Source: a virus | Taxonomy: Duplodnaviria; Caudoviricetes | Virus record (IMG/VR): IMGVR_UViG_3300048597_000294 | Coordinates: 1-61,851 of that record | Reading direction: 5' to 3' (one strand) | DNA length: 61,851 nt | In this document: in pieces, positions 1 to 61,851 of the stretch | How the letters are laid out: every line of letters begins with the position of its first letter | How positions within the stretch are numbered: position 1 is the stretch's first letter | Notes under the pieces: model-generated | Seen by the model: only the letters and a program-made list of their open reading frames with translations | Database searches by the model: none | Told to the model about the DNA's origin: nothing | Position numbers and translations under genes: made by a program

Positions 1-60
1 CTGATCGGCATGACGGTCGGGGAGGGGGATCCCCAGGTCGTCATGGGGATGGAGCTGCTC
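1..60. repeat. Terminal direct repeat, left copy (circular overlap)
   Basis: Identical to 61792-61851 except T/G at repeat positions 30 and 56. Confidence 0.95.
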
Positions 61-144
61 GAGGGCGGCATCTTCACCGTGGACCACATCCATGCGGTGT
101 GGGACTGGCGGTACGTCGCGCCGGATGGCCCGGGGCCGGAGTAG
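1..144 (+). CDS. Retropepsin-like protein, 3' part
   Basis: LIGMTVGEGDPQVVMGMELLEGGIFTVDH...PE*; VVMGMELL matches the C-terminal hhGxdhL motif; TAG at 142-144. Confidence 0.6.
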   Translation: MIGMTVGEGDPQVVMGMELLEGGIFTVDHIHAVWDWRYVAPDGPGPE

Positions 145-148
145 GGCG

Positions 149-307
149 TCAGCTCGCCCGATTCTTCTTCCACCGCGCGGCCGAGGCCTTGCGCGAGATC
201 TCCAAGCGGCGCTCGGGCGACAGCTTCGCGGCGCGCGCGAGCCCGCCCTTCAAGCCGCCGAGACGGCCGAGCGCGACGGCGGCGGGGTTCTTCTTCGTGG
301 TGGTCAT
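149..307 (-). CDS. 52-aa basic KGG-motif protein (not in ORF track)
   Basis: MTTTKKNPAAVALGRLGGLKGGLARAAKLSPERRLEISRKASAARWKKNRAS; ATG overlaps the stop of 304-999. Confidence 0.8.
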   Translation of the reverse strand: MTTTKKNPAAVALGRLGGLKGGLARAAKLSPERRLEISRKASAARWKKNRAS

Positions 308-999
308 GCCTGGGCCTGCGCCATAGTGACTGTGCCGTCCTCAGCCAGTTCGAACTCTTCGAGGTACACCGACTGCCGATCGATGACGTCCTTTCCGAAC
401 TCCGTCAGGTAAAACCGGTCTCCTTCGCGGCGCACGAGGTGCAGCATCGACAACTCGGCAAGGAACCCCAGGAGAGCCGCCTCGTTGTCCTGCTTCCGGG
501 CCCGTCGGCCATTGACGTACACGTCGCGCAAGAGCTTCGAGCACTCTTCGAGGGTGACTCCAACGGCGAGGTTCAACCGCAACTGAAAGAGGGCCTCGAG
601 CGCAGTCCCCGCCCCGTGCTCGTCAGGAGGATTCTCGAGCAACTGGGTGCGCAAGAGGCGACTCACGACTCGCGTGTGTTGGTCGTCGAATGGAGGCATG
701 AGCTTCTCGGCATCGCGGCGCCAGAGGTGCGGACCGATCAGGAAGCCGATCAGCCAGACGGTGACTCCGATCGCAGTAGCAACGCCCATTGCAGCTAGAG
801 TTTGCACGAGTGCAGGGTCCTCTTTTCTGACGACGACGGTGAGGACGGCTGAGCCAACCTCGACGGCCCAGAACCACGCCGAATCACGCTGGCGCTTGAA
901 GAACTGCCAGGGGCGGTGCCACCAAGGCTCTCGACGGAGCGCTGCAACGGTGTCGTAGTACGAGGGCTTGGAAGGCGAGCGTTCGTGGGAAGAGTGCAT
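304..999 (-). CDS. Membrane protein (1-2 TM) with C-terminal winged-helix-like end; possible superinfection exclusion/moron
   Basis: Hydrophobic segments then LVRREGDRFYLTEFGKDVI wing-like motif; has its own promoter. Confidence 0.6.
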   Translation of the reverse strand: MHSSHERSPSKPSYYDTVAALRREPWWHRPWQFFKRQRDSAWFWAVEVGSAVLTVVVRKEDPALVQTLAAMGVATAIGVTVWLIGFLIGPHLWRRDAEKLMPPFDDQHTRVVSRLLRTQLLENPPDEHGAGTALEALFQLRLNLAVGVTLEECSKLLRDVYVNGRRARKQDNEAALLGFLAELSMLHLVRREGDRFYLTEFGKDVIDRQSVYLEEFELAEDGTVTMAQAQA

Positions 1000-1005
1000 C
1001 CCGCC

Positions 1006-1033
1006 ACGCTACCGGCGCCCCTTGCCCGGTCAA
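1006..1033 (-). promoter_or_regulatory. Sigma70-like promoter, leaderless, for 304-999
   Basis: TTGACC-16 nt-TAGCGT-6 nt-ATG on the minus strand. Confidence 0.6.
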
Positions 1034-1115
1034 GGAAGCCACCCGAAGGCGATCCGCCCTTGACTTGACCGCGACCCGGAAGTGCGTGCGCCGTGCTCAT
1101 CCGTGTGCGCTCTAG

Positions 1116-1146
1116 GATACCAAGCGCTTCGTATCAGTGATAACTT
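1116..1146 (+). promoter_or_regulatory. Palindromic operator-like site plus extended -10 promoter, leaderless, for 1153
   Basis: GATAC-C-AAGCGCTT-C-GTATC (1116-1135); TGaTAACTT (1138-1146) ends 6 nt before ATG 1153. Confidence 0.55.
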
Positions 1147-1152
1147 CGCGGC

Positions 1153-1479
1153 ATGAAGACGAGTCTGACGCCTGCGCAACGTCGTGCCGCATTCCTCCGT
1201 GGCGCGGAGTCTGGTTGTCGATCGGCTGGCCCGCTCGCGCTCGCAACGGCTGCGTGGTTCGCGATGGACGCGAACGCTCCCGTGTGGTTCCGCGTGCTCT
1301 TCGGTGTCGCGGCCGCGCTGCTCGTGGTCGTGCTGACGGTCTACGTGTGGCGCGCGGAGGAGCGCGCGGGTGCTGACCCGTTCGCGATCACGCGGTTCGA
1401 CCCGACGATGGACGAAAAGGGTCCGATCGGTTCTGGCTGGCGTCGCATCCACGGGTCGAGTGCACGGCCGCCCCCGTGA
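1153..1479 (+). CDS. Small 2-TM membrane protein
   Basis: Two hydrophobic helices (PLALATAAWFAM; WFRVLFGVAAALLVVVLTVYVW). Confidence 0.65.
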   Translation: MKTSLTPAQRRAAFLRGAESGCRSAGPLALATAAWFAMDANAPVWFRVLFGVAAALLVVVLTVYVWRAEERAGADPFAITRFDPTMDEKGPIGSGWRRIHGSSARPPP

Positions 1480-1564
1480 TCACACCCCCGTCGCGCTCTC
1501 GGTCGACGGTTTCGTCAGAATGCCCCGCTCCCGGTAGAGTAGGAAGCCGCAAAGGAGCCTCCCC

Positions 1565-2005
1565 ATGGACAGATTGCTCGCGTTCGTTCTCGCACTCGTG
1601 GCTGTGGCCGCGTCGTCGTGCACTGCGTTCAACCCTCAGGCGCGTCTAGCTGCCGTTGACCCTGCGGAAATCGCGTCGGCGCCGATCGGAGACGAGCCTA
1701 ATCTGGAGTCGTTCAAGCAACAGATCGAGGAGCAGGTTCGCTTGCGGCTCCGCGATCCCGACTCCGCCAGGTTTCGCTGGACCAAGAAGTTCTGGCGTGA
1801 GCCCTACATCTACAGTCCCACGGACACGGTGCGCATCGGCTGGCGCACCGACTTCTTCGTCAACTCCAAGAACGGGTTCGGTGGGTACGGCGGAGAGCTG
1901 CGCTGGGCGGCAGTCGTCGTAGATGGAACCCTGATCGCGATCGGCGTCCCTCCCGACTATGGTGGCCGCCCCAACGGTGAGCCCTACTTCGGGCCGCTGA
2001 AGTAG
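1565..2005 (+). CDS. Lipoprotein (moron-type)
   Basis: AAGGAG RBS, signal peptide with lipobox-like AASSC, LRDPDSARF and VNSKNGFGGYGG motifs common in phage/bacterial lipoproteins. Confidence 0.8.
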   Translation: MDRLLAFVLALVAVAASSCTAFNPQARLAAVDPAEIASAPIGDEPNLESFKQQIEEQVRLRLRDPDSARFRWTKKFWREPYIYSPTDTVRIGWRTDFFVNSKNGFGGYGGELRWAAVVVDGTLIAIGVPPDYGGRPNGEPYFGPLK

Positions 2006-2018
2006 AAGTCCGCGCTCC

Positions 2019-2058
2019 GTCCTACAACGGCCACTGACCGCGCGCGCCGCGGCAGACT
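2019..2058 (+). promoter_or_regulatory. Putative late promoter (GTCCTACAACG box plus -10 CAGACT)
   Basis: Same box and spacing recur at 18243, 51165 and 53634. Confidence 0.6.
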
Positions 2059-2091
2059 CCCGTCTCCATCCCGTCACCAGGAGACCAGGAC

Positions 2092-2517
2092 ATGGCCAAG
2101 GCTTCGCCGTTCAAGCGCAACCCGCGCATCGAGTACGTCCCCAAGTGCGACCGTGAGCTTCCGCCCGAGCAGCGGACCACGTTCCACCTCTCGCAATTCG
2201 ACCTCTTCGACGACCTCGCCGTCGCGTCCGAGGTGGCCGCATCGAGTGGCGCCGACGTCACCGAAGGCGTCGAGCAGGTCGTCAATGCCGTGCGACGCGT
2301 GAATCCGGCGACCTACATGCGCGCCGTGCTCGAGCACGGGCTGAAGGGCTGGGACAACTTCCAGATGCCCGACGGTAGCCCGGCCGTGTTCAAGTCGAAC
2401 CCCGACGGCACCGCGTCACTGGAGTCCCTGAACCTGCTGGGCTCGCTGGCGTCCGAGATCTTCGCGGAGATCCTCGAGGCGAACCGCGTGTCGCGCGAGC
2501 AGGTGGGAAAACCCTAG
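2092..2517 (+). CDS. Tail assembly chaperone (gpG-like)
   Basis: Immediately upstream of TMP; LKGWDNF motif; ends in slippery G GGA AAA. Confidence 0.8.
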   Translation: MAKASPFKRNPRIEYVPKCDRELPPEQRTTFHLSQFDLFDDLAVASEVAASSGADVTEGVEQVVNAVRRVNPATYMRAVLEHGLKGWDNFQMPDGSPAVFKSNPDGTASLESLNLLGSLASEIFAEILEANRVSREQVGKP

Positions 2518-2891
2518 CGGCGACGCACGCGGCCTACGGGCTCCAGAAGGCCCGATGCCCCGATTGCCGGCGGGACCCGCGTCGCCGTCTCGCCTGGGGC
2601 TGTGACAAGCCGGCCCCGCAGCCCGTGTGGACGGGCACCTGCCCCGCGTGCATGCGCGGGGATCTGTCGTGCCCCGAATGCCAGGGCCGCGGGGAGGTCG
2701 TGCACTTCCGTTGTCCCGCCAGCATGACCGATGCGGAGGGGCGCGCGGCCGTGCGCGGCTACGCCCACGCGTCCTACGGATCACCACCTGACGAGGGAGG
2801 TTGGGCACAACAGAACGCCATGGGCGCCGCGCTGATCGACGTGGTGGCCTTCGAGGTCGCGGTGATTCGCGACGCGGACTCCGAGGACTGA
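2505..2891 (+). CDS. -1 frameshift extension of tail chaperone (gpGT-like), Cys-rich
   Basis: G GGA AAA at 2505-2511; -1 frame is open to TGA 2891, 3 nt before the TMP ATG. Confidence 0.75.
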   Translation, partial: GKTLAATHAAYGLQKARCPDCRRDPRRRLAWGCDKPAPQPVWTGTCPACMRGDLSCPECQGRGEVVHFRCPASMTDAEGRAAVRGYAHASYGSPPDEGGWAQQNAMGAALIDVVAFEVAVIRDADSED

Positions 2892-2894
2892 CGC

Positions 2895-5800
2895 ATGGCC
2901 ACCGCCCAAACCGACCTGAACATCATCGCGCGGCTCGTCGACGAGGTCTCCGGCCCGCTCGCGAAGCTCCGCGCGAACATCCAGGCCCTGGGAACGGCCA
3001 AGGTCGGTGACGTCGGGGAACTCGCGAAGCTGCGCGTGCAGTCCGAGGACGCGGCGAAGGCCATCGAGGAGATCGCCGTCAAGGCGGCGCCCGCGCTCGC
3101 GGTCGTGCAGCAGTCGGCGCAACGTGTTGAGCAGGAGCTGGCCACGATCACGACCGCGGCCACGACCGCCGCTGCCGCGCAGGCCGAGGCGGATCGGCTG
3201 CTCGCCGACCTCGAACAGACCAGCGTCGGACGGCTGCAACGCGAGCGCGCGGAGGCCGCCGCGTCGGTCGAGACGATCAAGGCGCGCGTCGATGCGCTGA
3301 AGCTCGAAGGCGCGCAGGTCGACAAGCTGAAGGAGGCCGCTGCGCGGTTCCAGCAGGACCTCACGCTGCGCGTGGACACGCGTGCCGCGCAGGAGGCGCT
3401 CGAGCTCGAGGCGCGCACGGAGCAGATCCGCACGACCGTGCTCTCGCGCGAGCGCGAGCTGGCACGCCTGCGCGGCCAGACCGCCAACGTCGCCAAGCTC
3501 GACGCCGCGATCGCCGACCAGGCCGCGCGCGCACTGGACGCCGCCGCCAACCGCCAGATCGCCGCGCTGCGCGAGCAGTACCGAGGGCGCGCGGACCTCA
3601 ACGCCCTGCTCGACGAGGCGACCAAAAAGCTGCGCGAGCAGGTGGAACTCGACAAGCGCATCGTCCGCGCGACGTCGTCGACCGCCACGGGACGAGGAGC
3701 GAACATCCAGGCCGCCGGCGCGGGCCTGAGCCAAGCCGCGCAGGGCCTGTCCATCTTCGGCGCGAACGGCGCGGCGCGCATCGCGCAGACCGGATCGGCG
3801 CTCTCGAGCATCTCGACCGAACTCAGCGGGATCGGGGCAGCGGCGACGGGCGCCGGCATCGCGCTGGGTGCCGCCGCTGCCGGGGTCATCGCCGTGGGGG
3901 CGGCCTCCGCTGGCCTCGTCGCCGCCGCGCGCTCGGCCGCGTCGTTCGACGAGGAGTTCTCGCGCCTGCCCGGCGTGATCAAGCTCTCGCGCGAGGAGGC
4001 GAAGGAACTCCGCGCGCAGATCTTCGATCTCTCGCGCACGTTCGACCTCGATGCCACGGCCACCGCCAATGCCTACTTCACGGCGTTCGCCGAGGGCGCG
4101 CGCAACGCCGCCGAGGCGACGGAGCTCGTGGTCGCGGCCTCGAAGCTCGAAGCGGCGGGCCTCGCGACGCAGCAGCAAGCCATCCAGGCTGTCAGCGACG
4201 CCTACGACACGTTTGGCGCGAGCATCGGCAGCGCGACCGAGGTCACGGCCAAGCTCAACGCGACCGCCCTCGCCGCGGGCCTGCCGCTCCAGGTCGTCGC
4301 CAACAACATCGGCGCGCTCGGCCGTTCCGCGAAGCTGATCAACGCCGACTTCGAGGAGACGCTGGGCCTCTTCGCGCAACTCAAGAACGATGGCGCCAAG
4401 CCGCGCCAGGCCGTGTCCGAGATCGATGCCGCGTTCCGCGCGCTGGCCGATCCGTCGGTGCGCCAAGCCTTGGCGCGCAACGGCGTGATCATCTCCGACT
4501 ACTCGATCCAATCGAAGGGCGCCACGTCCGCCCTGCGCGAGATCGGCAAGGTGATCGGCACGAATCGCGACGCGCTCGCGGCCGTGAGCCCGGAACTGGC
4601 GCGCGCGCAGGGCGCCATCCGCACGGTGACCGGCAGCGCGCAGAAGCTCGCGGAGACCACGGCCTCGATCCAGGTCGGCAAGGACATCGACCTCTCGCGA
4701 CTCCAGGAGTCGTTCAAGGTCATCGAGGGTGCGGCCAACAGCCTGAAGTCGGTCCTCGTCGAGGTGTTCGGCCCGATCGTCCTTGACTCGCTGGCGACGA
4801 TGATCAGGTCGCTTCGCGAGAACGAGGGGCTGGTGCGCGCCGTCGCTACCGCGATCGCCGTCGCCGCCGTCGCGACCAAGCTCTGGTTCGACTACCTCGA
4901 ACTCGTGGTCGAGAAGCTCAAGTTCCTCAACCCCGCGTACTACGCCGGGTCGCTGATCCAGAAGCTGCTCCCGGACGGTTCGAAGGAGACCATCAAGGGG
5001 GTTGCCGGCGCAGCGGGCGAGGCGAAGACGATCTTCGATCAGTTCACCGAGGCCTTCAACACCGCCCAACGCGCGCTGTCACAGCCCAAGACTTCGCCTG
5101 CGCTGAAGGAGACGGTCGAGAAGGTCAGGGAGCTGCGCGAAATCGCCGCGATCGACATCAACGGCCTGCTGCGTGTTGGCGATCTCGACCAAGCGCAGAA
5201 GCGCGCTGACGAGCTTCTCGCGACGTTCAACGAACTGCGAAAGACGTCCATCCTGCCGTCCGACATTGAGCAGACGCAGGCCGACGTGCTGGTCTCAGCG
5301 GTCAAGCGCTCCGTCGCGAACGCCCGCAGCTACCTGTCCGGAGAGATCAAGCAGCTCATCACGGACGGGGACTTCGAAAAGGCGACGGCGGCGGCTGCCC
5401 GGTTCGGGAAGACCCTTGAGGGCCTGATCGGCCGCGTCACCGTCGACCCCGAGGCCAATCGTGCGTTCGTCGAAGCCACCGAGCTCCTAAACGAGGCGAT
5501 CCTCGCTGCCGGCAATCCGATCGTCCAGATTGGAACCGACATCAGCCAAGTGATGGCGGCTGCCGGCAAGGACGTCAACTCCTTGTCCATCAACGTGACG
5601 CGCCTTCAGGGCGTGCTCGGCCAGACGCCCGCGAGCATCTTCGCGCAGACCGACATCCAGCGAGAGCTGGACCGCGTCTTCGCGACGCTGACCAAGGAGG
5701 TCCCGCCACCGCTCAAGATCCCGCTGGAGATCGAGCCGGACCAGGCTGTGAACGACGCGCTCGCGACCGTGCGACGCCTGTCCCAAGAGGCCACGCAGGA

Positions 5801-7598
5801 CGGCATCGTCAAGATCGAGCTGCTCGAGCCGAACAAGAAGGCCGAGTTCGACCGCGCGCTCGAGGTCGTGCGCCGCTTCGCCGCCTCGTTGAAGGAGGTG
5901 TCCGCGATCAAGGGCGACGTCTCCCTGTCGCTCAAGAACGTGAAGCTCGACGACGCGGACATCCGCCGCACGTTCGACGCGTTGCGCACGCGCATCGAGG
6001 CGTCCGTGGTACCCGTCGAGGTCAAGGCGCGTCTCACGCTCGAGGCGAACCAGGCTGAAGCCGACGCGCTCAAGGCCGCGGGCCTCGCGCGCGTGCAAGC
6101 CGAGGTCGAGAAGTGGCGCAACGTCACGCGCGAGATCGCCCAGCAACGCGTGCGCGTCACGCAGGCATCGATCCAGGCCGCGCGCGAGGTGCGCGAGATC
6201 CTCTCGGGGTTCGGCGCGGACATCAGCCGGCAAGCCGTGTCGGCGCAGGACTCGATCCGGCAGGCCGTGGCGAAGGCGTCCGACGACCTCGTCGCGTCGT
6301 TCCTGCGCGCGCCGAGCTTCAACCCGGGTCCGGTTCTCCGCGCGCTCGCCGAAGTGCAGGAGGCGGGTCGCCAGGCCATCGCGCGCGCCGGGCTCCAGTC
6401 GTTCCAGGACGACCTCATCGAACTGCGCTCGGCTCAGATCGGCCTCTTCGATCCGTTCAGCAACTCGCTCGCACAGGTGCAACTCGAGCTGGACCGCACG
6501 CGGGTCGGCATCGAGCGGATGCTGGAGGCGAGCCCGGAGAAGACCGACCTCGCGCAGCAACTCAAGGAGGCCGCGGAGAAGCGAGCGGACGCCGAGCGTG
6601 GCCGTATCGCGGTCGAGTTCGCGCTGCGACCCAAGATCGAGTTCGACCAACTGCTCGTGCAGGCGGAGATCGCGCGCAAGCTGAAGCCGGACATCGACGA
6701 ACTCGCCGAGGGTGTGCGCATTCTCCTGTCCGGTGATCCGTTGCCTGACGGCCTCGCCAAGCGCATCGACGAGCTGCGCGAGAAGGTGCGCGCGCTCCAA
6801 CGTCAGGCGGACGAGACGGCTGAGCGCTTCCGCTTGGGGTTCGGCGAAGGCCTCCAACAGGCCATCGACGACCTCAACAACAAGTACCGCCAGGGCTTCA
6901 CGCTCGCGCAGGACGCGGTCAGCGCGCTCACCGACAACTTCGCGGACTTCATCTACAAGCTCGGGCAGGGGAAGGCCTCGTTCAAGGACTTCGCCAACAG
7001 CGTGCTCCAGGACATCCAGCGCATCCTCTCGCGCAACCTCGCGGAGAACCTGCTGGGGAACCTCCTCGGCTTCTTCACGGGCGGCGCCAACGTCCTCGGT
7101 GGACTGGCCCCGGCATCTGCGTCCGCGGCGGTGGTGCCCGGTCTCGGATCCACGTTCTACGGAACCGGATTCGAGCGCGGCGGGGTGATGGCTGGCCAGA
7201 TGCTCTCGCCGCGCGGCATCGAGGCCTACGGCGCCTTCACCCGCTCGTTCGAGAAGGGCGGGATCATGCCGGGCGGGATGATGCCCGTTCGCGCGTACGC
7301 ATCCGGCGGCGTCGCGACGTCTCCGCAGATGGCGATCTTCGCCGAGCGCCCGGGCATGGCCGAGGCGTTCGTCCCGTTGCCCGGCGTGGGGCGCGGCATC
7401 CCGGTGGAGTTCCCCCGCGGCGCACCTGGCGGCGGCGGGAACACCGTGCACGTGTCCATCCACATGAGCGCGATCGACTCGCGCTCCGGTGCCGAGTTCC
7501 TCCAACAGCACGCGCGCGAGATCGGTGACCTCGTGCAGGGCCAGATCTCCAGCGGATCGAACAACCGCCTGCGCCGGAGCGTTGGGGGGCAGCGATGA
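2895..7598 (+). CDS. Tape measure protein
   Basis: 1567 aa, Ala-rich helical; TP901-like core; C-terminal YASGG..FAE..EAFVPL motif. Confidence 0.92.
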   Translation: MATAQTDLNIIARLVDEVSGPLAKLRANIQALGTAKVGDVGELAKLRVQSEDAAKAIEEIAVKAAPALAVVQQSAQRVEQELATITTAATTAAAAQAEADRLLADLEQTSVGRLQRERAEAAASVETIKARVDALKLEGAQVDKLKEAAARFQQDLTLRVDTRAAQEALELEARTEQIRTTVLSRERELARLRGQTANVAKLDAAIADQAARALDAAANRQIAALREQYRGRADLNALLDEATKKLREQVELDKRIVRATSSTATGRGANIQAAGAGLSQAAQGLSIFGANGAARIAQTGSALSSISTELSGIGAAATGAGIALGAAAAGVIAVGAASAGLVAAARSAASFDEEFSRLPGVIKLSREEAKELRAQIFDLSRTFDLDATATANAYFTAFAEGARNAAEATELVVAASKLEAAGLATQQQAIQAVSDAYDTFGASIGSATEVTAKLNATALAAGLPLQVVANNIGALGRSAKLINADFEETLGLFAQLKNDGAKPRQAVSEIDAAFRALADPSVRQALARNGVIISDYSIQSKGATSALREIGKVIGTNRDALAAVSPELARAQGAIRTVTGSAQKLAETTASIQVGKDIDLSRLQESFKVIEGAANSLKSVLVEVFGPIVLDSLATMIRSLRENEGLVRAVATAIAVAAVATKLWFDYLELVVEKLKFLNPAYYAGSLIQKLLPDGSKETIKGVAGAAGEAKTIFDQFTEAFNTAQRALSQPKTSPALKETVEKVRELREIAAIDINGLLRVGDLDQAQKRADELLATFNELRKTSILPSDIEQTQADVLVSAVKRSVANARSYLSGEIKQLITDGDFEKATAAAARFGKTLEGLIGRVTVDPEANRAFVEATELLNEAILAAGNPIVQIGTDISQVMAAAGKDVNSLSINVTRLQGVLGQTPASIFAQTDIQRELDRVFATLTKEVPPPLKIPLEIEPDQAVNDALATVRRLSQEATQDGIVKIELLEPNKKAEFDRALEVVRRFAASLKEVSAIKGDVSLSLKNVKLDDADIRRTFDALRTRIEASVVPVEVKARLTLEANQAEADALKAAGLARVQAEVEKWRNVTREIAQQRVRVTQASIQAAREVREILSGFGADISRQAVSAQDSIRQAVAKASDDLVASFLRAPSFNPGPVLRALAEVQEAGRQAIARAGLQSFQDDLIELRSAQIGLFDPFSNSLAQVQLELDRTRVGIERMLEASPEKTDLAQQLKEAAEKRADAERGRIAVEFALRPKIEFDQLLVQAEIARKLKPDIDELAEGVRILLSGDPLPDGLAKRIDELREKVRALQRQADETAERFRLGFGEGLQQAIDDLNNKYRQGFTLAQDAVSALTDNFADFIYKLGQGKASFKDFANSVLQDIQRILSRNLAENLLGNLLGFFTGGANVLGGLAPASASAAVVPGLGSTFYGTGFERGGVMAGQMLSPRGIEAYGAFTRSFEKGGIMPGGMMPVRAYASGGVATSPQMAIFAERPGMAEAFVPLPGVGRGIPVEFPRGAPGGGGNTVHVSIHMSAIDSRSGAEFLQQHAREIGDLVQGQISSGSNNRLRRSVGGQR

Positions 7599-7849
7599 GC
7601 GACACGACCGACATGCGTGACCAAGCGGCCGTCCTGAACGGCGGGCCGATGGACGGACTGCTCGTGGCGAACCGCGGGCGCCCGATGGCGGTGGTCCGGC
7701 AGGGCGCATTCGGCGGCGGCGAGCCGCTGTGGTGGCTCTACGTGCCGACGCAGGGCGAGACGGAGCGCGACGTCGAGGGACAGGGGCGCACGCGCGTCGC
7801 GGTGCTCGCGTACCACGGCCCGATCGAGGTGGGGGCCTACGTGGGATGA
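7595..7849 (+). CDS. Hypothetical protein
   Basis: ATGA-coupled to both neighbours; LNGGPMDG motif. Confidence 0.6.
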   Translation: MSDTTDMRDQAAVLNGGPMDGLLVANRGRPMAVVRQGAFGGGEPLWWLYVPTQGETERDVEGQGRTRVAVLAYHGPIEVGAYVG

Positions 7850-9870
7850 CCCAGCTCTGGCCCGCCACGGACTCCTTCGGGAGCGGCCCGACGTCGGCGC
7901 CGCCCTCGCCGCTCGCGTACTACGTGCGCCTCGTGCCCTGGTCCACCGACCCGGTGCACGCGAGTGGGGGCACGGGCTTCGGCTACTCGAGCACGGTGTT
8001 CGCCACGCGGGGCCAGCTCTACAACGGGTGGTTCGCGCAGCAGGGCCCCACGCCCGGTGCCTCGGTCGCGCCGGCAGCGTGCAACACGGGGTTCAGCGCG
8101 CTCACGACGCCGCGCCCGAGCGGCTTCCTGCTGCGATCGCAGAGCTTCGTGGACGTCACCGTCACCGCTTCCTACCAGGTGCAGTCCAGCGACCCCGCGT
8201 ACATCGTGGCGAACGGCGCGACCTTCATGGCGGGCGTGGGCGCGCGCGTGCGAGGCGGATCGACGCAGGGCTCCACGATCGACGACTGGCGTCTCCTTGG
8301 CGGCGACGGCTACTGGATGCTGGAGATCTGCGACACGGGCGGCGGCTTGGGTCGCAAGTTCGTGCTCGTGCGCGTGAACAGCGGCACGGTGACCCGGCTG
8401 GCGGAGTCGCCTGTCGGCGCGTCGACGTTCGACGCGGTCACGACGATCGCCGCCTCGACGCCGCGCCAGATCTCGATCCAGGTCGAGGACGAGAGCGGGG
8501 ACGTGCGCGTGATCGGTCGCTGGCGCCGCCACACCTCGAGCGCGGACGAGGTCGTGCTGAACGTCCTGGACTCCTCCGGATCCAAGCTGACCTCGACCGG
8601 ACGCGTGGGGGTGATGCTGGGCAGCGAGTACCAGCGCACGACTTCGCCCGTGCGCACCGTCGCGCCGTGCATGAACTGGTGGACGATCGACGATGGGACC
8701 GACGTGCTGTTCCGCGAGGAGTGGCAGCGGCTCGTCCCGACGCTGTGCCACCAGCGCGACCCGTCCTTCAGCTCGGGCAACCAGTCCGAGCGCGTGGGGC
8801 GGTCGCTCATGTCGGCCTGGTACGGCGACGCGCAGACCTTCGGGACGGCGGTGATCCCATCGCCCTCGTCCGACAACCTCACCTTCCTGCCGAACACGGA
8901 CCTATGGTCGTTCTCCCAGCGGCGTGCCGAGGACGCGCGGCGGCAGGATCGATCGATCGTCGGGCGCTTCGACTCCACCGGCCTGGCGAACGCGGCCGTG
9001 CGCGGGTTCGGGATCATCGTGCGCGCGACGCAGACCGGCACCTCGCCGACGTCGTGCTACTACACACGCGTCACCTACGACGACGTCACGACGGCGAGCC
9101 AGGTCGAGCTCCGCCGGGTGAGCGTCGATGGTGACAAGGTGATCGCGCGCAAGACCGGCCTGTCCCTCGGCCTGGACGCGGACATCCTGCACCGCGTGGT
9201 GATCTACACGCGCGCGCCCGACACCACGAACGGCCCGGCCGTGATCGTGGTGGAGCTGGGCGGCGTGGCCGTGGCCCTGGTGCCCGCGGCTGTGCCGGTG
9301 TCCGGAGTCAGCGTGTCGGCGACCGGTGTCGTGACCGACGCTTCCAGCAACCGCGTGCTGTCGGGGTGGGGGGAGGGCTTCCGCGTCTTCGCCGCCTCCG
9401 CGAACCCGCGTTCGATGATCCTCGACACGTGGTCTCAGGGCGTCGACGCAGGGCCTGACGAGGTCCTCCCGCGCGACCAGGAGACCATCAACGTCCTGCC
9501 CGAGTACTCCACGACCGTGGGCACGCTCACGCTGCCGACGGAGACGGACATCCGCGTCGTGCCCGCGGCGTCCACGATCCGCCACGACCTCGACTCCGAC
9601 CACGTCTACATGTCGGAGATGCACGCCGAGCGGCCGGCCTGGGAGGTCGCGATCGTGGGCATGACCGACGCGCAGAAGGCGACGATGCTGGATCTGATCG
9701 AGGACGCGCGCGGGGTGCAGGGCGCTGTGAACTGGACGGCACCTGGCGCCACGCCGCGCGCCGTCGTCGTGCACTTCGTCGAGGACTCGATCGAGATCGA
9801 GCAGGCCGGGTCGCCTGACCTGTGGTCCATGCGCTTCACCCTGCGGGAGCTGATCATCAATGCCCATTGA
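7846..9870 (+). CDS. Tail protein: large beta-rich N-terminus fused to a C-terminal gpM/distal-tail-like domain
   Basis: ATG 7846; last ~120 aa (..RGVQGAVNWTAPG..VHFVEDSIEI..WSMRFTLREL) look like lambda gpM; position between TMP and gpL. Confidence 0.65.
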   Translation: MTQLWPATDSFGSGPTSAPPSPLAYYVRLVPWSTDPVHASGGTGFGYSSTVFATRGQLYNGWFAQQGPTPGASVAPAACNTGFSALTTPRPSGFLLRSQSFVDVTVTASYQVQSSDPAYIVANGATFMAGVGARVRGGSTQGSTIDDWRLLGGDGYWMLEICDTGGGLGRKFVLVRVNSGTVTRLAESPVGASTFDAVTTIAASTPRQISIQVEDESGDVRVIGRWRRHTSSADEVVLNVLDSSGSKLTSTGRVGVMLGSEYQRTTSPVRTVAPCMNWWTIDDGTDVLFREEWQRLVPTLCHQRDPSFSSGNQSERVGRSLMSAWYGDAQTFGTAVIPSPSSDNLTFLPNTDLWSFSQRRAEDARRQDRSIVGRFDSTGLANAAVRGFGIIVRATQTGTSPTSCYYTRVTYDDVTTASQVELRRVSVDGDKVIARKTGLSLGLDADILHRVVIYTRAPDTTNGPAVIVVELGGVAVALVPAAVPVSGVSVSATGVVTDASSNRVLSGWGEGFRVFAASANPRSMILDTWSQGVDAGPDEVLPRDQETINVLPEYSTTVGTLTLPTETDIRVVPAASTIRHDLDSDHVYMSEMHAERPAWEVAIVGMTDAQKATMLDLIEDARGVQGAVNWTAPGATPRAVVVHFVEDSIEIEQAGSPDLWSMRFTLRELIINAH

Positions 9871-10546
9871 TCTGTCCGACCTCTCGACCGCGCACGCGCG
9901 CCAGCTCCGCGACGAGCAGCCGTGGATCTGGCTATACGAGTTCGAGGTCGATACCGACCCGCCGACGCGGTACCGCATCACGAACTACACCTCGCGCGTG
10001 ACGTTCGGCACGTCGAGCCGCGGCGAGCCGCTCGTGTACTACCCGTTCCCCGTGGTGCACTCCGAGCTGCGCGAGACCCTCGACGGCGACCTGCCCACGT
10101 TCCAGATCCAGTGCGGCCACGCCTCGCTCGAGCTGGCGCAGGTCCTTGAGGACCACGACGGCCTGCGCGGCCGCGACGTGCGCGTCATGCTCGTGAACAG
10201 CGAGGAACTCGCCGCCGGCGTGCCCGCGTTGGAGGTGGTGGCCCAGGTGACCGGCTGCAAGGTGACGCACGAGCGCGTGGCCATGTCGATCGGCTCCAAG
10301 AACCTCGTCGACGCGATCATCCCGCCGACGCGCTACTCGCGCACGCACTGCGGACACGCCTACGGCGACGCGGGCTGCGGCTACGACCTCACGAACCCGA
10401 CGCTGCTCTCGGCCTTCACCTCGTGCTCTCACCAGCGCGACGACGCGAATGGGTGCGTGGCGCACGGGGACGCCGAGGTAGACGCCGGCCTGCCGCGCCT
10501 CCACCCGGGAAACTTCGGCGCGGATCCCTCGATCCCGCGCGCCTGA
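9860..10546 (+). CDS. Minor tail protein gpL-like (4-Cys Fe-S tail)
   Basis: C-terminal C..Y....CGY...SC......GC..HG...NFG pattern; synteny. Confidence 0.8.
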   Translation: MPIDLSDLSTAHARQLRDEQPWIWLYEFEVDTDPPTRYRITNYTSRVTFGTSSRGEPLVYYPFPVVHSELRETLDGDLPTFQIQCGHASLELAQVLEDHDGLRGRDVRVMLVNSEELAAGVPALEVVAQVTGCKVTHERVAMSIGSKNLVDAIIPPTRYSRTHCGHAYGDAGCGYDLTNPTLLSAFTSCSHQRDDANGCVAHGDAEVDAGLPRLHPGNFGADPSIPRA

Positions 10547-10547
10547 C

Positions 10548-11006
10548 ATGCCGCGCAAGGACGTGATCGAGGTGCCCTACCTGGACCTCGTGCACCTGCC
10601 GTACAAGCGTGGCGGCACGACCATGGAGGGCCTGGACTGCCGCGGCGTCACGCTGATCGTGCTGCAGCGCATGGGTCGCACGGTGCCGCCCGGGGCGTTC
10701 CCCGCGACGCTCGACCAGATGCTGTCCGACTGCGGGTCGATCGCCGCACGCGCCGACGTCGAGGAGGTCGTCGACCCGCGCGCGCCCTGGGCCAAGCACT
10801 GGAAGCGCGTGCGCCTGGCGTCGGCCAACGTGGGTGACGTGGCCTTCTGCTACGACGGCGAGGAGGCGCACGTCGCGCCGCTGCTGTCCAAGCCCAAGCA
10901 CGGGCGGCCGTCCTACGTTCTCAGCGCGACCCGGGAACATGGCGTAGTGGTGGTGCCCACCGCGAAGCTCAAGAACCTGATCGGGTTCTACGCGCTGGTC
11001 CCCTGA
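10548..11006 (+). CDS. NlpC/P60 tail assembly protein (gpK-like, no JAB domain)
   Basis: PYKRGG...GLDCRGV and AHVA catalytic Cys/His. Confidence 0.8.
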   Translation: MPRKDVIEVPYLDLVHLPYKRGGTTMEGLDCRGVTLIVLQRMGRTVPPGAFPATLDQMLSDCGSIAARADVEEVVDPRAPWAKHWKRVRLASANVGDVAFCYDGEEAHVAPLLSKPKHGRPSYVLSATREHGVVVVPTAKLKNLIGFYALVP

Positions 11007-14000
11007 TGATCTTCGTCCACGAAGTTCCGAACCCGTTCGAACCGACCTGTCGCACCACCGTGGTCGATCGAACGGCAGCGTCCGTCGCCGACCTCGTGCC
11101 GGCGAAGTGGCGCCAGACCCGCAGCGTCGCGCCGTACGTGAACGGGCGGGCCGCGAGGATGGACACGGCGGTCGGCGATGGGGATCACGTGACGTTCACG
11201 CTGCAGCCGCACGGAGCCGAGGCCGTGTTGCTGTTCTCGAAGGCCTTCGTCTACCTGTTCCTCGCCGTGGCGCTGAACTCGTTCCGGCCCAAGCTGCGCG
11301 CGGCGTCCGACCGCAACGAGGATCGATCGCAGCACTACGGCTTCGACGGCATCCAGTCGACGCGCACCGAGGGGCTGCCCGTTCCTCGGATCTACGGCCG
11401 CTTCCGATCAGGCGGCCAGATCGTCAACGAGTTCGTCGAGAGCAAGGGCTCTCTCGGGAGCTGGTACAACGTCATCATCGACTTCGGGTGGGGGCCGTAT
11501 CAGTCGATCGCGGGCATCACGACGAACACGCACCCGTCGAGCCCCCGTCGCACGCGTGCATCCAGCGCCAACGGCATCCCGGCCGGGCTGTTCATCAACG
11601 ACACGCCCGCGTCCCAGTTCGACGACGTCGAGCTGCACACGCGCCTGGGCACCAACGAGCAGGACTGGATCCCCGGCTTCGATCGCGACACGTTCACCAT
11701 CCCGATCCAGCGGGACCTGTCGGCGCCCGAGGGGACGACGACCAGCTTCGATCCGTTCATCTCGACGACCGCGCCGAGCACGGGCGAGGACTCGCTGTGG
11801 ACCACGTACGCCGAGGAGTACGACGTCACCGATCGGGAGATCGACGCGTTCACGATCAAGACGCGGTTCCCCGCCGGCCTGTACTCGATCAACACGTCCT
11901 CGAACTCGATCAACACCATGCCCTTCGCGCTGGCGGTGCGTTACCGCGAGCTCGACGGGTCCAACCTGCCGATCACGACGGGGGGCCTCGACGGGGACGG
12001 ATGGGTGCGCCCGCTGCCGACGCGCGTGCTGTACGCGGCCGAGCAGAGCGACATGCGGGTCGACTACACGTTCCCGACCTACGACCCGCAGACGTGGACG
12101 CGGCCGACGCTGAACGGACTCCTGCGCTGCTCGCCGGTCGATGGGGGCATTGTCTCCGCTGTCACCGGCTACCTGACCCGCTCGGCCGCCAACGTCGCAT
12201 CCGATGGCGTGCCCTCGGGATGGAGCGAGGCCAACGGCATCCGCGAGCTGACCGTCATGGGCTGGGTCGCGTTGCGTGCGAACGGCACGTTCCACGGCTA
12301 CAGCGCGGACGCGAACCAGGACCGACTGCAGACGGCGGCGCCGGTGTTCGCGTGGCTCAACGAGTCGACCCTGCGCGGCTTCGAGCTGCTGTTCCAGACG
12401 AAGACCTTCACCCTTTCGCCCGGCCAGACGCGCACGCGCATCACGCCGATCGCGCGCGTCGGGGACGGTGGAACGGTGCGGGAGTTCTATCCGCGCAACC
12501 CCGGCGGCGGCGCCGGCTCGACAGCGCAAGAGATCGGGGACGTCCCGATCCTCATCGGCCTGTCGCAGTTCGACAACCTCTCGACCGCGGGCTTCTACCA
12601 CGTCGGCTTCACCTACAAGCAGGATGTCGACGGCACGAACGATCGCCTGCGCATCTTCATCAACGGTGAGGTCGTGTTCGAGCTCGTGGGCCCGCTGACG
12701 ATCCGCCCGCCGCAAGTCGCGTCGCCCGCGGCGGTCTTCGTCGCGACCGACGGCCGCAACACGGGTGGCGAGGCGTTCACGCTGCGAGGCTGGCTGGCCG
12801 AGGTGTCGGTGCAGCCGACCGAGCTGAGCCAGGCCGAGATGGCGCGGCGCTACAACAACGGCGCGGGCCTGTACGAGCCGAACGACGCGTCCTCCTTCGC
12901 GACGTTCCACTTCGAGGAGAACTACCCCTCGGGCGTGCAGGGCAACGGCCAGACGATCCTGAACAGCGGCGCCGTGCTGGGCAGCCTCACGAGCATCTTC
13001 AACGGCGGCACCGCCTCGCACTTCTCCAGCGGCGTCCAGAAGGGCTTCATCGACCGCGAGGTCGCGACCAACACGCCCAAGCGCGCGAAGTACCGGATCC
13101 AGGTCATGCGCGCGACGCGCAACTACACCGGCTCCAACGGCTCGGACGACTGCCAGTGGGAAGCGCTCCTCACGCACGTGGAGCAGAAGTACCGCGCGCC
13201 CGGCCGCGTGCGCATGGGCCTGCGCGTGAAGGCCCAGGAGCAGCTCGCGGGCTCGCCGCCGAAGATCTCGGCTGTCATCGAGGGGGCACTCGTGCGCGTC
13301 TGGGACGGCGTCGACGCGAACGAGCCGTACATGCCGCTGGTCTTCTCGCGCAACCCGGCGTGGGTGGCCTACGACGTGTGCACGCACCCGCGCGGCGGGA
13401 TGGGCGCGCACGTGAGTCCGAAGGACCCCGACCTGGTGTCGCTGAAGGAGTGGGCGGACCGGAACGACGAGTGGGTCTACGACCTGCGGGGGAACCTCCT
13501 CGAGGTGGACGACTCGGACACGGCCAAGGCGATCAGCGACATCGGCTACACGAGCCTCGGCGGCCTGGTCAGCTCGTTCTTCGTGATCCTGCGCTCGGCC
13601 TACATCGGGAACATCCCCGACAACTACAAGGTCGGCGCGTTCGTTGGCTTCTCCGGCATCCCCACGCCCGACGACTCGGCGCAGATCCTGCTGGACATCA
13701 ACGAGGACAGCGTCGGTGGGTGGGAGATCGTGTCCGTCGACAACGGCTTGGTGAGCGGCACGCCACGCATCTATCTGCGCTACGACACGTTGACCTTGCC
13801 GGCGCTGCCGTGGACGCCCTCCGGCTCGCTCGTGTCCTCGGCATCGCCGCTTGCGATCACCGGCACGATGCGCGGGGTCGAGCGCCGCCACCGCTACGAC
13901 GGAGCCTTCGACGAGGCCGAGGGTGGGTGGGATGCGCTCATCTCGTTGTGCGACACGGCCGGGGCGGTGCCGCTGCGGAGCGGCCGGAAGATCTTCTTTC

Positions 14001-16054
14001 GCGTCGACGCGCCGCGGCTCCCCACGGACATGATCACGCCCGCGAACATCCTGCGCGACTCGTTCGAGTACGAGTTCACGGGCCCGGACGACAAGCCGAA
14101 CGCGTTGGACATCGAGATCCTCGACGAGGAGGCCAACTTCGAGCGCGCGACGGTCTCCGACGAGCACCCGAGCATCACGGGCAGCGTGTCACTCTCGGAG
14201 ATCCGGCGCAGCAGCGTCCGCCTCAAGGGCGTCACGCGGCGCAGCCAGGCGAAGCGCTGGGCGCGCGAGGCGCTGAACCAGAACTACCTCATCCGGCGAG
14301 CGGGCAAGCACGTCGCGAGCGCGGACGCGTTGCCGCACCGTCCCGGCGACGTGTTGCAGATCGCGCACGACATCATCCCGCGCGGCAATGGCGGGCGCGT
14401 CCTCGACGGCTCGACGTCATCCTCGATCCTGCTCGATCGCCCGATCACGCTCGCGGCCGCGACGACCTACAAGCTCGCCGTGCGCAGCGCGACCGCGGGC
14501 GTCGCTGCCGCGTTCGAGACGCGAACGGTGACGAACAGCGCGGGGACGTACGAAGGCCTCGAGGGCGAGGCGATCACGGTCTCCTCGGCGTTCTCCTTCA
14601 CGCCCGCCGCCGAGGACGTGTTCATCCTCTGCCAAGTGGGCAAGGAGCTGCGCGTCACCCTGCGCTCGATCGGTCTGACGCGCGACCTGCGGCGGGAGGA
14701 GACCTGGGTCGAAGCGCCCGAGGGGATCCACATCGAGGACGGCTCGGAGATCGACGACCTGCCCGCGTCGACGCTGTCGAGTTCCTCGAGCGCGATCACG
14801 TTCGGCGCTTCCTCGGACACGGGCCAGCTCCCCGACAACGTCGACATGCTGCCGCCCGCTGAGCGCGTGCTGCGGGACAACGCGGGCTCGTTCACGACCG
14901 GCGTGCAGCTCTCGTGGGTCGCCCCGACCTCGCGCGCCATCAGCGAGCAGATCGTGTGGGCGTCGCGCGAGCGTGGACCGTGGCGCGAGGTTGCGCGCGT
15001 GGGGCCGTCGGTCGCGACCACGTTCGTTCCGGTTCCGCGTGTGGAGCCTGGCGCGTCGCTGTCGTTCGCGATCCAGCCTGTGACGCGCAGCGGCGCGCGC
15101 CGCGAACCGGCCGACTGCGGCCCGCGCAGCCTGCGCCTCGTGGGCGTGGGGCCCGCCCCCTCCGCGCCGACGGGCTTGGCCGCGTCGATCGTCAGCGAGC
15201 GGGTCGTGTACTCGTGGGACGCGGTCTCCGACGACATCACCGCGATCGAGCTGCGCCGAGGTGGCTGGATCCTGGGCCAGCCCATCGCCACGGTGCCGCG
15301 CGGCTCCAACAGCTTCGGCCCGACCTCCGACTTCGTCTCCGTCCCCGCCGGCGAACCGGGCGCCCTCGTGGTCATGCGCACGCGCAACGGCGCCGGCGCG
15401 CTCTCTCCTCCCGTTGCGATCCGATTCGCCCCCTCGATCCTCGACTCGACGACGCTCGAAGACCTGGACGCGAGCGTGCTCGCGAGCCAGGAGTGGTCCG
15501 AGTTCGGCGACGGCTGGGTCGACGACTCGTTCCCCACGCAGAACGGAACCCTTCTCGACATGATCCGGCGCGACGACGGCGCGATCGAGTTCGACGGGTC
15601 CTCGCTGACCGGTTCGTACACGGCCGCGGCGCCGGACCTCGAGGTGGGTGGGCAGGCCGAGGCCCTGTACCTGTCGGCGACGGTCGAGGCGTACCAGGTG
15701 CACCCCATGACCTGGGACCAGGCTACGTGGACCTGGGCGGATCCCGCCGCGCAGCAGTTGTCGTGGGAGGGCCCGGTCAACGAGATCGGAGACGGCGCCG
15801 ACGAGCGCTGCACGCTGGCGATCGAGGTCCGCTTCCGCAACCGCGCGCGCGACTGGTCGGCGTGGACGCCATTCAAGCCGGGGCGCACGGTCGCGCTGGG
15901 GGTGCAGTTCCGCCTCGTCGCGACGCGACCTTCCGCGTCCTACCAAATCCGGGTGACCCGCTTCGCGACGGTATTGGTGCGCGAGCCCACGACGAAGTTC
16001 GATCGGGACGAGACCACCGTGTACCTCGAGAGGATGATCCATGGCAGCCGGTAG
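11006..16054 (+). CDS. Central tail tip protein, gpI (ubiquitin-like)-gpJ fusion with LamG-like insertion and FN3
   Basis: N-terminal VNG...VGDGDHV beta-grasp; PVPRIYG, SRNPAW, PGDV..I gpJ motifs; GFYHVGFTY..LRIFINGE LamG motif; PSAPTGL FN3. Confidence 0.88.
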   Translation: MIFVHEVPNPFEPTCRTTVVDRTAASVADLVPAKWRQTRSVAPYVNGRAARMDTAVGDGDHVTFTLQPHGAEAVLLFSKAFVYLFLAVALNSFRPKLRAASDRNEDRSQHYGFDGIQSTRTEGLPVPRIYGRFRSGGQIVNEFVESKGSLGSWYNVIIDFGWGPYQSIAGITTNTHPSSPRRTRASSANGIPAGLFINDTPASQFDDVELHTRLGTNEQDWIPGFDRDTFTIPIQRDLSAPEGTTTSFDPFISTTAPSTGEDSLWTTYAEEYDVTDREIDAFTIKTRFPAGLYSINTSSNSINTMPFALAVRYRELDGSNLPITTGGLDGDGWVRPLPTRVLYAAEQSDMRVDYTFPTYDPQTWTRPTLNGLLRCSPVDGGIVSAVTGYLTRSAANVASDGVPSGWSEANGIRELTVMGWVALRANGTFHGYSADANQDRLQTAAPVFAWLNESTLRGFELLFQTKTFTLSPGQTRTRITPIARVGDGGTVREFYPRNPGGGAGSTAQEIGDVPILIGLSQFDNLSTAGFYHVGFTYKQDVDGTNDRLRIFINGEVVFELVGPLTIRPPQVASPAAVFVATDGRNTGGEAFTLRGWLAEVSVQPTELSQAEMARRYNNGAGLYEPNDASSFATFHFEENYPSGVQGNGQTILNSGAVLGSLTSIFNGGTASHFSSGVQKGFIDREVATNTPKRAKYRIQVMRATRNYTGSNGSDDCQWEALLTHVEQKYRAPGRVRMGLRVKAQEQLAGSPPKISAVIEGALVRVWDGVDANEPYMPLVFSRNPAWVAYDVCTHPRGGMGAHVSPKDPDLVSLKEWADRNDEWVYDLRGNLLEVDDSDTAKAISDIGYTSLGGLVSSFFVILRSAYIGNIPDNYKVGAFVGFSGIPTPDDSAQILLDINEDSVGGWEIVSVDNGLVSGTPRIYLRYDTLTLPALPWTPSGSLVSSASPLAITGTMRGVERRHRYDGAFDEAEGGWDALISLCDTAGAVPLRSGRKIFFRVDAPRLPTDMITPANILRDSFEYEFTGPDDKPNALDIEILDEEANFERATVSDEHPSITGSVSLSEIRRSSVRLKGVTRRSQAKRWAREALNQNYLIRRAGKHVASADALPHRPGDVLQIAHDIIPRGNGGRVLDGSTSSSILLDRPITLAAATTYKLAVRSATAGVAAAFETRTVTNSAGTYEGLEGEAITVSSAFSFTPAAEDVFILCQVGKELRVTLRSIGLTRDLRREETWVEAPEGIHIEDGSEIDDLPASTLSSSSSAITFGASSDTGQLPDNVDMLPPAERVLRDNAGSFTTGVQLSWVAPTSRAISEQIVWASRERGPWREVARVGPSVATTFVPVPRVEPGASLSFAIQPVTRSGARREPADCGPRSLRLVGVGPAPSAPTGLAASIVSERVVYSWDAVSDDITAIELRRGGWILGQPIATVPRGSNSFGPTSDFVSVPAGEPGALVVMRTRNGAGALSPPVAIRFAPSILDSTTLEDLDASVLASQEWSEFGDGWVDDSFPTQNGTLLDMIRRDDGAIEFDGSSLTGSYTAAAPDLEVGGQAEALYLSATVEAYQVHPMTWDQATWTWADPAAQQLSWEGPVNEIGDGADERCTLAIEVRFRNRARDWSAWTPFKPGRTVALGVQFRLVATRPSASYQIRVTRFATVLVREPTTKFDRDETTVYLERMIHGSR

Positions 16055-16451
16055 AATCACACCCATCTTCCCCAGCAACGGCTCCCTCGGAGAGGACGGC
16101 CGCCGCGTTCTGATCGGCTGGGACGACTTCGACGACGCGCCGGTGCTGCACGAGTCCAGCGACGAGACGTCGACGGATCCGGCGTTCGCGGAGATGCCCT
16201 GGCGGTTCGTCGACTACATCACGATCGACGCGCACTGCCGCCACACGGCGCCGGTCACGTTGACCATCTCGATGGGGGAGGCCGGCGCGAGCGCGGCGAA
16301 CATCGTCGTGGAGATCGCGCCCAACCAGCCGCCGATCACGATCGTGAACGCGATGCCGCTGGGCGGAGGGGCCGACCTGCGCATCATCGCGAGCGTGATC
16401 GACGTCGTGTCGTGCGGGCTTCGCCTCGAGCGGTCGCAGGTCGCGGCCTGA
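16041..16451 (+). CDS. Hypothetical structural protein
   Basis: Overlaps gpJ end, RBS present, beta-rich. Confidence 0.6.
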   Translation: MAAGRITPIFPSNGSLGEDGRRVLIGWDDFDDAPVLHESSDETSTDPAFAEMPWRFVDYITIDAHCRHTAPVTLTISMGEAGASAANIVVEIAPNQPPITIVNAMPLGGGADLRIIASVIDVVSCGLRLERSQVAA

Positions 16452-16457
16452 TCGCGG

Positions 16458-18233
16458 ATGCGCGCATGGCGGACACTGGCCGATCTTGGGCGCGTGCTTC
16501 GGCTCGTACCCAAGGCCTCCGGCGCGAACACCGGGGTCGTGGTCACGGAGACCGCGGCTCCGAACGGTCCGTCCATCGCGCCGTTCTGCTCGGACTCGTC
16601 CGTCGCGAACCTGAACCTCGAACTGTCCGGCTTGGGCACGGGCATCGTGCGCGCGAACGGCTCGGCCGTCGTCACGAACGCGACATTCCCCGCGCACGCC
16701 ACGCGCCACAAGCACGGCGGCTCGGACGAGGTCGCGACCGAAACGCCGGCCGCGTACGCGATTCCCAAGGCGGGCAGCGCGGGCACGCTCGCCGCCGGCT
16801 GGCTCCCGGCCTACGACGTGACCAACACGGCGGACCCGCAAGTCGAGATCGTGTCCAGCGACGGCACGTGCAGCGACGTGGCCTTGACGCACATCATCGT
16901 GCTCATCGATGCGTCGCGGAACGACGTTGCCTTCGTGCTGCCCGACACGGGCGCGAACACCGGCCGCATCGTGCACGTCGTCTACTATCTCGACGACCCG
17001 GCGTACGTCGCGACGATCGGGTCGCCTGAGAACATCAACGGCGCACCGAGTGTTCCGCTGACGTACCTGGGCCAGGTGCGCTCGTTCACCTCTGACGGGT
17101 CCACCTGGTACGAGCTCACCGAGGACGCTCTGCAAGCCGCGACGGCCTACCGTGTTCCTCGGGCGGGATCGTCGGGAGCACTGCACATCGGCTGGATTCC
17201 GACCGGGAGCTCGGGATCGACCGTCTGCGTGGGCAACGACTCGCGCCTCTCGGACTCGCGCGCGCCGTCGGGCAGCGCTGGTGGCGCACTGGCCGGCACG
17301 TACCCCAACCCCACGCTCTCGAACGCCAACCTCAACGCCATCGGCGGATTGACCAGTGCGGCGAACAAGGGGCTGCAGTTCACGGGCAGCGGCACCGCCG
17401 CAACCTTCGACCTCACGGCGTTCGCCCTGACATTCCTCGACGACGCGACGGCCTCTGACGTGCGCACGACGCTCGGACTCGTCATCGGGACGAACGTCCA
17501 AGCCTACGACGCCGAGCTGGCCGCTATCGCGGGACTCACCTCTGCCGCCGACAAGGCGCCGTACTTCACCGGCTCGGGCACGGCCGCGACGATGACGGTG
17601 ACCTCGTTCGCGCGCTCAATCCTCGACGACGCGGACGCGGCCACGGCGAAGCAAACGCTGCTGATCGGCTCGGCCGACGACGACTTCTATTCGGCGGTCA
17701 CGACGCAGTACACGTCATGGTACGTGGCCAACGCGCGCACAGGCGTCGCCTTGGGCACCTTCCCGATGACGGCCAACAGTCTGTACGCGGTTCCGTTCCG
17801 GGCACCTCGGCGCGGCGGCACGATCTCGGACCTGCGCCTGCGTGTGACGACTGGCGTCGCGGCCACGAACATCCGCGTGGGGATCTACACGAACAAGAGC
17901 GAGACGAACCCCTACCCCGACGCCAAGGTCCAGGACATCGGTGCGGGATCCTCGGCCACGAGCTCGACGTCGATCTCGACCTCGCCGAACCAAGCGCTCA
18001 CGCCGGGTGCGCTCTACTGGCTCGTGTGCGTGTCGGACGGCGCCCCCACGATCCGGGCTGGCTCGACGAACGCGGCCGGCATCACGCTCGGCTTCACAAA
18101 CGAAACGGCCACGGCTCCCAACACCAACCTGTGGGGGGCGCACACCTACGGCGCCCTCCCGAGCACGTTCCCCGCGAGTTGCACCGTGGCCACGGGCACG
18201 TTCCCGGCGTTCTTCCTGAAGTTCAGCGCCTGA
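16458..18233 (+). CDS. Tail fibre protein
   Basis: Duplicated AIxGLTSAAxK..[11 protein letters not shown]...LDDA fibre repeat; [13 protein letters not shown] motif; duplicated PxAGSxGxL..GWxP. Confidence 0.8.
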
Positions 18234-18242
18234 CCCGGGTCT

Positions 18243-18282
18243 GTCCTACAACGGCCACCTGACCGCCGCGCGCCTGTATCAA
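18243..18282 (+). promoter_or_regulatory. Putative late promoter (GTCCTACAACG box plus weak -10 TATCAA)
   Basis: Intergenic; same spacing as the other copies; GTG start at 18290. Confidence 0.55.
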
Positions 18283-18289
18283 CAGCGTC

Positions 18290-18676
18290 GTGCCGCTGAC
18301 CCAGGTCATCCCCGCCGTCGATCCCGTCGCCGATCGGCCGAGCGAATTCCCCGACGCGTTCAACGACGCGATGGAGAAGCGCGCGTCGCTCGACTACCGC
18401 ACGATCACGCATGCGGACTCGCCCTACAGCGTCGCGGAGGAGGACCAGCTCCTGATCGCCGACGCGTCCGGTGGAGCGATCACGATCAACCTGCGCCCCG
18501 TGGCCTCTTCGTCGGGGCGCGTCGTGCGCGTCAAGGCGATCTCCGTCGCCGGCGGCAACGTGACCATCGACGGCAACGCGTCCGAGACGATCGACGGCGC
18601 GACGACCAAGGTCCTCTCCGCGCAGTGGGCGAGCGCCGCCATGCACTGCAACGGGTCTTCGTGGCTCCTCATCTGA
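18290..18676 (+). CDS. Small fibre-associated beta protein
   Basis: DASGGAITINL..GRVVRVK..TIDG..NGSSW; resembles an internal domain of 16458-18233. Confidence 0.7.
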   Translation: MPLTQVIPAVDPVADRPSEFPDAFNDAMEKRASLDYRTITHADSPYSVAEEDQLLIADASGGAITINLRPVASSSGRVVRVKAISVAGGNVTIDGNASETIDGATTKVLSAQWASAAMHCNGSSWLLI

Positions 18677-18772
18677 ACGGAGAAAGATGAACCGAACACG
18701 CCAGCAGCACTCGGAGGCAAGCCGCCACGCGGCGTGTTGCATGCGCGGTGAATCGCGCGCGGGAGGTCGACC

Positions 18773-19165
18773 GTGAGCGTGCCGAACGACCCGACCGTTC
18801 GCGAGCTGTCGCTCGTGATCAACAACGTCACCGAACGGCAGCGCGAGATGGCGGAGAACCAGCGCGAGATCACGAAGGCTCTCCAGGAGACCGCGCGCAC
18901 GCTCGAGGGAGTGACCGAACGCCTCGAAGGCCTCGAGACGCGCGTCTCCGACAAGGCCACATCCATGGACGAGATCAAGGAGCACGTCGAGAAGGCGCGC
19001 ACCGACCTCGCCGACCACGACAAACGGATCGACCGCATCGAGCAGTCGTCCCTCCGCAACCAACGGATCGCCAACTGGATCTTCGGCGGTGGCCTGATCG
19101 CGGCCGTCTCCACCGTCGTCCTGCTCTGGAAGATCGTCCAGGCCCTGCCCGACAGCACCCCGTGA
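18773..19165 (+). CDS. Holin-like protein (coiled coil plus C-terminal TM)
   Basis: GGAGG RBS; long heptad region then WIFGGGLIAAVSTVVLLW. Confidence 0.55.
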   Translation: MSVPNDPTVRELSLVINNVTERQREMAENQREITKALQETARTLEGVTERLEGLETRVSDKATSMDEIKEHVEKARTDLADHDKRIDRIEQSSLRNQRIANWIFGGGLIAAVSTVVLLWKIVQALPDSTP

Positions 19166-19173
19166 GGAACCCC

Positions 19174-19674
19174 ATGCTGAACCCGATCACCTGCAATCGC
19201 CCCCGCGCCACCATCGCCTTCTTGCTGGTCTGCCTCTTCGCCGCCGCTCTCGCGCTGTCGTTCTCCTCGTGCGGCGTGACGCCGGCACGATTCGACGACT
19301 ACCAGCGCGCCGTCGAGCGCAAGGACAAGGCCATCGCGAACTCGACGGTCGCGTTCGTCGAGGAGCGGATCGACGAGAAGCAGCACCTCGACAACGTCGA
19401 CAAGGCGCAGAAGGAACCGGAAGCCATCGTCACGGCCGCGAAGAACGACCTCGGTGCGCTCACCGAGTGGGGCGACTTCGCGCTCGCGATCGGCAAGACG
19501 CTCGGCGTGCCGGGCATCGTCACGGGTGCCGGGATGCTTGCCCTCGACCGCATCCGGAACAACCGCCGCCGCAAGCGTGGCGAGCCCGTGGACACCGACG
19601 GCGACGGCATCCCCGACGCGCAAGACGACCAGCCGCTCGTGCCCAACGCGCCAGCGCCCGCTCCAACGACCTGA
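19174..19674 (+). CDS. Lipoprotein with second TM; unimolecular spanin-like
   Basis: Signal peptide ending LSFSSC, helical region, hydrophobic FALAIG..GIVTGAGMLAL, RRRKR, DTDGDGIPD. Confidence 0.55.
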   Translation: MLNPITCNRPRATIAFLLVCLFAAALALSFSSCGVTPARFDDYQRAVERKDKAIANSTVAFVEERIDEKQHLDNVDKAQKEPEAIVTAAKNDLGALTEWGDFALAIGKTLGVPGIVTGAGMLALDRIRNNRRRKRGEPVDTDGDGIPDAQDDQPLVPNAPAPAPTT

Positions 19675-19689
19675 TCGAGGAGACCTGAC

Positions 19690-20385
19690 ATGAACCTGCT
19701 TCGACCCTTCATCGCGATGTTCCTGCTCGTGGCCGCGCTCGCGGCGACGGCTCCCGCCGGCACGGCCCCTCCGTGGGGCACCGGTCCCGGCAACGCGCAG
19801 TACACGGCGTTCTTCTCGAACCAGCGGCAGGCCACGGTGTTCAACACCGGCCCGCAGTTCGTCATGCCGCGCTTGCCGATCGGCTACAACTGCACCGAGA
19901 TCCAGGTGCGGGTGTACTGGACCGTGCAGCGTGACGTGACGCTGGACGAGGTCTCGGGCGACGCGCCCGGCGTCGTCGAGTTCAGCTCGACCGACGTGAA
20001 CGGCCGCTCGAGCTGGCAGGGCGTGACCTTCCGCACGAACGACGGCGTCGACTTCGCGTGCGTGCGCGCGGCCGTGCCGCCCTTCACGATCTTCGTGCCT
20101 CCTGGCGGGTCGTTCGGAGGCAACAACGGCTTCGAGCAACAGCTCGGCGGCGGGCTCACGGGCACGCCGTACGAGATGATCCAGGACTTCGTGTTCCCGG
20201 TCACCACGCCGGGCTTCCTCGAGGGCCCGACGCCGGGCCTGCTCGATCCGTCCGTGCCGTGGCGCGCGACGTTCCACGGGCTCTTCTCGCAGCGGACGTA
20301 CTCGGGCGTGGTCAACACCACCGCGCGCACCGTCGTCGGCGGCTCCCTCCAGTTCACCTTCGTGCGCGCGCCCGCCGCGCCCTGA
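19690..20385 (+). CDS. Secreted beta-sandwich protein
   Basis: GAGGAG RBS, Sec signal peptide, beta-rich body. Confidence 0.7.
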   Translation: MNLLRPFIAMFLLVAALAATAPAGTAPPWGTGPGNAQYTAFFSNQRQATVFNTGPQFVMPRLPIGYNCTEIQVRVYWTVQRDVTLDEVSGDAPGVVEFSSTDVNGRSSWQGVTFRTNDGVDFACVRAAVPPFTIFVPPGGSFGGNNGFEQQLGGGLTGTPYEMIQDFVFPVTTPGFLEGPTPGLLDPSVPWRATFHGLFSQRTYSGVVNTTARTVVGGSLQFTFVRAPAAP

Positions 20386-20400
20386 TCGGAGCCGACGCCC

Positions 20401-20814
20401 GTGACTTGGACCACCGGAACGCTGCAGCCGCTCGAGGTCAACCTCACCGGCGTGGATACGATCCTGCAGGGAGCGACGTACTACCGTGAGATCCCGCTCA
20501 CGAAGAACGGCTCCCCGCTGGATCTGACGCAGTTGACCGGTGGATCGCCGGGCCAGAAGGGGCTTCGCGTGCAGCTCCGCAAGACGGCGGGCGATCCAGG
20601 AACGGCTGGCGTCGCGACGGCGACGATCAAGAGCCCGGCGACCGCGGGCATCGTCGTGCTCGTCATGGAAGCGGTCGACACCGCGCAGATGACGGAGGCG
20701 GAGGGGGTCTACGACGTCGAGGGCTACGACAAGACGATGTCCCCCGAGGGCGTCGACCGCCTGATCCAGGGATCCTGGAAGCTGAGCCTCGAGGTTACGA
20801 AGTCCACCTCATGA
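20401..20814 (+). CDS. BppU-N-like adaptor structural protein
   Basis: ILQGATY...PLDLT...GVYDVE...RLIQG......EVTK pattern. Confidence 0.7.
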   Translation: MTWTTGTLQPLEVNLTGVDTILQGATYYREIPLTKNGSPLDLTQLTGGSPGQKGLRVQLRKTAGDPGTAGVATATIKSPATAGIVVLVMEAVDTAQMTEAEGVYDVEGYDKTMSPEGVDRLIQGSWKLSLEVTKSTS

Positions 20815-22385
20815 CGAAGCTCGAGGGATCGATCACCGGCGCGCGCGTCCTTGGTGGAAGCGTCACGCTCGGCGCAACGCTGGGCGGATCGGTCACGCTG
20901 GGCTCGCAGCTCGGCGGATCGATCTCCGCGACGCCCGATCCCACGGACCTTTCCGTGATCGTCGTGATGCTCGACGACCTCGGCACCGAACTGCTCGACT
21001 GGATGGGCGTCGGCGAGATCTACACGACCGACCCCGCCTTCGAGTACGCGCCCACGCCGTTCCTGTCGCAGATGGCCGTCGACGGGATCTGGTGGTCGCA
21101 GTTCTACGCCACGCCGCTGTGCAGCCCGTCGCGCGGCCGCTTGCACACGGGGCTGCGAAGCGACCAGACCGGCATCGGTCAGAACTGCCGCCAGCCGTCG
21201 CGCAACCTCGACGTTCAGTATCCGGCCTACGGCTTCACGCCCTCGTCGTCGATCACCTACCTCGCCAAGAAGGTGCGCACCGTGCGCCCCGCGGTCTCGA
21301 CCGCGTACTTCGGCAAGTGGCACATCAACGACATGTGGGGCTACGACGCCGCCAACGCGCGCGAGGACTACCCTCCGAACGTCAACCTCACCGACTACTG
21401 GAAGTTCGGCTTCCAGGAGTTCCTCGGCGGCCCGCTGCCGTACGGCGGCTCCTACGAGTGGTGGAAGGTCTCGGGCTCGGGCGGCACCGCGAACGCACCG
21501 GAGTACGTGAAGCCTGGCACGCCCGCGGTCTACGACGAGACCAACTTCGTCGGCGCCGTCGAGTGCGCGGCCGCGACGTCCTGGCTGTCGGCGCGCACGT
21601 CGCAGTTCTTCTGCGTCGTCTCGATCGACCCGCCGCACAGCCCCGTGACCATCCCGCCCTTCACGATGCTGTCGAGCGCCACGCAGACGGCGCTGACGAC
21701 CGCGGGCCTGGCTGCGGGCGACGCCGTCACGTTCTCGGCCTCGGCGCCGAACTTCCGCCTGGCTTACCGCACGGCCGTCGAATGCGCCGACACGATCGTG
21801 AAGCGCGTGTGGGACTCGGTCCCCGTCGCGCTGAAGCCCAAGACGGTCCTGATCGTGGTGAGCGACAACGGCACCCAGCTCGACGCCGTGCCGTTGGGCT
21901 TCTCGCACTGGAAGGACACCCTGTACTGGGGCGGCACGCGCGTGCCGTGCCTCATGAAGGGCCCCGCGATCGTCTCGCCGAACCGCGAGGTCCGACAGAT
22001 CGCCGACATCGCCGACCTCTACAACACCGTCGTGGACCTGATGGGGTGCAAGACCACCACGACCACGGCGCCGGAGTCGATCTCGCTACTGCCCGCGATG
22101 CAGGACCTGCTCGACCGCGAGCACGTCCAGGCCATCAAGCCCTTCGTGATCGAGCAGATGTTCTATCCGCTCGGCGCGACGAACCCGGCCACGTTCCAGG
22201 TGAGCACGCGCGGCCGGAGCGTGACGGACGGTCGGTACCGCATCGTCTACTCGCCCGACATCGCCGGCGGGATCGGCTTCTACGACACGGCCACGGACCC
22301 GCTCGAGGTCACGAACATCTACGGCTCGCAGACGAGCGAGTTCAACCGGCTGAACGCGGCCCTGGTGGCGAAGCTCCCGGTCTGA
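20811..22385 (+). CDS. Formylglycine-dependent (S1) sulfatase with N-terminal LGGSVT repeats
   Basis: MLDDLG, CSPSRGRLHTG, FGKWH, PPHSP, SDNG, KDTLYWGGTRVP motifs all present; no signal peptide. Confidence 0.9.
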   Translation: MTKLEGSITGARVLGGSVTLGATLGGSVTLGSQLGGSISATPDPTDLSVIVVMLDDLGTELLDWMGVGEIYTTDPAFEYAPTPFLSQMAVDGIWWSQFYATPLCSPSRGRLHTGLRSDQTGIGQNCRQPSRNLDVQYPAYGFTPSSSITYLAKKVRTVRPAVSTAYFGKWHINDMWGYDAANAREDYPPNVNLTDYWKFGFQEFLGGPLPYGGSYEWWKVSGSGGTANAPEYVKPGTPAVYDETNFVGAVECAAATSWLSARTSQFFCVVSIDPPHSPVTIPPFTMLSSATQTALTTAGLAAGDAVTFSASAPNFRLAYRTAVECADTIVKRVWDSVPVALKPKTVLIVVSDNGTQLDAVPLGFSHWKDTLYWGGTRVPCLMKGPAIVSPNREVRQIADIADLYNTVVDLMGCKTTTTTAPESISLLPAMQDLLDREHVQAIKPFVIEQMFYPLGATNPATFQVSTRGRSVTDGRYRIVYSPDIAGGIGFYDTATDPLEVTNIYGSQTSEFNRLNAALVAKLPV

Positions 22386-22388
22386 GCG

Positions 22389-22583
22389 TCACGCGCGCGG
22401 CGTGAACCGGATCCCGGTCTCGGTGCGCTCGACGGTCGCGATCGGGGCGCGCGCGGCCGGAGGAGCCTTGCGCACGATGGCGCGCTCGAGCATCGCCTCG
22501 CGGTCGCGCGTGGGCATGCGCTCGAAGTCTCGCGCGCTGGGCGCGGGGAGGGGGAAGTGGCAGCGGGGGCACTTGTCGGGCAT
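22389..22583 (-). CDS. Small protein with N-terminal CPRC, probably leaderless
   Basis: MPDKCPRCHFPLP...; TACCCT -10 ends 6 nt upstream of ATG. Confidence 0.55.
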   Translation of the reverse strand: MPDKCPRCHFPLPAPSARDFERMPTRDREAMLERAIVRKAPPAARAPIATVERTETGIRFTPRA

Positions 22584-22589
22584 GCCCCG

Positions 22590-22628
22590 AGGGTACGCGC
22601 GAACCCGCGTGCCGCCACGCCGTAGGAC
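22590..22628 (-). promoter_or_regulatory. Variant late-type promoter (GTCCTACGGCG plus TACCCT)
   Basis: 9/11 match to the box; spacing 1 nt shorter. Confidence 0.45.
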
Positions 22629-22644
22629 ACGGGTTCCGGTTCGA

Positions 22645-22669
22645 ACCGTCCTTACCGTCCCTACCGTCC
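22645..22669. repeat. Three ACCGTCC direct repeats, 9-bp period
   Basis: 22645, 22654, 22663 in intergenic DNA. Confidence 0.7.
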
Positions 22670-22795
22670 GACGTCGGCTGTGTTCGAATCCGCACACCCG
22701 ATTCCGAGTTCCTGAAATCAGTAACCGCCTCGCGTCGTCCCGATACCTTCGGCCCGCCCAGCGGTTGTGGCGGTCCCATCCAACAGGAGGAGCGC

Positions 22796-24082
22796 ATGAC
22801 GACGAAACTCGCAGTCGAGATGGTCCCGATCCAGAAGCTGTTCCCGAGCCCCTCGAACCCCAGGCACAACGAGCCCGGCGTCCCGCACGTGGCCGCGTCG
22901 CTCAGGCGATTCGGCTGGAAGCAGCCCGTGGTCGCGAAGCCGAGCGGCGAGGTGATCGCCGGCAACACGAGGCTGAAGGCAGCGCAGTCCCTCGGGATGA
23001 CGGAGGTCCCGGTCGTGTGGTTCGACGGGAGCGAGATGGACGCCACCGCGTACTCGATCGCCGACAACCGCACGCACGAGTTCTCCACGTGGGATGACGA
23101 GGCGCTCGCGAAGCTGCTGTCGACGCTGCGCACTGAGGACGACCTCGACGGCGTCGGGTTCACCGCGGCCGAGCTGGACGAGCTCGTGATGAGCATCGAC
23201 ACGGGGCCGAGCAACCTGGTCGACCCGGGCGCGCAAGTGCCGCCCGCGCAAGCCGTCACTCGTCGCGGCGACCTGTGGATCCTCGGGCGCCACCGGCTTC
23301 TGTGTGGCGACTCGACGAGCGCAGAGGACATGCAGCGCTTGATGGGAGAGGAGCGCGCAGTGCTGCTCGCGACCGACCCGCCCTACCTCGTCGACTACCA
23401 GGGCGGCAACCACCCGCAGAGCTGGGCCAACAAGCCGGAGGTGCGCGACAAGCACTGGGACGACTACCAGGACCCGACGAGCGGCGTGGAGTTCTTCCGC
23501 AAGTTCCTCGAGGTGGCGCTGCGCCACTGCATCGAACGCGTCCCCGTGTATCAGTGGCACGCGACGCGCCGGCAGGTGATAGTCGAGGAGGCGTGGAAGG
23601 CGAACGGCCTGCTCGTGCACCAGACCATCATCTGGGTCAAGGCGCGCGCGGTGCTCACGCGATCGCACTTCATGTGGAAGCACGAGCCGTGCTTCTACGG
23701 ATGGCCGGAGGGCTCCATGCCCGAGTCCGATCAGCGTCCGCCGCCCAGCGAGACCACGGTGTGGGAGATCGACCAGGTGGGGCAGCAGGACGGGATCCAT
23801 CCCACCCAGAAGCCGCTCGCGATCTTCGAGCGCCCGATGCAGTTCCACACGCGGCAGCACGAACTTGTGCTTGAGCCGTTCTCGGGCAGCGGATCGCAGC
23901 TCATCGCGGCCGAGCGGATGGGGCGGCGCTGCAACGCGATGGAGATCTCGCCGGCGTTCGTCGATGCGGCGATCGCGCGGTGGGAGAAGGCGACCGGGCT
24001 CAAGGCCACGCTGCCGGACGGCGAGACCTTCGAGCAGACGCGCGAGGCGCGGGGCGTTGCGGGACCCTCGGAGCCGGGCTAG
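22796..24082 (+). CDS. ParB-N domain fused N4/N6 DNA methyltransferase
   Basis: NPR, IAGNTRLKAA, ADN (ParB-like); TDPPY, HPTQKP, EPFSGSGS; AGGAGG RBS. Confidence 0.93.
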   Translation: MTTKLAVEMVPIQKLFPSPSNPRHNEPGVPHVAASLRRFGWKQPVVAKPSGEVIAGNTRLKAAQSLGMTEVPVVWFDGSEMDATAYSIADNRTHEFSTWDDEALAKLLSTLRTEDDLDGVGFTAAELDELVMSIDTGPSNLVDPGAQVPPAQAVTRRGDLWILGRHRLLCGDSTSAEDMQRLMGEERAVLLATDPPYLVDYQGGNHPQSWANKPEVRDKHWDDYQDPTSGVEFFRKFLEVALRHCIERVPVYQWHATRRQVIVEEAWKANGLLVHQTIIWVKARAVLTRSHFMWKHEPCFYGWPEGSMPESDQRPPPSETTVWEIDQVGQQDGIHPTQKPLAIFERPMQFHTRQHELVLEPFSGSGSQLIAAERMGRRCNAMEISPAFVDAAIARWEKATGLKATLPDGETFEQTREARGVAGPSEPG

Positions 24083-24215
24083 GATCCGGGCCTGCGGGAT
24101 CGTTCGAGAGAGGCCCCACTTCGCGAGCGGTGGCGGTCTCCGGGAAGCTCGACCGGTCCACTCTCCCTCCGCGGGCCGCCCTGCCACTCGATGTGGTGCG
24201 GGCGGCCCGCTCCTT

Positions 24216-24476
24216 TCACACGCTCAGCACGAGCCACACGGCCTGGCTCGCGGCGTCGCGCACGGCGGTGTCCAGCTTCCAGTAGCGGCGCTGCGCGGCG
24301 CGCAACTGGCCAGCCTGCAGGAGCTCGGCGACGGCCATGAGGTCCGCCACGTCCTTGGCGATCTGCGCGCGGAACTCGGGATCGGAGTCCCGGCGGAACG
24401 GAGCCGCGTAGGCGCGCGCGTCGCGCCGCAGTTGCGCGGCGAGCTGGCGGTTGGTGGGTTCGGTCGACTTCGTCAT
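24216..24476 (-). CDS. Hypothetical protein
   Basis: ATG 24476 with GAAGGG RBS; helical 86 aa. Confidence 0.55.
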   Translation of the reverse strand: MTKSTEPTNRQLAAQLRRDARAYAAPFRRDSDPEFRAQIAKDVADLMAVAELLQAGQLRAAQRRYWKLDTAVRDAASQAVWLVLSV

Positions 24477-24605
24477 TGGGTGCCCTTCTACGCGGCCGTG
24501 GGCCACGTGGCGGGACACACGCGCGGGGCGGGGGAATGCCTCGGCGAATCCGGGGATTCCGGCGCGCGGCCGGACACCCTCACGTGCGAGTCGAGTCGGG
24601 AACCC

Positions 24606-24634
24606 TTGCCCAGGTCTGCGCCGCCAAGTACCCT
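24606..24634 (+). promoter_or_regulatory. Sigma70-like promoter for tRNA pair
   Basis: TTGCCC-17 nt-TACCCT, 17 nt upstream of the first tRNA. Confidence 0.65.
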
Positions 24635-24651
24635 CCCGACACAAAGCGGTT

Positions 24652-24727
24652 GCCGGGGTGGAGCAGTTGGCAGCTCGTCAGGCTCATAACCTGAAGGTCG
24701 TCGGTTCGAGTCCGACCCCCGCCACCA
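24652..24727 (+). tRNA. tRNA-Met(CAT), initiator-like body, atypical acceptor stem
   Basis: GAGC/GCTC D-stem (A11-U24), TCAGG-CTCATAA-CCTGA, GTCGG-TTCGAGT-CCGAC, ACCA end; G1-C72 paired, C2:C71 mismatch. Confidence 0.9.
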
Positions 24728-24736
24728 ACCGCGATC

Positions 24737-24809
24737 GCTGGGGTAGCTCAACGGTAGAGCGTCGCGCCGACGTGCGATGATCCAGGTTCGACTCCTGGCC
24801 CTTGCTCCA
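24737..24809 (+). tRNA. tRNA-like gene (Gly-like body, U73-CCA) with aberrant 6-nt anticodon loop
   Basis: TAGCTCAACGGTAGAGC D-arm, TCGCG-CCGACG-TGCGA, CCAGG-TTCGACT-CCTGG, TCCA end; U3:U70 mismatch. Confidence 0.75.
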
Positions 24810-24810
24810 A

Positions 24811-25584
24811 TCACGTTCGCGGATGCATCGCCATGTAGGCGCCGACCACGAACGCCTCGACGCTCGCCACGTCGGGCTTGCCGAGCGCGTGCGAGTCGCG
24901 CAACGCGAGCAAGCGCGTCTCCAGTTGCTCCGCATCCTTCAGGCACTCCTCCATCGAGTACTTGCCCGTGCGCACGTCGAGGATGTGCTGGCGTTGCGGT
25001 TCAGGCATGGGAAACGTCAAGCGGCCGGTCTCCGCGAGTTCGATCCCTTGGTACCCGAGGCGCAGCATGTGACCGGCGTACTTCGTGTCGAAGCCGTACT
25101 TCTCGACGAGTTCGGGACGCGGCGCTCCGTGCCCGCTCCGGTTGTGCATGTGAGTCCGCTGTTGGCGCATGTAGCCCAGGTGGGGCGCGAAGATGTTCTC
25201 GCCGATGAAGCAGGGCGCGAGCGCGCGCAGGGCCTTGGCGATGTCCGTGTCGATCAGCATCGCGTGCTCCGGGATGAAGAGGAGCTGGAGGATCGTCGGG
25301 TTCCCGTCGAGCGCGAGGCGCGCCCACTTGGCGAGGCTGTACGTCACGCGGTCGAGATCGCCGGGGCCGGAACGTTCGCCGTCCGGCTTCGTGCGCTCGA
25401 TGTGCTGCTCGAAGCGCCCGCGCAGGCCGAAGAAGTGGGTCCAGGGCTCGATGCAGATGCCCATCTCGTCCCGATCCGCGACGTCCGAGACGGACAGGCC
25501 GTAGAGCGTGGAGCCCACGACCGCGCGCATGATCGTCTCTCGCGTGGTGGGCCGGTACGAGGTCGGTTGTTCGGAGATCTTCAC
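24811..25584 (-). CDS. RlaP/YcgL-like Pol-beta family nucleotidyltransferase
   Basis: VVGSTLYGLS...ADRDEMG (GS..D.D), GNPTILQLLF, GFDTKYAGHMLRL; GTG overlaps upstream stop. Confidence 0.85.
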   Translation of the reverse strand: MKISEQPTSYRPTTRETIMRAVVGSTLYGLSVSDVADRDEMGICIEPWTHFFGLRGRFEQHIERTKPDGERSGPGDLDRVTYSLAKWARLALDGNPTILQLLFIPEHAMLIDTDIAKALRALAPCFIGENIFAPHLGYMRQQRTHMHNRSGHGAPRPELVEKYGFDTKYAGHMLRLGYQGIELAETGRLTFPMPEPQRQHILDVRTGKYSMEECLKDAEQLETRLLALRDSHALGKPDVASVEAFVVGAYMAMHPRT

Positions 25585-26351
25585 GCGCGCGGCTCTCGCC
25601 CGATGAACATCCCCGGCACGAGGCCCCGCGCGATCTGGTCGCGGAACACAGGGTCGAGCGACGCCATGCACTCTCGGATGATCGTCGACCATTCGACTTT
25701 CAGGTCGTACTCCATGTCGCGCCCGATGCTCTTGTACCACTGAACCGTAGACCCGCTCGGCTTGTGCAAGAACGTCGGCCGCGAGAACGCGTACCAGTCG
25801 CACGCCGTGGTGTGCGTGTACTTCGAATCGCCCTCCTCGTCGAAGGACTGGGGGACGGGCCCGTTGCGCGCGACCCACTCAGCCTCCTTGCCGCAGGAAC
25901 AGGACGGAGCCGGGTTGACCTTCAACCACGCATCGCGTTCGGCGTTGGTGGTGGGCGTGCTGTGCCAACTGCCCTCGGAGAAGATACGCATCATCTCCTC
26001 CGTGGGGGTCTCCTCCCGCCCTTCGGGCTTCGGAATCGACTTGCCCTTCACCATGCCGACACATTGGAACGCTCTGCTCCACGCGTCGAACTTGGTCACA
26101 GTGTCACAGTTGGCGTCGTGGATGGGTAGTCCGCCGCCGCAGTCGCAGCGAGGCATCCATCGATACCAGTGCATCTCGAACGTGTCGTTCTCGAAGTCGC
26201 ATCCGTAGCCGAACTCGCCGGCAAACCCGAAGTGCGAGGCGTCGGCGAGTCCGAGCTTGTGGATCTTCTCGGTGAGCCTGCGGAGATCCCGGTTGGCGTC
26301 TGAGCCGTCGTGGCCTGGGAGAACGATGTGGATCTGGCTGTGCTCGCTCAT
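25581..26351 (-). CDS. Hypothetical protein with several Cys/His pairs
   Basis: FENDTFEMH..CDC...WYKSIGRDM; translationally coupled. Confidence 0.7.
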   Translation of the reverse strand: MSEHSQIHIVLPGHDGSDANRDLRRLTEKIHKLGLADASHFGFAGEFGYGCDFENDTFEMHWYRWMPRCDCGGGLPIHDANCDTVTKFDAWSRAFQCVGMVKGKSIPKPEGREETPTEEMMRIFSEGSWHSTPTTNAERDAWLKVNPAPSCSCGKEAEWVARNGPVPQSFDEEGDSKYTHTTACDWYAFSRPTFLHKPSGSTVQWYKSIGRDMEYDLKVEWSTIIRECMASLDPVFRDQIARGLVPGMFIGREPRA

Positions 26352-26773
26352 CGCGGCGGCTCCTGAACTCGTTCGGACCACCACTCGCCGCCCATGTCCT
26401 TGAGCTCCTCGGGGTAGTGCGTGTCGTACTCGTAGACGGCCGGGACCCCGATGTGGCTGTCGATCACCACGAGGACGCACGATGCCTCGGCGAGGCTGTC
26501 GCGACGCCAGAAGTAGTGACCCGTCACCGTGGGCGGCGTGGTCGACCAGCGGGGAGGGGACGCGAGGCGGTCGAGCGTGGCCTGGAGAGCGCGCGCGTAG
26601 CGGTCGTGCTCCTCCTGCGAGGGGAACGTGATCGCGAGGCTCAGGTTCGGCGGGACCTTCAGCGGGACGGTGACGATGCCGCTCGATGCGAGGACGGGCT
26701 GCGACGGCGCGAGGCCCGGCGCCGTCTCCTTCACGTAGTGGATCGACTGGGTTCGGTCGCTTCGATCTTCCAT
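26348..26773 (-). CDS. Hypothetical protein
   Basis: GGAGG upstream; WSTTPPTVTGHYFWR motif common in small phage proteins. Confidence 0.6.
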   Translation of the reverse strand: MEDRSDRTQSIHYVKETAPGLAPSQPVLASSGIVTVPLKVPPNLSLAITFPSQEEHDRYARALQATLDRLASPPRWSTTPPTVTGHYFWRRDSLAEASCVLVVIDSHIGVPAVYEYDTHYPEELKDMGGEWWSERVQEPPR

Positions 26774-26783
26774 GCCCCGGATC

Positions 26784-27482
26784 CTACCCAGCCTCCGCCG
26801 CGCTCGCACCTGAGACGAGGTTGGCGCGGCGCTGGGCTTCCACGGCCTCTTCGATGGTCGCGAAGGTCCCCAGCTCCAGACGCTGGCCGTTCACGCACGC
26901 GCGCACGCGCCAGCGCTGCTTCGTGCTGTTCCAGTGGATGTTGCGGATGCCGCTCCGTGCCGGCGGGCGGATGCGAGGCGGCGGCGGCTTCGCGTGGCCC
27001 TTCGGCGACTTGGGGCGCACGGGCGTCGTGAACGTCCGCTCGGCGTCCCATCCCAGCTCTTCCATGCGGTGCTTCGCAGTGTCCGCCCTGATCCCGAACT
27101 CGTCGCAGAGTTCGACGAAGAGCCGGCGCGCGCCTCGGAACTCGATCCACTTGGAGCTGCGCCGGTTGCGGCAGTTCGTCTTGCGCAGCACCCAGCGGCA
27201 GTTCCCGGGCTCGTAGCCGCGGTCGTTGTCGATGCGGTCGAGCTCGTGCTTCCTCGACGGCTTCGGCCCCATGTCGGCCACGAACGCGGCGACGTCGTCG
27301 CGCCAGCGGTCGCACACGGAGATCCCGCGACCGCCGTAGTCCTTCCACGCGGGGTTCGTGGGGACGGTGCAGCGCAGGCGCATCGTCTGCCACGCGCGGT
27401 ACTCGGGCCGATAGCTCAAGCCGTGCTTGCGGGTGATCCGCCCCTTCCTGGGGCTCGGGAAGGGCAGCTCAGCGGTTCGCAT
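26784..27482 (-). CDS. HNH homing endonuclease with C-terminal AP2-like domain
   Basis: YGGRGISVCDRW, LDRIDNDRGYEPGNCRW, SGIRNIHW..WRVR..LGTFAT.EEA. Confidence 0.92.
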   Translation of the reverse strand: MRTAELPFPSPRKGRITRKHGLSYRPEYRAWQTMRLRCTVPTNPAWKDYGGRGISVCDRWRDDVAAFVADMGPKPSRKHELDRIDNDRGYEPGNCRWVLRKTNCRNRRSSKWIEFRGARRLFVELCDEFGIRADTAKHRMEELGWDAERTFTTPVRPKSPKGHAKPPPPRIRPPARSGIRNIHWNSTKQRWRVRACVNGQRLELGTFATIEEAVEAQRRANLVSGASAAEAG

Positions 27483-27642
27483 GTGCCATCTCCCGTAGGC
27501 ACCGCGCGACCTTGCGGCGGCGGTAGGCGGCTCGTCCGATCGTACGAGCGCGAGAACGGACGCACTCGGGGGACGTGCACGAGACGCGGCGGCGGTTCGA
27601 GCGGATCGCGGCGCCGCAGTGCTGGCAGCGGGGAGGGGTCAC
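27469..27642 (-). CDS. Small zinc-finger protein
   Basis: CQHC...CTSPEC, Arg-rich; coupled to neighbours. Confidence 0.55.
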   Translation of the reverse strand: MTPPRCQHCGAAIRSNRRRVSCTSPECVRSRARTIGRAAYRRRKVARCLREMAHANR

Positions 27643-28091
27643 GGGGAGACCTCGCTTCCTCTGCTCGCGCGCTGAATCAGCACCTTGCACCACACGTTCG
27701 GATGCCCCTTCGCGTACACGTCCGCGTCGTTCCATCCGTGGACACTCGCCAAGCCCGCGAGGATCCCGCGCGAACGCGAGATGCCGCCGTAGCACGCGGC
27801 GTAGATCGTCGAGACCTCGCCGCGCCACTTGTTCACGAAGTCCAGCACGTCGATCGCTTGTCCGCGCGTCATGGGCATCGCCACCTGATCGTCCTTTGCC
27901 TCGGGGAACGACCAGCGACCCTCGCCGTCGCAGTCAGAGAACCGCAGGTGCAGCACGGCCCGGAGCGATCCGATCGGCGCGACCTTGTGCAAGCGCCCCG
28001 TGGGGTACGCGATGCAGATCGCAACGCACGGGCTTTGCGCGGTGAGGTCGGCCGCTTCGATTTCGCGGCGCGACATGGCGACGAGCTTCAC
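27639..28091 (-). CDS. Protein-tyrosine/dual-specificity phosphatase-like (CX5R)
   Basis: LHLRFSD and CYGGISRS P-loop. Confidence 0.8.
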   Translation of the reverse strand: MKLVAMSRREIEAADLTAQSPCVAICIAYPTGRLHKVAPIGSLRAVLHLRFSDCDGEGRWSFPEAKDDQVAMPMTRGQAIDVLDFVNKWRGEVSTIYAACYGGISRSRGILAGLASVHGWNDADVYAKGHPNVWCKVLIQRASRGSEVSP

Positions 28092-29842
28092 GGCGCGACC
28101 TCGATGCCCACGGCAGCGAGGGCGGATTGCAGCCGATCCTGGATGCTCGGCTCGCGGTCGAGCCACTCATGGACGAGGCGTTCCAACTCCTGCCCCGTCA
28201 CGCTGCGCTTCGCGGTACCCGGCGAGCAGATGGAGAGCACGGTCGCGACGGCCACCTCGGCGAGCTTCGACTCCGCGTCGGCGCTCCACACCAAGGGGAT
28301 GTGCGGATGCATCGCGCGACGGACCTCGTTCTCCAGGTACGCCGTGTCGACGGTGACGCGCTTCGCCGTGGGGCTCGGCTTCTCGGGCAGCTCGTGCAGG
28401 TTCTGACGCAGCACGCGCTCGATGGCGAGTGCGTTCGGGCTGCCCATCTCCGCGATGACCTGGGCCGCCTTCTCGATCGCGACGCCCCACGTCTGCTTGC
28501 GCTCCAGATCGGCGACTCGGTCGCGAAGCCGCTCGCGCTCCGGGATCGCCTTGTCGAGCAATGCGGCTGCTTCCGCCAGCCGGCCGTGCAAGTAGTCGCG
28601 ATCCTCCCGCAGCTTGCGGACGTCCACGACCAGCGGATCGCTCTCCTTGGCTCCGGGGCCGACGGCCTCTTGGACTTGGGCAAGCAAGTCGGCATACGAG
28701 CGCCGGTCCCTCAGCGCCGCCTCGACGGCGCCGACCAGGCTCCGCTCGACTTGGGGCGAGCCCACGACGGGGCGGAGCGCCTCGGCGATCGCGTCGCGCT
28801 CTGCGACAATCGGGGCGAAGCTGGCGATCGCGGCGTCGGCCTGTCGGTATCGAAGGGCGATGATGTCCTGGCGGCAGTCGTGCAGCGGCGCTACGGCATC
28901 GTTCGGGTGCTTGGCGAGAGCGAGCTGCATCAAGTTCGCCAGCGCCTCGCGGTCGGGCGCGAACGGCGCGGCGGGGGCGGGAGACGGGGCGGGGTCTTTC
29001 GGACCCTGAGGCGTGCTTGTCTCTCGGTCGGCGTGGTGATCGCTAGCCGGGCAGCCGCTTCCACGCTCCATGTTGTGACCCGCTTTCAGACCTGAGTCAC
29101 CGGGCACGCTCGCCCCGTCTCCCTGTTCTCCGATGCACAGCGCGCGGACGGCTGCGGTGATCTTGTCCATGTGTTCGCGCGAGAGCTGCCAGCCAGTGCT
29201 CACACGAGAGAGCATCGACAGGGTGCTCTTGCTGCTCCCTGTGAGCGATCGAAGGATGGCGGTTCCGATCTCTTCGTCGCTCGGAACCGCGCGCGGACGT
29301 GCGCTCGGTCGCGCCGCGTCGAAGCGCAAGCGCCAGTAGCCGTCCACGCTCGGCGGAATCCAGTTGCCAAAGCTGATCGAGCGACCTGTCGCGGCCTCTT
29401 CCACCTCGACGAATCGGCCAGCCTCGGGGCCTGGAGGGCCATCGAAGAGCACGTCGATCTCGCGCTGCTCCACGAACAGCGGAGCGACGCGGGCGATCTC
29501 CTTGCACGTCGCGTGCACACTCGGCGCACCCGCAACCGAAAGCGCGGCACGTTTCTGCTCCTCGCTCCACGTGGAAGGCGGAGACGCGACGGTCTTCCCG
29601 AGGTCCGACGGTCTCGCATCCGCCGCACCACCCGCCGCGTCTCCGTTCAAATCGGCGCCGACCTCCAACGATCGCAGGCTCGGCGCCGTGGACGGCACGG
29701 TGCCGCCCTGTGAGGTGGGCGCGGGAGCCTCCCCGCTCGCCGCGCCCGTGAGGCCCCCCGACCTCTGTTCGAGTTCCTCGCGCACGACCGCACGCGCGAT
29801 CTCGCGGATGTCCAGCACTTGCTCTTCGATGAACGATGACAT
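28088..29842 (-). CDS. Large mosaic hypothetical protein with coiled coils
   Basis: ATG 29842; FDGPPGPEAGRFVEVE module, low-complexity linkers. Confidence 0.65.
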   Translation of the reverse strand: MSSFIEEQVLDIREIARAVVREELEQRSGGLTGAASGEAPAPTSQGGTVPSTAPSLRSLEVGADLNGDAAGGAADARPSDLGKTVASPPSTWSEEQKRAALSVAGAPSVHATCKEIARVAPLFVEQREIDVLFDGPPGPEAGRFVEVEEAATGRSISFGNWIPPSVDGYWRLRFDAARPSARPRAVPSDEEIGTAILRSLTGSSKSTLSMLSRVSTGWQLSREHMDKITAAVRALCIGEQGDGASVPGDSGLKAGHNMERGSGCPASDHHADRETSTPQGPKDPAPSPAPAAPFAPDREALANLMQLALAKHPNDAVAPLHDCRQDIIALRYRQADAAIASFAPIVAERDAIAEALRPVVGSPQVERSLVGAVEAALRDRRSYADLLAQVQEAVGPGAKESDPLVVDVRKLREDRDYLHGRLAEAAALLDKAIPERERLRDRVADLERKQTWGVAIEKAAQVIAEMGSPNALAIERVLRQNLHELPEKPSPTAKRVTVDTAYLENEVRRAMHPHIPLVWSADAESKLAEVAVATVLSICSPGTAKRSVTGQELERLVHEWLDREPSIQDRLQSALAAVGIEVAP

Positions 29843-29844
29843 GC

Positions 29845-30216
29845 TCAGCTCGCCTTCTTCGGTTCGTACACGTTCGACTTCCACAGAACTTTCAACGATC
29901 CATTCGACGACAGTGCGCTTGCCGCGCCGCCCGCTCGGATCCAGCCGTTGCGCTTCGCTGCCTGGATCACCGCGCCCCACGCTCGTCCATCCGCTCCCGC
30001 CGGCGTCGGGCAGAGCTTGCGCACGTCCTCCGCGAGGAACGTCTCGTGCTCGAGCGCGAACTGGCGCACGGCCTCGAGCGCGCGTTCATTCCAGCCGTCG
30101 CTCACGCGCTCGGCCTTCGTCGCGGCTCGCGTCATGCCGACCTCGGCGCGCAGCTTCGCGTTCTCGCGCGCGAGGCGCTCAGGGTCGAAGAGGTCGGGCT
30201 GGCGGATGTCAGCCAC
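29845..30216 (-). CDS. Hypothetical phage protein
   Basis: FLAEDVR...RAWGAVIQAAKRNGWI pattern. Confidence 0.7.
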   Translation of the reverse strand: MADIRQPDLFDPERLARENAKLRAEVGMTRAATKAERVSDGWNERALEAVRQFALEHETFLAEDVRKLCPTPAGADGRAWGAVIQAAKRNGWIRAGGAASALSSNGSLKVLWKSNVYEPKKAS

Positions 30217-30811
30217 GGCTCGCCTCCACGCGCTCGAACGTGATCGCCCACACCCACGGGTTCGATGCCCACGGCGCGCGCTTGCCGTTGATCGAGTCCC
30301 ACAGGCTCTCGAAGATGCACTCCGGGGGGAGATCGTCGTCGTGGATGCCCTCGGCGCACGCGTCATCCGCGCTGATATCCTGCAACCGCTGCACGCGCAC
30401 GTCAGTCACGCGCAGCGTCAGACGCGAGGCGCGGCGCGGCATGTGGATCGACGGACGCCAGCGGTCGATCTCGTCGTGCAGCGGATCGTCGTCCTGGTAG
30501 TCGGCTCGGTAGAAACACCCGGAGGCGAGTGCATGCAATCCGGGATCCCTGCCGCGATAGGACGCACGCGGCGCCCACGTCTCGCGCACCCACAACGTCT
30601 CGCCAGCCGTGCCGTGGGGGCACCAGTACTGTGCGGCGAGTCGACGCCAGTCGGCGTCCTCGACGTTGCCAGGAGTCCAGCCATCGCGGCCGCTCGTCCC
30701 ACGTCGCGTTTGCATCCGCTCGACGTTGAGCACGCGCCGCGTCTGCGTCTTGCGCCCTTCGAGGATCGCGCGGACCATCGGAGCGGAAAAGAGAATGGGC
30801 TTTTCAGCCAC
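30209..30811 (-). CDS. ASCH-like conserved phage protein
   Basis: PILFSAPMVRAILEGRKTQTRR, LWVRETW, WRPSIHMPR, NPWVWAITF. Confidence 0.85.
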   Translation of the reverse strand: MAEKPILFSAPMVRAILEGRKTQTRRVLNVERMQTRRGTSGRDGWTPGNVEDADWRRLAAQYWCPHGTAGETLWVRETWAPRASYRGRDPGLHALASGCFYRADYQDDDPLHDEIDRWRPSIHMPRRASRLTLRVTDVRVQRLQDISADDACAEGIHDDDLPPECIFESLWDSINGKRAPWASNPWVWAITFERVEASRG

Positions 30812-31070
30812 GCTTCGCCTCCCGGTACGCGCGGACGGTGACGTGAACGCGCTTGTACGCCTCGCCCATGTTGCGGCCCCGGTTCTTGTCTCCCCAACGG
30901 TCCGCGTCGACGTACGCCTCCGCTGCCTCCACGACCGGATGCGCTGCGACAAGCTCGCGCGCCATCGCGCACTTGGGGTTCGCGCACGGTTGGTCGTCGA
31001 AGATCCGGCACGCCTCGGCTTCGCCGCGTGCCAGCGCGTAGACGTCAGAGGTCGTGACTTCGGCGCTCAC
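30804..31070 (-). CDS. Hypothetical protein
   Basis: Fills the operon gap with overlapping start/stop. Confidence 0.55.
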   Translation of the reverse strand: MSAEVTTSDVYALARGEAEACRIFDDQPCANPKCAMARELVAAHPVVEAAEAYVDADRWGDKNRGRNMGEAYKRVHVTVRAYREAKRG

Positions 31071-31249
31071 AGCCACCCCCAAGCGCACACGAGCGCGACG
31101 ACGAGCGAGGCGATCACCCCGAGGGCGAGCCACAACACGGCCGCCATCCAGTCGTCACGGTGGTACGCCTGCGCGACCTTCCACCCCATCACGCACGCAA
31201 TGGCGATCACCAGCGCGAGCCACACGGGGATCGTGAACGTGGAGTCCAT
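31067..31249 (-). CDS. Small 2-TM membrane protein
   Basis: GAGGAG RBS; two hydrophobic helices. Confidence 0.65.
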   Translation of the reverse strand: MDSTFTIPVWLALVIAIACVMGWKVAQAYHRDDWMAAVLWLALGVIASLVVALVCAWGWL

Positions 31250-31270
31250 CACGCGCTCCTCGGCGAAGGC

Positions 31271-31314
31271 AAAACGGTCGCGACGAGCAGATTTCGGCCA
31301 CCCGCCGCGACCGT
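31271..31314 (-). terminator. Intrinsic terminator/attenuator-like hairpin inside the leftward operon
   Basis: ACGGTCGCGGCGGG...CTCGTCGCGACCGT followed by TTT on the minus strand. Confidence 0.6.
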
Positions 31315-31381
31315 ACGGTGTTGCCAGGGCAATGTGGTCCAAACCCCGACCCCGAGAACTTGACCGATCGTGGTAGCGGAA

Positions 31382-31615
31382 TCAAGCAACATCGTTCTTC
31401 TTCTTCCGCCCGTACAGCTCCTCCAGGGTGATGCCCAGCCCGTCCGCGAGACGGTCGGGATTGCGCGGCGACGACACGAGGCCCGCCTCGATCTTCTGAA
31501 TCGTGGCCTCGGTGCAGCCCACGCGTGTCGCGAGTGCGCGGTGCGTCAGATCCAGTTCCTTCCGGCGCGCGCGCACGATCGCGGCGATGGTGCGGGCCCT
31601 CGTGAGGTTCGTCAC
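31382..31615 (-). CDS. XRE-family HTH regulator (Cro-like)
   Basis: VRARRKELDLTHRALATRVGCTEATIQKIEAG. Confidence 0.88.
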   Translation of the reverse strand: MTNLTRARTIAAIVRARRKELDLTHRALATRVGCTEATIQKIEAGLVSSPRNPDRLADGLGITLEELYGRKKKNDVA

Positions 31616-33138
31616 TGGAAGGCCTCCGCGCGCAGGTCGCCGTCGTCCGCCGACGCGGTGAGGATGATGAGGCCCTCCTCGCGGGCCATGCGGTCGACCT
31701 CGTGCTGCGTCGTGGGGTCGAGCGCGTCCCACCCCTCCTGGCGGCACGTGAGGAGTCCGCGCGTGCGGTCCGAGATCGCGCGCGACGAGATGTTGATGGC
31801 CCACCGCCAGCGCTCGCCGTGCGACAGCTCGTCGAACGGTTCGAGGCCGCGGTCGGTCTCGACCACCAACATGCCCTCGTGCACGGACATCCCTTGCGGG
31901 CAGACCTTGGCGAGCGCGGCCGTGATGACCAGCTCGCAGCCGCGGGCGGCGTCGCGCAGGCGTTCGGCGCGCGACAGCGCCTCGCCAGCTTGCTCGGCCT
32001 TGGCGCGGGCTCGCTGGCGCTGCTCGATGGCGCGGCGCACGACCTCGGCGCGTTGGAGTGTCGTGCGCGCGGCGGTCTGGCGCTTCTCCAGGGCGGCGAT
32101 CGACTCGGGGTCGACGTCGGCCGCGGACTCCGCCGCGGTGACCGCCTGCTGGAGTTGCTTGCGGCGCGTGAAGTCCTCGAACGCCTGTTCGACGGCGGCG
32201 CTCGCGTTCTTCTCGGCGGTCTGCGCGGCGCGCATCTCGGCCTTGGCCTCGGCCTCCTCCTGCTCGGCTTGCCGCAGCGCCGCGCGAGCTGCCGATGCAC
32301 GTTCCGTCGCGTCGTCTGCCGCCTTGACCGCGAGCTCCGATTTCGTCTTCGCTTCCGCGAGCGCTTCCTCGGCTGCCTTCCCGGCGTCGACCGTGCCCTT
32401 CGTGCCGTAGCTATCGAGCGTCTCCCTCGCGCGCTTCGCCGCGGCGCGCAGCTCGTCCGCGTTCCGTTGCCGGCCGCGCAGCTCGCCCAACTCCGCGCTC
32501 GCCGATTCGAGCTCGATCTGTAGCGCGCGCTCGTCGAGCAGCTCCGTTTCGGGCACGTCCTGGGCGGCGCTGGCGATGCCGTTCGCTTCGTTCTGGATGT
32601 TGCCGGCCTCGGCTTCGGCCGCGCGCGCGGCGGCCTCGAAGTCCCGCTTCACGGCAGCGGCCACGCTGGGCACGTCGCCCTTCTCCAAGGACGACGCCTT
32701 CACGACCCGCTCGAACTCGTCGACGCTTCCGGCGAGCTTCACGAACGGTTCGCGTTCCACCTGGGCGCCCGCGATCTTGCACAGCGCACGGATGCGCTCC
32801 GCGTGTGCGGCGCCGCGGTCCTTGATGCCGGGGTCCACGAGCAGGGACGGGTCCGGGCCTTCGAGCCCGACCACCTCGCACTCGCCGGCTGCGCTCTTGC
32901 GACGCCCGACGTGGACGCGCGCGCCGAAGCCCTCGACCATCGCGCCCAGCGCGCCGTCGCGCGTGCGCACGTCGCCGTTCCCGGTCACGAGGGCGTTCAC
33001 GGCCTCGAGCGCCGTCGACTTGCCCGAGCCGTTGCGGCCTCGCAGCACGATCACCCCGCCCTCGCCCGGCTCCGGCACCGCGATGGTGAGGGCCTCGATC
33101 GCGCCCACGTCCTTCAGCTTGATCTCGCGCTTGACCAT
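31612..33138 (-). CDS. SMC/Rad50-like ATPase with coiled coil
   Basis: GRNGSGKST Walker A, long coiled coil, LSHGE signature. Confidence 0.85.
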   Translation of the reverse strand: MVKREIKLKDVGAIEALTIAVPEPGEGGVIVLRGRNGSGKSTALEAVNALVTGNGDVRTRDGALGAMVEGFGARVHVGRRKSAAGECEVVGLEGPDPSLLVDPGIKDRGAAHAERIRALCKIAGAQVEREPFVKLAGSVDEFERVVKASSLEKGDVPSVAAAVKRDFEAAARAAEAEAGNIQNEANGIASAAQDVPETELLDERALQIELESASAELGELRGRQRNADELRAAAKRARETLDSYGTKGTVDAGKAAEEALAEAKTKSELAVKAADDATERASAARAALRQAEQEEAEAKAEMRAAQTAEKNASAAVEQAFEDFTRRKQLQQAVTAAESAADVDPESIAALEKRQTAARTTLQRAEVVRRAIEQRQRARAKAEQAGEALSRAERLRDAARGCELVITAALAKVCPQGMSVHEGMLVVETDRGLEPFDELSHGERWRWAINISSRAISDRTRGLLTCRQEGWDALDPTTQHEVDRMAREEGLIILTASADDGDLRAEAFQ

Positions 33139-33141
33139 GGA

Positions 33142-34203
33142 TCAGCCCTCGAAGCGCGACTGACCGCGCGGCTTGGCGTTGGTGGGGGCGGGTTCGGCCT
33201 TGACCTCGCGCGGCGCGGGCTTCGCGTCGGGCTTCGCTTCCTCGGCCTTGGGCTCGGTCTTGGTGGCGTTGGCCTTGGCCGCCATGCGGTCGGCGAGCGA
33301 CCCGTTGCCGTTCGCGTCGATCGGACCGGCCTGCGGCTGCGCGCCGCGCTCGGCCCGGATGGCGTCCATCACTTCGGCCCAGGTGGTCTCCTTGTCCTTC
33401 AGCGCGTGGTACATCGAACGCGCCGAGTCGATCTCCTCGGGCGTGATCTCTTCGAGGGAGTGGCCGAAGTACTCAGCGAGCTGGGTCGCCTTGATGCCGA
33501 GGTCGCCGAACGCGTCGACGAGCTTCTTGAGCGCGAGCGCCGGGTCCTTCTTCACCTCACCCCGCCGCGTCTCGTAGCACTGCTCGATCGCCTCCTCTTG
33601 GAGGTCGCCGGGGATCACCCGCAGGAGGCAGGAGCGCATCGCCTTGCTGCACAGCGCGTTCTCCTTGTCCAGGATCTCGTCGGAGGTCGCCTCGATGATG
33701 AAGACGTCCCGTCCCTTGGAGTTCTTGCGCGTGCCCAGGATCTTGCGCCCAGGCGGCGGGCTGGAGCGCTCGATCGTCTTCTCGATCGTGACGTCCTTCG
33801 GGTACGTGATGTTGGCTTCGAGGTCCGTCACCGAGACGCGCACGATGCGCTTCTGGACGTCGTCGTAGATCGCGGTGACCTCGGCGAGGATGTTGCCCAT
33901 CGCGCGCGCAGCGGCCTCCGCGAAGCGGATGCTGGGACCCTTGACGCCGTCCCCGACGGGCTTGTTGTAGATCGCGGCCTCCGCGAACAGCGGGCGCTTG
34001 CAGTCGGCGAGCAGCTTCTGCCGCACGATCATCAGGTCGCGCGGGCGTTGCAGCGCCATGATGTAACGCGCGCTGACGGCGGCCTTCGCCTGCTCGGCGA
34101 GCGCGACGGACGAGGTCTCAGCGACGCGCGCGAGCGACGTCTCACCGAATCCTGCGCGCGCCTCTTGGCCGGCGTCCACGCGTTGGGGTTGTTCCTGGTA
34201 CAT
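33142..34203 (-). CDS. Putative single-strand annealing/recombination protein
   Basis: RPRD...GPSIRFAE..ARAMGNI; directly downstream of YqaJ exonuclease. Confidence 0.6.
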   Translation of the reverse strand: MYQEQPQRVDAGQEARAGFGETSLARVAETSSVALAEQAKAAVSARYIMALQRPRDLMIVRQKLLADCKRPLFAEAAIYNKPVGDGVKGPSIRFAEAAARAMGNILAEVTAIYDDVQKRIVRVSVTDLEANITYPKDVTIEKTIERSSPPPGRKILGTRKNSKGRDVFIIEATSDEILDKENALCSKAMRSCLLRVIPGDLQEEAIEQCYETRRGEVKKDPALALKKLVDAFGDLGIKATQLAEYFGHSLEEITPEEIDSARSMYHALKDKETTWAEVMDAIRAERGAQPQAGPIDANGNGSLADRMAAKANATKTEPKAEEAKPDAKPAPREVKAEPAPTNAKPRGQSRFEG

Positions 34204-34211
34204 GGGTTCTC

Positions 34212-35204
34212 TCACTTCCGCTTCGTGGTCTTGGGGGACTTGGGTGCGCTGAATCGGAGGTCGCGGTACTTCGTCGCGCCGACGGAATAGGCGTCCTTCT
34301 CGATGGTCTTGAGGCTGTATGTGCCTCGTCCGTTCGGCAGGACGCCGAACGTGTTCTTGCCGATCGCGTCCTTGAGCAGCGTTCGCACGCGCTGGTACTC
34401 GGCCTCGGTGTTCGACTTGAGCGCGGCCAGCTCTCGTTCGCGCTCGGCGAGCGCGGCAACCTCGTCGGACAGGACGATCGACTGGCCGTTGTCGTCGGGG
34501 TGGAGGATCTTCAGCGTCTTCGCGCTGCTCTCGGATCCGTCTGCCGGCGGTGCGTCGTTCTCCTGAACGCGCCGCCAGAACTCACGCTCGAGCTGCACGA
34601 GCGGATCGATCGGAGCCGCTGCGCGTTCGACGCGCGGGGAGATGAACAGCTTGTTCCCGCCGACGAGGCCCGCGACCAGGGCGCTCGGGATCGACGTGGC
34701 GACCGCGAGTTGGTGCGACACCTGGAGCAGGTGGTGCTCGGGGAACTTGCCGTCCTCCCACTCGTCGCGGTGCCACTCGCCCGTGGTCTTCGCCTCGATC
34801 GCGACGAGCTCACCATTGCCCGCGACCGCGATCCCGTCGAGTGTTGCGCTCATCCACGGGTGGATGCGGCTGCGCAGGAAGAGCTGGCGCCCCTCGACGA
34901 CACCGACGATGTCGAAATCGTCGTGGCCGCGCAGCCTCGTGATGGCCGGGCCCACGTCGAGTAGGTCGAGGCCCTCGCGCCGGCACGTCTCCTTGACGAT
35001 CGCGGGCTCGTGCACGTTGCCCCAGAAGATGTGCTCGACGTCCGACAGGTCGGGCGCCTCGACGAGCCCGGTCTTGTACGACCACAGCTCGATCGCGGAC
35101 TGGTAGGGGGATTCTCCGCAGGCGGCGGCGGCCTCGCTCGCGCCGAGCGTCTCGCGTCGGAGGGCGAGCCACTCGTCGCGGCTGAGTTCGCGGATGGTCG
35201 TCAC
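34212..35204 (-). CDS. YqaJ-like viral recombinase exonuclease
   Basis: EWLALRRETLGASE..SPYQS..LW; ATLDG; IEAKT; QVSHQL. Confidence 0.92.
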   Translation of the reverse strand: MTTIRELSRDEWLALRRETLGASEAAAACGESPYQSAIELWSYKTGLVEAPDLSDVEHIFWGNVHEPAIVKETCRREGLDLLDVGPAITRLRGHDDFDIVGVVEGRQLFLRSRIHPWMSATLDGIAVAGNGELVAIEAKTTGEWHRDEWEDGKFPEHHLLQVSHQLAVATSIPSALVAGLVGGNKLFISPRVERAAAPIDPLVQLEREFWRRVQENDAPPADGSESSAKTLKILHPDDNGQSIVLSDEVAALAERERELAALKSNTEAEYQRVRTLLKDAIGKNTFGVLPNGRGTYSLKTIEKDAYSVGATKYRDLRFSAPKSPKTTKRK

Positions 35205-35521
35205 TCCTCGCACTCCTGCAGGCAGTCGCAAGGGACGCCCTCGTGGTTGCGGTGTCCGCAGTGGCCACCATGTTCTTCGTGGCCACACGCGCACAGGATC
35301 GTTGCGCCAGCCTGGAGCGCGTTCCCGATGCAAGAGGCCGGGATGCGGAAGCCGCAGATCACACAGTAGGCGTCGGGCTGGCCACCGAAGCCATCGGCGC
35401 GCCTGGCGTACACGTGGCGGTGCGGGCGCCGGGCTTCCGCAATGCGGGCCCGTGAGCCCAGTTCTTGCGCACGACCTGCGGGGTCGACGTCTTCGAGGGG
35501 ATGCGTGTCGTTTTGGACCAT
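35201..35521 (-). CDS. Cys/His-rich small protein, first gene of leftward operon
   Basis: CVIC, CACGH, HCGH, CDC. Confidence 0.6.
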   Translation of the reverse strand: MVQNDTHPLEDVDPAGRAQELGSRARIAEARRPHRHVYARRADGFGGQPDAYCVICGFRIPASCIGNALQAGATILCACGHEEHGGHCGHRNHEGVPCDCLQECEE

Positions 35522-35688
35522 GGCGTAGGCGCGTCCTTGGCGCGCGATTCGTTACCAACGTTTCTACGCCAACATATCACGATCGTTCAACACCGATCCG
35601 GATAATCCGCTAGGCTGTTGCCAAATGGCCACGCATTCGTCACTTATGGCGCCCGTCGCGACCCGCCCCCGCGACGGAGAACCCGCCA
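35522..35688. promoter_or_regulatory. Divergent control region (immunity switch)
   Basis: AT-richer intergenic between leftward early operon and XRE repressor. Confidence 0.6.
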
Positions 35689-35967
35689 ATGCCTGGGAAG
35701 AAGAAGACCGGATCCGCCTCGAAGGCCCCCGTCGTGCCGAAGTTCGGCCTCGACGGGGCTCGCGTGTTCGAGCGGCGGAAACACCTGAAGCTGTCGCAGA
35801 TGGATCTGGCCATGCGCCTCAACGCGCACGGCTGGAAGGCGACGCCGCAGGTGATCTCCCGTGTGGAGAACGGTCACAAGGACTTGGTCTCGGGGTGTGT
35901 CGCGGCCTACGCGCGCGCCCTGGAATGCTCCTCGGACTTCTTACTGCGGCTCAACGAGAAGCCCTGA
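35689..35967 (+). CDS. XRE-family repressor (no peptidase domain)
   Basis: RRKHLKLSQMDLA...ISRVENG...ARALECSSDFLL. Confidence 0.88.
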   Translation: MPGKKKTGSASKAPVVPKFGLDGARVFERRKHLKLSQMDLAMRLNAHGWKATPQVISRVENGHKDLVSGCVAAYARALECSSDFLLRLNEKP

Positions 35968-36052
35968 AACCAAGTCTATCCCGCCGGTTAGATCCGCCCG
36001 CGACGCCGCGCTCCCCACACGGCGTTGTTATCTACACCTGGGAGTTGCTCGC

Positions 36053-37225
36053 ATGAACGGTCGAGGGCCGGGGCGCGGAACGCTGCGTCCCGTGATAGAT
36101 GCTATGGGCCTGCGTGTGTGGCAGGCGGACTGGCGCGGCGCGGACGGGCGCAGACATCGCAGGGTCCTGGGAGCGAACCGACGCGATGCGGAGCGGGCCC
36201 TGGCCAAGCTCATCGCGGAACGCGATTCTGAGCTCAACGGCGTGGCGCGGGTCTCCGGGCTCGACCTTCCGATCGCGGAAATCGTCGACCACTACCTCGA
36301 GCACCTGCGCGCGACCGCACGAAAGCAGACCGCCCACGACGCCGAGGTCGCTCTCCGCAGGATTGTCCGGGATGCACCCCTCCGGTTCGTCCGTGACGTC
36401 TCGAAAGCGCGCATCATGGCCTGGCGAGGCCGGCGGGTGCACGGCGGGATCAGCCACAAGACCGCGAACACAGAGGTCGCGACTCTCCAGGCGGCCCTCA
36501 ACCACGCGATCAAGTACGACCGAATCGCCTCGAACCCGCTGCTCGGGCTGGAGACGCTCCCCACGACCGAGCCGTACCGCAAGCGCATCGCACGCGCGCT
36601 GACGGACGCGGAGGCGGTCAAGATCGTCTACGCCGCATCCGTCTACGACAGCACGCACTCGGGCCTGCCGCGAACGCCGATGCTCCGGACGCTCATCGAG
36701 ACGGGGGCCCGCTGGAACGAAGTCCGCTCCGCCACGTGGGGCGACCTGGACTTCGATGTCGGCCAGATCCGGTACCGGGCGGTAACCACGAAGACGAAAC
36801 ACGAGCGAATCGTGCCGATCATGCCGTCCTTGCTCGACCTGTTGGCGGACCTGCGCCAACAGCAGACGATCCGGATGGGGGTCGAGCCGCGGCAGGAGGA
36901 TGCCATCTTCTTGACACCGGAGGGCAAGAACTGGCCCAGGAACGGCGCGCGCTTCCGGGAGTGGCTGGCGAAGATCCTGGTGCGCGCCGGGGTCCGCAAG
37001 GTGGACGTTTACGGCAAGGTTCTGCACATCCACGCCATGCGGCACACGTTCACGACCCGGATGATTTTGGGCGGAGTCCCGATCCCCATCGTGGCCGCGA
37101 TGACCGGCCACAGGTGCTACCAGACGTTGTGGGGGACCTACGTCCATCTCGCGACGGCCGACGCGAGGAAAGCGATGAAGGCCTTGCCTCCGTTGCCGTA
37201 CGACGGCAATGTTCCTCCTGTCTAG
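36053..37225 (+). CDS. int: Tyrosine integrase
   Basis: TGARWNE, TTKT, HAMRHTF, TGH, Y catalytic residues. Confidence 0.95.
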   Translation: MNGRGPGRGTLRPVIDAMGLRVWQADWRGADGRRHRRVLGANRRDAERALAKLIAERDSELNGVARVSGLDLPIAEIVDHYLEHLRATARKQTAHDAEVALRRIVRDAPLRFVRDVSKARIMAWRGRRVHGGISHKTANTEVATLQAALNHAIKYDRIASNPLLGLETLPTTEPYRKRIARALTDAEAVKIVYAASVYDSTHSGLPRTPMLRTLIETGARWNEVRSATWGDLDFDVGQIRYRAVTTKTKHERIVPIMPSLLDLLADLRQQQTIRMGVEPRQEDAIFLTPEGKNWPRNGARFREWLAKILVRAGVRKVDVYGKVLHIHAMRHTFTTRMILGGVPIPIVAAMTGHRCYQTLWGTYVHLATADARKAMKALPPLPYDGNVPPV

Positions 37226-37305
37226 CGCGAGCGCTTGTTCAGACGCGCGCGCAGTGGCAATGCGGAAAAGGCCTGATTTCCTCGGTGAAAACCGCAGGAA
37301 GTGAG

Positions 37306-37338
37306 TGGTGGGCGATACTGGACTCGAACCAGTGACCC
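37306..37338 (-). other. attP core: 3' end of a host tRNA (Val-like)
   Basis: Minus strand GGGTCACTGGTTCGAGTCCAGTATCGCCCACCA (T-arm, acceptor, CCA) with no 5' half, 80 nt after int. Confidence 0.85.
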
Positions 37339-37455
37339 TGGCAGCGAGCCAGTGCCTACCTACCACCCACGGGGTCTCGACCAAGTTTCCACGGACCGGG
37401 TAGCGCGGTTGCTTCCCGAATTCTGGACGCCCGAAGGCATGAGCCTGGCGTCACG

Positions 37456-37923
37456 GTGGCGCCCGCTCCTCGGCCTTCCCCGAAGTCCGTGGTCCAGACC
37501 GCTTTCCTCCGACGCGCACGCGTCGCTCGCCCGTCCGAGTTCAACCGGGCCATCTCCGAGGTCCTCGCCCATTTCCGGCGGCGCTACCGCCAAGCGACCG
37601 GCGAGGAGTACGAGCTCGACGTACTTCGCGACACCGAGTCGCTGATCGATATCACACACAACCAGGCCGCTGGCTCGGTGGCTCGGGCCCGGCGCATCGT
37701 CGACGAGATGTTCGATGCCGCTGGCGGCGCCCTCTACGGCGACACGCTCGCCCGCCGTTTCGCATCGCTCCTGGCGTGGTACGGACACGGACGCCCGCGT
37801 TCGCCCCGACCCATGACCTCGCGCGAGCTGCGCGAGTGCCGGGAGGTCATCGCCGACAACGCGATGGCGGCCGCAGCAAAGGAGAGCCGTCGCGCCGCGC
37901 GCGGATCGCGAGGTGCCGCGTGA
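37456..37923 (+). CDS. Hypothetical protein
   Basis: First ORF after attP; start uncertain. Confidence 0.55.
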   Translation: MAPAPRPSPKSVVQTAFLRRARVARPSEFNRAISEVLAHFRRRYRQATGEEYELDVLRDTESLIDITHNQAAGSVARARRIVDEMFDAAGGALYGDTLARRFASLLAWYGHGRPRSPRPMTSRELRECREVIADNAMAAAAKESRRAARGSRGAA

Positions 37924-38045
37924 AGGAGCTCACCATCGCCGCGACCGTCTTCGGCGCGATCTTCGGCGGGCCGTTCACCGCGCTCGCGTTCTTCGTCCTG
38001 GGCCTCGTGACGGGCGCGGTCGCGCGCCGGGTTGGTGTCGCGTGA
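37920..38045 (+). CDS. Small membrane peptide
   Basis: GTGA coupling, GAGGT RBS, hydrophobic 41 aa. Confidence 0.55.
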   Translation: MKELTIAATVFGAIFGGPFTALAFFVLGLVTGAVARRVGVA

Positions 38046-38401
38046 TCCAAACGAGAAACGCCCGCATCGTGTCGACGCAGCTCGGCGCGGCCGGTTCGAA
38101 CGTGATGTCCGTCTGGATCCACCTGGACTTCGGTGGTTCCGGGCAAGCCTTCGGCGGACTCTCCCTTGATCGCTACGACCCCAGCACACGGACGCGCGTG
38201 GGCACGGCGTTCGGCTGCGAGTTCGTCCGCCGCGTGCTCGAAGTGCTGAAGGTCGAGGACTGGGAGCAGCTCCCCGGCACACCGGTTCGCGTGCGCGCCG
38301 AACACGAGAAGGTCCACGCCATCGGCCACTTCATCGAGGACCGCTGGTTCGAGCCCGGGAAGGACCTCGCGTTCCTCCTCGAGAAGGGCGGTGCCTCGTG
38401 A
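38042..38401 (+). CDS. Conserved hypothetical phage protein
   Basis: GSGQAFGG..LD...VEDWEQLPG..VRV..AIGHFIEDRWF. Confidence 0.75.
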   Translation: MIQTRNARIVSTQLGAAGSNVMSVWIHLDFGGSGQAFGGLSLDRYDPSTRTRVGTAFGCEFVRRVLEVLKVEDWEQLPGTPVRVRAEHEKVHAIGHFIEDRWFEPGKDLAFLLEKGGAS

Positions 38402-38631
38402 AGCCCACCAGCAGCGGCAACGCGCTTGCTCTCGTCGCGGCCATGCTCGGCATCGGGCCGCGGGCAAACCCGTTCAACGAGCTTCTCCACGAGAAGCGAA
38501 AGGTCGGTCCGCTCGGCCGTCCGCACCGCACTCGCGGCGACCAGCCGGTCCGTGACGCGCGCCGTGAGAAGCGGAAGTCCGCGCGCGCAGCTCGCAAGGC
38601 GAATCGTCGCAGCAAGGGCGGTGCCTCTTGA
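38398..38631 (+). CDS. Small basic protein
   Basis: Coupled; RKSARAARKANR. Confidence 0.6.
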   Translation: MKPTSSGNALALVAAMLGIGPRANPFNELLHEKRKVGPLGRPHRTRGDQPVRDARREKRKSARAARKANRRSKGGAS

Positions 38632-39242
38632 AGCCCCTCACCTGGAAGCTCGAGCAAATCGGTGTGATGGAGTTCGCCTGGGTCGCGCGCCACACCGAAG
38701 GCGACGTCGAGTTCGAGCTGTACGTCTCGGATGGATCCGACGGCGAGCCGGGACTGTGCGATGCCAGCCCATCCGAATCGGTGTGGCACGCGTGGGTCGC
38801 GTGCGGCGACGACGTCGTGCAGACGGACACGTGGATGGGCGAGACGGGCTTCGCGCCCACGAACTTGCCCGAGGCGATCGTGCGCGCCGAGCGCTACTTG
38901 CTCGACGAGATGACTCCGCTGGCGACGGCGGAGCAGATCGCGGCTGCGCGAACGTTGTGGGTCGGCGATCGCATGGACGTCTGCGTGCACGACGATGCGC
39001 GATCGGTTCACTCGTCAGAGGGCATTGCCGACGAGGGCGACTGGATTCAAGCGTGGGTGTACGTCTCGAACGACGCCGAGTTCGACGCGGCCCTCTCGGA
39101 ATCGATCGAGCGCGAGCAACCCGTCACCGACCCCGAGTACCCGATCACGTCTCGCGGATCCGCGAGCGAGGTCGTGTGCGAAGTGTGCGACGCGATCGAC
39201 CACGCGACGGAAGCGCACGCGGGCGTGGGAGGTGCGACGTGA
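38628..39242 (+). CDS. Acidic hypothetical protein
   Basis: Coupled TTG start. Confidence 0.6.
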   Translation: MKPLTWKLEQIGVMEFAWVARHTEGDVEFELYVSDGSDGEPGLCDASPSESVWHAWVACGDDVVQTDTWMGETGFAPTNLPEAIVRAERYLLDEMTPLATAEQIAAARTLWVGDRMDVCVHDDARSVHSSEGIADEGDWIQAWVYVSNDAEFDAALSESIEREQPVTDPEYPITSRGSASEVVCEVCDAIDHATEAHAGVGGAT

Positions 39243-39553
39243 GACGCCACGGCGATCGGGTGTTCCTCACCTTCGAAGAGGCGGTCTCGCTGCTCCCCAC
39301 CGGCGACACGATCCACACCTTCACGAACCCCGGCATGGGCCTGCTCGTGGGCGCGGACTGGACCCGTGACGAGGTGCTCGACCTCCTTCGCTCGTGTCCT
39401 GACGCTGAATGCGCGGAGGTCACCGGGCCGCAAGCGCAAGCGATGCAGCACGGGCTCGCCGTGCACCGTGCAGGACATCCACTGTTGTACATCGAGGCTT
39501 CGACGTGGCCCGACGAACAGCAGGCGCGCGTCGAAGGGACGGTGGCGCCGTGA
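39239..39553 (+). CDS. Hypothetical protein
   Basis: GGAGG RBS, GTGA coupling; IHTF..LVGADW..HGLAV. Confidence 0.65.
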   Translation: MRRHGDRVFLTFEEAVSLLPTGDTIHTFTNPGMGLLVGADWTRDEVLDLLRSCPDAECAEVTGPQAQAMQHGLAVHRAGHPLLYIEASTWPDEQQARVEGTVAP

Positions 39554-39795
39554 GCACCGCACCGATCGACGACGGCGGGGCGGCATTCCCCGTGCCCGAG
39601 ATCATCGGGTGCCTTGGAGTCCCGCAGCCCGCGAGCGCCTTCGGCATGTCGCTGCGCGACTACTTCGCGGGGCAGGTACTCGCTGGCTGGTGCGTGTCGG
39701 AACGCACGCTTGGCGACCACGCCGACGAAGTCGCGAAGACCAGCTACAAGTTCGCCGACGCGATGCTCCGCGCGCGGAAGGCGGTGCAACCTTGA
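39550..39795 (+). CDS. Conserved small phage protein
   Basis: DGGAAFP...GMSLRDYFA...ADAML.AR. Confidence 0.8.
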   Translation: MSTAPIDDGGAAFPVPEIIGCLGVPQPASAFGMSLRDYFAGQVLAGWCVSERTLGDHADEVAKTSYKFADAMLRARKAVQP

Positions 39796-40118
39796 AGCGC
39801 ACCGCTCTCAAGCGCGTCTCCCCGTTGAAGCGCGGCGCGCGCCTGCGGCAAGTGGGCAAGCGCGGCCGAGCTATCGGCGACCTGCTCCGCGCCGTCCGTC
39901 CGTTCGTGCTCGGGCGCGATCGGCACCTGTGCCAGCGATGCAAGAGCGCGCTCTGCAAGCCGCTCGAAGTGCATCACCGTCGAAGCCGCGCCCAAGGTGG
40001 CGGGCACACCCCGGACAACCTCGTGACTCTCGGGAAGCGCTGCCATGCGGCCGTCACCGACAAGAGCGCGCCGGACTGGCAGATGTGGGTCGTGACGAGG
40101 AAGGGGCGTGCGTCTTGA
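39792..40118 (+). CDS. HNH endonuclease
   Basis: RD..CQRC, EVHH, GG...NLVTL..CH. Confidence 0.8.
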   Translation: MKRTALKRVSPLKRGARLRQVGKRGRAIGDLLRAVRPFVLGRDRHLCQRCKSALCKPLEVHHRRSRAQGGGHTPDNLVTLGKRCHAAVTDKSAPDWQMWVVTRKGRAS

Positions 40119-40540
40119 GCGGCTGCGCATCCGGCCGCCAGCTCGGCCCCGACGACGTCGACCCGTTCGAGGACCTCCTCGACACGGTGCGTGCGTACTT
40201 CGTCCAGCGGTACCGCGAGGGAAACGGGCGCCTGCCCGAGGCGCACCCGGGCGACCGCCAAGCCCTGCTCGTGCTCGTCTACGACGAGGCCGGCGGGCGG
40301 ATCGACGTCGCGCGTGCGTACGTCGACGAGCTGTTCGCCGCTGGGTTCGGCGGGGCCCCGTCGCTGTTCGAGATGTGGCTCGTCCGCGAGTGGTGGGTTG
40401 AGTGCAACGACCACGTCCCCCGGCAGCCGCTCTCGCAGAAGCTCCGCACGATGCTCGGCGAGCGCGTCCTGCGCGAGGGCGCGATCGTCCAGCAGGTCCA
40501 CGACAAGCGGCTCGGTCGGATGTGGAGGGGGACCGCGTGA
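40115..40540 (+). CDS. Hypothetical protein
   Basis: Coupled at both ends. Confidence 0.55.
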
Positions 40541-41658
40541 GCGCCTTCGAGATCCGCGTCGGCGATTCCGCAGCTCTGCTGCGCGGGTTGCCGGACGAGT
40601 CCGTGAACTGCGTCGTGACGTCGCCGCCGTACTGGGCGCTGCGCAACTACGAAGCGGCGGGCCAGATCGGCCTCGAGACCTCGATCGAGGAGTACTTGGC
40701 GCGCATCGTCGACGTGTTCGAGCAGGTGCGCCGCGTGCTCACGCTCGACGGCACCTGCTGGGTGAACATGGGCGACAAGTACGCCCAGACCGGGCGCGGC
40801 GGCATTGGGACCGCTTCGACCCTCACCGGCGGCCGTCGATCGCAGGAGCAGAGCCGCGCGGAACACGTGACCGAGAAGCGCGTGCCGATCGGACTCAAGA
40901 ACAAGGACCTGATCGGGCTGCCGTGGCGTGTTGCGTTCGCGCTCCAAGCCGCGGGCTGGTACCTCCGATCCGAGATCATCTGGCACAAGCCGGCGCCGAT
41001 GCCGGAGTCGTGCGTCGATCGGCCGACGCGATCGCGCGAGCAGGTGTTCCTGCTCGCGAAGCGCAGCCGGTACTTCTACGACGCGGCCGCGGTGCGGGAG
41101 CCGACGACGGACGGCCGCGCGATCCGCGAAGAGGAATACACGCGCCTCAACTCGAAGCGTGACGGCCAGCGGGAGCAGACGCGCCGCCTCGTCCCGATCT
41201 CCGGTTGGATGCACAAGCCAGGCGCTTCGCACCACGCGCACCGATTGACCGCCGCGGACCGCCAGGTCATGCGCTGCTTCAGCCGCAAGCGCGCGACCGA
41301 TGCGAACCCGCGACAGCAGCCAATCGAGGCGAACGACGACGGCACCGCCAAGTACTCGGAGCGGTCGACGTTGCGGAACCGGCGCACCGTGTGGGCGATC
41401 GCGAGCGTCCCGTTCAAGGGCGGGCACTACGCGACGTTCCCCCCGAAGCTCGTCGAGCCGTGCATCCTCGCCGGCTGCCCGCGCGGTGGCGTCGTGCTCG
41501 ACCCGTTCATGGGCGCCGGAACGACGGGCGTCGTCGCGTTGCGACACGGCCGCCGCTTCATCGGCATCGAGATCAATCCCGAGTACGCGGAGCTGGCGCG
41601 TCGGCGGATCGTCGAGGACGTGCCGCTCTACAACGTGGAAGGACGGGTGTTCGCGTGA
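40537..41658 (+). CDS. Beta-class N4-C/N6-A DNA methyltransferase
   Basis: [37 protein letters not shown]. Confidence 0.95.
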
Positions 41659-42725
41659 GCGCACCCCTTGACCAGGGGGATAACCCCAAGGCCAACCCCA
41701 TCCGTCGGCGGCACTTCGTCAAGTGGGAGCCGAAGCACTGGCGCGACGACAAGCCGCTCCAGTCGTGCTCGCTGGCGGCGCGCGGCCTGTGGACGGAGAT
41801 CCTGATGATCGTCCACGACTGCACACCGTACGGGCACCTGGTGCTCGGTGGTCGCGCGCCCGACAACGCGGAGATCGCGCGCCTCGTCGGCTCCACGCCG
41901 ACCGAAGTGAAGCGATGCCTCGCTGAGCTCGAGTCGAAGAACGTCTTCTCGCGCACGCCGGACGGCGTCATCTACTCGCGCCGGTACGTGCGCGACGAGA
42001 AGGCCTACGCCGAGGCGATCGTCAACGGCAAGAAGGGTGGGAATCCGGCGTTGAAACAGCCCGAACCCTTGGATGGGGGGATAACCCCCCCGCCAACCCA
42101 GGGGGATAACAGGTCCCTTCGTGCGCGCGATCGCGCGAGATCTTCAGATCTCCAGAAGGCTCAGAGCAACGGCAGTAGTTCGGTTCCTCTGACCGAATCC
42201 CAAGGGAACTCCTCGCGCTCAGCGCGCGCGCGAGAGGACTCGCCGCTGGCGTCGGAGGATCCGCCCACAGGCGAACACACCGCGTTCTGCACGTGGTGGG
42301 TCGAGCGCTACCGGGTGGCCACCACGACGCCCACGTGCCCACAGGGCGCGCGGTACGCGATGGACGCGACCGAGGGCGCGAAGGTCCGCGATCTGCTCGC
42401 CAGGGCGCGCGCGAACGGGCGTGGCGCGGACCTCGTGCGCGAGGTCGTCGATCGGTTCATCGCGCACCCGACGTTCGGGCGTGAGGCCCCGACCCTCGGG
42501 CGGATCCTCGCGAACTGGAACTCGCTCGTCGTGGCCGCGCCGGCCGCAGCCCTGCCGAAGCCATCGGCACCCGTCGAGACGCAGGAACAGCTCGACCTCC
42601 GCAATCGCTGGTTCGTCGTGCACTCGCGGCGCAACGGCGCGGTCCCCCCGTACCCCGGACACGAAGCCGCGAAGACGTGGCTCGAGCAACAAGCGCGCGA
42701 AGGCGCGAGCAAGGCATCGGCATGA
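41655..42725 (+). CDS. Replication initiator-like protein
   Basis: [13 protein letters not shown]...VFSR...[15 protein letters not shown] then low-complexity linker with DNA repeats. Confidence 0.75.
42066..42110. repeat. Candidate iterons/origin (GGGGGATAAC x2; third copy at 41675-41684)
   Basis: 42076-42085 and 42101-42110; the first lies in the near-palindrome GGGGG-ATAA-CCCCC. Confidence 0.55.
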
Positions 42726-44209
42726 ACCCCGTCGAACTCCGCCTCATCGACCAGCGCCAGCGAGTCGTCGTCGACGAGGACCTGAACCCGCTCGGCTGGA
42801 CTCCGCTCGACCGACTGCACGGCGGGGTCATGGCGCACGACGTCGGGCTGTCGTACGAGAACTCGTGTCCCGGCGCCGGCGAGTTGTTCCTCGACCGGAT
42901 GGAGATCACGTTCGACGGACCGGTGACGGGCGTCTTGCCGTGCGCGAACTGGACCGCGCGCGGCAACGTCCTCGTCATCGGCGCCGGCGGCGAGTACCTC
43001 GCGCCTCGTTCGTCGCTCGTCGTGCGGTGGGACTACACCGCCACCGCGCCGACCGAGGTTCCGTACGGGAGCGCAACGGTGCGCTGGCACCCGTCGCAGA
43101 AGCGCGACGTCTTCGGACCGCTGAAGGCGTACCTCGAGAAGCCGCGGCCGACCGGCATGGTGCCGGTCTACGGTGGCGAGCAGGTCGCCCCGCCGGGCGC
43201 GCACGATCGTGACGGCGTGCCGGGACACGAGCAGGACGGTCCGGGCTTCCTGCTCCGCTCCGACCTGGTCATCAACCGCATGCCGATCGGGTGCGTGGAC
43301 CAGAGGACGGGCGAACCGCTCCTGCTGAACGATCCGGACTACACGCTCGTGCGCGGGTGGTCGAAGGCGACGCAGCTCGCCGAGTTCTCGCGCGCCTTCG
43401 CCCGCTACCAGGAATCGCGTGACCCCATCGTGACCTTGAAGGGCGCGTCGCGGTCACGGGAGCTGTTGCTGGGCACGCGGCGCGACAAGTGCGCGTCGGC
43501 GTTCGACGGGCAGCACCTGGGCAACGCGCTGGGCCACCTGCGCGCCGCGGCGCAATGCGGAGACCCGATCGCGATCCGCCACCTCGCGCTCATCGCGAAC
43601 GACTGCGCGATGGCCCGCCAGGACCCGTCCTCGATGGTTCGCGGCGGTCGCGACATGGCGTGGCGCATCGACGCGTGGGCGCACGCTCGCCAGCACTGGT
43701 TCCGCGCGGAGAGCTTCGCGGACGACCTCGTGGCGCGGCAGACGGGATCGGGTGCGTTCCTCCGCGCGCCCAAGGACTACCCGTTCAGCCCGACGCCGCA
43801 GAGCTTCGGGATGCCGCCCGACTTCGACACCGACGCGACGATGGAGCGGTGGCTGACCTGCTACGCGCTGGGCCTCTTCGGCCACACCGAGCCGATCCGG
43901 AAGGCGATCAGCGGGTGCCCCTGGCCAGTACCGAAATTCCTCGGCGTGGGCCGAAACCAGACCGAGAAGTTCCCGACGTACCAGCACCCCTGCGGGCCGG
44001 GCGACTACTTCCCCGACCTCGCGCTTGGCGTCCTCGCGACGCTCGATCCGGCCTCGACGGACTGGCAGTACCGCGCGCTCACGCAGCCGACGCCCGACGG
44101 CGTGCTGTGCGACTCGCTTCGGAAGCGGCGCGACGTGATGCGCGCGGCGACGTTGGGGCGAGAGCAGTCAGCCGTCCTCCTGTCGGTGCTCGAGCAGGTG
44201 CTCGCGTGA
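42722..44209 (+). CDS. 495-aa hypothetical; possible alpha/alpha-barrel glycan-active protein
   Basis: DGQH...CGD...LIAN...GRDMAW spacing resembles PcRGLX/YetA-like barrels (weak). Confidence 0.55.
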   Translation: MNPVELRLIDQRQRVVVDEDLNPLGWTPLDRLHGGVMAHDVGLSYENSCPGAGELFLDRMEITFDGPVTGVLPCANWTARGNVLVIGAGGEYLAPRSSLVVRWDYTATAPTEVPYGSATVRWHPSQKRDVFGPLKAYLEKPRPTGMVPVYGGEQVAPPGAHDRDGVPGHEQDGPGFLLRSDLVINRMPIGCVDQRTGEPLLLNDPDYTLVRGWSKATQLAEFSRAFARYQESRDPIVTLKGASRSRELLLGTRRDKCASAFDGQHLGNALGHLRAAAQCGDPIAIRHLALIANDCAMARQDPSSMVRGGRDMAWRIDAWAHARQHWFRAESFADDLVARQTGSGAFLRAPKDYPFSPTPQSFGMPPDFDTDATMERWLTCYALGLFGHTEPIRKAISGCPWPVPKFLGVGRNQTEKFPTYQHPCGPGDYFPDLALGVLATLDPASTDWQYRALTQPTPDGVLCDSLRKRRDVMRAATLGREQSAVLLSVLEQVLA

Positions 44210-45135
44210 AGTCCCCGCTGTGCATCTACCACGGCAACTGTGCCGACGGATTCGGCGCCGCGTGGGCCGTGTGGAAAGCGTTTGACGGCAAGGTCGACCT
44301 GGTTCCCGGCGTCTACCAGAACGATCCTCCTGACGTTGCCGGGCGCGACGTGATCCTCGTCGACTTCTCGTACAAGCGCGATGCCATGAAGGGTGTAGCG
44401 ATGCGCGCGGCGTCGGTGCTCGTGCTCGACCACCACAAGAGCGCGATCGAAGACCTCGTTCCGATCTGCGTTCCGGGCAAGGCGCGGGGATCGCACGGTC
44501 TCCTCGAACCGAAGGACTGGGACCACCACCTCACCAACGTCGCCCAGGACTCTTGCGAGGGGATCCCTTGGGCGGTCTACGCGATCTTCGACACGCGCCG
44601 TAGCGGAGCCACGATCGCGTGGGACTTCTTCAATCCGGGACGCGAGCGCCCCAAGCTGCTCGACCACATCGAAGACCGCGACTTGTGGACGTTCCGCTTG
44701 CCCGGAACCCGCGAGATCCAGGCCGCGCTGTTCAGCTTTCCCTACGACATGCAGCGATGGGACGACCTCATCATGCGTGGCGACCTCGCGAAGCTGCGCG
44801 CCGAGGGCGAGGCGATCGAGCGCAAGCACCACAAGGACGTGGCCGAGCTCGTGGCCGTCACGCAGCGCCCGATGCGAATCGGCGGACACGTGGTGCCCGT
44901 CGCGAACCTGCCCTACACGCTGACCTCGGACGCCGGGCACCTCATGGCGCAGGGCCAGCCGTTCGCCGCGTGCTACTGGGACACGCCCGCTGGGCGCGTG
45001 TTCTCGCTGCGTTCGACCGACGCTGGCCTCGACGTCTCGGAGATCGCGAAGCTGTACGGGGGCGGTGGACACCGCAACGCGAGCGGCTTCCGCGTGGCCT
45101 TCGACCAGCTCGCGCAGTTCGAGGTGCTCGCGTGA
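44206..45135 (+). CDS. DHH/DHHA1 phosphoesterase
   Basis: YHGNCADG, VDF, LDHH, SGA, EDRDLW, SLRS, GGGH..ASGF. Confidence 0.9.
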   Translation: MKSPLCIYHGNCADGFGAAWAVWKAFDGKVDLVPGVYQNDPPDVAGRDVILVDFSYKRDAMKGVAMRAASVLVLDHHKSAIEDLVPICVPGKARGSHGLLEPKDWDHHLTNVAQDSCEGIPWAVYAIFDTRRSGATIAWDFFNPGRERPKLLDHIEDRDLWTFRLPGTREIQAALFSFPYDMQRWDDLIMRGDLAKLRAEGEAIERKHHKDVAELVAVTQRPMRIGGHVVPVANLPYTLTSDAGHLMAQGQPFAACYWDTPAGRVFSLRSTDAGLDVSEIAKLYGGGGHRNASGFRVAFDQLAQFEVLA

Positions 45136-45536
45136 CCCGCCCCCTCCCTCCCGCGATCCGCGCGGCGATCGCAGCGCACAAGCCGAACGGATCCTCGACG
45201 CCTCGCGCGCCGCGCCGTGGACGCATGAACCGCACCGAGGCCGCGTACGCCGCCGAGCTTTCGATCCGCAAGGCAGCGGGCGAGGTCATCGACTTCGGCT
45301 TCGAGCGCATGAAGCTGCGCCTCGCGGACGGCGCGTGGTACTGCCCCGACTTCCTCCTCGTGATGGCCGACCGCTCGATCGAGCTGCACGAGGTCAAGGG
45401 CTTCGAGCGCGAGGCCGCGATCGTGCGGCTCAAGGTCGCCGCCGAGCTGTACCCGCACTTCCGCTTCTACCTCGTGAAGAAGGTGGACGCGGGGTGGTCG
45501 CGGCGCTGGATCGGACCGGCGAGCGATTCGAACTGA
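45132..45536 (+). CDS. PD-(D/E)XK endonuclease (DUF1064-like)
   Basis: MNRTEAAY...YCPDF...HEVKGF. Confidence 0.85.
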   Translation: MTRPLPPAIRAAIAAHKPNGSSTPRAPRRGRMNRTEAAYAAELSIRKAAGEVIDFGFERMKLRLADGAWYCPDFLLVMADRSIELHEVKGFEREAAIVRLKVAAELYPHFRFYLVKKVDAGWSRRWIGPASDSN

Positions 45537-45556
45537 ACCACCAACACGAGGCCCCG

Positions 45557-46399
45557 ATGAAGACGTTTGAACTGCGAATCACTCCCGACAAGGCCCGCGA
45601 GTTCCTCAAGAAGAACAAGGGCAACCGTCCGATCCGCGCGTCCTGGGTCGAGAACTTGGCCGGGATGATCCAGCGCGGTGAGTGGGAGACGACACACCAA
45701 GGCATTGCCTTCGACGAGGACGGAAACCTCCTCGACGGACAGCACCGATTGAACGCGATCATAGCGGCGGGAAAGGCCGTCGACATGCTCGTGACGACGG
45801 GGCTCGACAAGGACGTGTTCAAGCACATCGACGGCGGTCGCGTCCGCACACCAGCCGACCGGCTCAAGCTGCTGAGCGACGAGCACGACAACACGCTGGC
45901 GGTCGGGTGTGTGCGGGCCTATCTCACCGCAGCGGTGGTCAAGAACCTCCCATCGGTGACGATCGACATGACGGACAACGCGTTCCTCGAAATGGCCGAC
46001 GAGTTCACGGCGGTCGCGGAGGCGTTTCACCGCCGCATCCCAGGCATCACCGTTGCGCCGGTCGGAGCCGCGATCGCGTGCTACATGAGCGTGCACAAGA
46101 TGCGCGGGCGCGCGTTCCTGGCGAGCATGGTCAGCGGAGAGGGGTTGTCGTCCAAGTCGCCCGTGCTCGTCCTGCGCGAAGCCCTTGTCGCCAAGCGCGT
46201 CGGATCCCTGCACGATCAGTATTGGAAGACCATCCAGGCGACGAAGTCACACTACGGCGACCGCCAGATGGTGAAGGTGCAGGCCGCGACCGAAGACTGG
46301 CGCGGGAACAAGTATTCGACCCTGGCCTACGCCCGTTCGCGTGCAGCGACGCGTGGAGCGGAGTCGGCGAAGGTCTTGAAGATGCGCCAGCGCGCCTGA
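45557..46399 (+). CDS. ParB/Srx-like N-terminal domain protein
   Basis: ITP..A...L..N..NRP...GEW...IAF..LLDGQHRL.AI. Confidence 0.8.
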   Translation: MKTFELRITPDKAREFLKKNKGNRPIRASWVENLAGMIQRGEWETTHQGIAFDEDGNLLDGQHRLNAIIAAGKAVDMLVTTGLDKDVFKHIDGGRVRTPADRLKLLSDEHDNTLAVGCVRAYLTAAVVKNLPSVTIDMTDNAFLEMADEFTAVAEAFHRRIPGITVAPVGAAIACYMSVHKMRGRAFLASMVSGEGLSSKSPVLVLREALVAKRVGSLHDQYWKTIQATKSHYGDRQMVKVQAATEDWRGNKYSTLAYARSRAATRGAESAKVLKMRQRA

Positions 46400-46499
46400 C
46401 CCACACACCCGCCGAGCCGTGGTGCGCGGGGAGATCCCGCGACGCCTGGGATGGGTCATGAATCACTCGGCGGACCTACCAAGACGAAGGAGAGACACG

Positions 46500-46811
46500 A
46501 TGCGGACAACGGTCGATGGGATTGAACTGATCCGCGCATTCGACGCTGCGCAGAGACGCGTCAAGTCGGCAGAAGACCAGGCGTATCGGGCTCAGAGCGC
46601 GCTCACTGAGGCGAAGTGCGCGCTCGGAGAGTGGCTGGTCCCCAAGGATGCCACGATCGGTGACGTGTTCTGTCTCGCCGTCGGCGACGCGTTCCTGGAG
46701 GTGCGCGTGATCGATAGGCGCGCCTTTCAAGAGGGTGGCGGCGAGGTGTCGCTCGGCCTGGACTACGTCGTCGGGTGGCGCAACGGCGTCGCGCCGCGAA
46801 AGGGGCTGTGA
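46500..46811 (+). CDS. Hypothetical protein
   Basis: AAGGAG RBS before ATG 46500. Confidence 0.6.
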   Translation: MRTTVDGIELIRAFDAAQRRVKSAEDQAYRAQSALTEAKCALGEWLVPKDATIGDVFCLAVGDAFLEVRVIDRRAFQEGGGEVSLGLDYVVGWRNGVAPRKGL

Positions 46812-46814
46812 TCC

Positions 46815-47330
46815 ATGAACGCAGCCAACATCGCCCTGCTCTCGCTCTTCACGATCCTCGGGTTCGCCATCGGCGTGTTCAGCACGCGGACCGCCACACG
46901 TCGCGGCCTGCGCGAGTACCTCGATCGCGCGATCGTCAACTGGCGCGTGCATCGCGATAAGGCCTGGGACGCCGAAACGCGAGAGACGGCGGAGTGCTAC
47001 GTCGACGCCTTCCAGAGCGTGCGTGTCTCGATCTTTGGTTCGAGGCTTCCGCCCGTCCTGCTCTGCGCCCTGCTGTTCGCGGGGTGCGGGCCCGAAACGG
47101 ACATCCCCAGGAAGACTCTCGTCGTCCCGAGCCAAGACGGCACGGGCCGGTTCGTGCTCGAGGCCGTCGATCGCTACAGCGACGGCAACGCATACAACAG
47201 CACGCGCACGGTCTACGTCCTGCGCGACACCGAGACGGGACGCGAGTTCGTGGGAGTTTCGGGCGTCGGCATCGCGGAGATCGGCTCCCACTCCACCGGC
47301 AAGAACCACACTGCGACGGACGAGCGATGA
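46815..47330 (+). CDS. Membrane protein with internal lipobox-like segment
   Basis: N-terminal TM; internal LLFAGC. Confidence 0.6.
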   Translation: MNAANIALLSLFTILGFAIGVFSTRTATRRGLREYLDRAIVNWRVHRDKAWDAETRETAECYVDAFQSVRVSIFGSRLPPVLLCALLFAGCGPETDIPRKTLVVPSQDGTGRFVLEAVDRYSDGNAYNSTRTVYVLRDTETGREFVGVSGVGIAEIGSHSTGKNHTATDER

Positions 47331-47670
47331 ACGATCCGCAGCACGAAACCCAGGTTGAGCCGGTGCCGGAAGCTCTGCCGCGCCCGCCTCGCATGAACGC
47401 CGCGACGCTCATGGCATTCGCGGCAGCGGCGATTGGCGGAGGACCGATCGCACGCGAGCAGATCCAACGCCGCCGTCGCGCGGACTCGTGCGGCCCCGCG
47501 ACGCGGTCGAAGACGTGGTCCCCGAGAAGATCCGTGTGCGCCGCATCATCGCGAACGAGTTCAAGGGCGCCGAGTACTGGCGGCACGGTCAGTGGCGATT
47601 CGTCACAGGCCCCCGCAACGGCCGTGTGCTGCTGTTCACGTGCGAGCGCCGGAAGCCCGAAGAGAACTGA
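47327..47670 (+). pseudogene. Small gene apparently split by a frameshift near 47480
   Basis: Coupled ATG 47327 frame loses coding look at CGTCGCGCGGA; another frame continues to TGA 47670. Confidence 0.4.
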
Positions 47671-47696
47671 GAATACCCCTTCGCAAGGAGATCCAA

Positions 47697-48053
47697 ATGA
47701 GCAAGAGCAGTGGCAAACCGTCGGGTGCGTCCTCGATCCCGGACACCGTGAGGCACAAGGCGTGCGAGGCACTTGCCATCATGGGCATCGATGCTCGGTT
47801 CGAGCCCGATGGGAAGACTCTGAGATTCCGTTGCCCTTGCGGCTGCGGACGCATCGGCGGCACTTGGATCGGAGCTTCCGACCGGCTTCTAGGGCTTGGC
47901 GCGAGCGGGGACGCCATGGTCGTGCATTCGCTCGCCAGCGCCCTATGCGGGAACGTCTCTCGCCTGACCCTCGCACCACACGCCCACGCGCCCATGTCGA
48001 CCGAGATCGACGTCGCAGCGTTCGAGGCGCTCACGCCGTTCCGTCTCGCCTGA
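47697..48053 (+). CDS. Hypothetical protein (CPCGC)
   Basis: AAGGAG RBS, ATG 47697. Confidence 0.6.
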   Translation: MSKSSGKPSGASSIPDTVRHKACEALAIMGIDARFEPDGKTLRFRCPCGCGRIGGTWIGASDRLLGLGASGDAMVVHSLASALCGNVSRLTLAPHAHAPMSTEIDVAAFEALTPFRLA

Positions 48054-48061
48054 TCGACCCC

Positions 48062-48295
48062 ATGCCCGCCCGAGTCCTCGTCGACGCCACCCTGGGCAAC
48101 CCCACGCGCGCGCGCTACGCCTGCACGTCGTGCTCCCAGCTCGTGTACCTCGACCAGATCGATCGCCCGAACCCCGTCACGTTCGCCGACTACGTCCTAC
48201 GCCGGGACTGCCCACGCAAGCCGCGGTGCCAGCCGTGGAAGGATAGGGGCTGCGTGTTCGTGACACTCGATCCACGCCCCGCCGCGTCGACGTAA
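48062..48295 (+). CDS. Small Cys-rich protein
   Basis: CTSC...CP..PRC. Confidence 0.5.
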   Translation: MPARVLVDATLGNPTRARYACTSCSQLVYLDQIDRPNPVTFADYVLRRDCPRKPRCQPWKDRGCVFVTLDPRPAAST

Positions 48296-48299
48296 CCCC

Positions 48300-48989
48300 A
48301 TGCAGCTACCAAACCCCATGCGTTCTCCGGAGAAGCCCGCAGACCCCCGGTCAGCCCGAATCAAGTGCGCGGGCCAGAAGAAGCGCGGCGGGCCCTGCGG
48401 ATCCTGGGCCCTCCACGGTGAGGCCAAGTGCCGGATGCACCTGGGCAAGAAGCCCGGCACGCACGGCGGGCGACCGCTCGTCAACGGCATCCGTTCCTCC
48501 CTCCCGCAGCGGCTCCGCGAGCGCGCCGACGCGGCGGCAGCGGACGAGCGCCTCACCGACCTGCGCGAGCTGATCGCAGTCCTCTCCGCCCTCGTGCAGA
48601 CCGTCGCCTCGCGCATCGAGGAGGGGGACACGCCGGAATTCCGCCGCCGCGCGCTCGAGCTGGTCGACGACATGGTGTCGAAGAAGGGCCAGCCCGACGG
48701 CGAAGCTGGCAAGGCTCTGCACGCGTTGATCACGCACATTCGCACCGGACACTCCGACGTGCTGGCCGAAGCACTCCTGTGGGACCGCATCGAGCGCATG
48801 GGCAAGCGCGTCGAGGAGCTGAAGAAGATCGAGCTCTCCGCCAAGAACGCGATCAGCATCGACGAGCAGACGAAGCAGTGGGTGCGTGTGCTCTCCATCC
48901 TCGAGCGTCTCATCCCCGCCGAACTCTTCCCGACGGTGCGCGACGGCCTCGCGCGCGAAGTGCTGCCACCGGCTACGTCGCTGAACTAG
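48300..48989 (+). CDS. terS: Terminase small subunit
   Basis: C....K.GGPC.........CRMH zinc knuckle plus helices, directly upstream of TerL. Confidence 0.7.
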   Translation: MQLPNPMRSPEKPADPRSARIKCAGQKKRGGPCGSWALHGEAKCRMHLGKKPGTHGGRPLVNGIRSSLPQRLRERADAAAADERLTDLRELIAVLSALVQTVASRIEEGDTPEFRRRALELVDDMVSKKGQPDGEAGKALHALITHIRTGHSDVLAEALLWDRIERMGKRVEELKKIELSAKNAISIDEQTKQWVRVLSILERLIPAELFPTVRDGLAREVLPPATSLN

Positions 48990-48998
48990 GATCGGGGC

Positions 48999-50735
48999 GT
49001 GATCGAACGTGTCCCCTGGTCTCCCGCATTCGCCAACGCGTTCGCGGCCGCGCACGCAAAGGCGGTCGAGGCGGTACGCGATCGCGGGATGATGGAGCGC
49101 CTTCGGGCGGACCTGCTGAAACTCCGAGACCGCCCTTTGCCGTTCGTGCGCGAGTGGCTCGGCGGGCAGACGTGGAGCGCGCCCCGTGGAATCCTGCGCG
49201 CGGTGCACAAGCACAAGCGCGTCGCCGTGTGCGGCTGCCGCAAGTCCACGAAGAGCCACACGGCGTGCTACGCGGGCCTGAGCTTCTTCTGCACAGGGCC
49301 CTGCCGGGTGATCGTGACGGGCTCGACCTACTCTCAGGTCCGCGAGAACATCTTCGCCCGCATGCGCAAGATGCACGCCGCCTCGAGGAAGATCCTGCCC
49401 GGTCGCGCCGGGGTGACGTCGTTCCGAATGGAGCACGACGCCAACTGGTTCATGATCGGGATCTCGACCAACAAGCCCGGCTACATCCAGGGCTTCCACG
49501 GGGACATCCACCTCGACCCCGCGCTCGAGTTCGACGACCAGTGGGTGGACGAGGACTCGCTGCTCGCTCCCGACCCGCGCGCCCTGGACCTCGACCTCGC
49601 GCTGGCCGAGCAGGCCGAGAAGGATCCGGAGGGCACACTCGACCGGCAACTGTGGGAAGCGAAAAAGGTACGGGCGCGCCTCTTCCTCATCCTCGACGAG
49701 TCGGCCGAGATGCGCGCGCCGATCATCGAGACGCTCGAGGGCTCGTTGATGGGCGACGACGCCTACGCCCTCCAACAGTTCAACCCGACGTTCATGCCGG
49801 AGAGCGACCATCCGGCCGCGCGCGCGCTGCTTCCAGGCTCGCAATGGCACCGCATCCACATCGCTGGCCGCGAGCCTCCGGAGGGAACGCACGGGCCCGC
49901 TGCCGGCGAACCAGAAGCGAAGTTTGACGAGTGCTACCACGGCATCCCGACGTCGATCATGGATGACGCGTGGGTCGCTGGGCGCATCGCCGACCCGTCG
50001 TGGGGACCGACCGGCGCCATGACCATGTGCCATGTCTACGGCCTGCCCGCCGGCGTTGACGCGGAGCGCCAGTTCATCCCGCCGCGCCTGATCCGCATCG
50101 AGCCGGAGCTCGCGGTCTCGGGCGAGCTCGACGACCGCCACATCGGGATCGACGTGGGTGCGTCCGACGGCGGCGACCCGTCCGTCGCAACGCTGTGGGT
50201 CGGCGGAATGCTCGCGGCCCAGGTCGCGTGGCAGACGCACAACACCATGGCGACCGTGGGCAAGATCCTCGAGCTGCGCCGCAAGTGGGGCGTCGGTGGT
50301 GAACCGGTTCTCGCGCGCAACGTGCACGTCGACCGCACGGGCGTTGGGCACGGCGTCGTGGACCGCCTGATCGAGATGGGGCACTGGGTCGACGGGATCG
50401 ACTTCGGCAAGGGGCCGCGCTACGCGCACGTGGCGCTGACCGGAGGCCTGCGCTTCGCCAACCTCAAGTCGGAGCTGTTCTGGGTGTTCCGCCGCCTGCT
50501 CGAGGAGCAGCAAGTCTGCGTCCCCAGCACGTACCACAAGACCCGCGAGCAATCCGGCTGGTACACCTACAAGTTCTCGGTGAAGATGGGGGAGACGGTG
50601 ATCGCGGTGAAAGAGGACAAGCCCACGATCAAGACGACGTTTGGCAAGTCGCCGGACCACTTCGAGTCGGCCGCGATCGGCCTCGCGCGCGGCGGTGCGA
50701 GCTACTCCTCGATCACGCTGGTCGACAGCCTCTGA
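48999..50735 (+). CDS. terL: Terminase large subunit
   Basis: Variant Walker A GCRKSTKS, QGFH, LILDES, FNP, GIDVG..GGD, VDRTGVG.GV.D, KSPD. Confidence 0.9.
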   Translation: MIERVPWSPAFANAFAAAHAKAVEAVRDRGMMERLRADLLKLRDRPLPFVREWLGGQTWSAPRGILRAVHKHKRVAVCGCRKSTKSHTACYAGLSFFCTGPCRVIVTGSTYSQVRENIFARMRKMHAASRKILPGRAGVTSFRMEHDANWFMIGISTNKPGYIQGFHGDIHLDPALEFDDQWVDEDSLLAPDPRALDLDLALAEQAEKDPEGTLDRQLWEAKKVRARLFLILDESAEMRAPIIETLEGSLMGDDAYALQQFNPTFMPESDHPAARALLPGSQWHRIHIAGREPPEGTHGPAAGEPEAKFDECYHGIPTSIMDDAWVAGRIADPSWGPTGAMTMCHVYGLPAGVDAERQFIPPRLIRIEPELAVSGELDDRHIGIDVGASDGGDPSVATLWVGGMLAAQVAWQTHNTMATVGKILELRRKWGVGGEPVLARNVHVDRTGVGHGVVDRLIEMGHWVDGIDFGKGPRYAHVALTGGLRFANLKSELFWVFRRLLEEQQVCVPSTYHKTREQSGWYTYKFSVKMGETVIAVKEDKPTIKTTFGKSPDHFESAAIGLARGGASYSSITLVDSL

Positions 50736-50983
50736 TGAAGGCCAGCGACTACGACGACAAGGAGCTGGCGCTGCTCATGACGCTCCAGGCGCTCCATGCC
50801 GGGAAGCTCGACTGCGACCCGGTCGCACGCGACAACGCGCTGATCCTGCTCTCGGGCAAGGGATGGGTGACGGTCAGGCGCCCGGACGACCCACCGGATG
50901 CGCCTGCGACCTGGGCCGTAACACGGGCGGGAGCGCGTGAAATCGCCCTGTTGAAAAGGTCGAGGCCGCCCTGGCTGCTGTGA
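50735..50983 (+). CDS. Small winged-helix-like protein
   Basis: L..KGWV......WAVTRAG; TGATG coupling to terL. Confidence 0.5.
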   Translation: MKASDYDDKELALLMTLQALHAGKLDCDPVARDNALILLSGKGWVTVRRPDDPPDAPATWAVTRAGAREIALLKRSRPPWLL

Positions 50984-51149
50984 GGCGCCGCATCTCCAGG
51001 TCCAGCTCGGCGCGCTCCACGCTGACCTCGCGCAGGTAGGTCGACGGTTCGCGATCGCTGAGCCGCGCCGCGCGCGCGATCGAGTCGAATTGCTCGAAGC
51101 TCATCCGGACGCGGATGATCTCTTTCAGCTTCCCCTTGCGCTCGGCCAC
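50874..51149 (-). CDS. Ribbon-helix-helix DNA-binding protein, divergent from portal
   Basis: GGAGG RBS; IIRVRMSFEQFDSIARAARLSDREPSTYLREVSV. Confidence 0.75.
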   Translation of the reverse strand: MAERKGKLKEIIRVRMSFEQFDSIARAARLSDREPSTYLREVSVERAELDLEMRRLTAARAASTFSTGRFHALPPVLRPRSQAHPVGRPGA

Positions 51150-51164
51150 AGCCTCGGCCTCCCT

Positions 51165-51204
51165 GTCCTACAACGCCGCCCAGTCCTTGCGCCGAGCATA
51201 GGCT
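51165..51204 (+). promoter_or_regulatory. Putative late promoter (GTCCTACAACG plus TAGGCT), leaderless for portal
   Basis: -10 ends 6 nt before portal GTG 51211. Confidence 0.65.
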
Positions 51205-51210
51205 CCGCGC

Positions 51211-53754
51211 GTGACTCGTACCAAGCCCGAAGCTCGGCGCGCGCCGAACAAGACCGCGAAGCAGGCGCAGTCGTTCCCGCACCTGAACCTGCGCAGCAAC
51301 GTCGCGCAGTCCGATGGCTACGAGGTCACGAGCCTCGACAGCTACATCGCGCGCTCGTTCGGCGCGGCCGCGGTGCCGACGCTGTTCTCGATCGCGCCGA
51401 AGACCGCTGGCAAGCGCGAGCCGGACGTCCCGTTCATCGACAACTGGACCGTGTTCGCGTGCCTCCGCGCGCTCGAGCAAGGCGTCGCCGGCGTGCGATT
51501 GCGCGTGTGGGAGAGTGCCGACCCGAAGGCGAGGGAGGTCGGTGAAGACCACCCGCTGGTCAAGCTGCTGCGCAAGCCCAACCGCTCGCAGTCGTGGTCC
51601 CAGCTCGCCGCGGCGGGCATCGTCCACCGCCGGCTGACGGGCGAGGACTTCTGGTTCCTGATGGACGCTGCGGGCAAGCCCGCGGCTCCGATGATCGAGG
51701 GCCAGAGCCCGACGACGCTCGTCCCGCCGGTTCCGTTCGACTACCCGTCGCAGATCGTCTCGGTGAGCGGCGGCGCGACCGTCAGCGACCAGCGCGACAA
51801 CCTCGGTCGCGTCGCGACATGGCAGTACGGCAGCGCGAAGGGCAGCTCCGCGATCTTCCCGCGCCACAGCGTCGTCCACTTCAAGGACTACAACCCGGCC
51901 GACCCCGAGCGGGGTCTGGGTGCCGTCGCCGTCGCCGATCGCCAGATCCGCATCGCGTTCCAGGCCGAGCGGTACATGGACTCGATGCTCCGCGGCGGAG
52001 GTCCCGGCGCGTTCGCGATCCGCGAAGACCCGATCGACCCGAAGGAGCACGCCCGTCAGCAGCGCGAACTCAACTCGATGTCGCGTGATCCCGAGGCCCC
52101 GGGGCAGACGAAGCTCCTGCAGGGCAAGTGGACGATCACGGCGAACCCGGCCTCGACGAAGAACCTCGGCGTCTTCGATCAGCTCCGCTGGTCGCGCGAC
52201 GTCATCGCGACGCTGCTCCAGGTCCCGCTCCCGGTCATCAACGTCCTGGAGAACGCGACCTACGCGAACGGCCAGGAGTCGTGGCGCCAGTTCTTCCTCG
52301 GCATCGCGGCCTACCTCGTTGGCGTGGCCGACGTCATCAACTCGCAGTTCCTGCCCAACCTGAAGGACCCGCAGGCGCAGAAGTTCCGGGTGTCGTTCGC
52401 GATCGACGAGATCGAGTCGCTCAAGAAGGACAACGTCGAGCGCTACAAGGCGGCGGCGGAGATGTCGCGCCCGCCGTCGACGATCTCGTTCGAGGAGGCG
52501 TGCGAGATCCTCGACTTGCCGATCCGCCCCACGAAGTTCGGCAAGCACGTCCTCGTTTCGTCGACTCTCGTGCCCATCGAGTACCTGCTCGAGGACCCTG
52601 CCGGGGCTTCGGGCGCCGTGGATCCGTCGAAGGATGCAGCCGTCGCCGCGCTGCCTGGCGGGACTGCGGTTCAGGACCAGGCCATGAACGGCGCGCAGAC
52701 GGCGTCGTTGCTCGAGATCCTGGGCGCCGTTTCAGAGGGCAAGCTGACCCCCGATGGAGCGGTCGCCGTCATCGTGGTCGCCTTCCCGGCGATCTCCGAG
52801 GAGGAGGCCCGGCGCATGGTCGACGGCGTCAACGAGAAGCCGCCCGAGCCCACGCCGACGCCCGCAGACCCGAAGGTCGACCCTAAGAAGGACTTCGACG
52901 CGACCGAACGCGCGGCCCTGTTCGGCCACCTCGAGCCGCTGGGCGAGGCGGCGCGCAAGGAGTACGCCCGCTCCTTCGAGCAGCGAATCCTGCGCAAGGG
53001 CGATCGCGCGATCTACGCGGGCGCCAAGAAGTGGTTCGCCCAGATCCAGCGAGCCACCCTCGCGCGCTGGCAGGCCTTCGCCAACGAGGCGGGGAAGTCC
53101 CTCGCCGGCGCGACGAAGTCCACCGAGACGGAGATCGAGCTGCTCCTGATCGAGCGGCGCACCAAATGGGAGCAGCTCCTCGCCGACTACACGGGTCCGG
53201 CCATCGACCAGGTCTACGAGCTGTCCCTGAACGACGCGGCGGACGAGTTCGGCGGGATCTCCATCCCCATGACGGACGTGCGCGTGCAGGAAGCGCTGCG
53301 CACGCAGAAGCTCGCCCTGTCGGAAGGCGTCACCTCGACGGTTTCGAACCGCGTCAAGAAGGTCATCCTCGACGTGCTGGGCGATCCGGCCACGATCGGT
53401 GATCTGCAGCTCGCCGTGCGCGAGTACCTGCCCGAGCTGACCGACGAGCTGAACCGCGTCTTCGGCACCAAGGAGGCGCGCGCCCTCACGATCGCGCGTA
53501 CGGAGTCGGGGCACGCCGCCAGCTCGGCCAAGTTCCTCCAGTACGGAGAGATGGGCGCCGAGCGCCTGCAGTGGGTCACGGCGCACGACGACCACGTGCG
53601 GGATTCGCACCGGGAACTCGACGGAACAGTCGTGTCCTACAACGCCGAGTTCGCTTCCGGGCTCCGATACCCTCGCGACTCGAACGGGCCCGCAGACGAG
53701 GTCATCAACTGCCGGTGCACGTTCATCGGCCTGTTCCCCGAGGAAGAACCTTGA
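51211..53754 (+). CDS. HK97-type portal fused to MuF-like minor head domain
   Basis: HPLVKLL.KPN, VVHFK..NP...RG; C-terminal IARTE..W....D..VR.SH..LDG..VINCRC. Confidence 0.9.
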   Translation: MTRTKPEARRAPNKTAKQAQSFPHLNLRSNVAQSDGYEVTSLDSYIARSFGAAAVPTLFSIAPKTAGKREPDVPFIDNWTVFACLRALEQGVAGVRLRVWESADPKAREVGEDHPLVKLLRKPNRSQSWSQLAAAGIVHRRLTGEDFWFLMDAAGKPAAPMIEGQSPTTLVPPVPFDYPSQIVSVSGGATVSDQRDNLGRVATWQYGSAKGSSAIFPRHSVVHFKDYNPADPERGLGAVAVADRQIRIAFQAERYMDSMLRGGGPGAFAIREDPIDPKEHARQQRELNSMSRDPEAPGQTKLLQGKWTITANPASTKNLGVFDQLRWSRDVIATLLQVPLPVINVLENATYANGQESWRQFFLGIAAYLVGVADVINSQFLPNLKDPQAQKFRVSFAIDEIESLKKDNVERYKAAAEMSRPPSTISFEEACEILDLPIRPTKFGKHVLVSSTLVPIEYLLEDPAGASGAVDPSKDAAVAALPGGTAVQDQAMNGAQTASLLEILGAVSEGKLTPDGAVAVIVVAFPAISEEEARRMVDGVNEKPPEPTPTPADPKVDPKKDFDATERAALFGHLEPLGEAARKEYARSFEQRILRKGDRAIYAGAKKWFAQIQRATLARWQAFANEAGKSLAGATKSTETEIELLLIERRTKWEQLLADYTGPAIDQVYELSLNDAADEFGGISIPMTDVRVQEALRTQKLALSEGVTSTVSNRVKKVILDVLGDPATIGDLQLAVREYLPELTDELNRVFGTKEARALTIARTESGHAASSAKFLQYGEMGAERLQWVTAHDDHVRDSHRELDGTVVSYNAEFASGLRYPRDSNGPADEVINCRCTFIGLFPEEEP
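53634..53673 (+). promoter_or_regulatory. Putative internal late promoter (GTCCTACAACG plus TACCCT) for protease-capsid
   Basis: Inside the portal 3' end, identical spacing to the other copies. Confidence 0.55.
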
Positions 53755-54791
53755 CCACCGTCATCGACAAGCAGTCGGAGCTGAGGACGCTCGCGCGAGC
53801 GATCTTCGCCGGTGTCGCCACGCAAGAGGACCTCGCGCGCGTCAAGGCCGAGGAGGTCTACGCGATCAAGTCCGACACGTCGGAGCCGCGCCGCTCCCTG
53901 CACGTGTTCGGCAAGGCCGAGAAGGGCAAGGGCGAGCGCACGCGCCGCTTCATCGCCAGCACCGAACGCGTCGACCGCCAGGGCGACATCATTCGCGTCA
54001 AGGGCTGGGACCTCTCCGACTTCAAGCAGAACCCCGTGGCGCTGTGGTGCCACATGTCCCGCGATCTGCCGCTCGGACTCGTCTCGGAGTTCGTGAAGGA
54101 CACCAAGGCAGACACCCCCGCGCTCGTGGAGTCGATCGATTTCCACGAGCCGGACCTCTACCCGTTCGCCGACCAGGTCTTGCGCTTCATCGACGCGGGC
54201 GGGATCCGCGCGACGTCGGTGGGGTACATCCCGCTCGCGGGCGGCGTGAAGTACCCGGCCACGCCCGAGGAGCGCGACGCGCTCGGCCTCGGACCGTGGG
54301 GCGTCGAGTACACGAAGGTCTCGCAGCTCGAGCTCTCGGTGTGCCCCGTGCCCGCGCAAGCCGACGCGCTGGGCGTGAAGGACATCGAGAAGGCGCTGGG
54401 CGATCTCGTGCGCGAGAAGAAGCTCACCGCCGCTCAGGCCAAGTCGCTGCTCGAAGCCGCCGCCGAACCGACCGTGTTCGCGCTGGGCGGCATCGGCAAG
54501 GACGGCGAAGAAGAACACGAGGAGGACGAGCACAAGCCGTCCGCCCTCGACAAGACGCTCGAGCTGCTCAACGCGACGCTCGAAGCCGTCAACCGAACGC
54601 TCGATGCGAACAGCGCGCTGCAGGGGCGCGTGGACCAACTCGAGCGGGACCTCGCGGACCTCAAGAAGAAGTCCGCCGCGCCGGGCACCAGTCGCGAGCC
54701 CGAATCGCAGCCCGCCACCAGCGACACGCGCGCCAACGCGCCCGAGGACTTCTACGCGAAGGCCCTCGGCGACGTGGTCGCGAAGCTCTGA
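53751..54791 (+). CDS. HK97-type prohead protease with scaffold-like tail
   Basis: ASTERVDRQGD, NPVALWCH, TSVGY, ELSVCPVPA. Confidence 0.9.
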   Translation: MTTVIDKQSELRTLARAIFAGVATQEDLARVKAEEVYAIKSDTSEPRRSLHVFGKAEKGKGERTRRFIASTERVDRQGDIIRVKGWDLSDFKQNPVALWCHMSRDLPLGLVSEFVKDTKADTPALVESIDFHEPDLYPFADQVLRFIDAGGIRATSVGYIPLAGGVKYPATPEERDALGLGPWGVEYTKVSQLELSVCPVPAQADALGVKDIEKALGDLVREKKLTAAQAKSLLEAAAEPTVFALGGIGKDGEEEHEEDEHKPSALDKTLELLNATLEAVNRTLDANSALQGRVDQLERDLADLKKKSAAPGTSREPESQPATSDTRANAPEDFYAKALGDVVAKL

Positions 54792-54824
54792 AACGCCCAC
54801 GCCAACCCTGCACGGAGTACGCAC

Positions 54825-56039
54825 ATGACCGCCACGCTCACGCCCGAACAGATGACCGAGAACCTCCTCGCGCGAGTGAAGGAGATCGTGTCGACGTCCA
54901 ACACCGAGACCATCGCGAAGATGAAGGCCGACCAGGAGGCGTTCGCCGCCTCGTTCAAGGCCGACATGCTCGCCGCGCAGGCGAAGCACGTCGTCTCGGG
55001 CCTCGACCCCAAGTCCAAGGAGGTCAAGGAGTACTCGGTGATGCGCCTCATCAAGGGCGCGCAGGCCGCCAACAAGCGCGGCGACATCGCGATGAAGGAG
55101 ATCTGCCCGATGGAGTTCGAGCTCCACGAGGCGACCCTCAAGCAGATGAAGGACATGAACGCGAGCACGGATAGCCTGGGCGGCTACCTCGTGCCGGCGC
55201 AGGTCATGCAGGCCAACATCCTGCCGCTGATGCAGGAAGCGCTGATCCTGCAGTCCCTCGGCGTGACGTTCATGGACGGCCTCTCCGGTTCTCCGGTCGA
55301 GATCCCGAAGGACACCGGCGCGCTGACGGGCTTCTGGGTCAACCACGACACCACGTCGAGCCCGAGCGCCGTCACGTCGAGCGACTCGTCGTTCGGCCAG
55401 ATCAAGATGACGCCGAAGACGGCCGCCGCGCGCACGGTGCTGTCGGATCGCCTCATCAACCAGTCGACGCCGGCGGCCGAGGGCATCATCCGCACGAAGA
55501 TCGCCCGCGACCTGAACCTGCTCATCGAGATCGCCGCGATCAACGGTACGGGCGCCGACGGTCAACCGCGCGGCCTCCTGCAGACGGACGGCATCGACAC
55601 GTCGGTGTCGGTGGGCAGCGTCTCGGCCGCGACGTCGTACGACAAGTTCATCGACATGATCGTGGCCCTGTTCACGAACACGAAGGGCAACGTCATGAGC
55701 CCGAAGTGGCTCATGGACCGCACCACGTGGGGCTCCCTGATGAAGGTCAAGGACCCGACGGACAACACCCAACCGAAGGCCCGTCGCCTGCTGACGGCCG
55801 CGCCGGAGAAGTACCTGATCGGCTACGAGTACGTCGCGAGCGGCAACGCGCCGGCGTCGACCCTCGTGCTGGGCGACTGGTCGAACATGATCGTCGGTCG
55901 CTGGGGTGGCCTCGTGATCAAGGTCGACTCCCTCTCGGTCCTCGGCCGCCTGCAGACGCAGGTGCTCGCCTCGACGGAACTCGACACCCAGGTGTCGTAC
56001 GGCCAGTCCTTCGTCAAGGGCACGAGCGTCTCGGCCTGA
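54825..56039 (+). CDS. Major capsid protein (HK97 fold)
   Basis: GGYLVP, INGTG..GQPRGL, WLM, LGDWS. Confidence 0.93.
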   Translation: MTATLTPEQMTENLLARVKEIVSTSNTETIAKMKADQEAFAASFKADMLAAQAKHVVSGLDPKSKEVKEYSVMRLIKGAQAANKRGDIAMKEICPMEFELHEATLKQMKDMNASTDSLGGYLVPAQVMQANILPLMQEALILQSLGVTFMDGLSGSPVEIPKDTGALTGFWVNHDTTSSPSAVTSSDSSFGQIKMTPKTAAARTVLSDRLINQSTPAAEGIIRTKIARDLNLLIEIAAINGTGADGQPRGLLQTDGIDTSVSVGSVSAATSYDKFIDMIVALFTNTKGNVMSPKWLMDRTTWGSLMKVKDPTDNTQPKARRLLTAAPEKYLIGYEYVASGNAPASTLVLGDWSNMIVGRWGGLVIKVDSLSVLGRLQTQVLASTELDTQVSYGQSFVKGTSVSA

Positions 56040-56054
56040 TCCAGGAACGGCAAT

Positions 56055-56082
56055 GCCCGACCGCGCTTCGGTGCGGTCGGGC
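56055..56082 (+). other. Stable cUUCGg hairpin after capsid gene (mRNA stabiliser or U-less terminator)
   Basis: GCCCGACCGCGC-TTCG-GTGCGGTCGGGC. Confidence 0.65.
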
Positions 56083-56129
56083 GCCACACATCCACCACCA
56101 GCACACGACCCCTTCGGAGATCTCGGAAC

Positions 56130-56561
56130 ATGGAAGGCAACCCGAACACCTGCACCAAGACCGTGCAGGCCATCAAGAGCGCGGCGCACGCCGCGACCGT
56201 CACGCCCTCGACCGGCATCGACTGCCGCGGCTGGGACGAGCTGCTCATCGTCATCAACGCGGGCACGTGCGTCGGCGCGGGCTCCGCGACGGTCACGATC
56301 CAGGAGTCGTCGGCCTCGGACGGAACGGGCGACGCGTTCGCCACGATCGGCACGTTCACGGCCATCACGACCGCGAACGACGACGCGATCCACGTCGGCC
56401 GCATCAAGCTCTCGCAGCGCAACCGCTACATCCGCGCGGTGCTGACCTACGCGGGCAACGGCTCGACGGAAGTCACGCCGATCGGCATCGCGTTCGTGCT
56501 CATGGGCCCGCGCGACACCGCGCTCGCCACCGACACGTTCGTCGTCAACACCGACAACTGA
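56130..56561 (+). CDS. Capsid cement/decoration protein (Bbp16-like jelly roll)
   Basis: GID..G...L.VIN.G...TVTIQES...RYIR after MCP. Confidence 0.7.
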   Translation: MEGNPNTCTKTVQAIKSAAHAATVTPSTGIDCRGWDELLIVINAGTCVGAGSATVTIQESSASDGTGDAFATIGTFTAITTANDDAIHVGRIKLSQRNRYIRAVLTYAGNGSTEVTPIGIAFVLMGPRDTALATDTFVVNTDN

Positions 56562-56594
56562 TCCCGCAAGGGCTCGGCTCGATCGAACGCCATT

Positions 56595-56633
56595 CGGGCC
56601 GGGGCGTCCAGCGCGCTCCGGCCCGTTCTCTTC
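56595..56633 (+). terminator. Terminator-like hairpin
   Basis: CGGGCCGGGGCG...CGCTCCGGCCCG followed by TTCTCTT. Confidence 0.55.
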
Positions 56634-56653
56634 ACCAGGAACCGAGAACCGCC

Positions 56654-57028
56654 ATGCCCCAGATCCACATCGTCGCCCCCGGCTACTACCTGCACTTGCC
56701 CGCCAACGTGGACGAGTTCCGCGGTTGCTGGCTGCGCCCCGGTGGGGTGCTGGACCTCGAAGACCCCTACATCGCCGACGCGGTGAAGGGCCAGGAATAC
56801 AAGCTCGTGCCGGCCGGCGAAGGGGATCCGCAGACGCCGGACCCGCTGCCCAACGAGCGCATGCGCATCGTGCGCGAGCAGTTCCTTGGCACCTACAAGG
56901 CGCCGAAGACCGACGAGGAAGAGATCACGGAGCGTGCCGAGAACGCGGCGCGCGACGAGCAGTTGACCGACGACATCCCCGAGCCGGTGCTGACGCTCCC
57001 TCGGGCCAAGGGAAAGAAGGGCAAGTGA
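56654..57028 (+). CDS. Hypothetical head-associated protein
   Basis: ATG 56654, position in head operon. Confidence 0.65.
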   Translation: MPQIHIVAPGYYLHLPANVDEFRGCWLRPGGVLDLEDPYIADAVKGQEYKLVPAGEGDPQTPDPLPNERMRIVREQFLGTYKAPKTDEEEITERAENAARDEQLTDDIPEPVLTLPRAKGKKGK

Positions 57029-57029
57029 C

Positions 57030-57428
57030 ATGACCGCACGCGACGGTTCTCTCGGCCTGGTGACGACGATGCTCCGCGGCCCCACCACGGTGGGCTCGAG
57101 CGTCGACACGGCGTCGATCGACATGTCCACCCACGCTCACGCGCTGTTCCACATCACCTCGACGGTGACCAGCGGCAAGGCGCTGGCTGTCACGCTGTAC
57201 GACAGCGACGACAACTCCAACTTCTCGGCCGTGGCGGCGCTCGACACGGTCAACTTCGCCGTCGACTCGAGCAGCATCACGCAGACCATCCTCGTCGCGT
57301 CTCGCCGCACGCGTCGCTACGTGCGCCTGCGCCTCGCCGGCACGTCCTCGCCGGCCACGTGCGTCACGGTGACCCAGCTCAACGCCCACAACCTCCGCTT
57401 CGACACGATCAACGCCAAGCTGCTGTGA
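57030..57428 (+). CDS. Second cement-like paralogue
   Basis: SID......LF.I......VTLYDSDDNSNFS...RRYVRL. Confidence 0.65.
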   Translation: MTARDGSLGLVTTMLRGPTTVGSSVDTASIDMSTHAHALFHITSTVTSGKALAVTLYDSDDNSNFSAVAALDTVNFAVDSSSITQTILVASRRTRRYVRLRLAGTSSPATCVTVTQLNAHNLRFDTINAKLL

Positions 57429-58027
57429 ACCTCACGACGAAAGAGCGGGTCAAGGCCCTGATGAAGGAGGACAGCGCCACGCGCGATGCCCTCATCGATC
57501 AGCTCATCGCCTTCGTGTCCGCCGACATGGAGGCGTGGCTCCGTCGCGACGTGCAGATCGAGACGCGGCGCACGGACATCATCCCCGTCGAGTGGGGCGT
57601 CGTGGAGATCCCGCTGCAGGCCTACCCCGTCACGGCGATCACGTCGGTCCGCAACAACAGCGTGAACTCGTTCTCGGGGCGCCCGACCTGGGTGATCAAC
57701 GAGGACTACATCGCGCGCCTGGACATCGGGACGATCCAGCCGCTGACCGAGCCCGAATGGCTCGTCGACAGCACCGGGCGCCCGAAGGCTCCCACGTGGT
57801 TCGAGGTGCAGTACTCCGGCGGCATGGCCGCGGACACGGCCTCGTTCATCACGAACTACCCGGCCCTGGCTGGCGCCTGCGACATGCAGGTGCGCTACCT
57901 GTCCCAGCGCCTCGCCGCGCTCGGCGGCAACGTGCAGATCGGCGACAGTGGCACCGAGTTCGTGAAGGCCTACGACTGGTTGCCCGCGGTGGCCCGCGCC
58001 TTGGCGTACGAACGCCGGGAGGCGTGA
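57425..58027 (+). CDS. Head-tail adaptor
   Basis: LTT.ERVK..M...DALI..LI..VSA..E; YPV..ITSV; VQYSGG. Confidence 0.8.
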   Translation: MNLTTKERVKALMKEDSATRDALIDQLIAFVSADMEAWLRRDVQIETRRTDIIPVEWGVVEIPLQAYPVTAITSVRNNSVNSFSGRPTWVINEDYIARLDIGTIQPLTEPEWLVDSTGRPKAPTWFEVQYSGGMAADTASFITNYPALAGACDMQVRYLSQRLAALGGNVQIGDSGTEFVKAYDWLPAVARALAYERREA

Positions 58028-58031
58028 CGCC

Positions 58032-58721
58032 GTGGGACTCTCCATCCAAGTCGACGCGCGCAAGCTCTCGCAGGCGCTGGAGCGCATGCCGGAGCTCATG
58101 GCTCGGCGCGGCCAGGCGGCGTTCAGTCGAGCGGGGAACGACTTCACGGGCGGCGTCATCAAGCGCATGGGGAAGTACCCCAACGCGCCAGGCGGCGGTC
58201 TGAACATCCGCTCGGCGCGGCTGCGCGACTCGATCGGCTTCGCGGTGACCGGCGACTCGCTCGGCACCTTGCAGCTCAAGGTGTTCTCGGCGGGCGTGCC
58301 CTACGCGAACCTCCAGGAGTACGGCGGCGTCGTGCGCCCGAAGACGGGCAAATTCCTGACGATCCCCACGCCCGCGAACCTGACCGGCGCAGGCGTGCCC
58401 CGTTTCCCGAGCGCGCGCGACTTCATCAACCAGCACAAGGGCGAGACGTTCTGGCTGCGCACCGAGGCCGGTGGGCGGCAGAACCTGCTGCTCATGTGGA
58501 AGAAGCCGGGGCTGGCGCAGCGCCGCTCCTTGAAGCTCGGCAACAGCAAGGCGGCCAAGGAGACGGCCGTGCCCATGTTCCGCTTGGTGCGATCCTCGAC
58601 CGTGCGCGGTCGCTTGGGCATGCGCGACACGTGGAACGAACTGTCGCAGGACCGCATGGACAAGCTCTCGGCCGCGATGCGCCTCGCCGTGCGCGACGCC
58701 CTGGGAGGTTCCGGTGGCTGA
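58032..58721 (+). CDS. Neck/tail-completion protein
   Basis: RS.RLR.SI, VPYA..QEYGG.V.PK..K.LTIP. Confidence 0.7.
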   Translation: MGLSIQVDARKLSQALERMPELMARRGQAAFSRAGNDFTGGVIKRMGKYPNAPGGGLNIRSARLRDSIGFAVTGDSLGTLQLKVFSAGVPYANLQEYGGVVRPKTGKFLTIPTPANLTGAGVPRFPSARDFINQHKGETFWLRTEAGGRQNLLLMWKKPGLAQRRSLKLGNSKAAKETAVPMFRLVRSSTVRGRLGMRDTWNELSQDRMDKLSAAMRLAVRDALGGSGG

Positions 58722-59049
58722 GATCGTGTGGGCGCTCGAGCCGGAGTTCAGCGTGCGTCGCCGCGGGCAACGTCGCGGCGTCGCAACGCCGCCCGACGGC
58801 GGGTTCGTGCAGCGCCGCCAGCTCGTCGACCGCGAGCTTCCGGCCTGGGTCCTCACCTGGAAGCACTGCCGCCGCTCGGCGATGGGCCTGCTCGAGTACT
58901 ACTGGGCCGAGACCAAACGCGGCGTAGTGCCGATGCTCTACACCCCGCCGGACGAGCCGCAGTTGCGCGTGTGCATCGCGTCGTTCACGCGTCGCTGGAC
59001 GAGCTCCCACGGCGGCGAGGCCGAGGTCGTGCTGGAGGCGATCCGCTGA
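58714..59049 (+). CDS. Stand-alone gpM/distal-tail-like protein
   Basis: DGGFVQRR...WVLTW...GVVPMLYTPP...RV.. Confidence 0.6.
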   Translation: MAEIVWALEPEFSVRRRGQRRGVATPPDGGFVQRRQLVDRELPAWVLTWKHCRRSAMGLLEYYWAETKRGVVPMLYTPPDEPQLRVCIASFTRRWTSSHGGEAEVVLEAIR

Positions 59050-59345
59050 TGGCACGCGTCCGCAACCTCGACTACGGCGAAGGCGTCAAGGGCATCGCGT
59101 TCGAATGCCCCGGGTGCGAGAGCCATCACGCCGTGCCCACGACCGGCCCGAGGGCCTGGCGCTACAACGACGACATGGACGCTCCGACGCTGGAGCCGTC
59201 CATCCTTGTGCGCTGGCCGCAGGGCGATCCGCCCGTGAACAAGGTGTGCCACTCGTTCGTGCGCGCCGGCCGCATCGAGTTCCTGAGCGACTGCACCCAC
59301 AAGCTCGCGGGTCAGACCGTCGAGCTGATGGAGGTCGCGCCGTGA
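59049..59345 (+). CDS. DUF6527-like zinc protein
   Basis: CPGC..HH...W.YN....PTLEPSI...CHSFV..GRIEFLSDCTH.LAGQTV. Confidence 0.8.
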   Translation: MARVRNLDYGEGVKGIAFECPGCESHHAVPTTGPRAWRYNDDMDAPTLEPSILVRWPQGDPPVNKVCHSFVRAGRIEFLSDCTHKLAGQTVELMEVAP

Positions 59346-59806
59346 CCTACGACCCGACCCGCACGTCGATCCGCGAGCTGATCCTCCAGGACGTCGAGAC
59401 CGTGCTCGAGGCGATCGCGCCTCCGTCCTACGCCACGACGATCAACGCCGTCCGACGGTGGAATGCCAACCTGTCGCTCGACATGGAGGTGTTCCCGGCG
59501 GTCGCGATCGTTCCTGGCGAGGAGCATCACGACGACGGACGCAGCCAGGTCATCGAGCACACGATGCAGGTCCACCTGGTCTTCGGCACCCGAGGATCGG
59601 ACTGGCCCACGGCGATGAACAAGCTGCTCGCAGATCTGCGGGTGGCGCTGACGAACGACCCGAGCCGAGGTGGCAACGCCATCACGACTCGAATCACAGA
59701 CGACCGCATCTACGACGCAGACGGCCAACAGGAGGTCGGCGGCGGCGAGATGCTCCTCACCATCCTGTACCGCACGCGTTACGACGACCCGACCACCGCA
59801 CAGTAG
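59342..59806 (+). CDS. Tail terminator protein
   Basis: SIRELIL......L; FPAVAI; DPSRGG.A; Y...Y.DP; upstream of tube. Confidence 0.75.
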   Translation: MTYDPTRTSIRELILQDVETVLEAIAPPSYATTINAVRRWNANLSLDMEVFPAVAIVPGEEHHDDGRSQVIEHTMQVHLVFGTRGSDWPTAMNKLLADLRVALTNDPSRGGNAITTRITDDRIYDADGQQEVGGGEMLLTILYRTRYDDPTTAQ

Positions 59807-59817
59807 GAGCACCGCCC

Positions 59818-61341
59818 ATGGCTCAGAAGAACCGCCAACAAGTTTTCCTCGCCGCCGAAGGCCAGGAGAACGTCTCGATCGCACTCGCGACCCTCGTGGT
59901 GTCGGGCGCGAAGAACTACCTCAACATCGACCCGTCCCTGGACTTCGACGTCGCGTCGATCCAGCGCAAGGTCAACCGCACGTCGCACACGCCCGCCCAA
60001 CCCATCCCGGGCCTGAAGACGGGCACGCTGAAGTTCGGCGTCGAAGTGACCGGCGCGCTGTCCCTCTCGGACCGCTCGATGCTGCACACGCCGCTCCAGA
60101 TCTGCGGCTTCCGCGCGGAGATCCTCAAGAAGGCCGCCATCGGCGCGATCACGCCCGGCACGTCCGCCTCGCCGGCCACGATCTACACGCGGTTCCTGCA
60201 CGGGGAGGGGATCGCGATCGACAGCGATCCGACCACGCGCATCGGCACGGTGTGTCGCGACACGTACGACGGTGACCCGCACATCTACTTCGCCGCGGGC
60301 TCGGAGCTGGGCAACGCGACGCTTCCCGTCTCGGGCGATACGCTCGTCGGCATGACCAGCAAGTGCGAGGTCGACCTCACCGCCGACGCGGTCGCGAACG
60401 CCGCGTGGGGCTACTGGCCGTCGAGCGAGCGACGCCTCACGATGGTGTTCTCGACGCTCTCGAACAGCCTCGCCGTCGGCGACGTGCTCCAGGGCGCGAC
60501 GAGCGGCGCGACCGCGCTCGTGCAGGTCGCGGCCAGCTCGGGCTCGACCATCAGCGTGTACGCGACGCCCACGGGCGGCACGTTCAGCGCCTCGGAGACC
60601 ATCAAGCGCCTGACGCCCAACGCCGACAGCGACGTCGGCACGACCTCGTCCGTCACGCTCACGATCTGCCCGACGGGCTCGGGCGCGCTGACGAACGACG
60701 GCGTGTGGGAGGGCTTGTACGGCCTGGCCGGCACGAGCACCCACCGCTTCCCGATCGGCGACCTGCCCATCACGACCTTCGAGATGAAGGGCAGCTACCT
60801 CGACTGCAAGGACGGCGCGAACGTCACGCCGACCAGCCCGGCGTCGTGGGCGCTCCCGGCTCCGTTCCTGCAGGCGGGCTTCCAGATCGGCAACACGAAC
60901 GCGGCCGGACGCTCGGCCTTCAAGTCGCCGTGCCTGGCCACGATCGAGGTCGCGATGAACAACGACCTGCAGCAGCGCCAGTGCGCGAACTCGAGCACCG
61001 GCGTGCTGGGCTACGAGATCGTCGGCCGCGCGCCGTCCTGCACGATCGACCCCGACCTCGACCTCGAGGCCATCTTCCCGGTCATCGGCAACCTGATCGG
61101 GAGCCAGAACGTGTGCCTCGACTGGATCGTGCGTCCGGTCGACATCACGCAGCGCGACAACCGCGTGTTCCTGTACCAGATCCCGCAGGCGGCCATCACC
61201 GTCAGCACGAAGGCGGACCGCAACGGCCGACTCGTGCGCAACCTGACGCTGGTCCCGAACTCGGGCGACACGAGCCTGGTCCACGACCACGACTTCGTCA
61301 TCGTGCACGACTTCACGATCGACTCGGGCACGGGCATCTGA
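59818..61341 (+). CDS. Major tail tube protein with internal beta-repeat insertion
   Basis: Tube-like N/C halves (L..CGF; F.MKG; MNN.L..R..ANS..G...I..R); central GD.L.G.TS.A repeats. Confidence 0.75.
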   Translation: MAQKNRQQVFLAAEGQENVSIALATLVVSGAKNYLNIDPSLDFDVASIQRKVNRTSHTPAQPIPGLKTGTLKFGVEVTGALSLSDRSMLHTPLQICGFRAEILKKAAIGAITPGTSASPATIYTRFLHGEGIAIDSDPTTRIGTVCRDTYDGDPHIYFAAGSELGNATLPVSGDTLVGMTSKCEVDLTADAVANAAWGYWPSSERRLTMVFSTLSNSLAVGDVLQGATSGATALVQVAASSGSTISVYATPTGGTFSASETIKRLTPNADSDVGTTSSVTLTICPTGSGALTNDGVWEGLYGLAGTSTHRFPIGDLPITTFEMKGSYLDCKDGANVTPTSPASWALPAPFLQAGFQIGNTNAAGRSAFKSPCLATIEVAMNNDLQQRQCANSSTGVLGYEIVGRAPSCTIDPDLDLEAIFPVIGNLIGSQNVCLDWIVRPVDITQRDNRVFLYQIPQAAITVSTKADRNGRLVRNLTLVPNSGDTSLVHDHDFVIVHDFTIDSGTGI

Positions 61342-61365
61342 TCTCTGATCGGACGCCTGGCAGTT

Positions 61366-61408
61366 GGTGGGGCTCGCGATTCCTGGTCGCGGGCCCCGCC
61401 TCTTTCTT
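61366..61408 (+). terminator. Rho-independent terminator after tail tube
   Basis: GGTGGGGCTCGCGA-loop-TCGCGGGCCCCGCC followed by TCTTTCTT. Confidence 0.75.
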
Positions 61409-61443
61409 GACTGAGCCGAGAGCTTCGTCCAGGGTAGTGCTTC

Positions 61444-61851
61444 ATGGTGCAAAGCTGGGTCCGTGAGCTCCGCGCGATCGACGAGGCGCGCTTCGCCCTC
61501 AACGTCGTCTCCGTGTTTCGTGGGAGCATCACGGCCAACCGCCAGTGCCTGCTCCCGGTGACCGTCAGCGTGCCGCGGCCCGACGACGCGGTTCCGCGAG
61601 CGTTCCGCACCGTCAAGGCGATCTTCTCCACCGGGGCGTCACGCAGCGCCGTGAGCGTGTCCCTCGCGCGCGAGCTGGGGCTGCCGCTCGTCGGACCCAA
61701 GCGCGCGAAGGGCGCCTCGGCCGTGCGCGAGTTCGACGCCGCGATCGAGATGCTCGACGCGCAGGAGCGGCCTCACGTGTCGAACTGCCGGCTGATCGGC
61801 ATGACGGTCGGGGAGGGGGAGCCCCAGGTCGTCATGGGGATGGAGCGGCTC
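61444..61851 (+). CDS. Retropepsin (clan AA)-like protein, 5' part; continues across the junction to 144
   Basis: ATG 61444; VKAIFSTGASRSAVSVSLARELGL resembles the hhDTGA..s..la.eLGL signature with D replaced by S. Confidence 0.6.
   Translation, partial: MVQSWVRELRAIDEARFALNVVSVFRGSITANRQCLLPVTVSVPRPDDAVPRAFRTVKAIFSTGASRSAVSVSLARELGLPLVGPKRAKGASAVREFDAAIEMLDAQERPHVSNCRLIGMTVGEGEPQVVMGMERL
61792..61851. repeat. Terminal direct repeat, right copy (circular overlap)
   Basis: 58/60 identical to 1-60; ORF starting at 61444 continues in frame into base 1. Confidence 0.95.

Follow-up and report, generated by a model that had tools for sequence, protein, structure and literature searches.

An initiator-type tRNA-Met gene, a tRNA-shaped RNA and an RlaP-family nucleotidyltransferase gene packed together in a temperate siphovirus-like phage

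The window analyzed here, i.e., the whole stretch of DNA of 61,851 nt (about 61.9 kb), is the complete record IMGVR_UViG_3300048597_000294 of a temperate siphovirus-like phage. ARAGORN found exactly two tRNA genes in the entire window, both on the plus strand and designated below as RNA 1 and RNA 2 (Table 1). [quoted passage not shown] The pair converges with the gene of a nucleotidyltransferase (NTase), the last one of a minus-strand operon. The TGA stop codon of this gene is the complement of positions 24811-24813, and only position 24810 lies between it and the final A of the RNA 2 CCA (24809), exactly the one-nucleotide spacing on opposite strands that had been claimed. The other flank of the tRNA cassette is occupied by an 86-aa ORF, divergent from the cassette, for which no family match was obtained. 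The statement that a promoter drives the tRNAs has to be softened, as TTGCCC (24606-24611) and TACCCT (24629-24634) match four and three of the six positions of the respective sigma-70 hexamers, and a consensus scan of the region 24100-25700 returned neither promoter-like nor terminator-like sites; the promoter that we infer ahead of the cassette is listed as putative.

Table 1. Features of the locus and of its immediate surroundings.
Feature	Position	Strand	Basis
Putative weak promoter of the tRNA cassette, TTGCCC/17 nt/TACCCT	24606..24634	+	inferred from the letters, sub-threshold
RNA 1, initiator-derived tRNA-Met(CAU), 76 nt including encoded CCA	24652..24727	+	ARAGORN, Rfam
RNA 2, tRNA-shaped, 73 nt including encoded CCA	24737..24809	+	ARAGORN, Rfam, MFE fold
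RlaP-family (PF10127) Pol-beta nucleotidyltransferase (NTase), 257 aa	24811..25584	-	Pfam, PHROGs
256-aa Cys-rich protein, no assigned function (context)	25581..26351	-	phrog_13421, E 2e-14
153-aa protein, no assigned function, same operon, upstream (context)	26348..26809	-	ORF, GC3 0.90
HNH endonuclease, first gene of the minus-strand block (context)	26784..27482	-	phrog_3377, E 3.6e-48
86-aa protein, no assigned function (context)	24216..24476	-	ORF

Among the other members of the minus-strand operon, the gene of the 256-aa Cys-rich protein is the closest to the NTase, its stop codon overlapping the NTase start (GTGA). This protein has 367 relatives at E<=0.001 and no match in Pfam, NCBIfam or PADLOC, and its gene is absent from the 160 loci of NTase homologues. 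Its structural model (pLDDT 33.7 from the single sequence, 76.0 with 52 relatives) found no fold match either in the PDB with Foldseek (best E 2.2) or in a wide VIA-align search (best Z 3.1). We regard it as context and not as a demonstrated partner of the NTase. The 153-aa protein matched nothing in Pfam, PHROGs, NCBIfam or PADLOC, and the C-terminus of the HNH endonuclease resembles weakly the AP2-like family PF00847 (E 0.0012; 19.5 bits, under the 33.3-bit cut-off).

The NTase itself matches the Pfam family RlaP (PF10127) over residues 16-205 with 88.2 bits (cut-off 23; E 9e-25) and phrog_388, "nucleotidyltransferase," with E 7.2e-52. Its G24-S25 and D37-x-D39, which we take to be the catalytic residues of the Pol-beta superfamily, are invariant in an alignment of 29 homologous sequences. 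The two matches and the intact catalytic motif uphold the assignment as RlaP-like and identify the protein as an RlaP-family RNA-repair nucleotidyltransferase, for which an ATG at 25530 is an alternative start; no match was found among PDB sequences or in NCBIfam and PADLOC. Members of the family are common in phages, occurring in 683 of 50,697 records, and the Pfam match and the G-S…D-x-D signature are shared by the window NTase with the RlaP proteins of P. fluorescens and P. aeruginosa and with NrdC.11 of T4, which is likewise phage-borne. According to a recent preprint, NrdC.11 is a member of the RlaP family, the characterized Pseudomonas enzymes belong to a sequence cluster other than that of T4, and these enzymes, PfRlaP and PaRlaP, add one or two NMP onto the 3'-OH of RNA with a preference for the 5' half of cut tRNA (bioRxiv 10.64898/2025.12.29.696909). 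By analogy with these Pseudomonas homologs, the window NTase would also be expected to add nucleotides, and phage RlaP proteins have been predicted to replace lost nucleotides ahead of ligation (PMC7824862). The family, whose name, as well as that of b7a-tRNA, comes from Burroughs and Aravind (2016, NAR), was called RlaP for its position beside an RNA ligase, whereas the phage under study has no RNA ligase gene: families of ligases, kinases and phosphatases were absent among the 45 ORFs scanned against Pfam, and its genome contains no genes of RtcB, Ro60/TROVE or Band-7 proteins.

RNA 1 scored 62.7 bits (E 9.8e-13) with the Rfam tRNA model, whose gathering score is 29. Initiator tRNAs are distinguished by the CAU anticodon, the A11:U24 pair, an unpaired 1:72 position and three consecutive G-C pairs at 29-31:39-41; as a rule, their acceptor stem is open at the top. 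RNA 1 has the CAU anticodon and A11:U24 and retains two of the three G-C pairs (G30-C40 and G31-C39, next to A29-U41); its acceptor end differs from that of bacterial tRNA-fMet in that G1-C72 is paired and the mismatch falls on C2/C71 instead. From position 3 on, it is 81-88% identical to cellular initiator tRNAs in 127 of 151 genomes. Judging from these features, RNA 1 is a descendant of an initiator tRNA-Met. Against the four distinct initiators found in genomes of the class of G001, which have U1/U72, it is altered on both sides of 1:72 (U/U to G-C) and on both sides of 29:41 (G-C to A-U). Viral contigs yielded 83 distinct initiator-like tRNAs, not one of which starts with the G-C-C of RNA 1, and none of the 55 viral initiator-like tRNAs with encoded CCA has G-C or C-G at 1:72. 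Given the initiator origin and the normally unpaired acceptor top, the mismatch of RNA 1, here shifted by one pair, should not be taken as a sign of a decoy, as had been proposed. RNA 1 is probably functional: its changes relative to cellular initiators are compensatory or ordered, not random, and it would accordingly provide the infected cell with initiator tRNA.

RNA 2 forms a complete cloverleaf with standard D and T arms, a 4-nt variable loop, an acceptor stem and the 3' CCA, and gives 50.1 bits (E 3e-9) over the full Rfam tRNA model, only the anticodon loop being skipped. Its D, T and anticodon stems are perfect, and the nucleotides of tertiary contacts are intact together with the CCA; the acceptor stem has, besides the U3/U70 mismatch, a G4-U69 wobble, and the discriminator is U. 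The anticodon loop, on the other hand, consists of six nucleotides (CCGACG) instead of seven, with C at position 33 and no U33; ARAGORN reports it as "tRNA-??? (ga)," that is, with a two-base anticodon, and in the MFE fold the loop is predicted to be closed to a CGAC tetraloop, the loop-closing C-G pair having a probability of 0.989. With a loop of this size, without U33 and with the predicted tetraloop closure, RNA 2 as modeled cannot decode and would not be an ordinary decoding tRNA; in this respect the earlier suggestion that it is no usual translation supplement stands. A register with an 8-nt loop and a 3-nt variable loop was considered and dropped in favor of that of Rfam and ARAGORN; the fold energies of -28.6 vs. 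-25.2 kcal/mol belong to the discarded register, and the pair probabilities alone were used. Relatives of RNA 2 were found neither by blastn in the 50,697 phage records, nor with a degenerate pattern in viral contigs, nor in the MAG carrying the closest named NTase. In the class of this MAG, weak partial matches occur in 8 of 81 genomes, the best of them being the first 28 nt (90% to tRNA-Thr(UGU)) and positions 7-73 (73% to tRNA-Gly(GCC)).

Nowhere among the 160 loci of NTase homologues does any of the window's neighbor genes recur, and the two closest homologue loci have different neighbors and lack a tRNA pair like RNA 1/RNA 2. In the 36 viral contigs possessing both an NTase and tRNAs, the distance between them is that of random placement, no nearer than chance; after clustering of the NTases at 70% identity, a tRNA lies within 500 nt of the gene in no more than 4 of the 71 clusters, and 44 of 80 NTase-bearing viral contigs have no tRNA above the Rfam cut-off. 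Where tRNAs do neighbor the NTase elsewhere, they are located on its strand in 122 cases of 127, while in the window the arrangement is convergent. Bongo, Confidence and WXIN have no annotated tRNA within 3-4 kb of the RlaP gene. Single-protein scans revealed no close phage relatives, whether with the NTase (genomes and viral contigs) or with the 256-aa neighbor or the ParB-methylase (viral contigs). Linkage of the NTase with tRNAs is largely absent from phage relatives, an outcome that the initial annotation had listed as counting against its proposal.

The picture is different for more distant homologs of the window NTase (43-50% identity), which reside within operons of the Ro60/YrlA-like/RtcB or Hen1 kind, where tRNA genes lie only tens of bases off; RtcB adjoins the homolog at four loci (L104, L156, L184, L219) and Hen1 at one (L117). 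Matches to YrlA of 35-42 bits, i.e., sub-threshold, were observed beside Ro60, RtcB or Hen1 at 6 of the 11 homologue loci scanned. Since these cellular homologs are embedded among genes of tRNAs and tRNA-like Y RNAs, the functional tie between RlaP and tRNA-shaped RNAs is real at the level of the family. In addition, the NTase-bearing virus G139 encodes, some 2 kb upstream of the RlaP gene and adjoining a YrlA-like RNA, a CCA-ended tRNA-like RNA with a 6-nt anticodon loop and a 3:70 mismatch. Unusual anticodon loops are, with the window left out, found in 1 of 7 tRNAs proximal to the NTase vs. 1 of 111 in distal tRNA clusters (a tRNA-like RNA with an 8-nt loop), a difference that is not convincing.

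As to the known systems, the phage tRNAs implicated in counter-defence are reportedly elongator tRNAs changed in the anticodon loop, whereas RNA 1, a tRNA of the initiator type, carries its changes in the uppermost part of the acceptor stem and at 29:41. Like those tRNAs, which counteract tRNA-cleaving host defences (eLife 2023, PMC10264068; Nat Commun 2024, PMC11555353), RNA 1 is the phage's own tRNA differing from that of the host at protein-recognized positions. RNA 2 resembles YrlA (RF02553) and b7a-tRNA in being tRNA-shaped, non-decoding as far as can be predicted, and encoded beside an RNA-repair gene. The YrlA of M. smegmatis is cleaved by RNase P and receives CCA (PMC4201824); in YrlA, the tRNA-like domain is permuted and sits on the Ro60-binding stem, in contrast to RNA 2, an independent cloverleaf that has ends of its own. 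The predicted b7a-tRNA is characterized by adjacent genes of a Band-7 protein and RtcB, neither of which is present in the phage. The RNA 2 hairpin comes within one mismatch of the YrlA 5' motif GNCGAAN0-1G; we rejected this likeness, the motif being too short and too GC-biased.

We suppose, being ourselves evenly divided on the matter, that the locus combines two known types of phage cargo, tightly packed and separately transcribed, which plausibly help against tRNA-directed defence and constitute no dedicated module. The RlaP NTase would add nucleotides to the ends of cut tRNAs, and a ligase would then reseal the base-depleted tRNA; as no ligase is encoded by the phage, that of the host would be needed. 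With RNA 1 supplying initiator tRNA during infection, the NTase and the tRNA cassette would plausibly keep translation alive under tRNA-directed host defences. RNA 2 would be a tRNA minus one anticodon-loop base, defunct or else a mimic that does not decode, and the tail-to-tail contact would be an accident of genome packing. Some observations do not agree well with this supposition. Physical linkage of RlaP and tRNA-shaped RNAs can be selected, considering the distant homologs in repair operons with tRNA genes; G139 has its 6-nt-loop RNA near its RlaP; the stems and CCA of RNA 2 are more ordered than random decay predicts; and the chance of direct adjacency between one tRNA cassette and one NTase gene in a 62-kb genome amounts, by a rough estimate that was not computed, to a few per cent before the post hoc choice is considered. 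One aquatic sequencing run contains stretches identical to the phage at low depth, and a wastewater run labeled RNA-Seq, possibly DNA, contains two exact 150-nt pieces of the NTase gene; the read depth over the tRNAs comes from initiator tRNAs of other organisms.

Pure coincidence, with RNA 1 as a supplement, RNA 2 as a decaying pseudogene and an NTase unrelated to tRNA defence and serving, e.g., general RNA 3'-end repair, seems unlikely to us. It is in line with the unconserved linkage (160 loci, 36 contigs, strand counts), with the 44 of 80 viral contigs devoid of tRNAs, and with the loop deletion of RNA 2 accompanied by U/U and G-U in its acceptor stem; however, an initiator tRNA brings no codon-usage gain, the changes in RNA 1 are ordered rather than random, and cleaved tRNA is described as preferred by the characterized RlaP enzymes (bioRxiv 10.64898/2025.12.29.696909). 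It is highly improbable that both RNAs are parts of one YrlA Y-RNA-like transcript, as an Rfam match at 24693-24763 might suggest (30.6 bits; E 3.9e-4 for the 2 kb searched, 0.012 for the whole window). This match is far below the RF02553 gathering score of 69 and covers only model positions 24-84, that is, the T arm of RNA 1 plus the D arm of RNA 2; an ordinary tRNA cluster (L396) produces a match of the same type (24.6 bits), and such tandem-tRNA artefacts were discarded by the authors of YrlA (PMC4201824). Moreover, a Ro60 gene with the TROVE domain, which accompanies YrlA on the same strand within 4 kb, is absent from the genome. Scarcely credible, too, is the idea that the tRNA genes make up for a host tRNA gene lost when the prophage integrates, the phenomenon described as tRNA-dependent lysogeny (PMC10865867). 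The phage is temperate and has an integrase (35861-37225), but about 80 nt downstream of it lies a fragment readable as the 3' part (T arm, acceptor strand and CCA) of a different tRNA (37306-37338, minus strand), which corresponds to the usual attP design with the host gene being rebuilt and matches neither RNA 1 nor RNA 2.

A dedicated RNA-NTase module, a sharper form of the initial proposal, we find doubtful. RNA 2 would then be a free-standing mimic working with RlaP. It would be either a decoy for toxins that recognize the body of a tRNA or its acceptor end, or, like b7a-tRNA or the tRNA-like domain of YrlA, a scaffold or cofactor; RNA 1, for its part, would be an initiator resistant to the toxin. 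The association of RlaP homologs with tRNAs and sub-threshold YrlA-like RNAs, the second 6-nt-loop RNA in G139, the intact stems, tertiary-contact nucleotides and CCA of RNA 2, and the published descriptions of tRNA mimics in RNA-repair loci (PMC4201824; 10.1101/312249) all speak in favor of it. Yet the convergent genes are not co-transcribed, contrary to the same-strand order that prevails elsewhere; the phage is devoid of Ro60, RtcB and Band-7; relatives of RNA 2 were not found in phage records, viral contigs or the named MAG, the partial matches in the 8 genomes being weak; odd loops are found in tRNA clusters distant from the NTase as well; and to inactivate a tRNA, nothing is simpler than deleting one base of the loop. 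Quite unlikely, in our opinion, is the extended version of this idea, in which RNA 2 and the G139 RNA represent a class of free-standing, CCA-ended mimics with a closed 6-nt loop, deployed by phages together with RlaP-type enzymes. These mimics would either lure host toxins that recognize the body or the 3' end of a tRNA, or act as a minimal cofactor in place of Y RNA or b7a-tRNA, guiding a repair enzyme or a ligase of the host to damaged tRNA; RNA 1 would be an initiator whose acceptor top has been reshaped to evade an initiator-specific nuclease. As for the initial proposal that the RNAs act as decoys or NTase substrates, the enzyme family and the non-decoding character of RNA 2 agree with it, whereas the mismatch of RNA 1 and the linkage do not; a dedicated module of decoys or substrates is a possible, unsupported reading.

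For genome annotation, it is of use that phrog_388 "nucleotidyltransferase" equals RlaP, and that the labels "tRNA nucleotidyltransferase" and "NrdC" in some phage records may be imprecise. The shift of the RNA 1 mismatch from 1:72 to 2:71 bears on how the acceptor end is read by formylase, EF-Tu and initiator-specific nucleases. If the ordinary reading is true, the phage is one more carrier of a repair enzyme of the RlaP type and of an initiator tRNA gene of its own; RNA 2, if stable in cells, would be a new free-standing tRNA mimic tied to RNA repair.

All parts of the locus are real. ARAGORN gives two tRNA genes in the whole window, and the Rfam scores agree (62.7 and 50.1 bits, the tRNA gathering score being 29); the first is a tRNA-Met(CAT), hereafter RNA 1, and the second a tRNA-shaped RNA, RNA 2. 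As the initial annotation had it, the TGA stop of the RlaP-family nucleotidyltransferase (NTase) gene starts one base past the CCA of RNA 2, on the opposite strand. The NTase start overlaps the stop of a gene for a 256-aa protein, this gene overlaps a 153-aa gene, and the latter is preceded by an HNH endonuclease gene; the NTase therefore closes a minus-strand operon. Between this operon and a further minus-strand gene, the two RNAs stand alone as a short plus-strand stretch. The promoter thought to drive them proved to be only a weak match (4/6 and 3/6 of the hexamers), and a consensus scan found neither promoter nor terminator at the locus. The 256-aa protein, rich in Cys, has 367 relatives in an uncharacterised family that keeps its N- and C-terminal blocks and varies in the middle; the model of the protein (pLDDT 76) matched no solved fold.

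Coordinates of the features discussed
Feature	Position	Strand	Source or remark
Tape measure	2895-7598		PHROGs/Pfam
J-like tail protein	11006-16054		PHROGs/Pfam
Sulfatase-family protein, 524 aa	20811-22385	+	PF00884, E 7e-25
Gene flanking the RNAs	24216-24476	-	
RNA 1	24652-24727	+	tRNA-Met(CAT)
RNA 2	24737-24809	+	tRNA-shaped RNA
NTase, 257 aa	24811-25584	-	RlaP family
Cys-rich protein, 256 aa	25581-26351	-	
P-loop protein, 508 aa	31612-33138	-	PADLOC E 1e-7 to 7e-4
RecE/YqaJ-like exonuclease	34212-35558		PHROGs/Pfam
Integrase	35861-37225		PHROGs/Pfam
tRNA 3' fragment	37306-37338	-	
Terminase	48999-50735		PHROGs/Pfam
Portal	51211-53754		PHROGs/Pfam
Major head protein	54825-56039		PHROGs/Pfam
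tRNA with CUA anticodon	L041 1650-1722		137.5-kb virus G042
G139 cluster	L395 (G139:C1:62500-68500), 1648-5210		complete 118-kb virus with terminal repeats

RNA 1 is a tRNA-Met of the familiar initiator type, though an unusual one, with a CAU anticodon, A11:U24 and the pairs G30-C40 and G31-C39. In a sample of 151 genomes of the class to which MAG G001 belongs, it matched 127 (E <= 1e-8), with 80-91% identity among the alignments listed (81-88% where most of the tRNA was covered), all of which begin at position 3 or beyond. Its arrangement is unusual: C2/C71 is unpaired and G1-C72 paired, and A29-U41 replaces G-C, while four distinct initiators recovered from genomes of the same class carry U at the first position and at 72, leaving 1:72 unpaired. 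The acceptor mismatch, previously taken as a sign of a decoy, is thus real but is no evidence for one, being the initiator hallmark shifted by one pair. Since 1:72 and 29:41 are each altered on both sides, these changes look like selection and not decay. For comparison, 110 initiator-like tRNAs from 117 viral-contig loci were reduced to 83 distinct sequences, none of which has the G-C-C start of RNA 1; among the 55 with an encoded CCA none has G-C or C-G at 1:72, the 3'-end register of the other 28 being unreliable.

In the register common to Rfam and ARAGORN, RNA 2 has a standard D arm, T arm, 4-nt variable loop, U discriminator and CCA, and its seven-pair acceptor stem does contain a mismatch (U3/U70), together with G4-U69. 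The anticodon stem has five pairs and the loop only six nucleotides (CCGACG, with C at position 33), the first and last of which are predicted to pair with a probability of 0.989, giving a CGAC tetraloop; with the loop so closed, RNA 2 cannot present an anticodon. Its 5' third resembles tRNA-Thr(UGU), the nearest tRNA overall is tRNA-Gly(GCC) (73%), and no relatives were found in any collection searched. A one-base deletion in the loop is the simplest route to a dead tRNA, yet all stems of RNA 2 are intact; judged from this single sequence, it may be either a relic or a candidate mimic.

The enzyme is of a known kind, as judged from its sequence: its assignment to RlaP was borne out (PF10127, E 9e-25; phrog_388, E 7.2e-52), and G24-S25 and D37-x-D39 are invariant among 29 homologues. 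Two Pseudomonas RlaP enzymes are reported to add one or two NMPs to an RNA 3'-OH, with a preference for the 5' half of cleaved tRNA, and to be required to restore charging of base-deprived tRNA; T4 NrdC.11 is assigned to the same family (bioRxiv 10.64898/2025.12.29.696909; 2025 preprint). The same role was predicted for phage RlaPs, alongside RNA ligases, by Iyer and co-workers (PMC7824862). No RtcB (RNA ligase), Ro60 or Band-7 genes were found in the phage genome, nor other ligase or end-healing families among 45 of its ORFs scanned against Pfam; therefore any resealing would need a host ligase.

PHROGs and Pfam scans of the window record (61,851 bp, 68% G+C) reveal a temperate siphovirus-like gene layout and two DNA methylases. 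The record is not an excised provirus, because the structural module spans its ends. The closest named NTase homologues are those of a Nannocystaceae MAG (64% identity) and a 'Deltaproteobacteria' MAG (63%), a hint that the host may be a myxobacterium. The integrase gene is followed, about 80 nt downstream, by what looks like the 3' portion of a tRNA, with T arm, acceptor strand and CCA, unrelated to RNA 1 or RNA 2. This fragment is probably the attP core, which would make a host tRNA gene, restored upon insertion, the likely integration site. The sulfatase-family protein, whose gene follows those for the tail fibres, is possibly a tail-associated enzyme that attacks a sulfated surface polysaccharide. 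The 508-aa protein of the recombination region has an AAA/ABC-type P-loop at its N-terminus and weak similarity to JetC and PtuA-like proteins; it may be a recombination ATPase of the SMC/Rad50-like kind.

Phages often carry an RlaP-family gene (683 records, including Mycobacterium 341, Klebsiella 105, Gordonia 49 and Escherichia 49), and the proposed linkage of the NTase with tRNAs did not hold there as a positional one. Among 36 of 80 NTase-bearing viral contigs that have a tRNA over the Rfam cut-off, 3 have the NTase within 1.5 kb of a tRNA, against 3.83 expected from random placement (P 0.76), 7 within 3 kb (6.26 expected) and 12 within 5.5 kb (9.77 expected); phages Bongo, Confidence and WXIN have no annotated tRNA within 3-4 kb of the gene. 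Of 240 homologue loci, 26 have an ARAGORN tRNA no more than 200 nt from the NTase, and 44 have one no more than 2.5 kb away; after clustering of the NTases at 70% identity, a tRNA lies at up to 500 nt in only 4 of the 71 clusters and at up to 2.5 kb in 13, a single cluster contributing 26 of its 29 loci to the tRNA-near set. Of 127 neighbouring tRNAs, 122 share the strand of the NTase, and the convergent layout of the window is an exception. The nearest homologue (63%) stands among phage-family genes without a tRNA, the next (57%) is followed at 1.2 kb by a tRNA-Pro on its own strand, and nine neighbour genes of the window were all without homologues in the first 160 loci. The CUA-anticodon tRNA of virus G042 (71.6 bits), 780 nt upstream of RlaP, is a candidate amber suppressor.

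In some lineages, the family does have a genuine tie to tRNAs and tRNA mimics, and a link between RNA-repair loci and such mimics is already in print (PMC4201824; 10.1101/312249). Five loci (L104, L143, L156, L184, L219), which with their relatives come from soil metagenomes and Gaiellales-type MAGs, can be pieced together into the order tRNA-Trp, YrlA-like RNA, Ro60, tRNA-Leu(CAG), RlaP, tRNA-Arg(UCG), tRNA-Cys(GCA), RtcB, the full set having been seen in no single locus; the NTase-tRNA order varies and adjacency is retained. A scan for Ro60 (TROVE and vWA_Ro60, E about 1e-60) found it in L104, L143, L184 and L219, and RtcB (E about 1e-62) was found in L104, L156, L184 and L219; the YrlA-like RNAs score 41-42.5 bits, below the gathering score of 69, and L184 has none among the matches listed. 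Arrays of about 16-21 extra tRNAs lie upstream in L131 and L192. A YrlA match in the window (30.6 bits) was rejected as the tandem-tRNA artefact flagged by the YrlA authors (PMC4201824). A provirus (L012) carries RlaP, a well-folded YrlA-like RNA, tRNA-Arg(UCU) and a split Ro60. On an Ilumatobacteraceae MAG chromosome (L117), Ro60 and a YrlA-like RNA are divergent from RlaP, followed by Hen1 (PF12623, E 4.5e-110), an arrangement that would link a Y-RNA module with Pnkp/Hen1 repair.

A dedicated decoy or cofactor module of the two RNAs and the NTase appears unlikely. What speaks for it, besides the intact stems of RNA 2 and the family's ties in some lineages, is virus G139, where a tRNA-like RNA, a full-length YrlA-like match (40.9 bits), a second tRNA-like RNA, a 488-aa protein with a VWA domain that may be a divergent Ro60, and RlaP follow one another, some 50 kb from the ordinary tRNAs; the second tRNA-like RNA ends in CCA, has a 6-nt anticodon loop and is mismatched at 3:70. 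This is the one aberrant-loop RNA among seven viral loci with an NTase-proximal tRNA, versus 1 of 111 for tRNA clusters remote from the NTase (11 viral contigs; a tRNA-like RNA with an 8-nt loop), and with the window left out the excess is not significant. Against it stand the near-random distances in phages and the convergent layout of the window. The best-supported reading, which we hold with about even confidence, is that the NTase and the RNAs would be adjacent but separate pieces of phage cargo sharing the common theme of tRNA maintenance.
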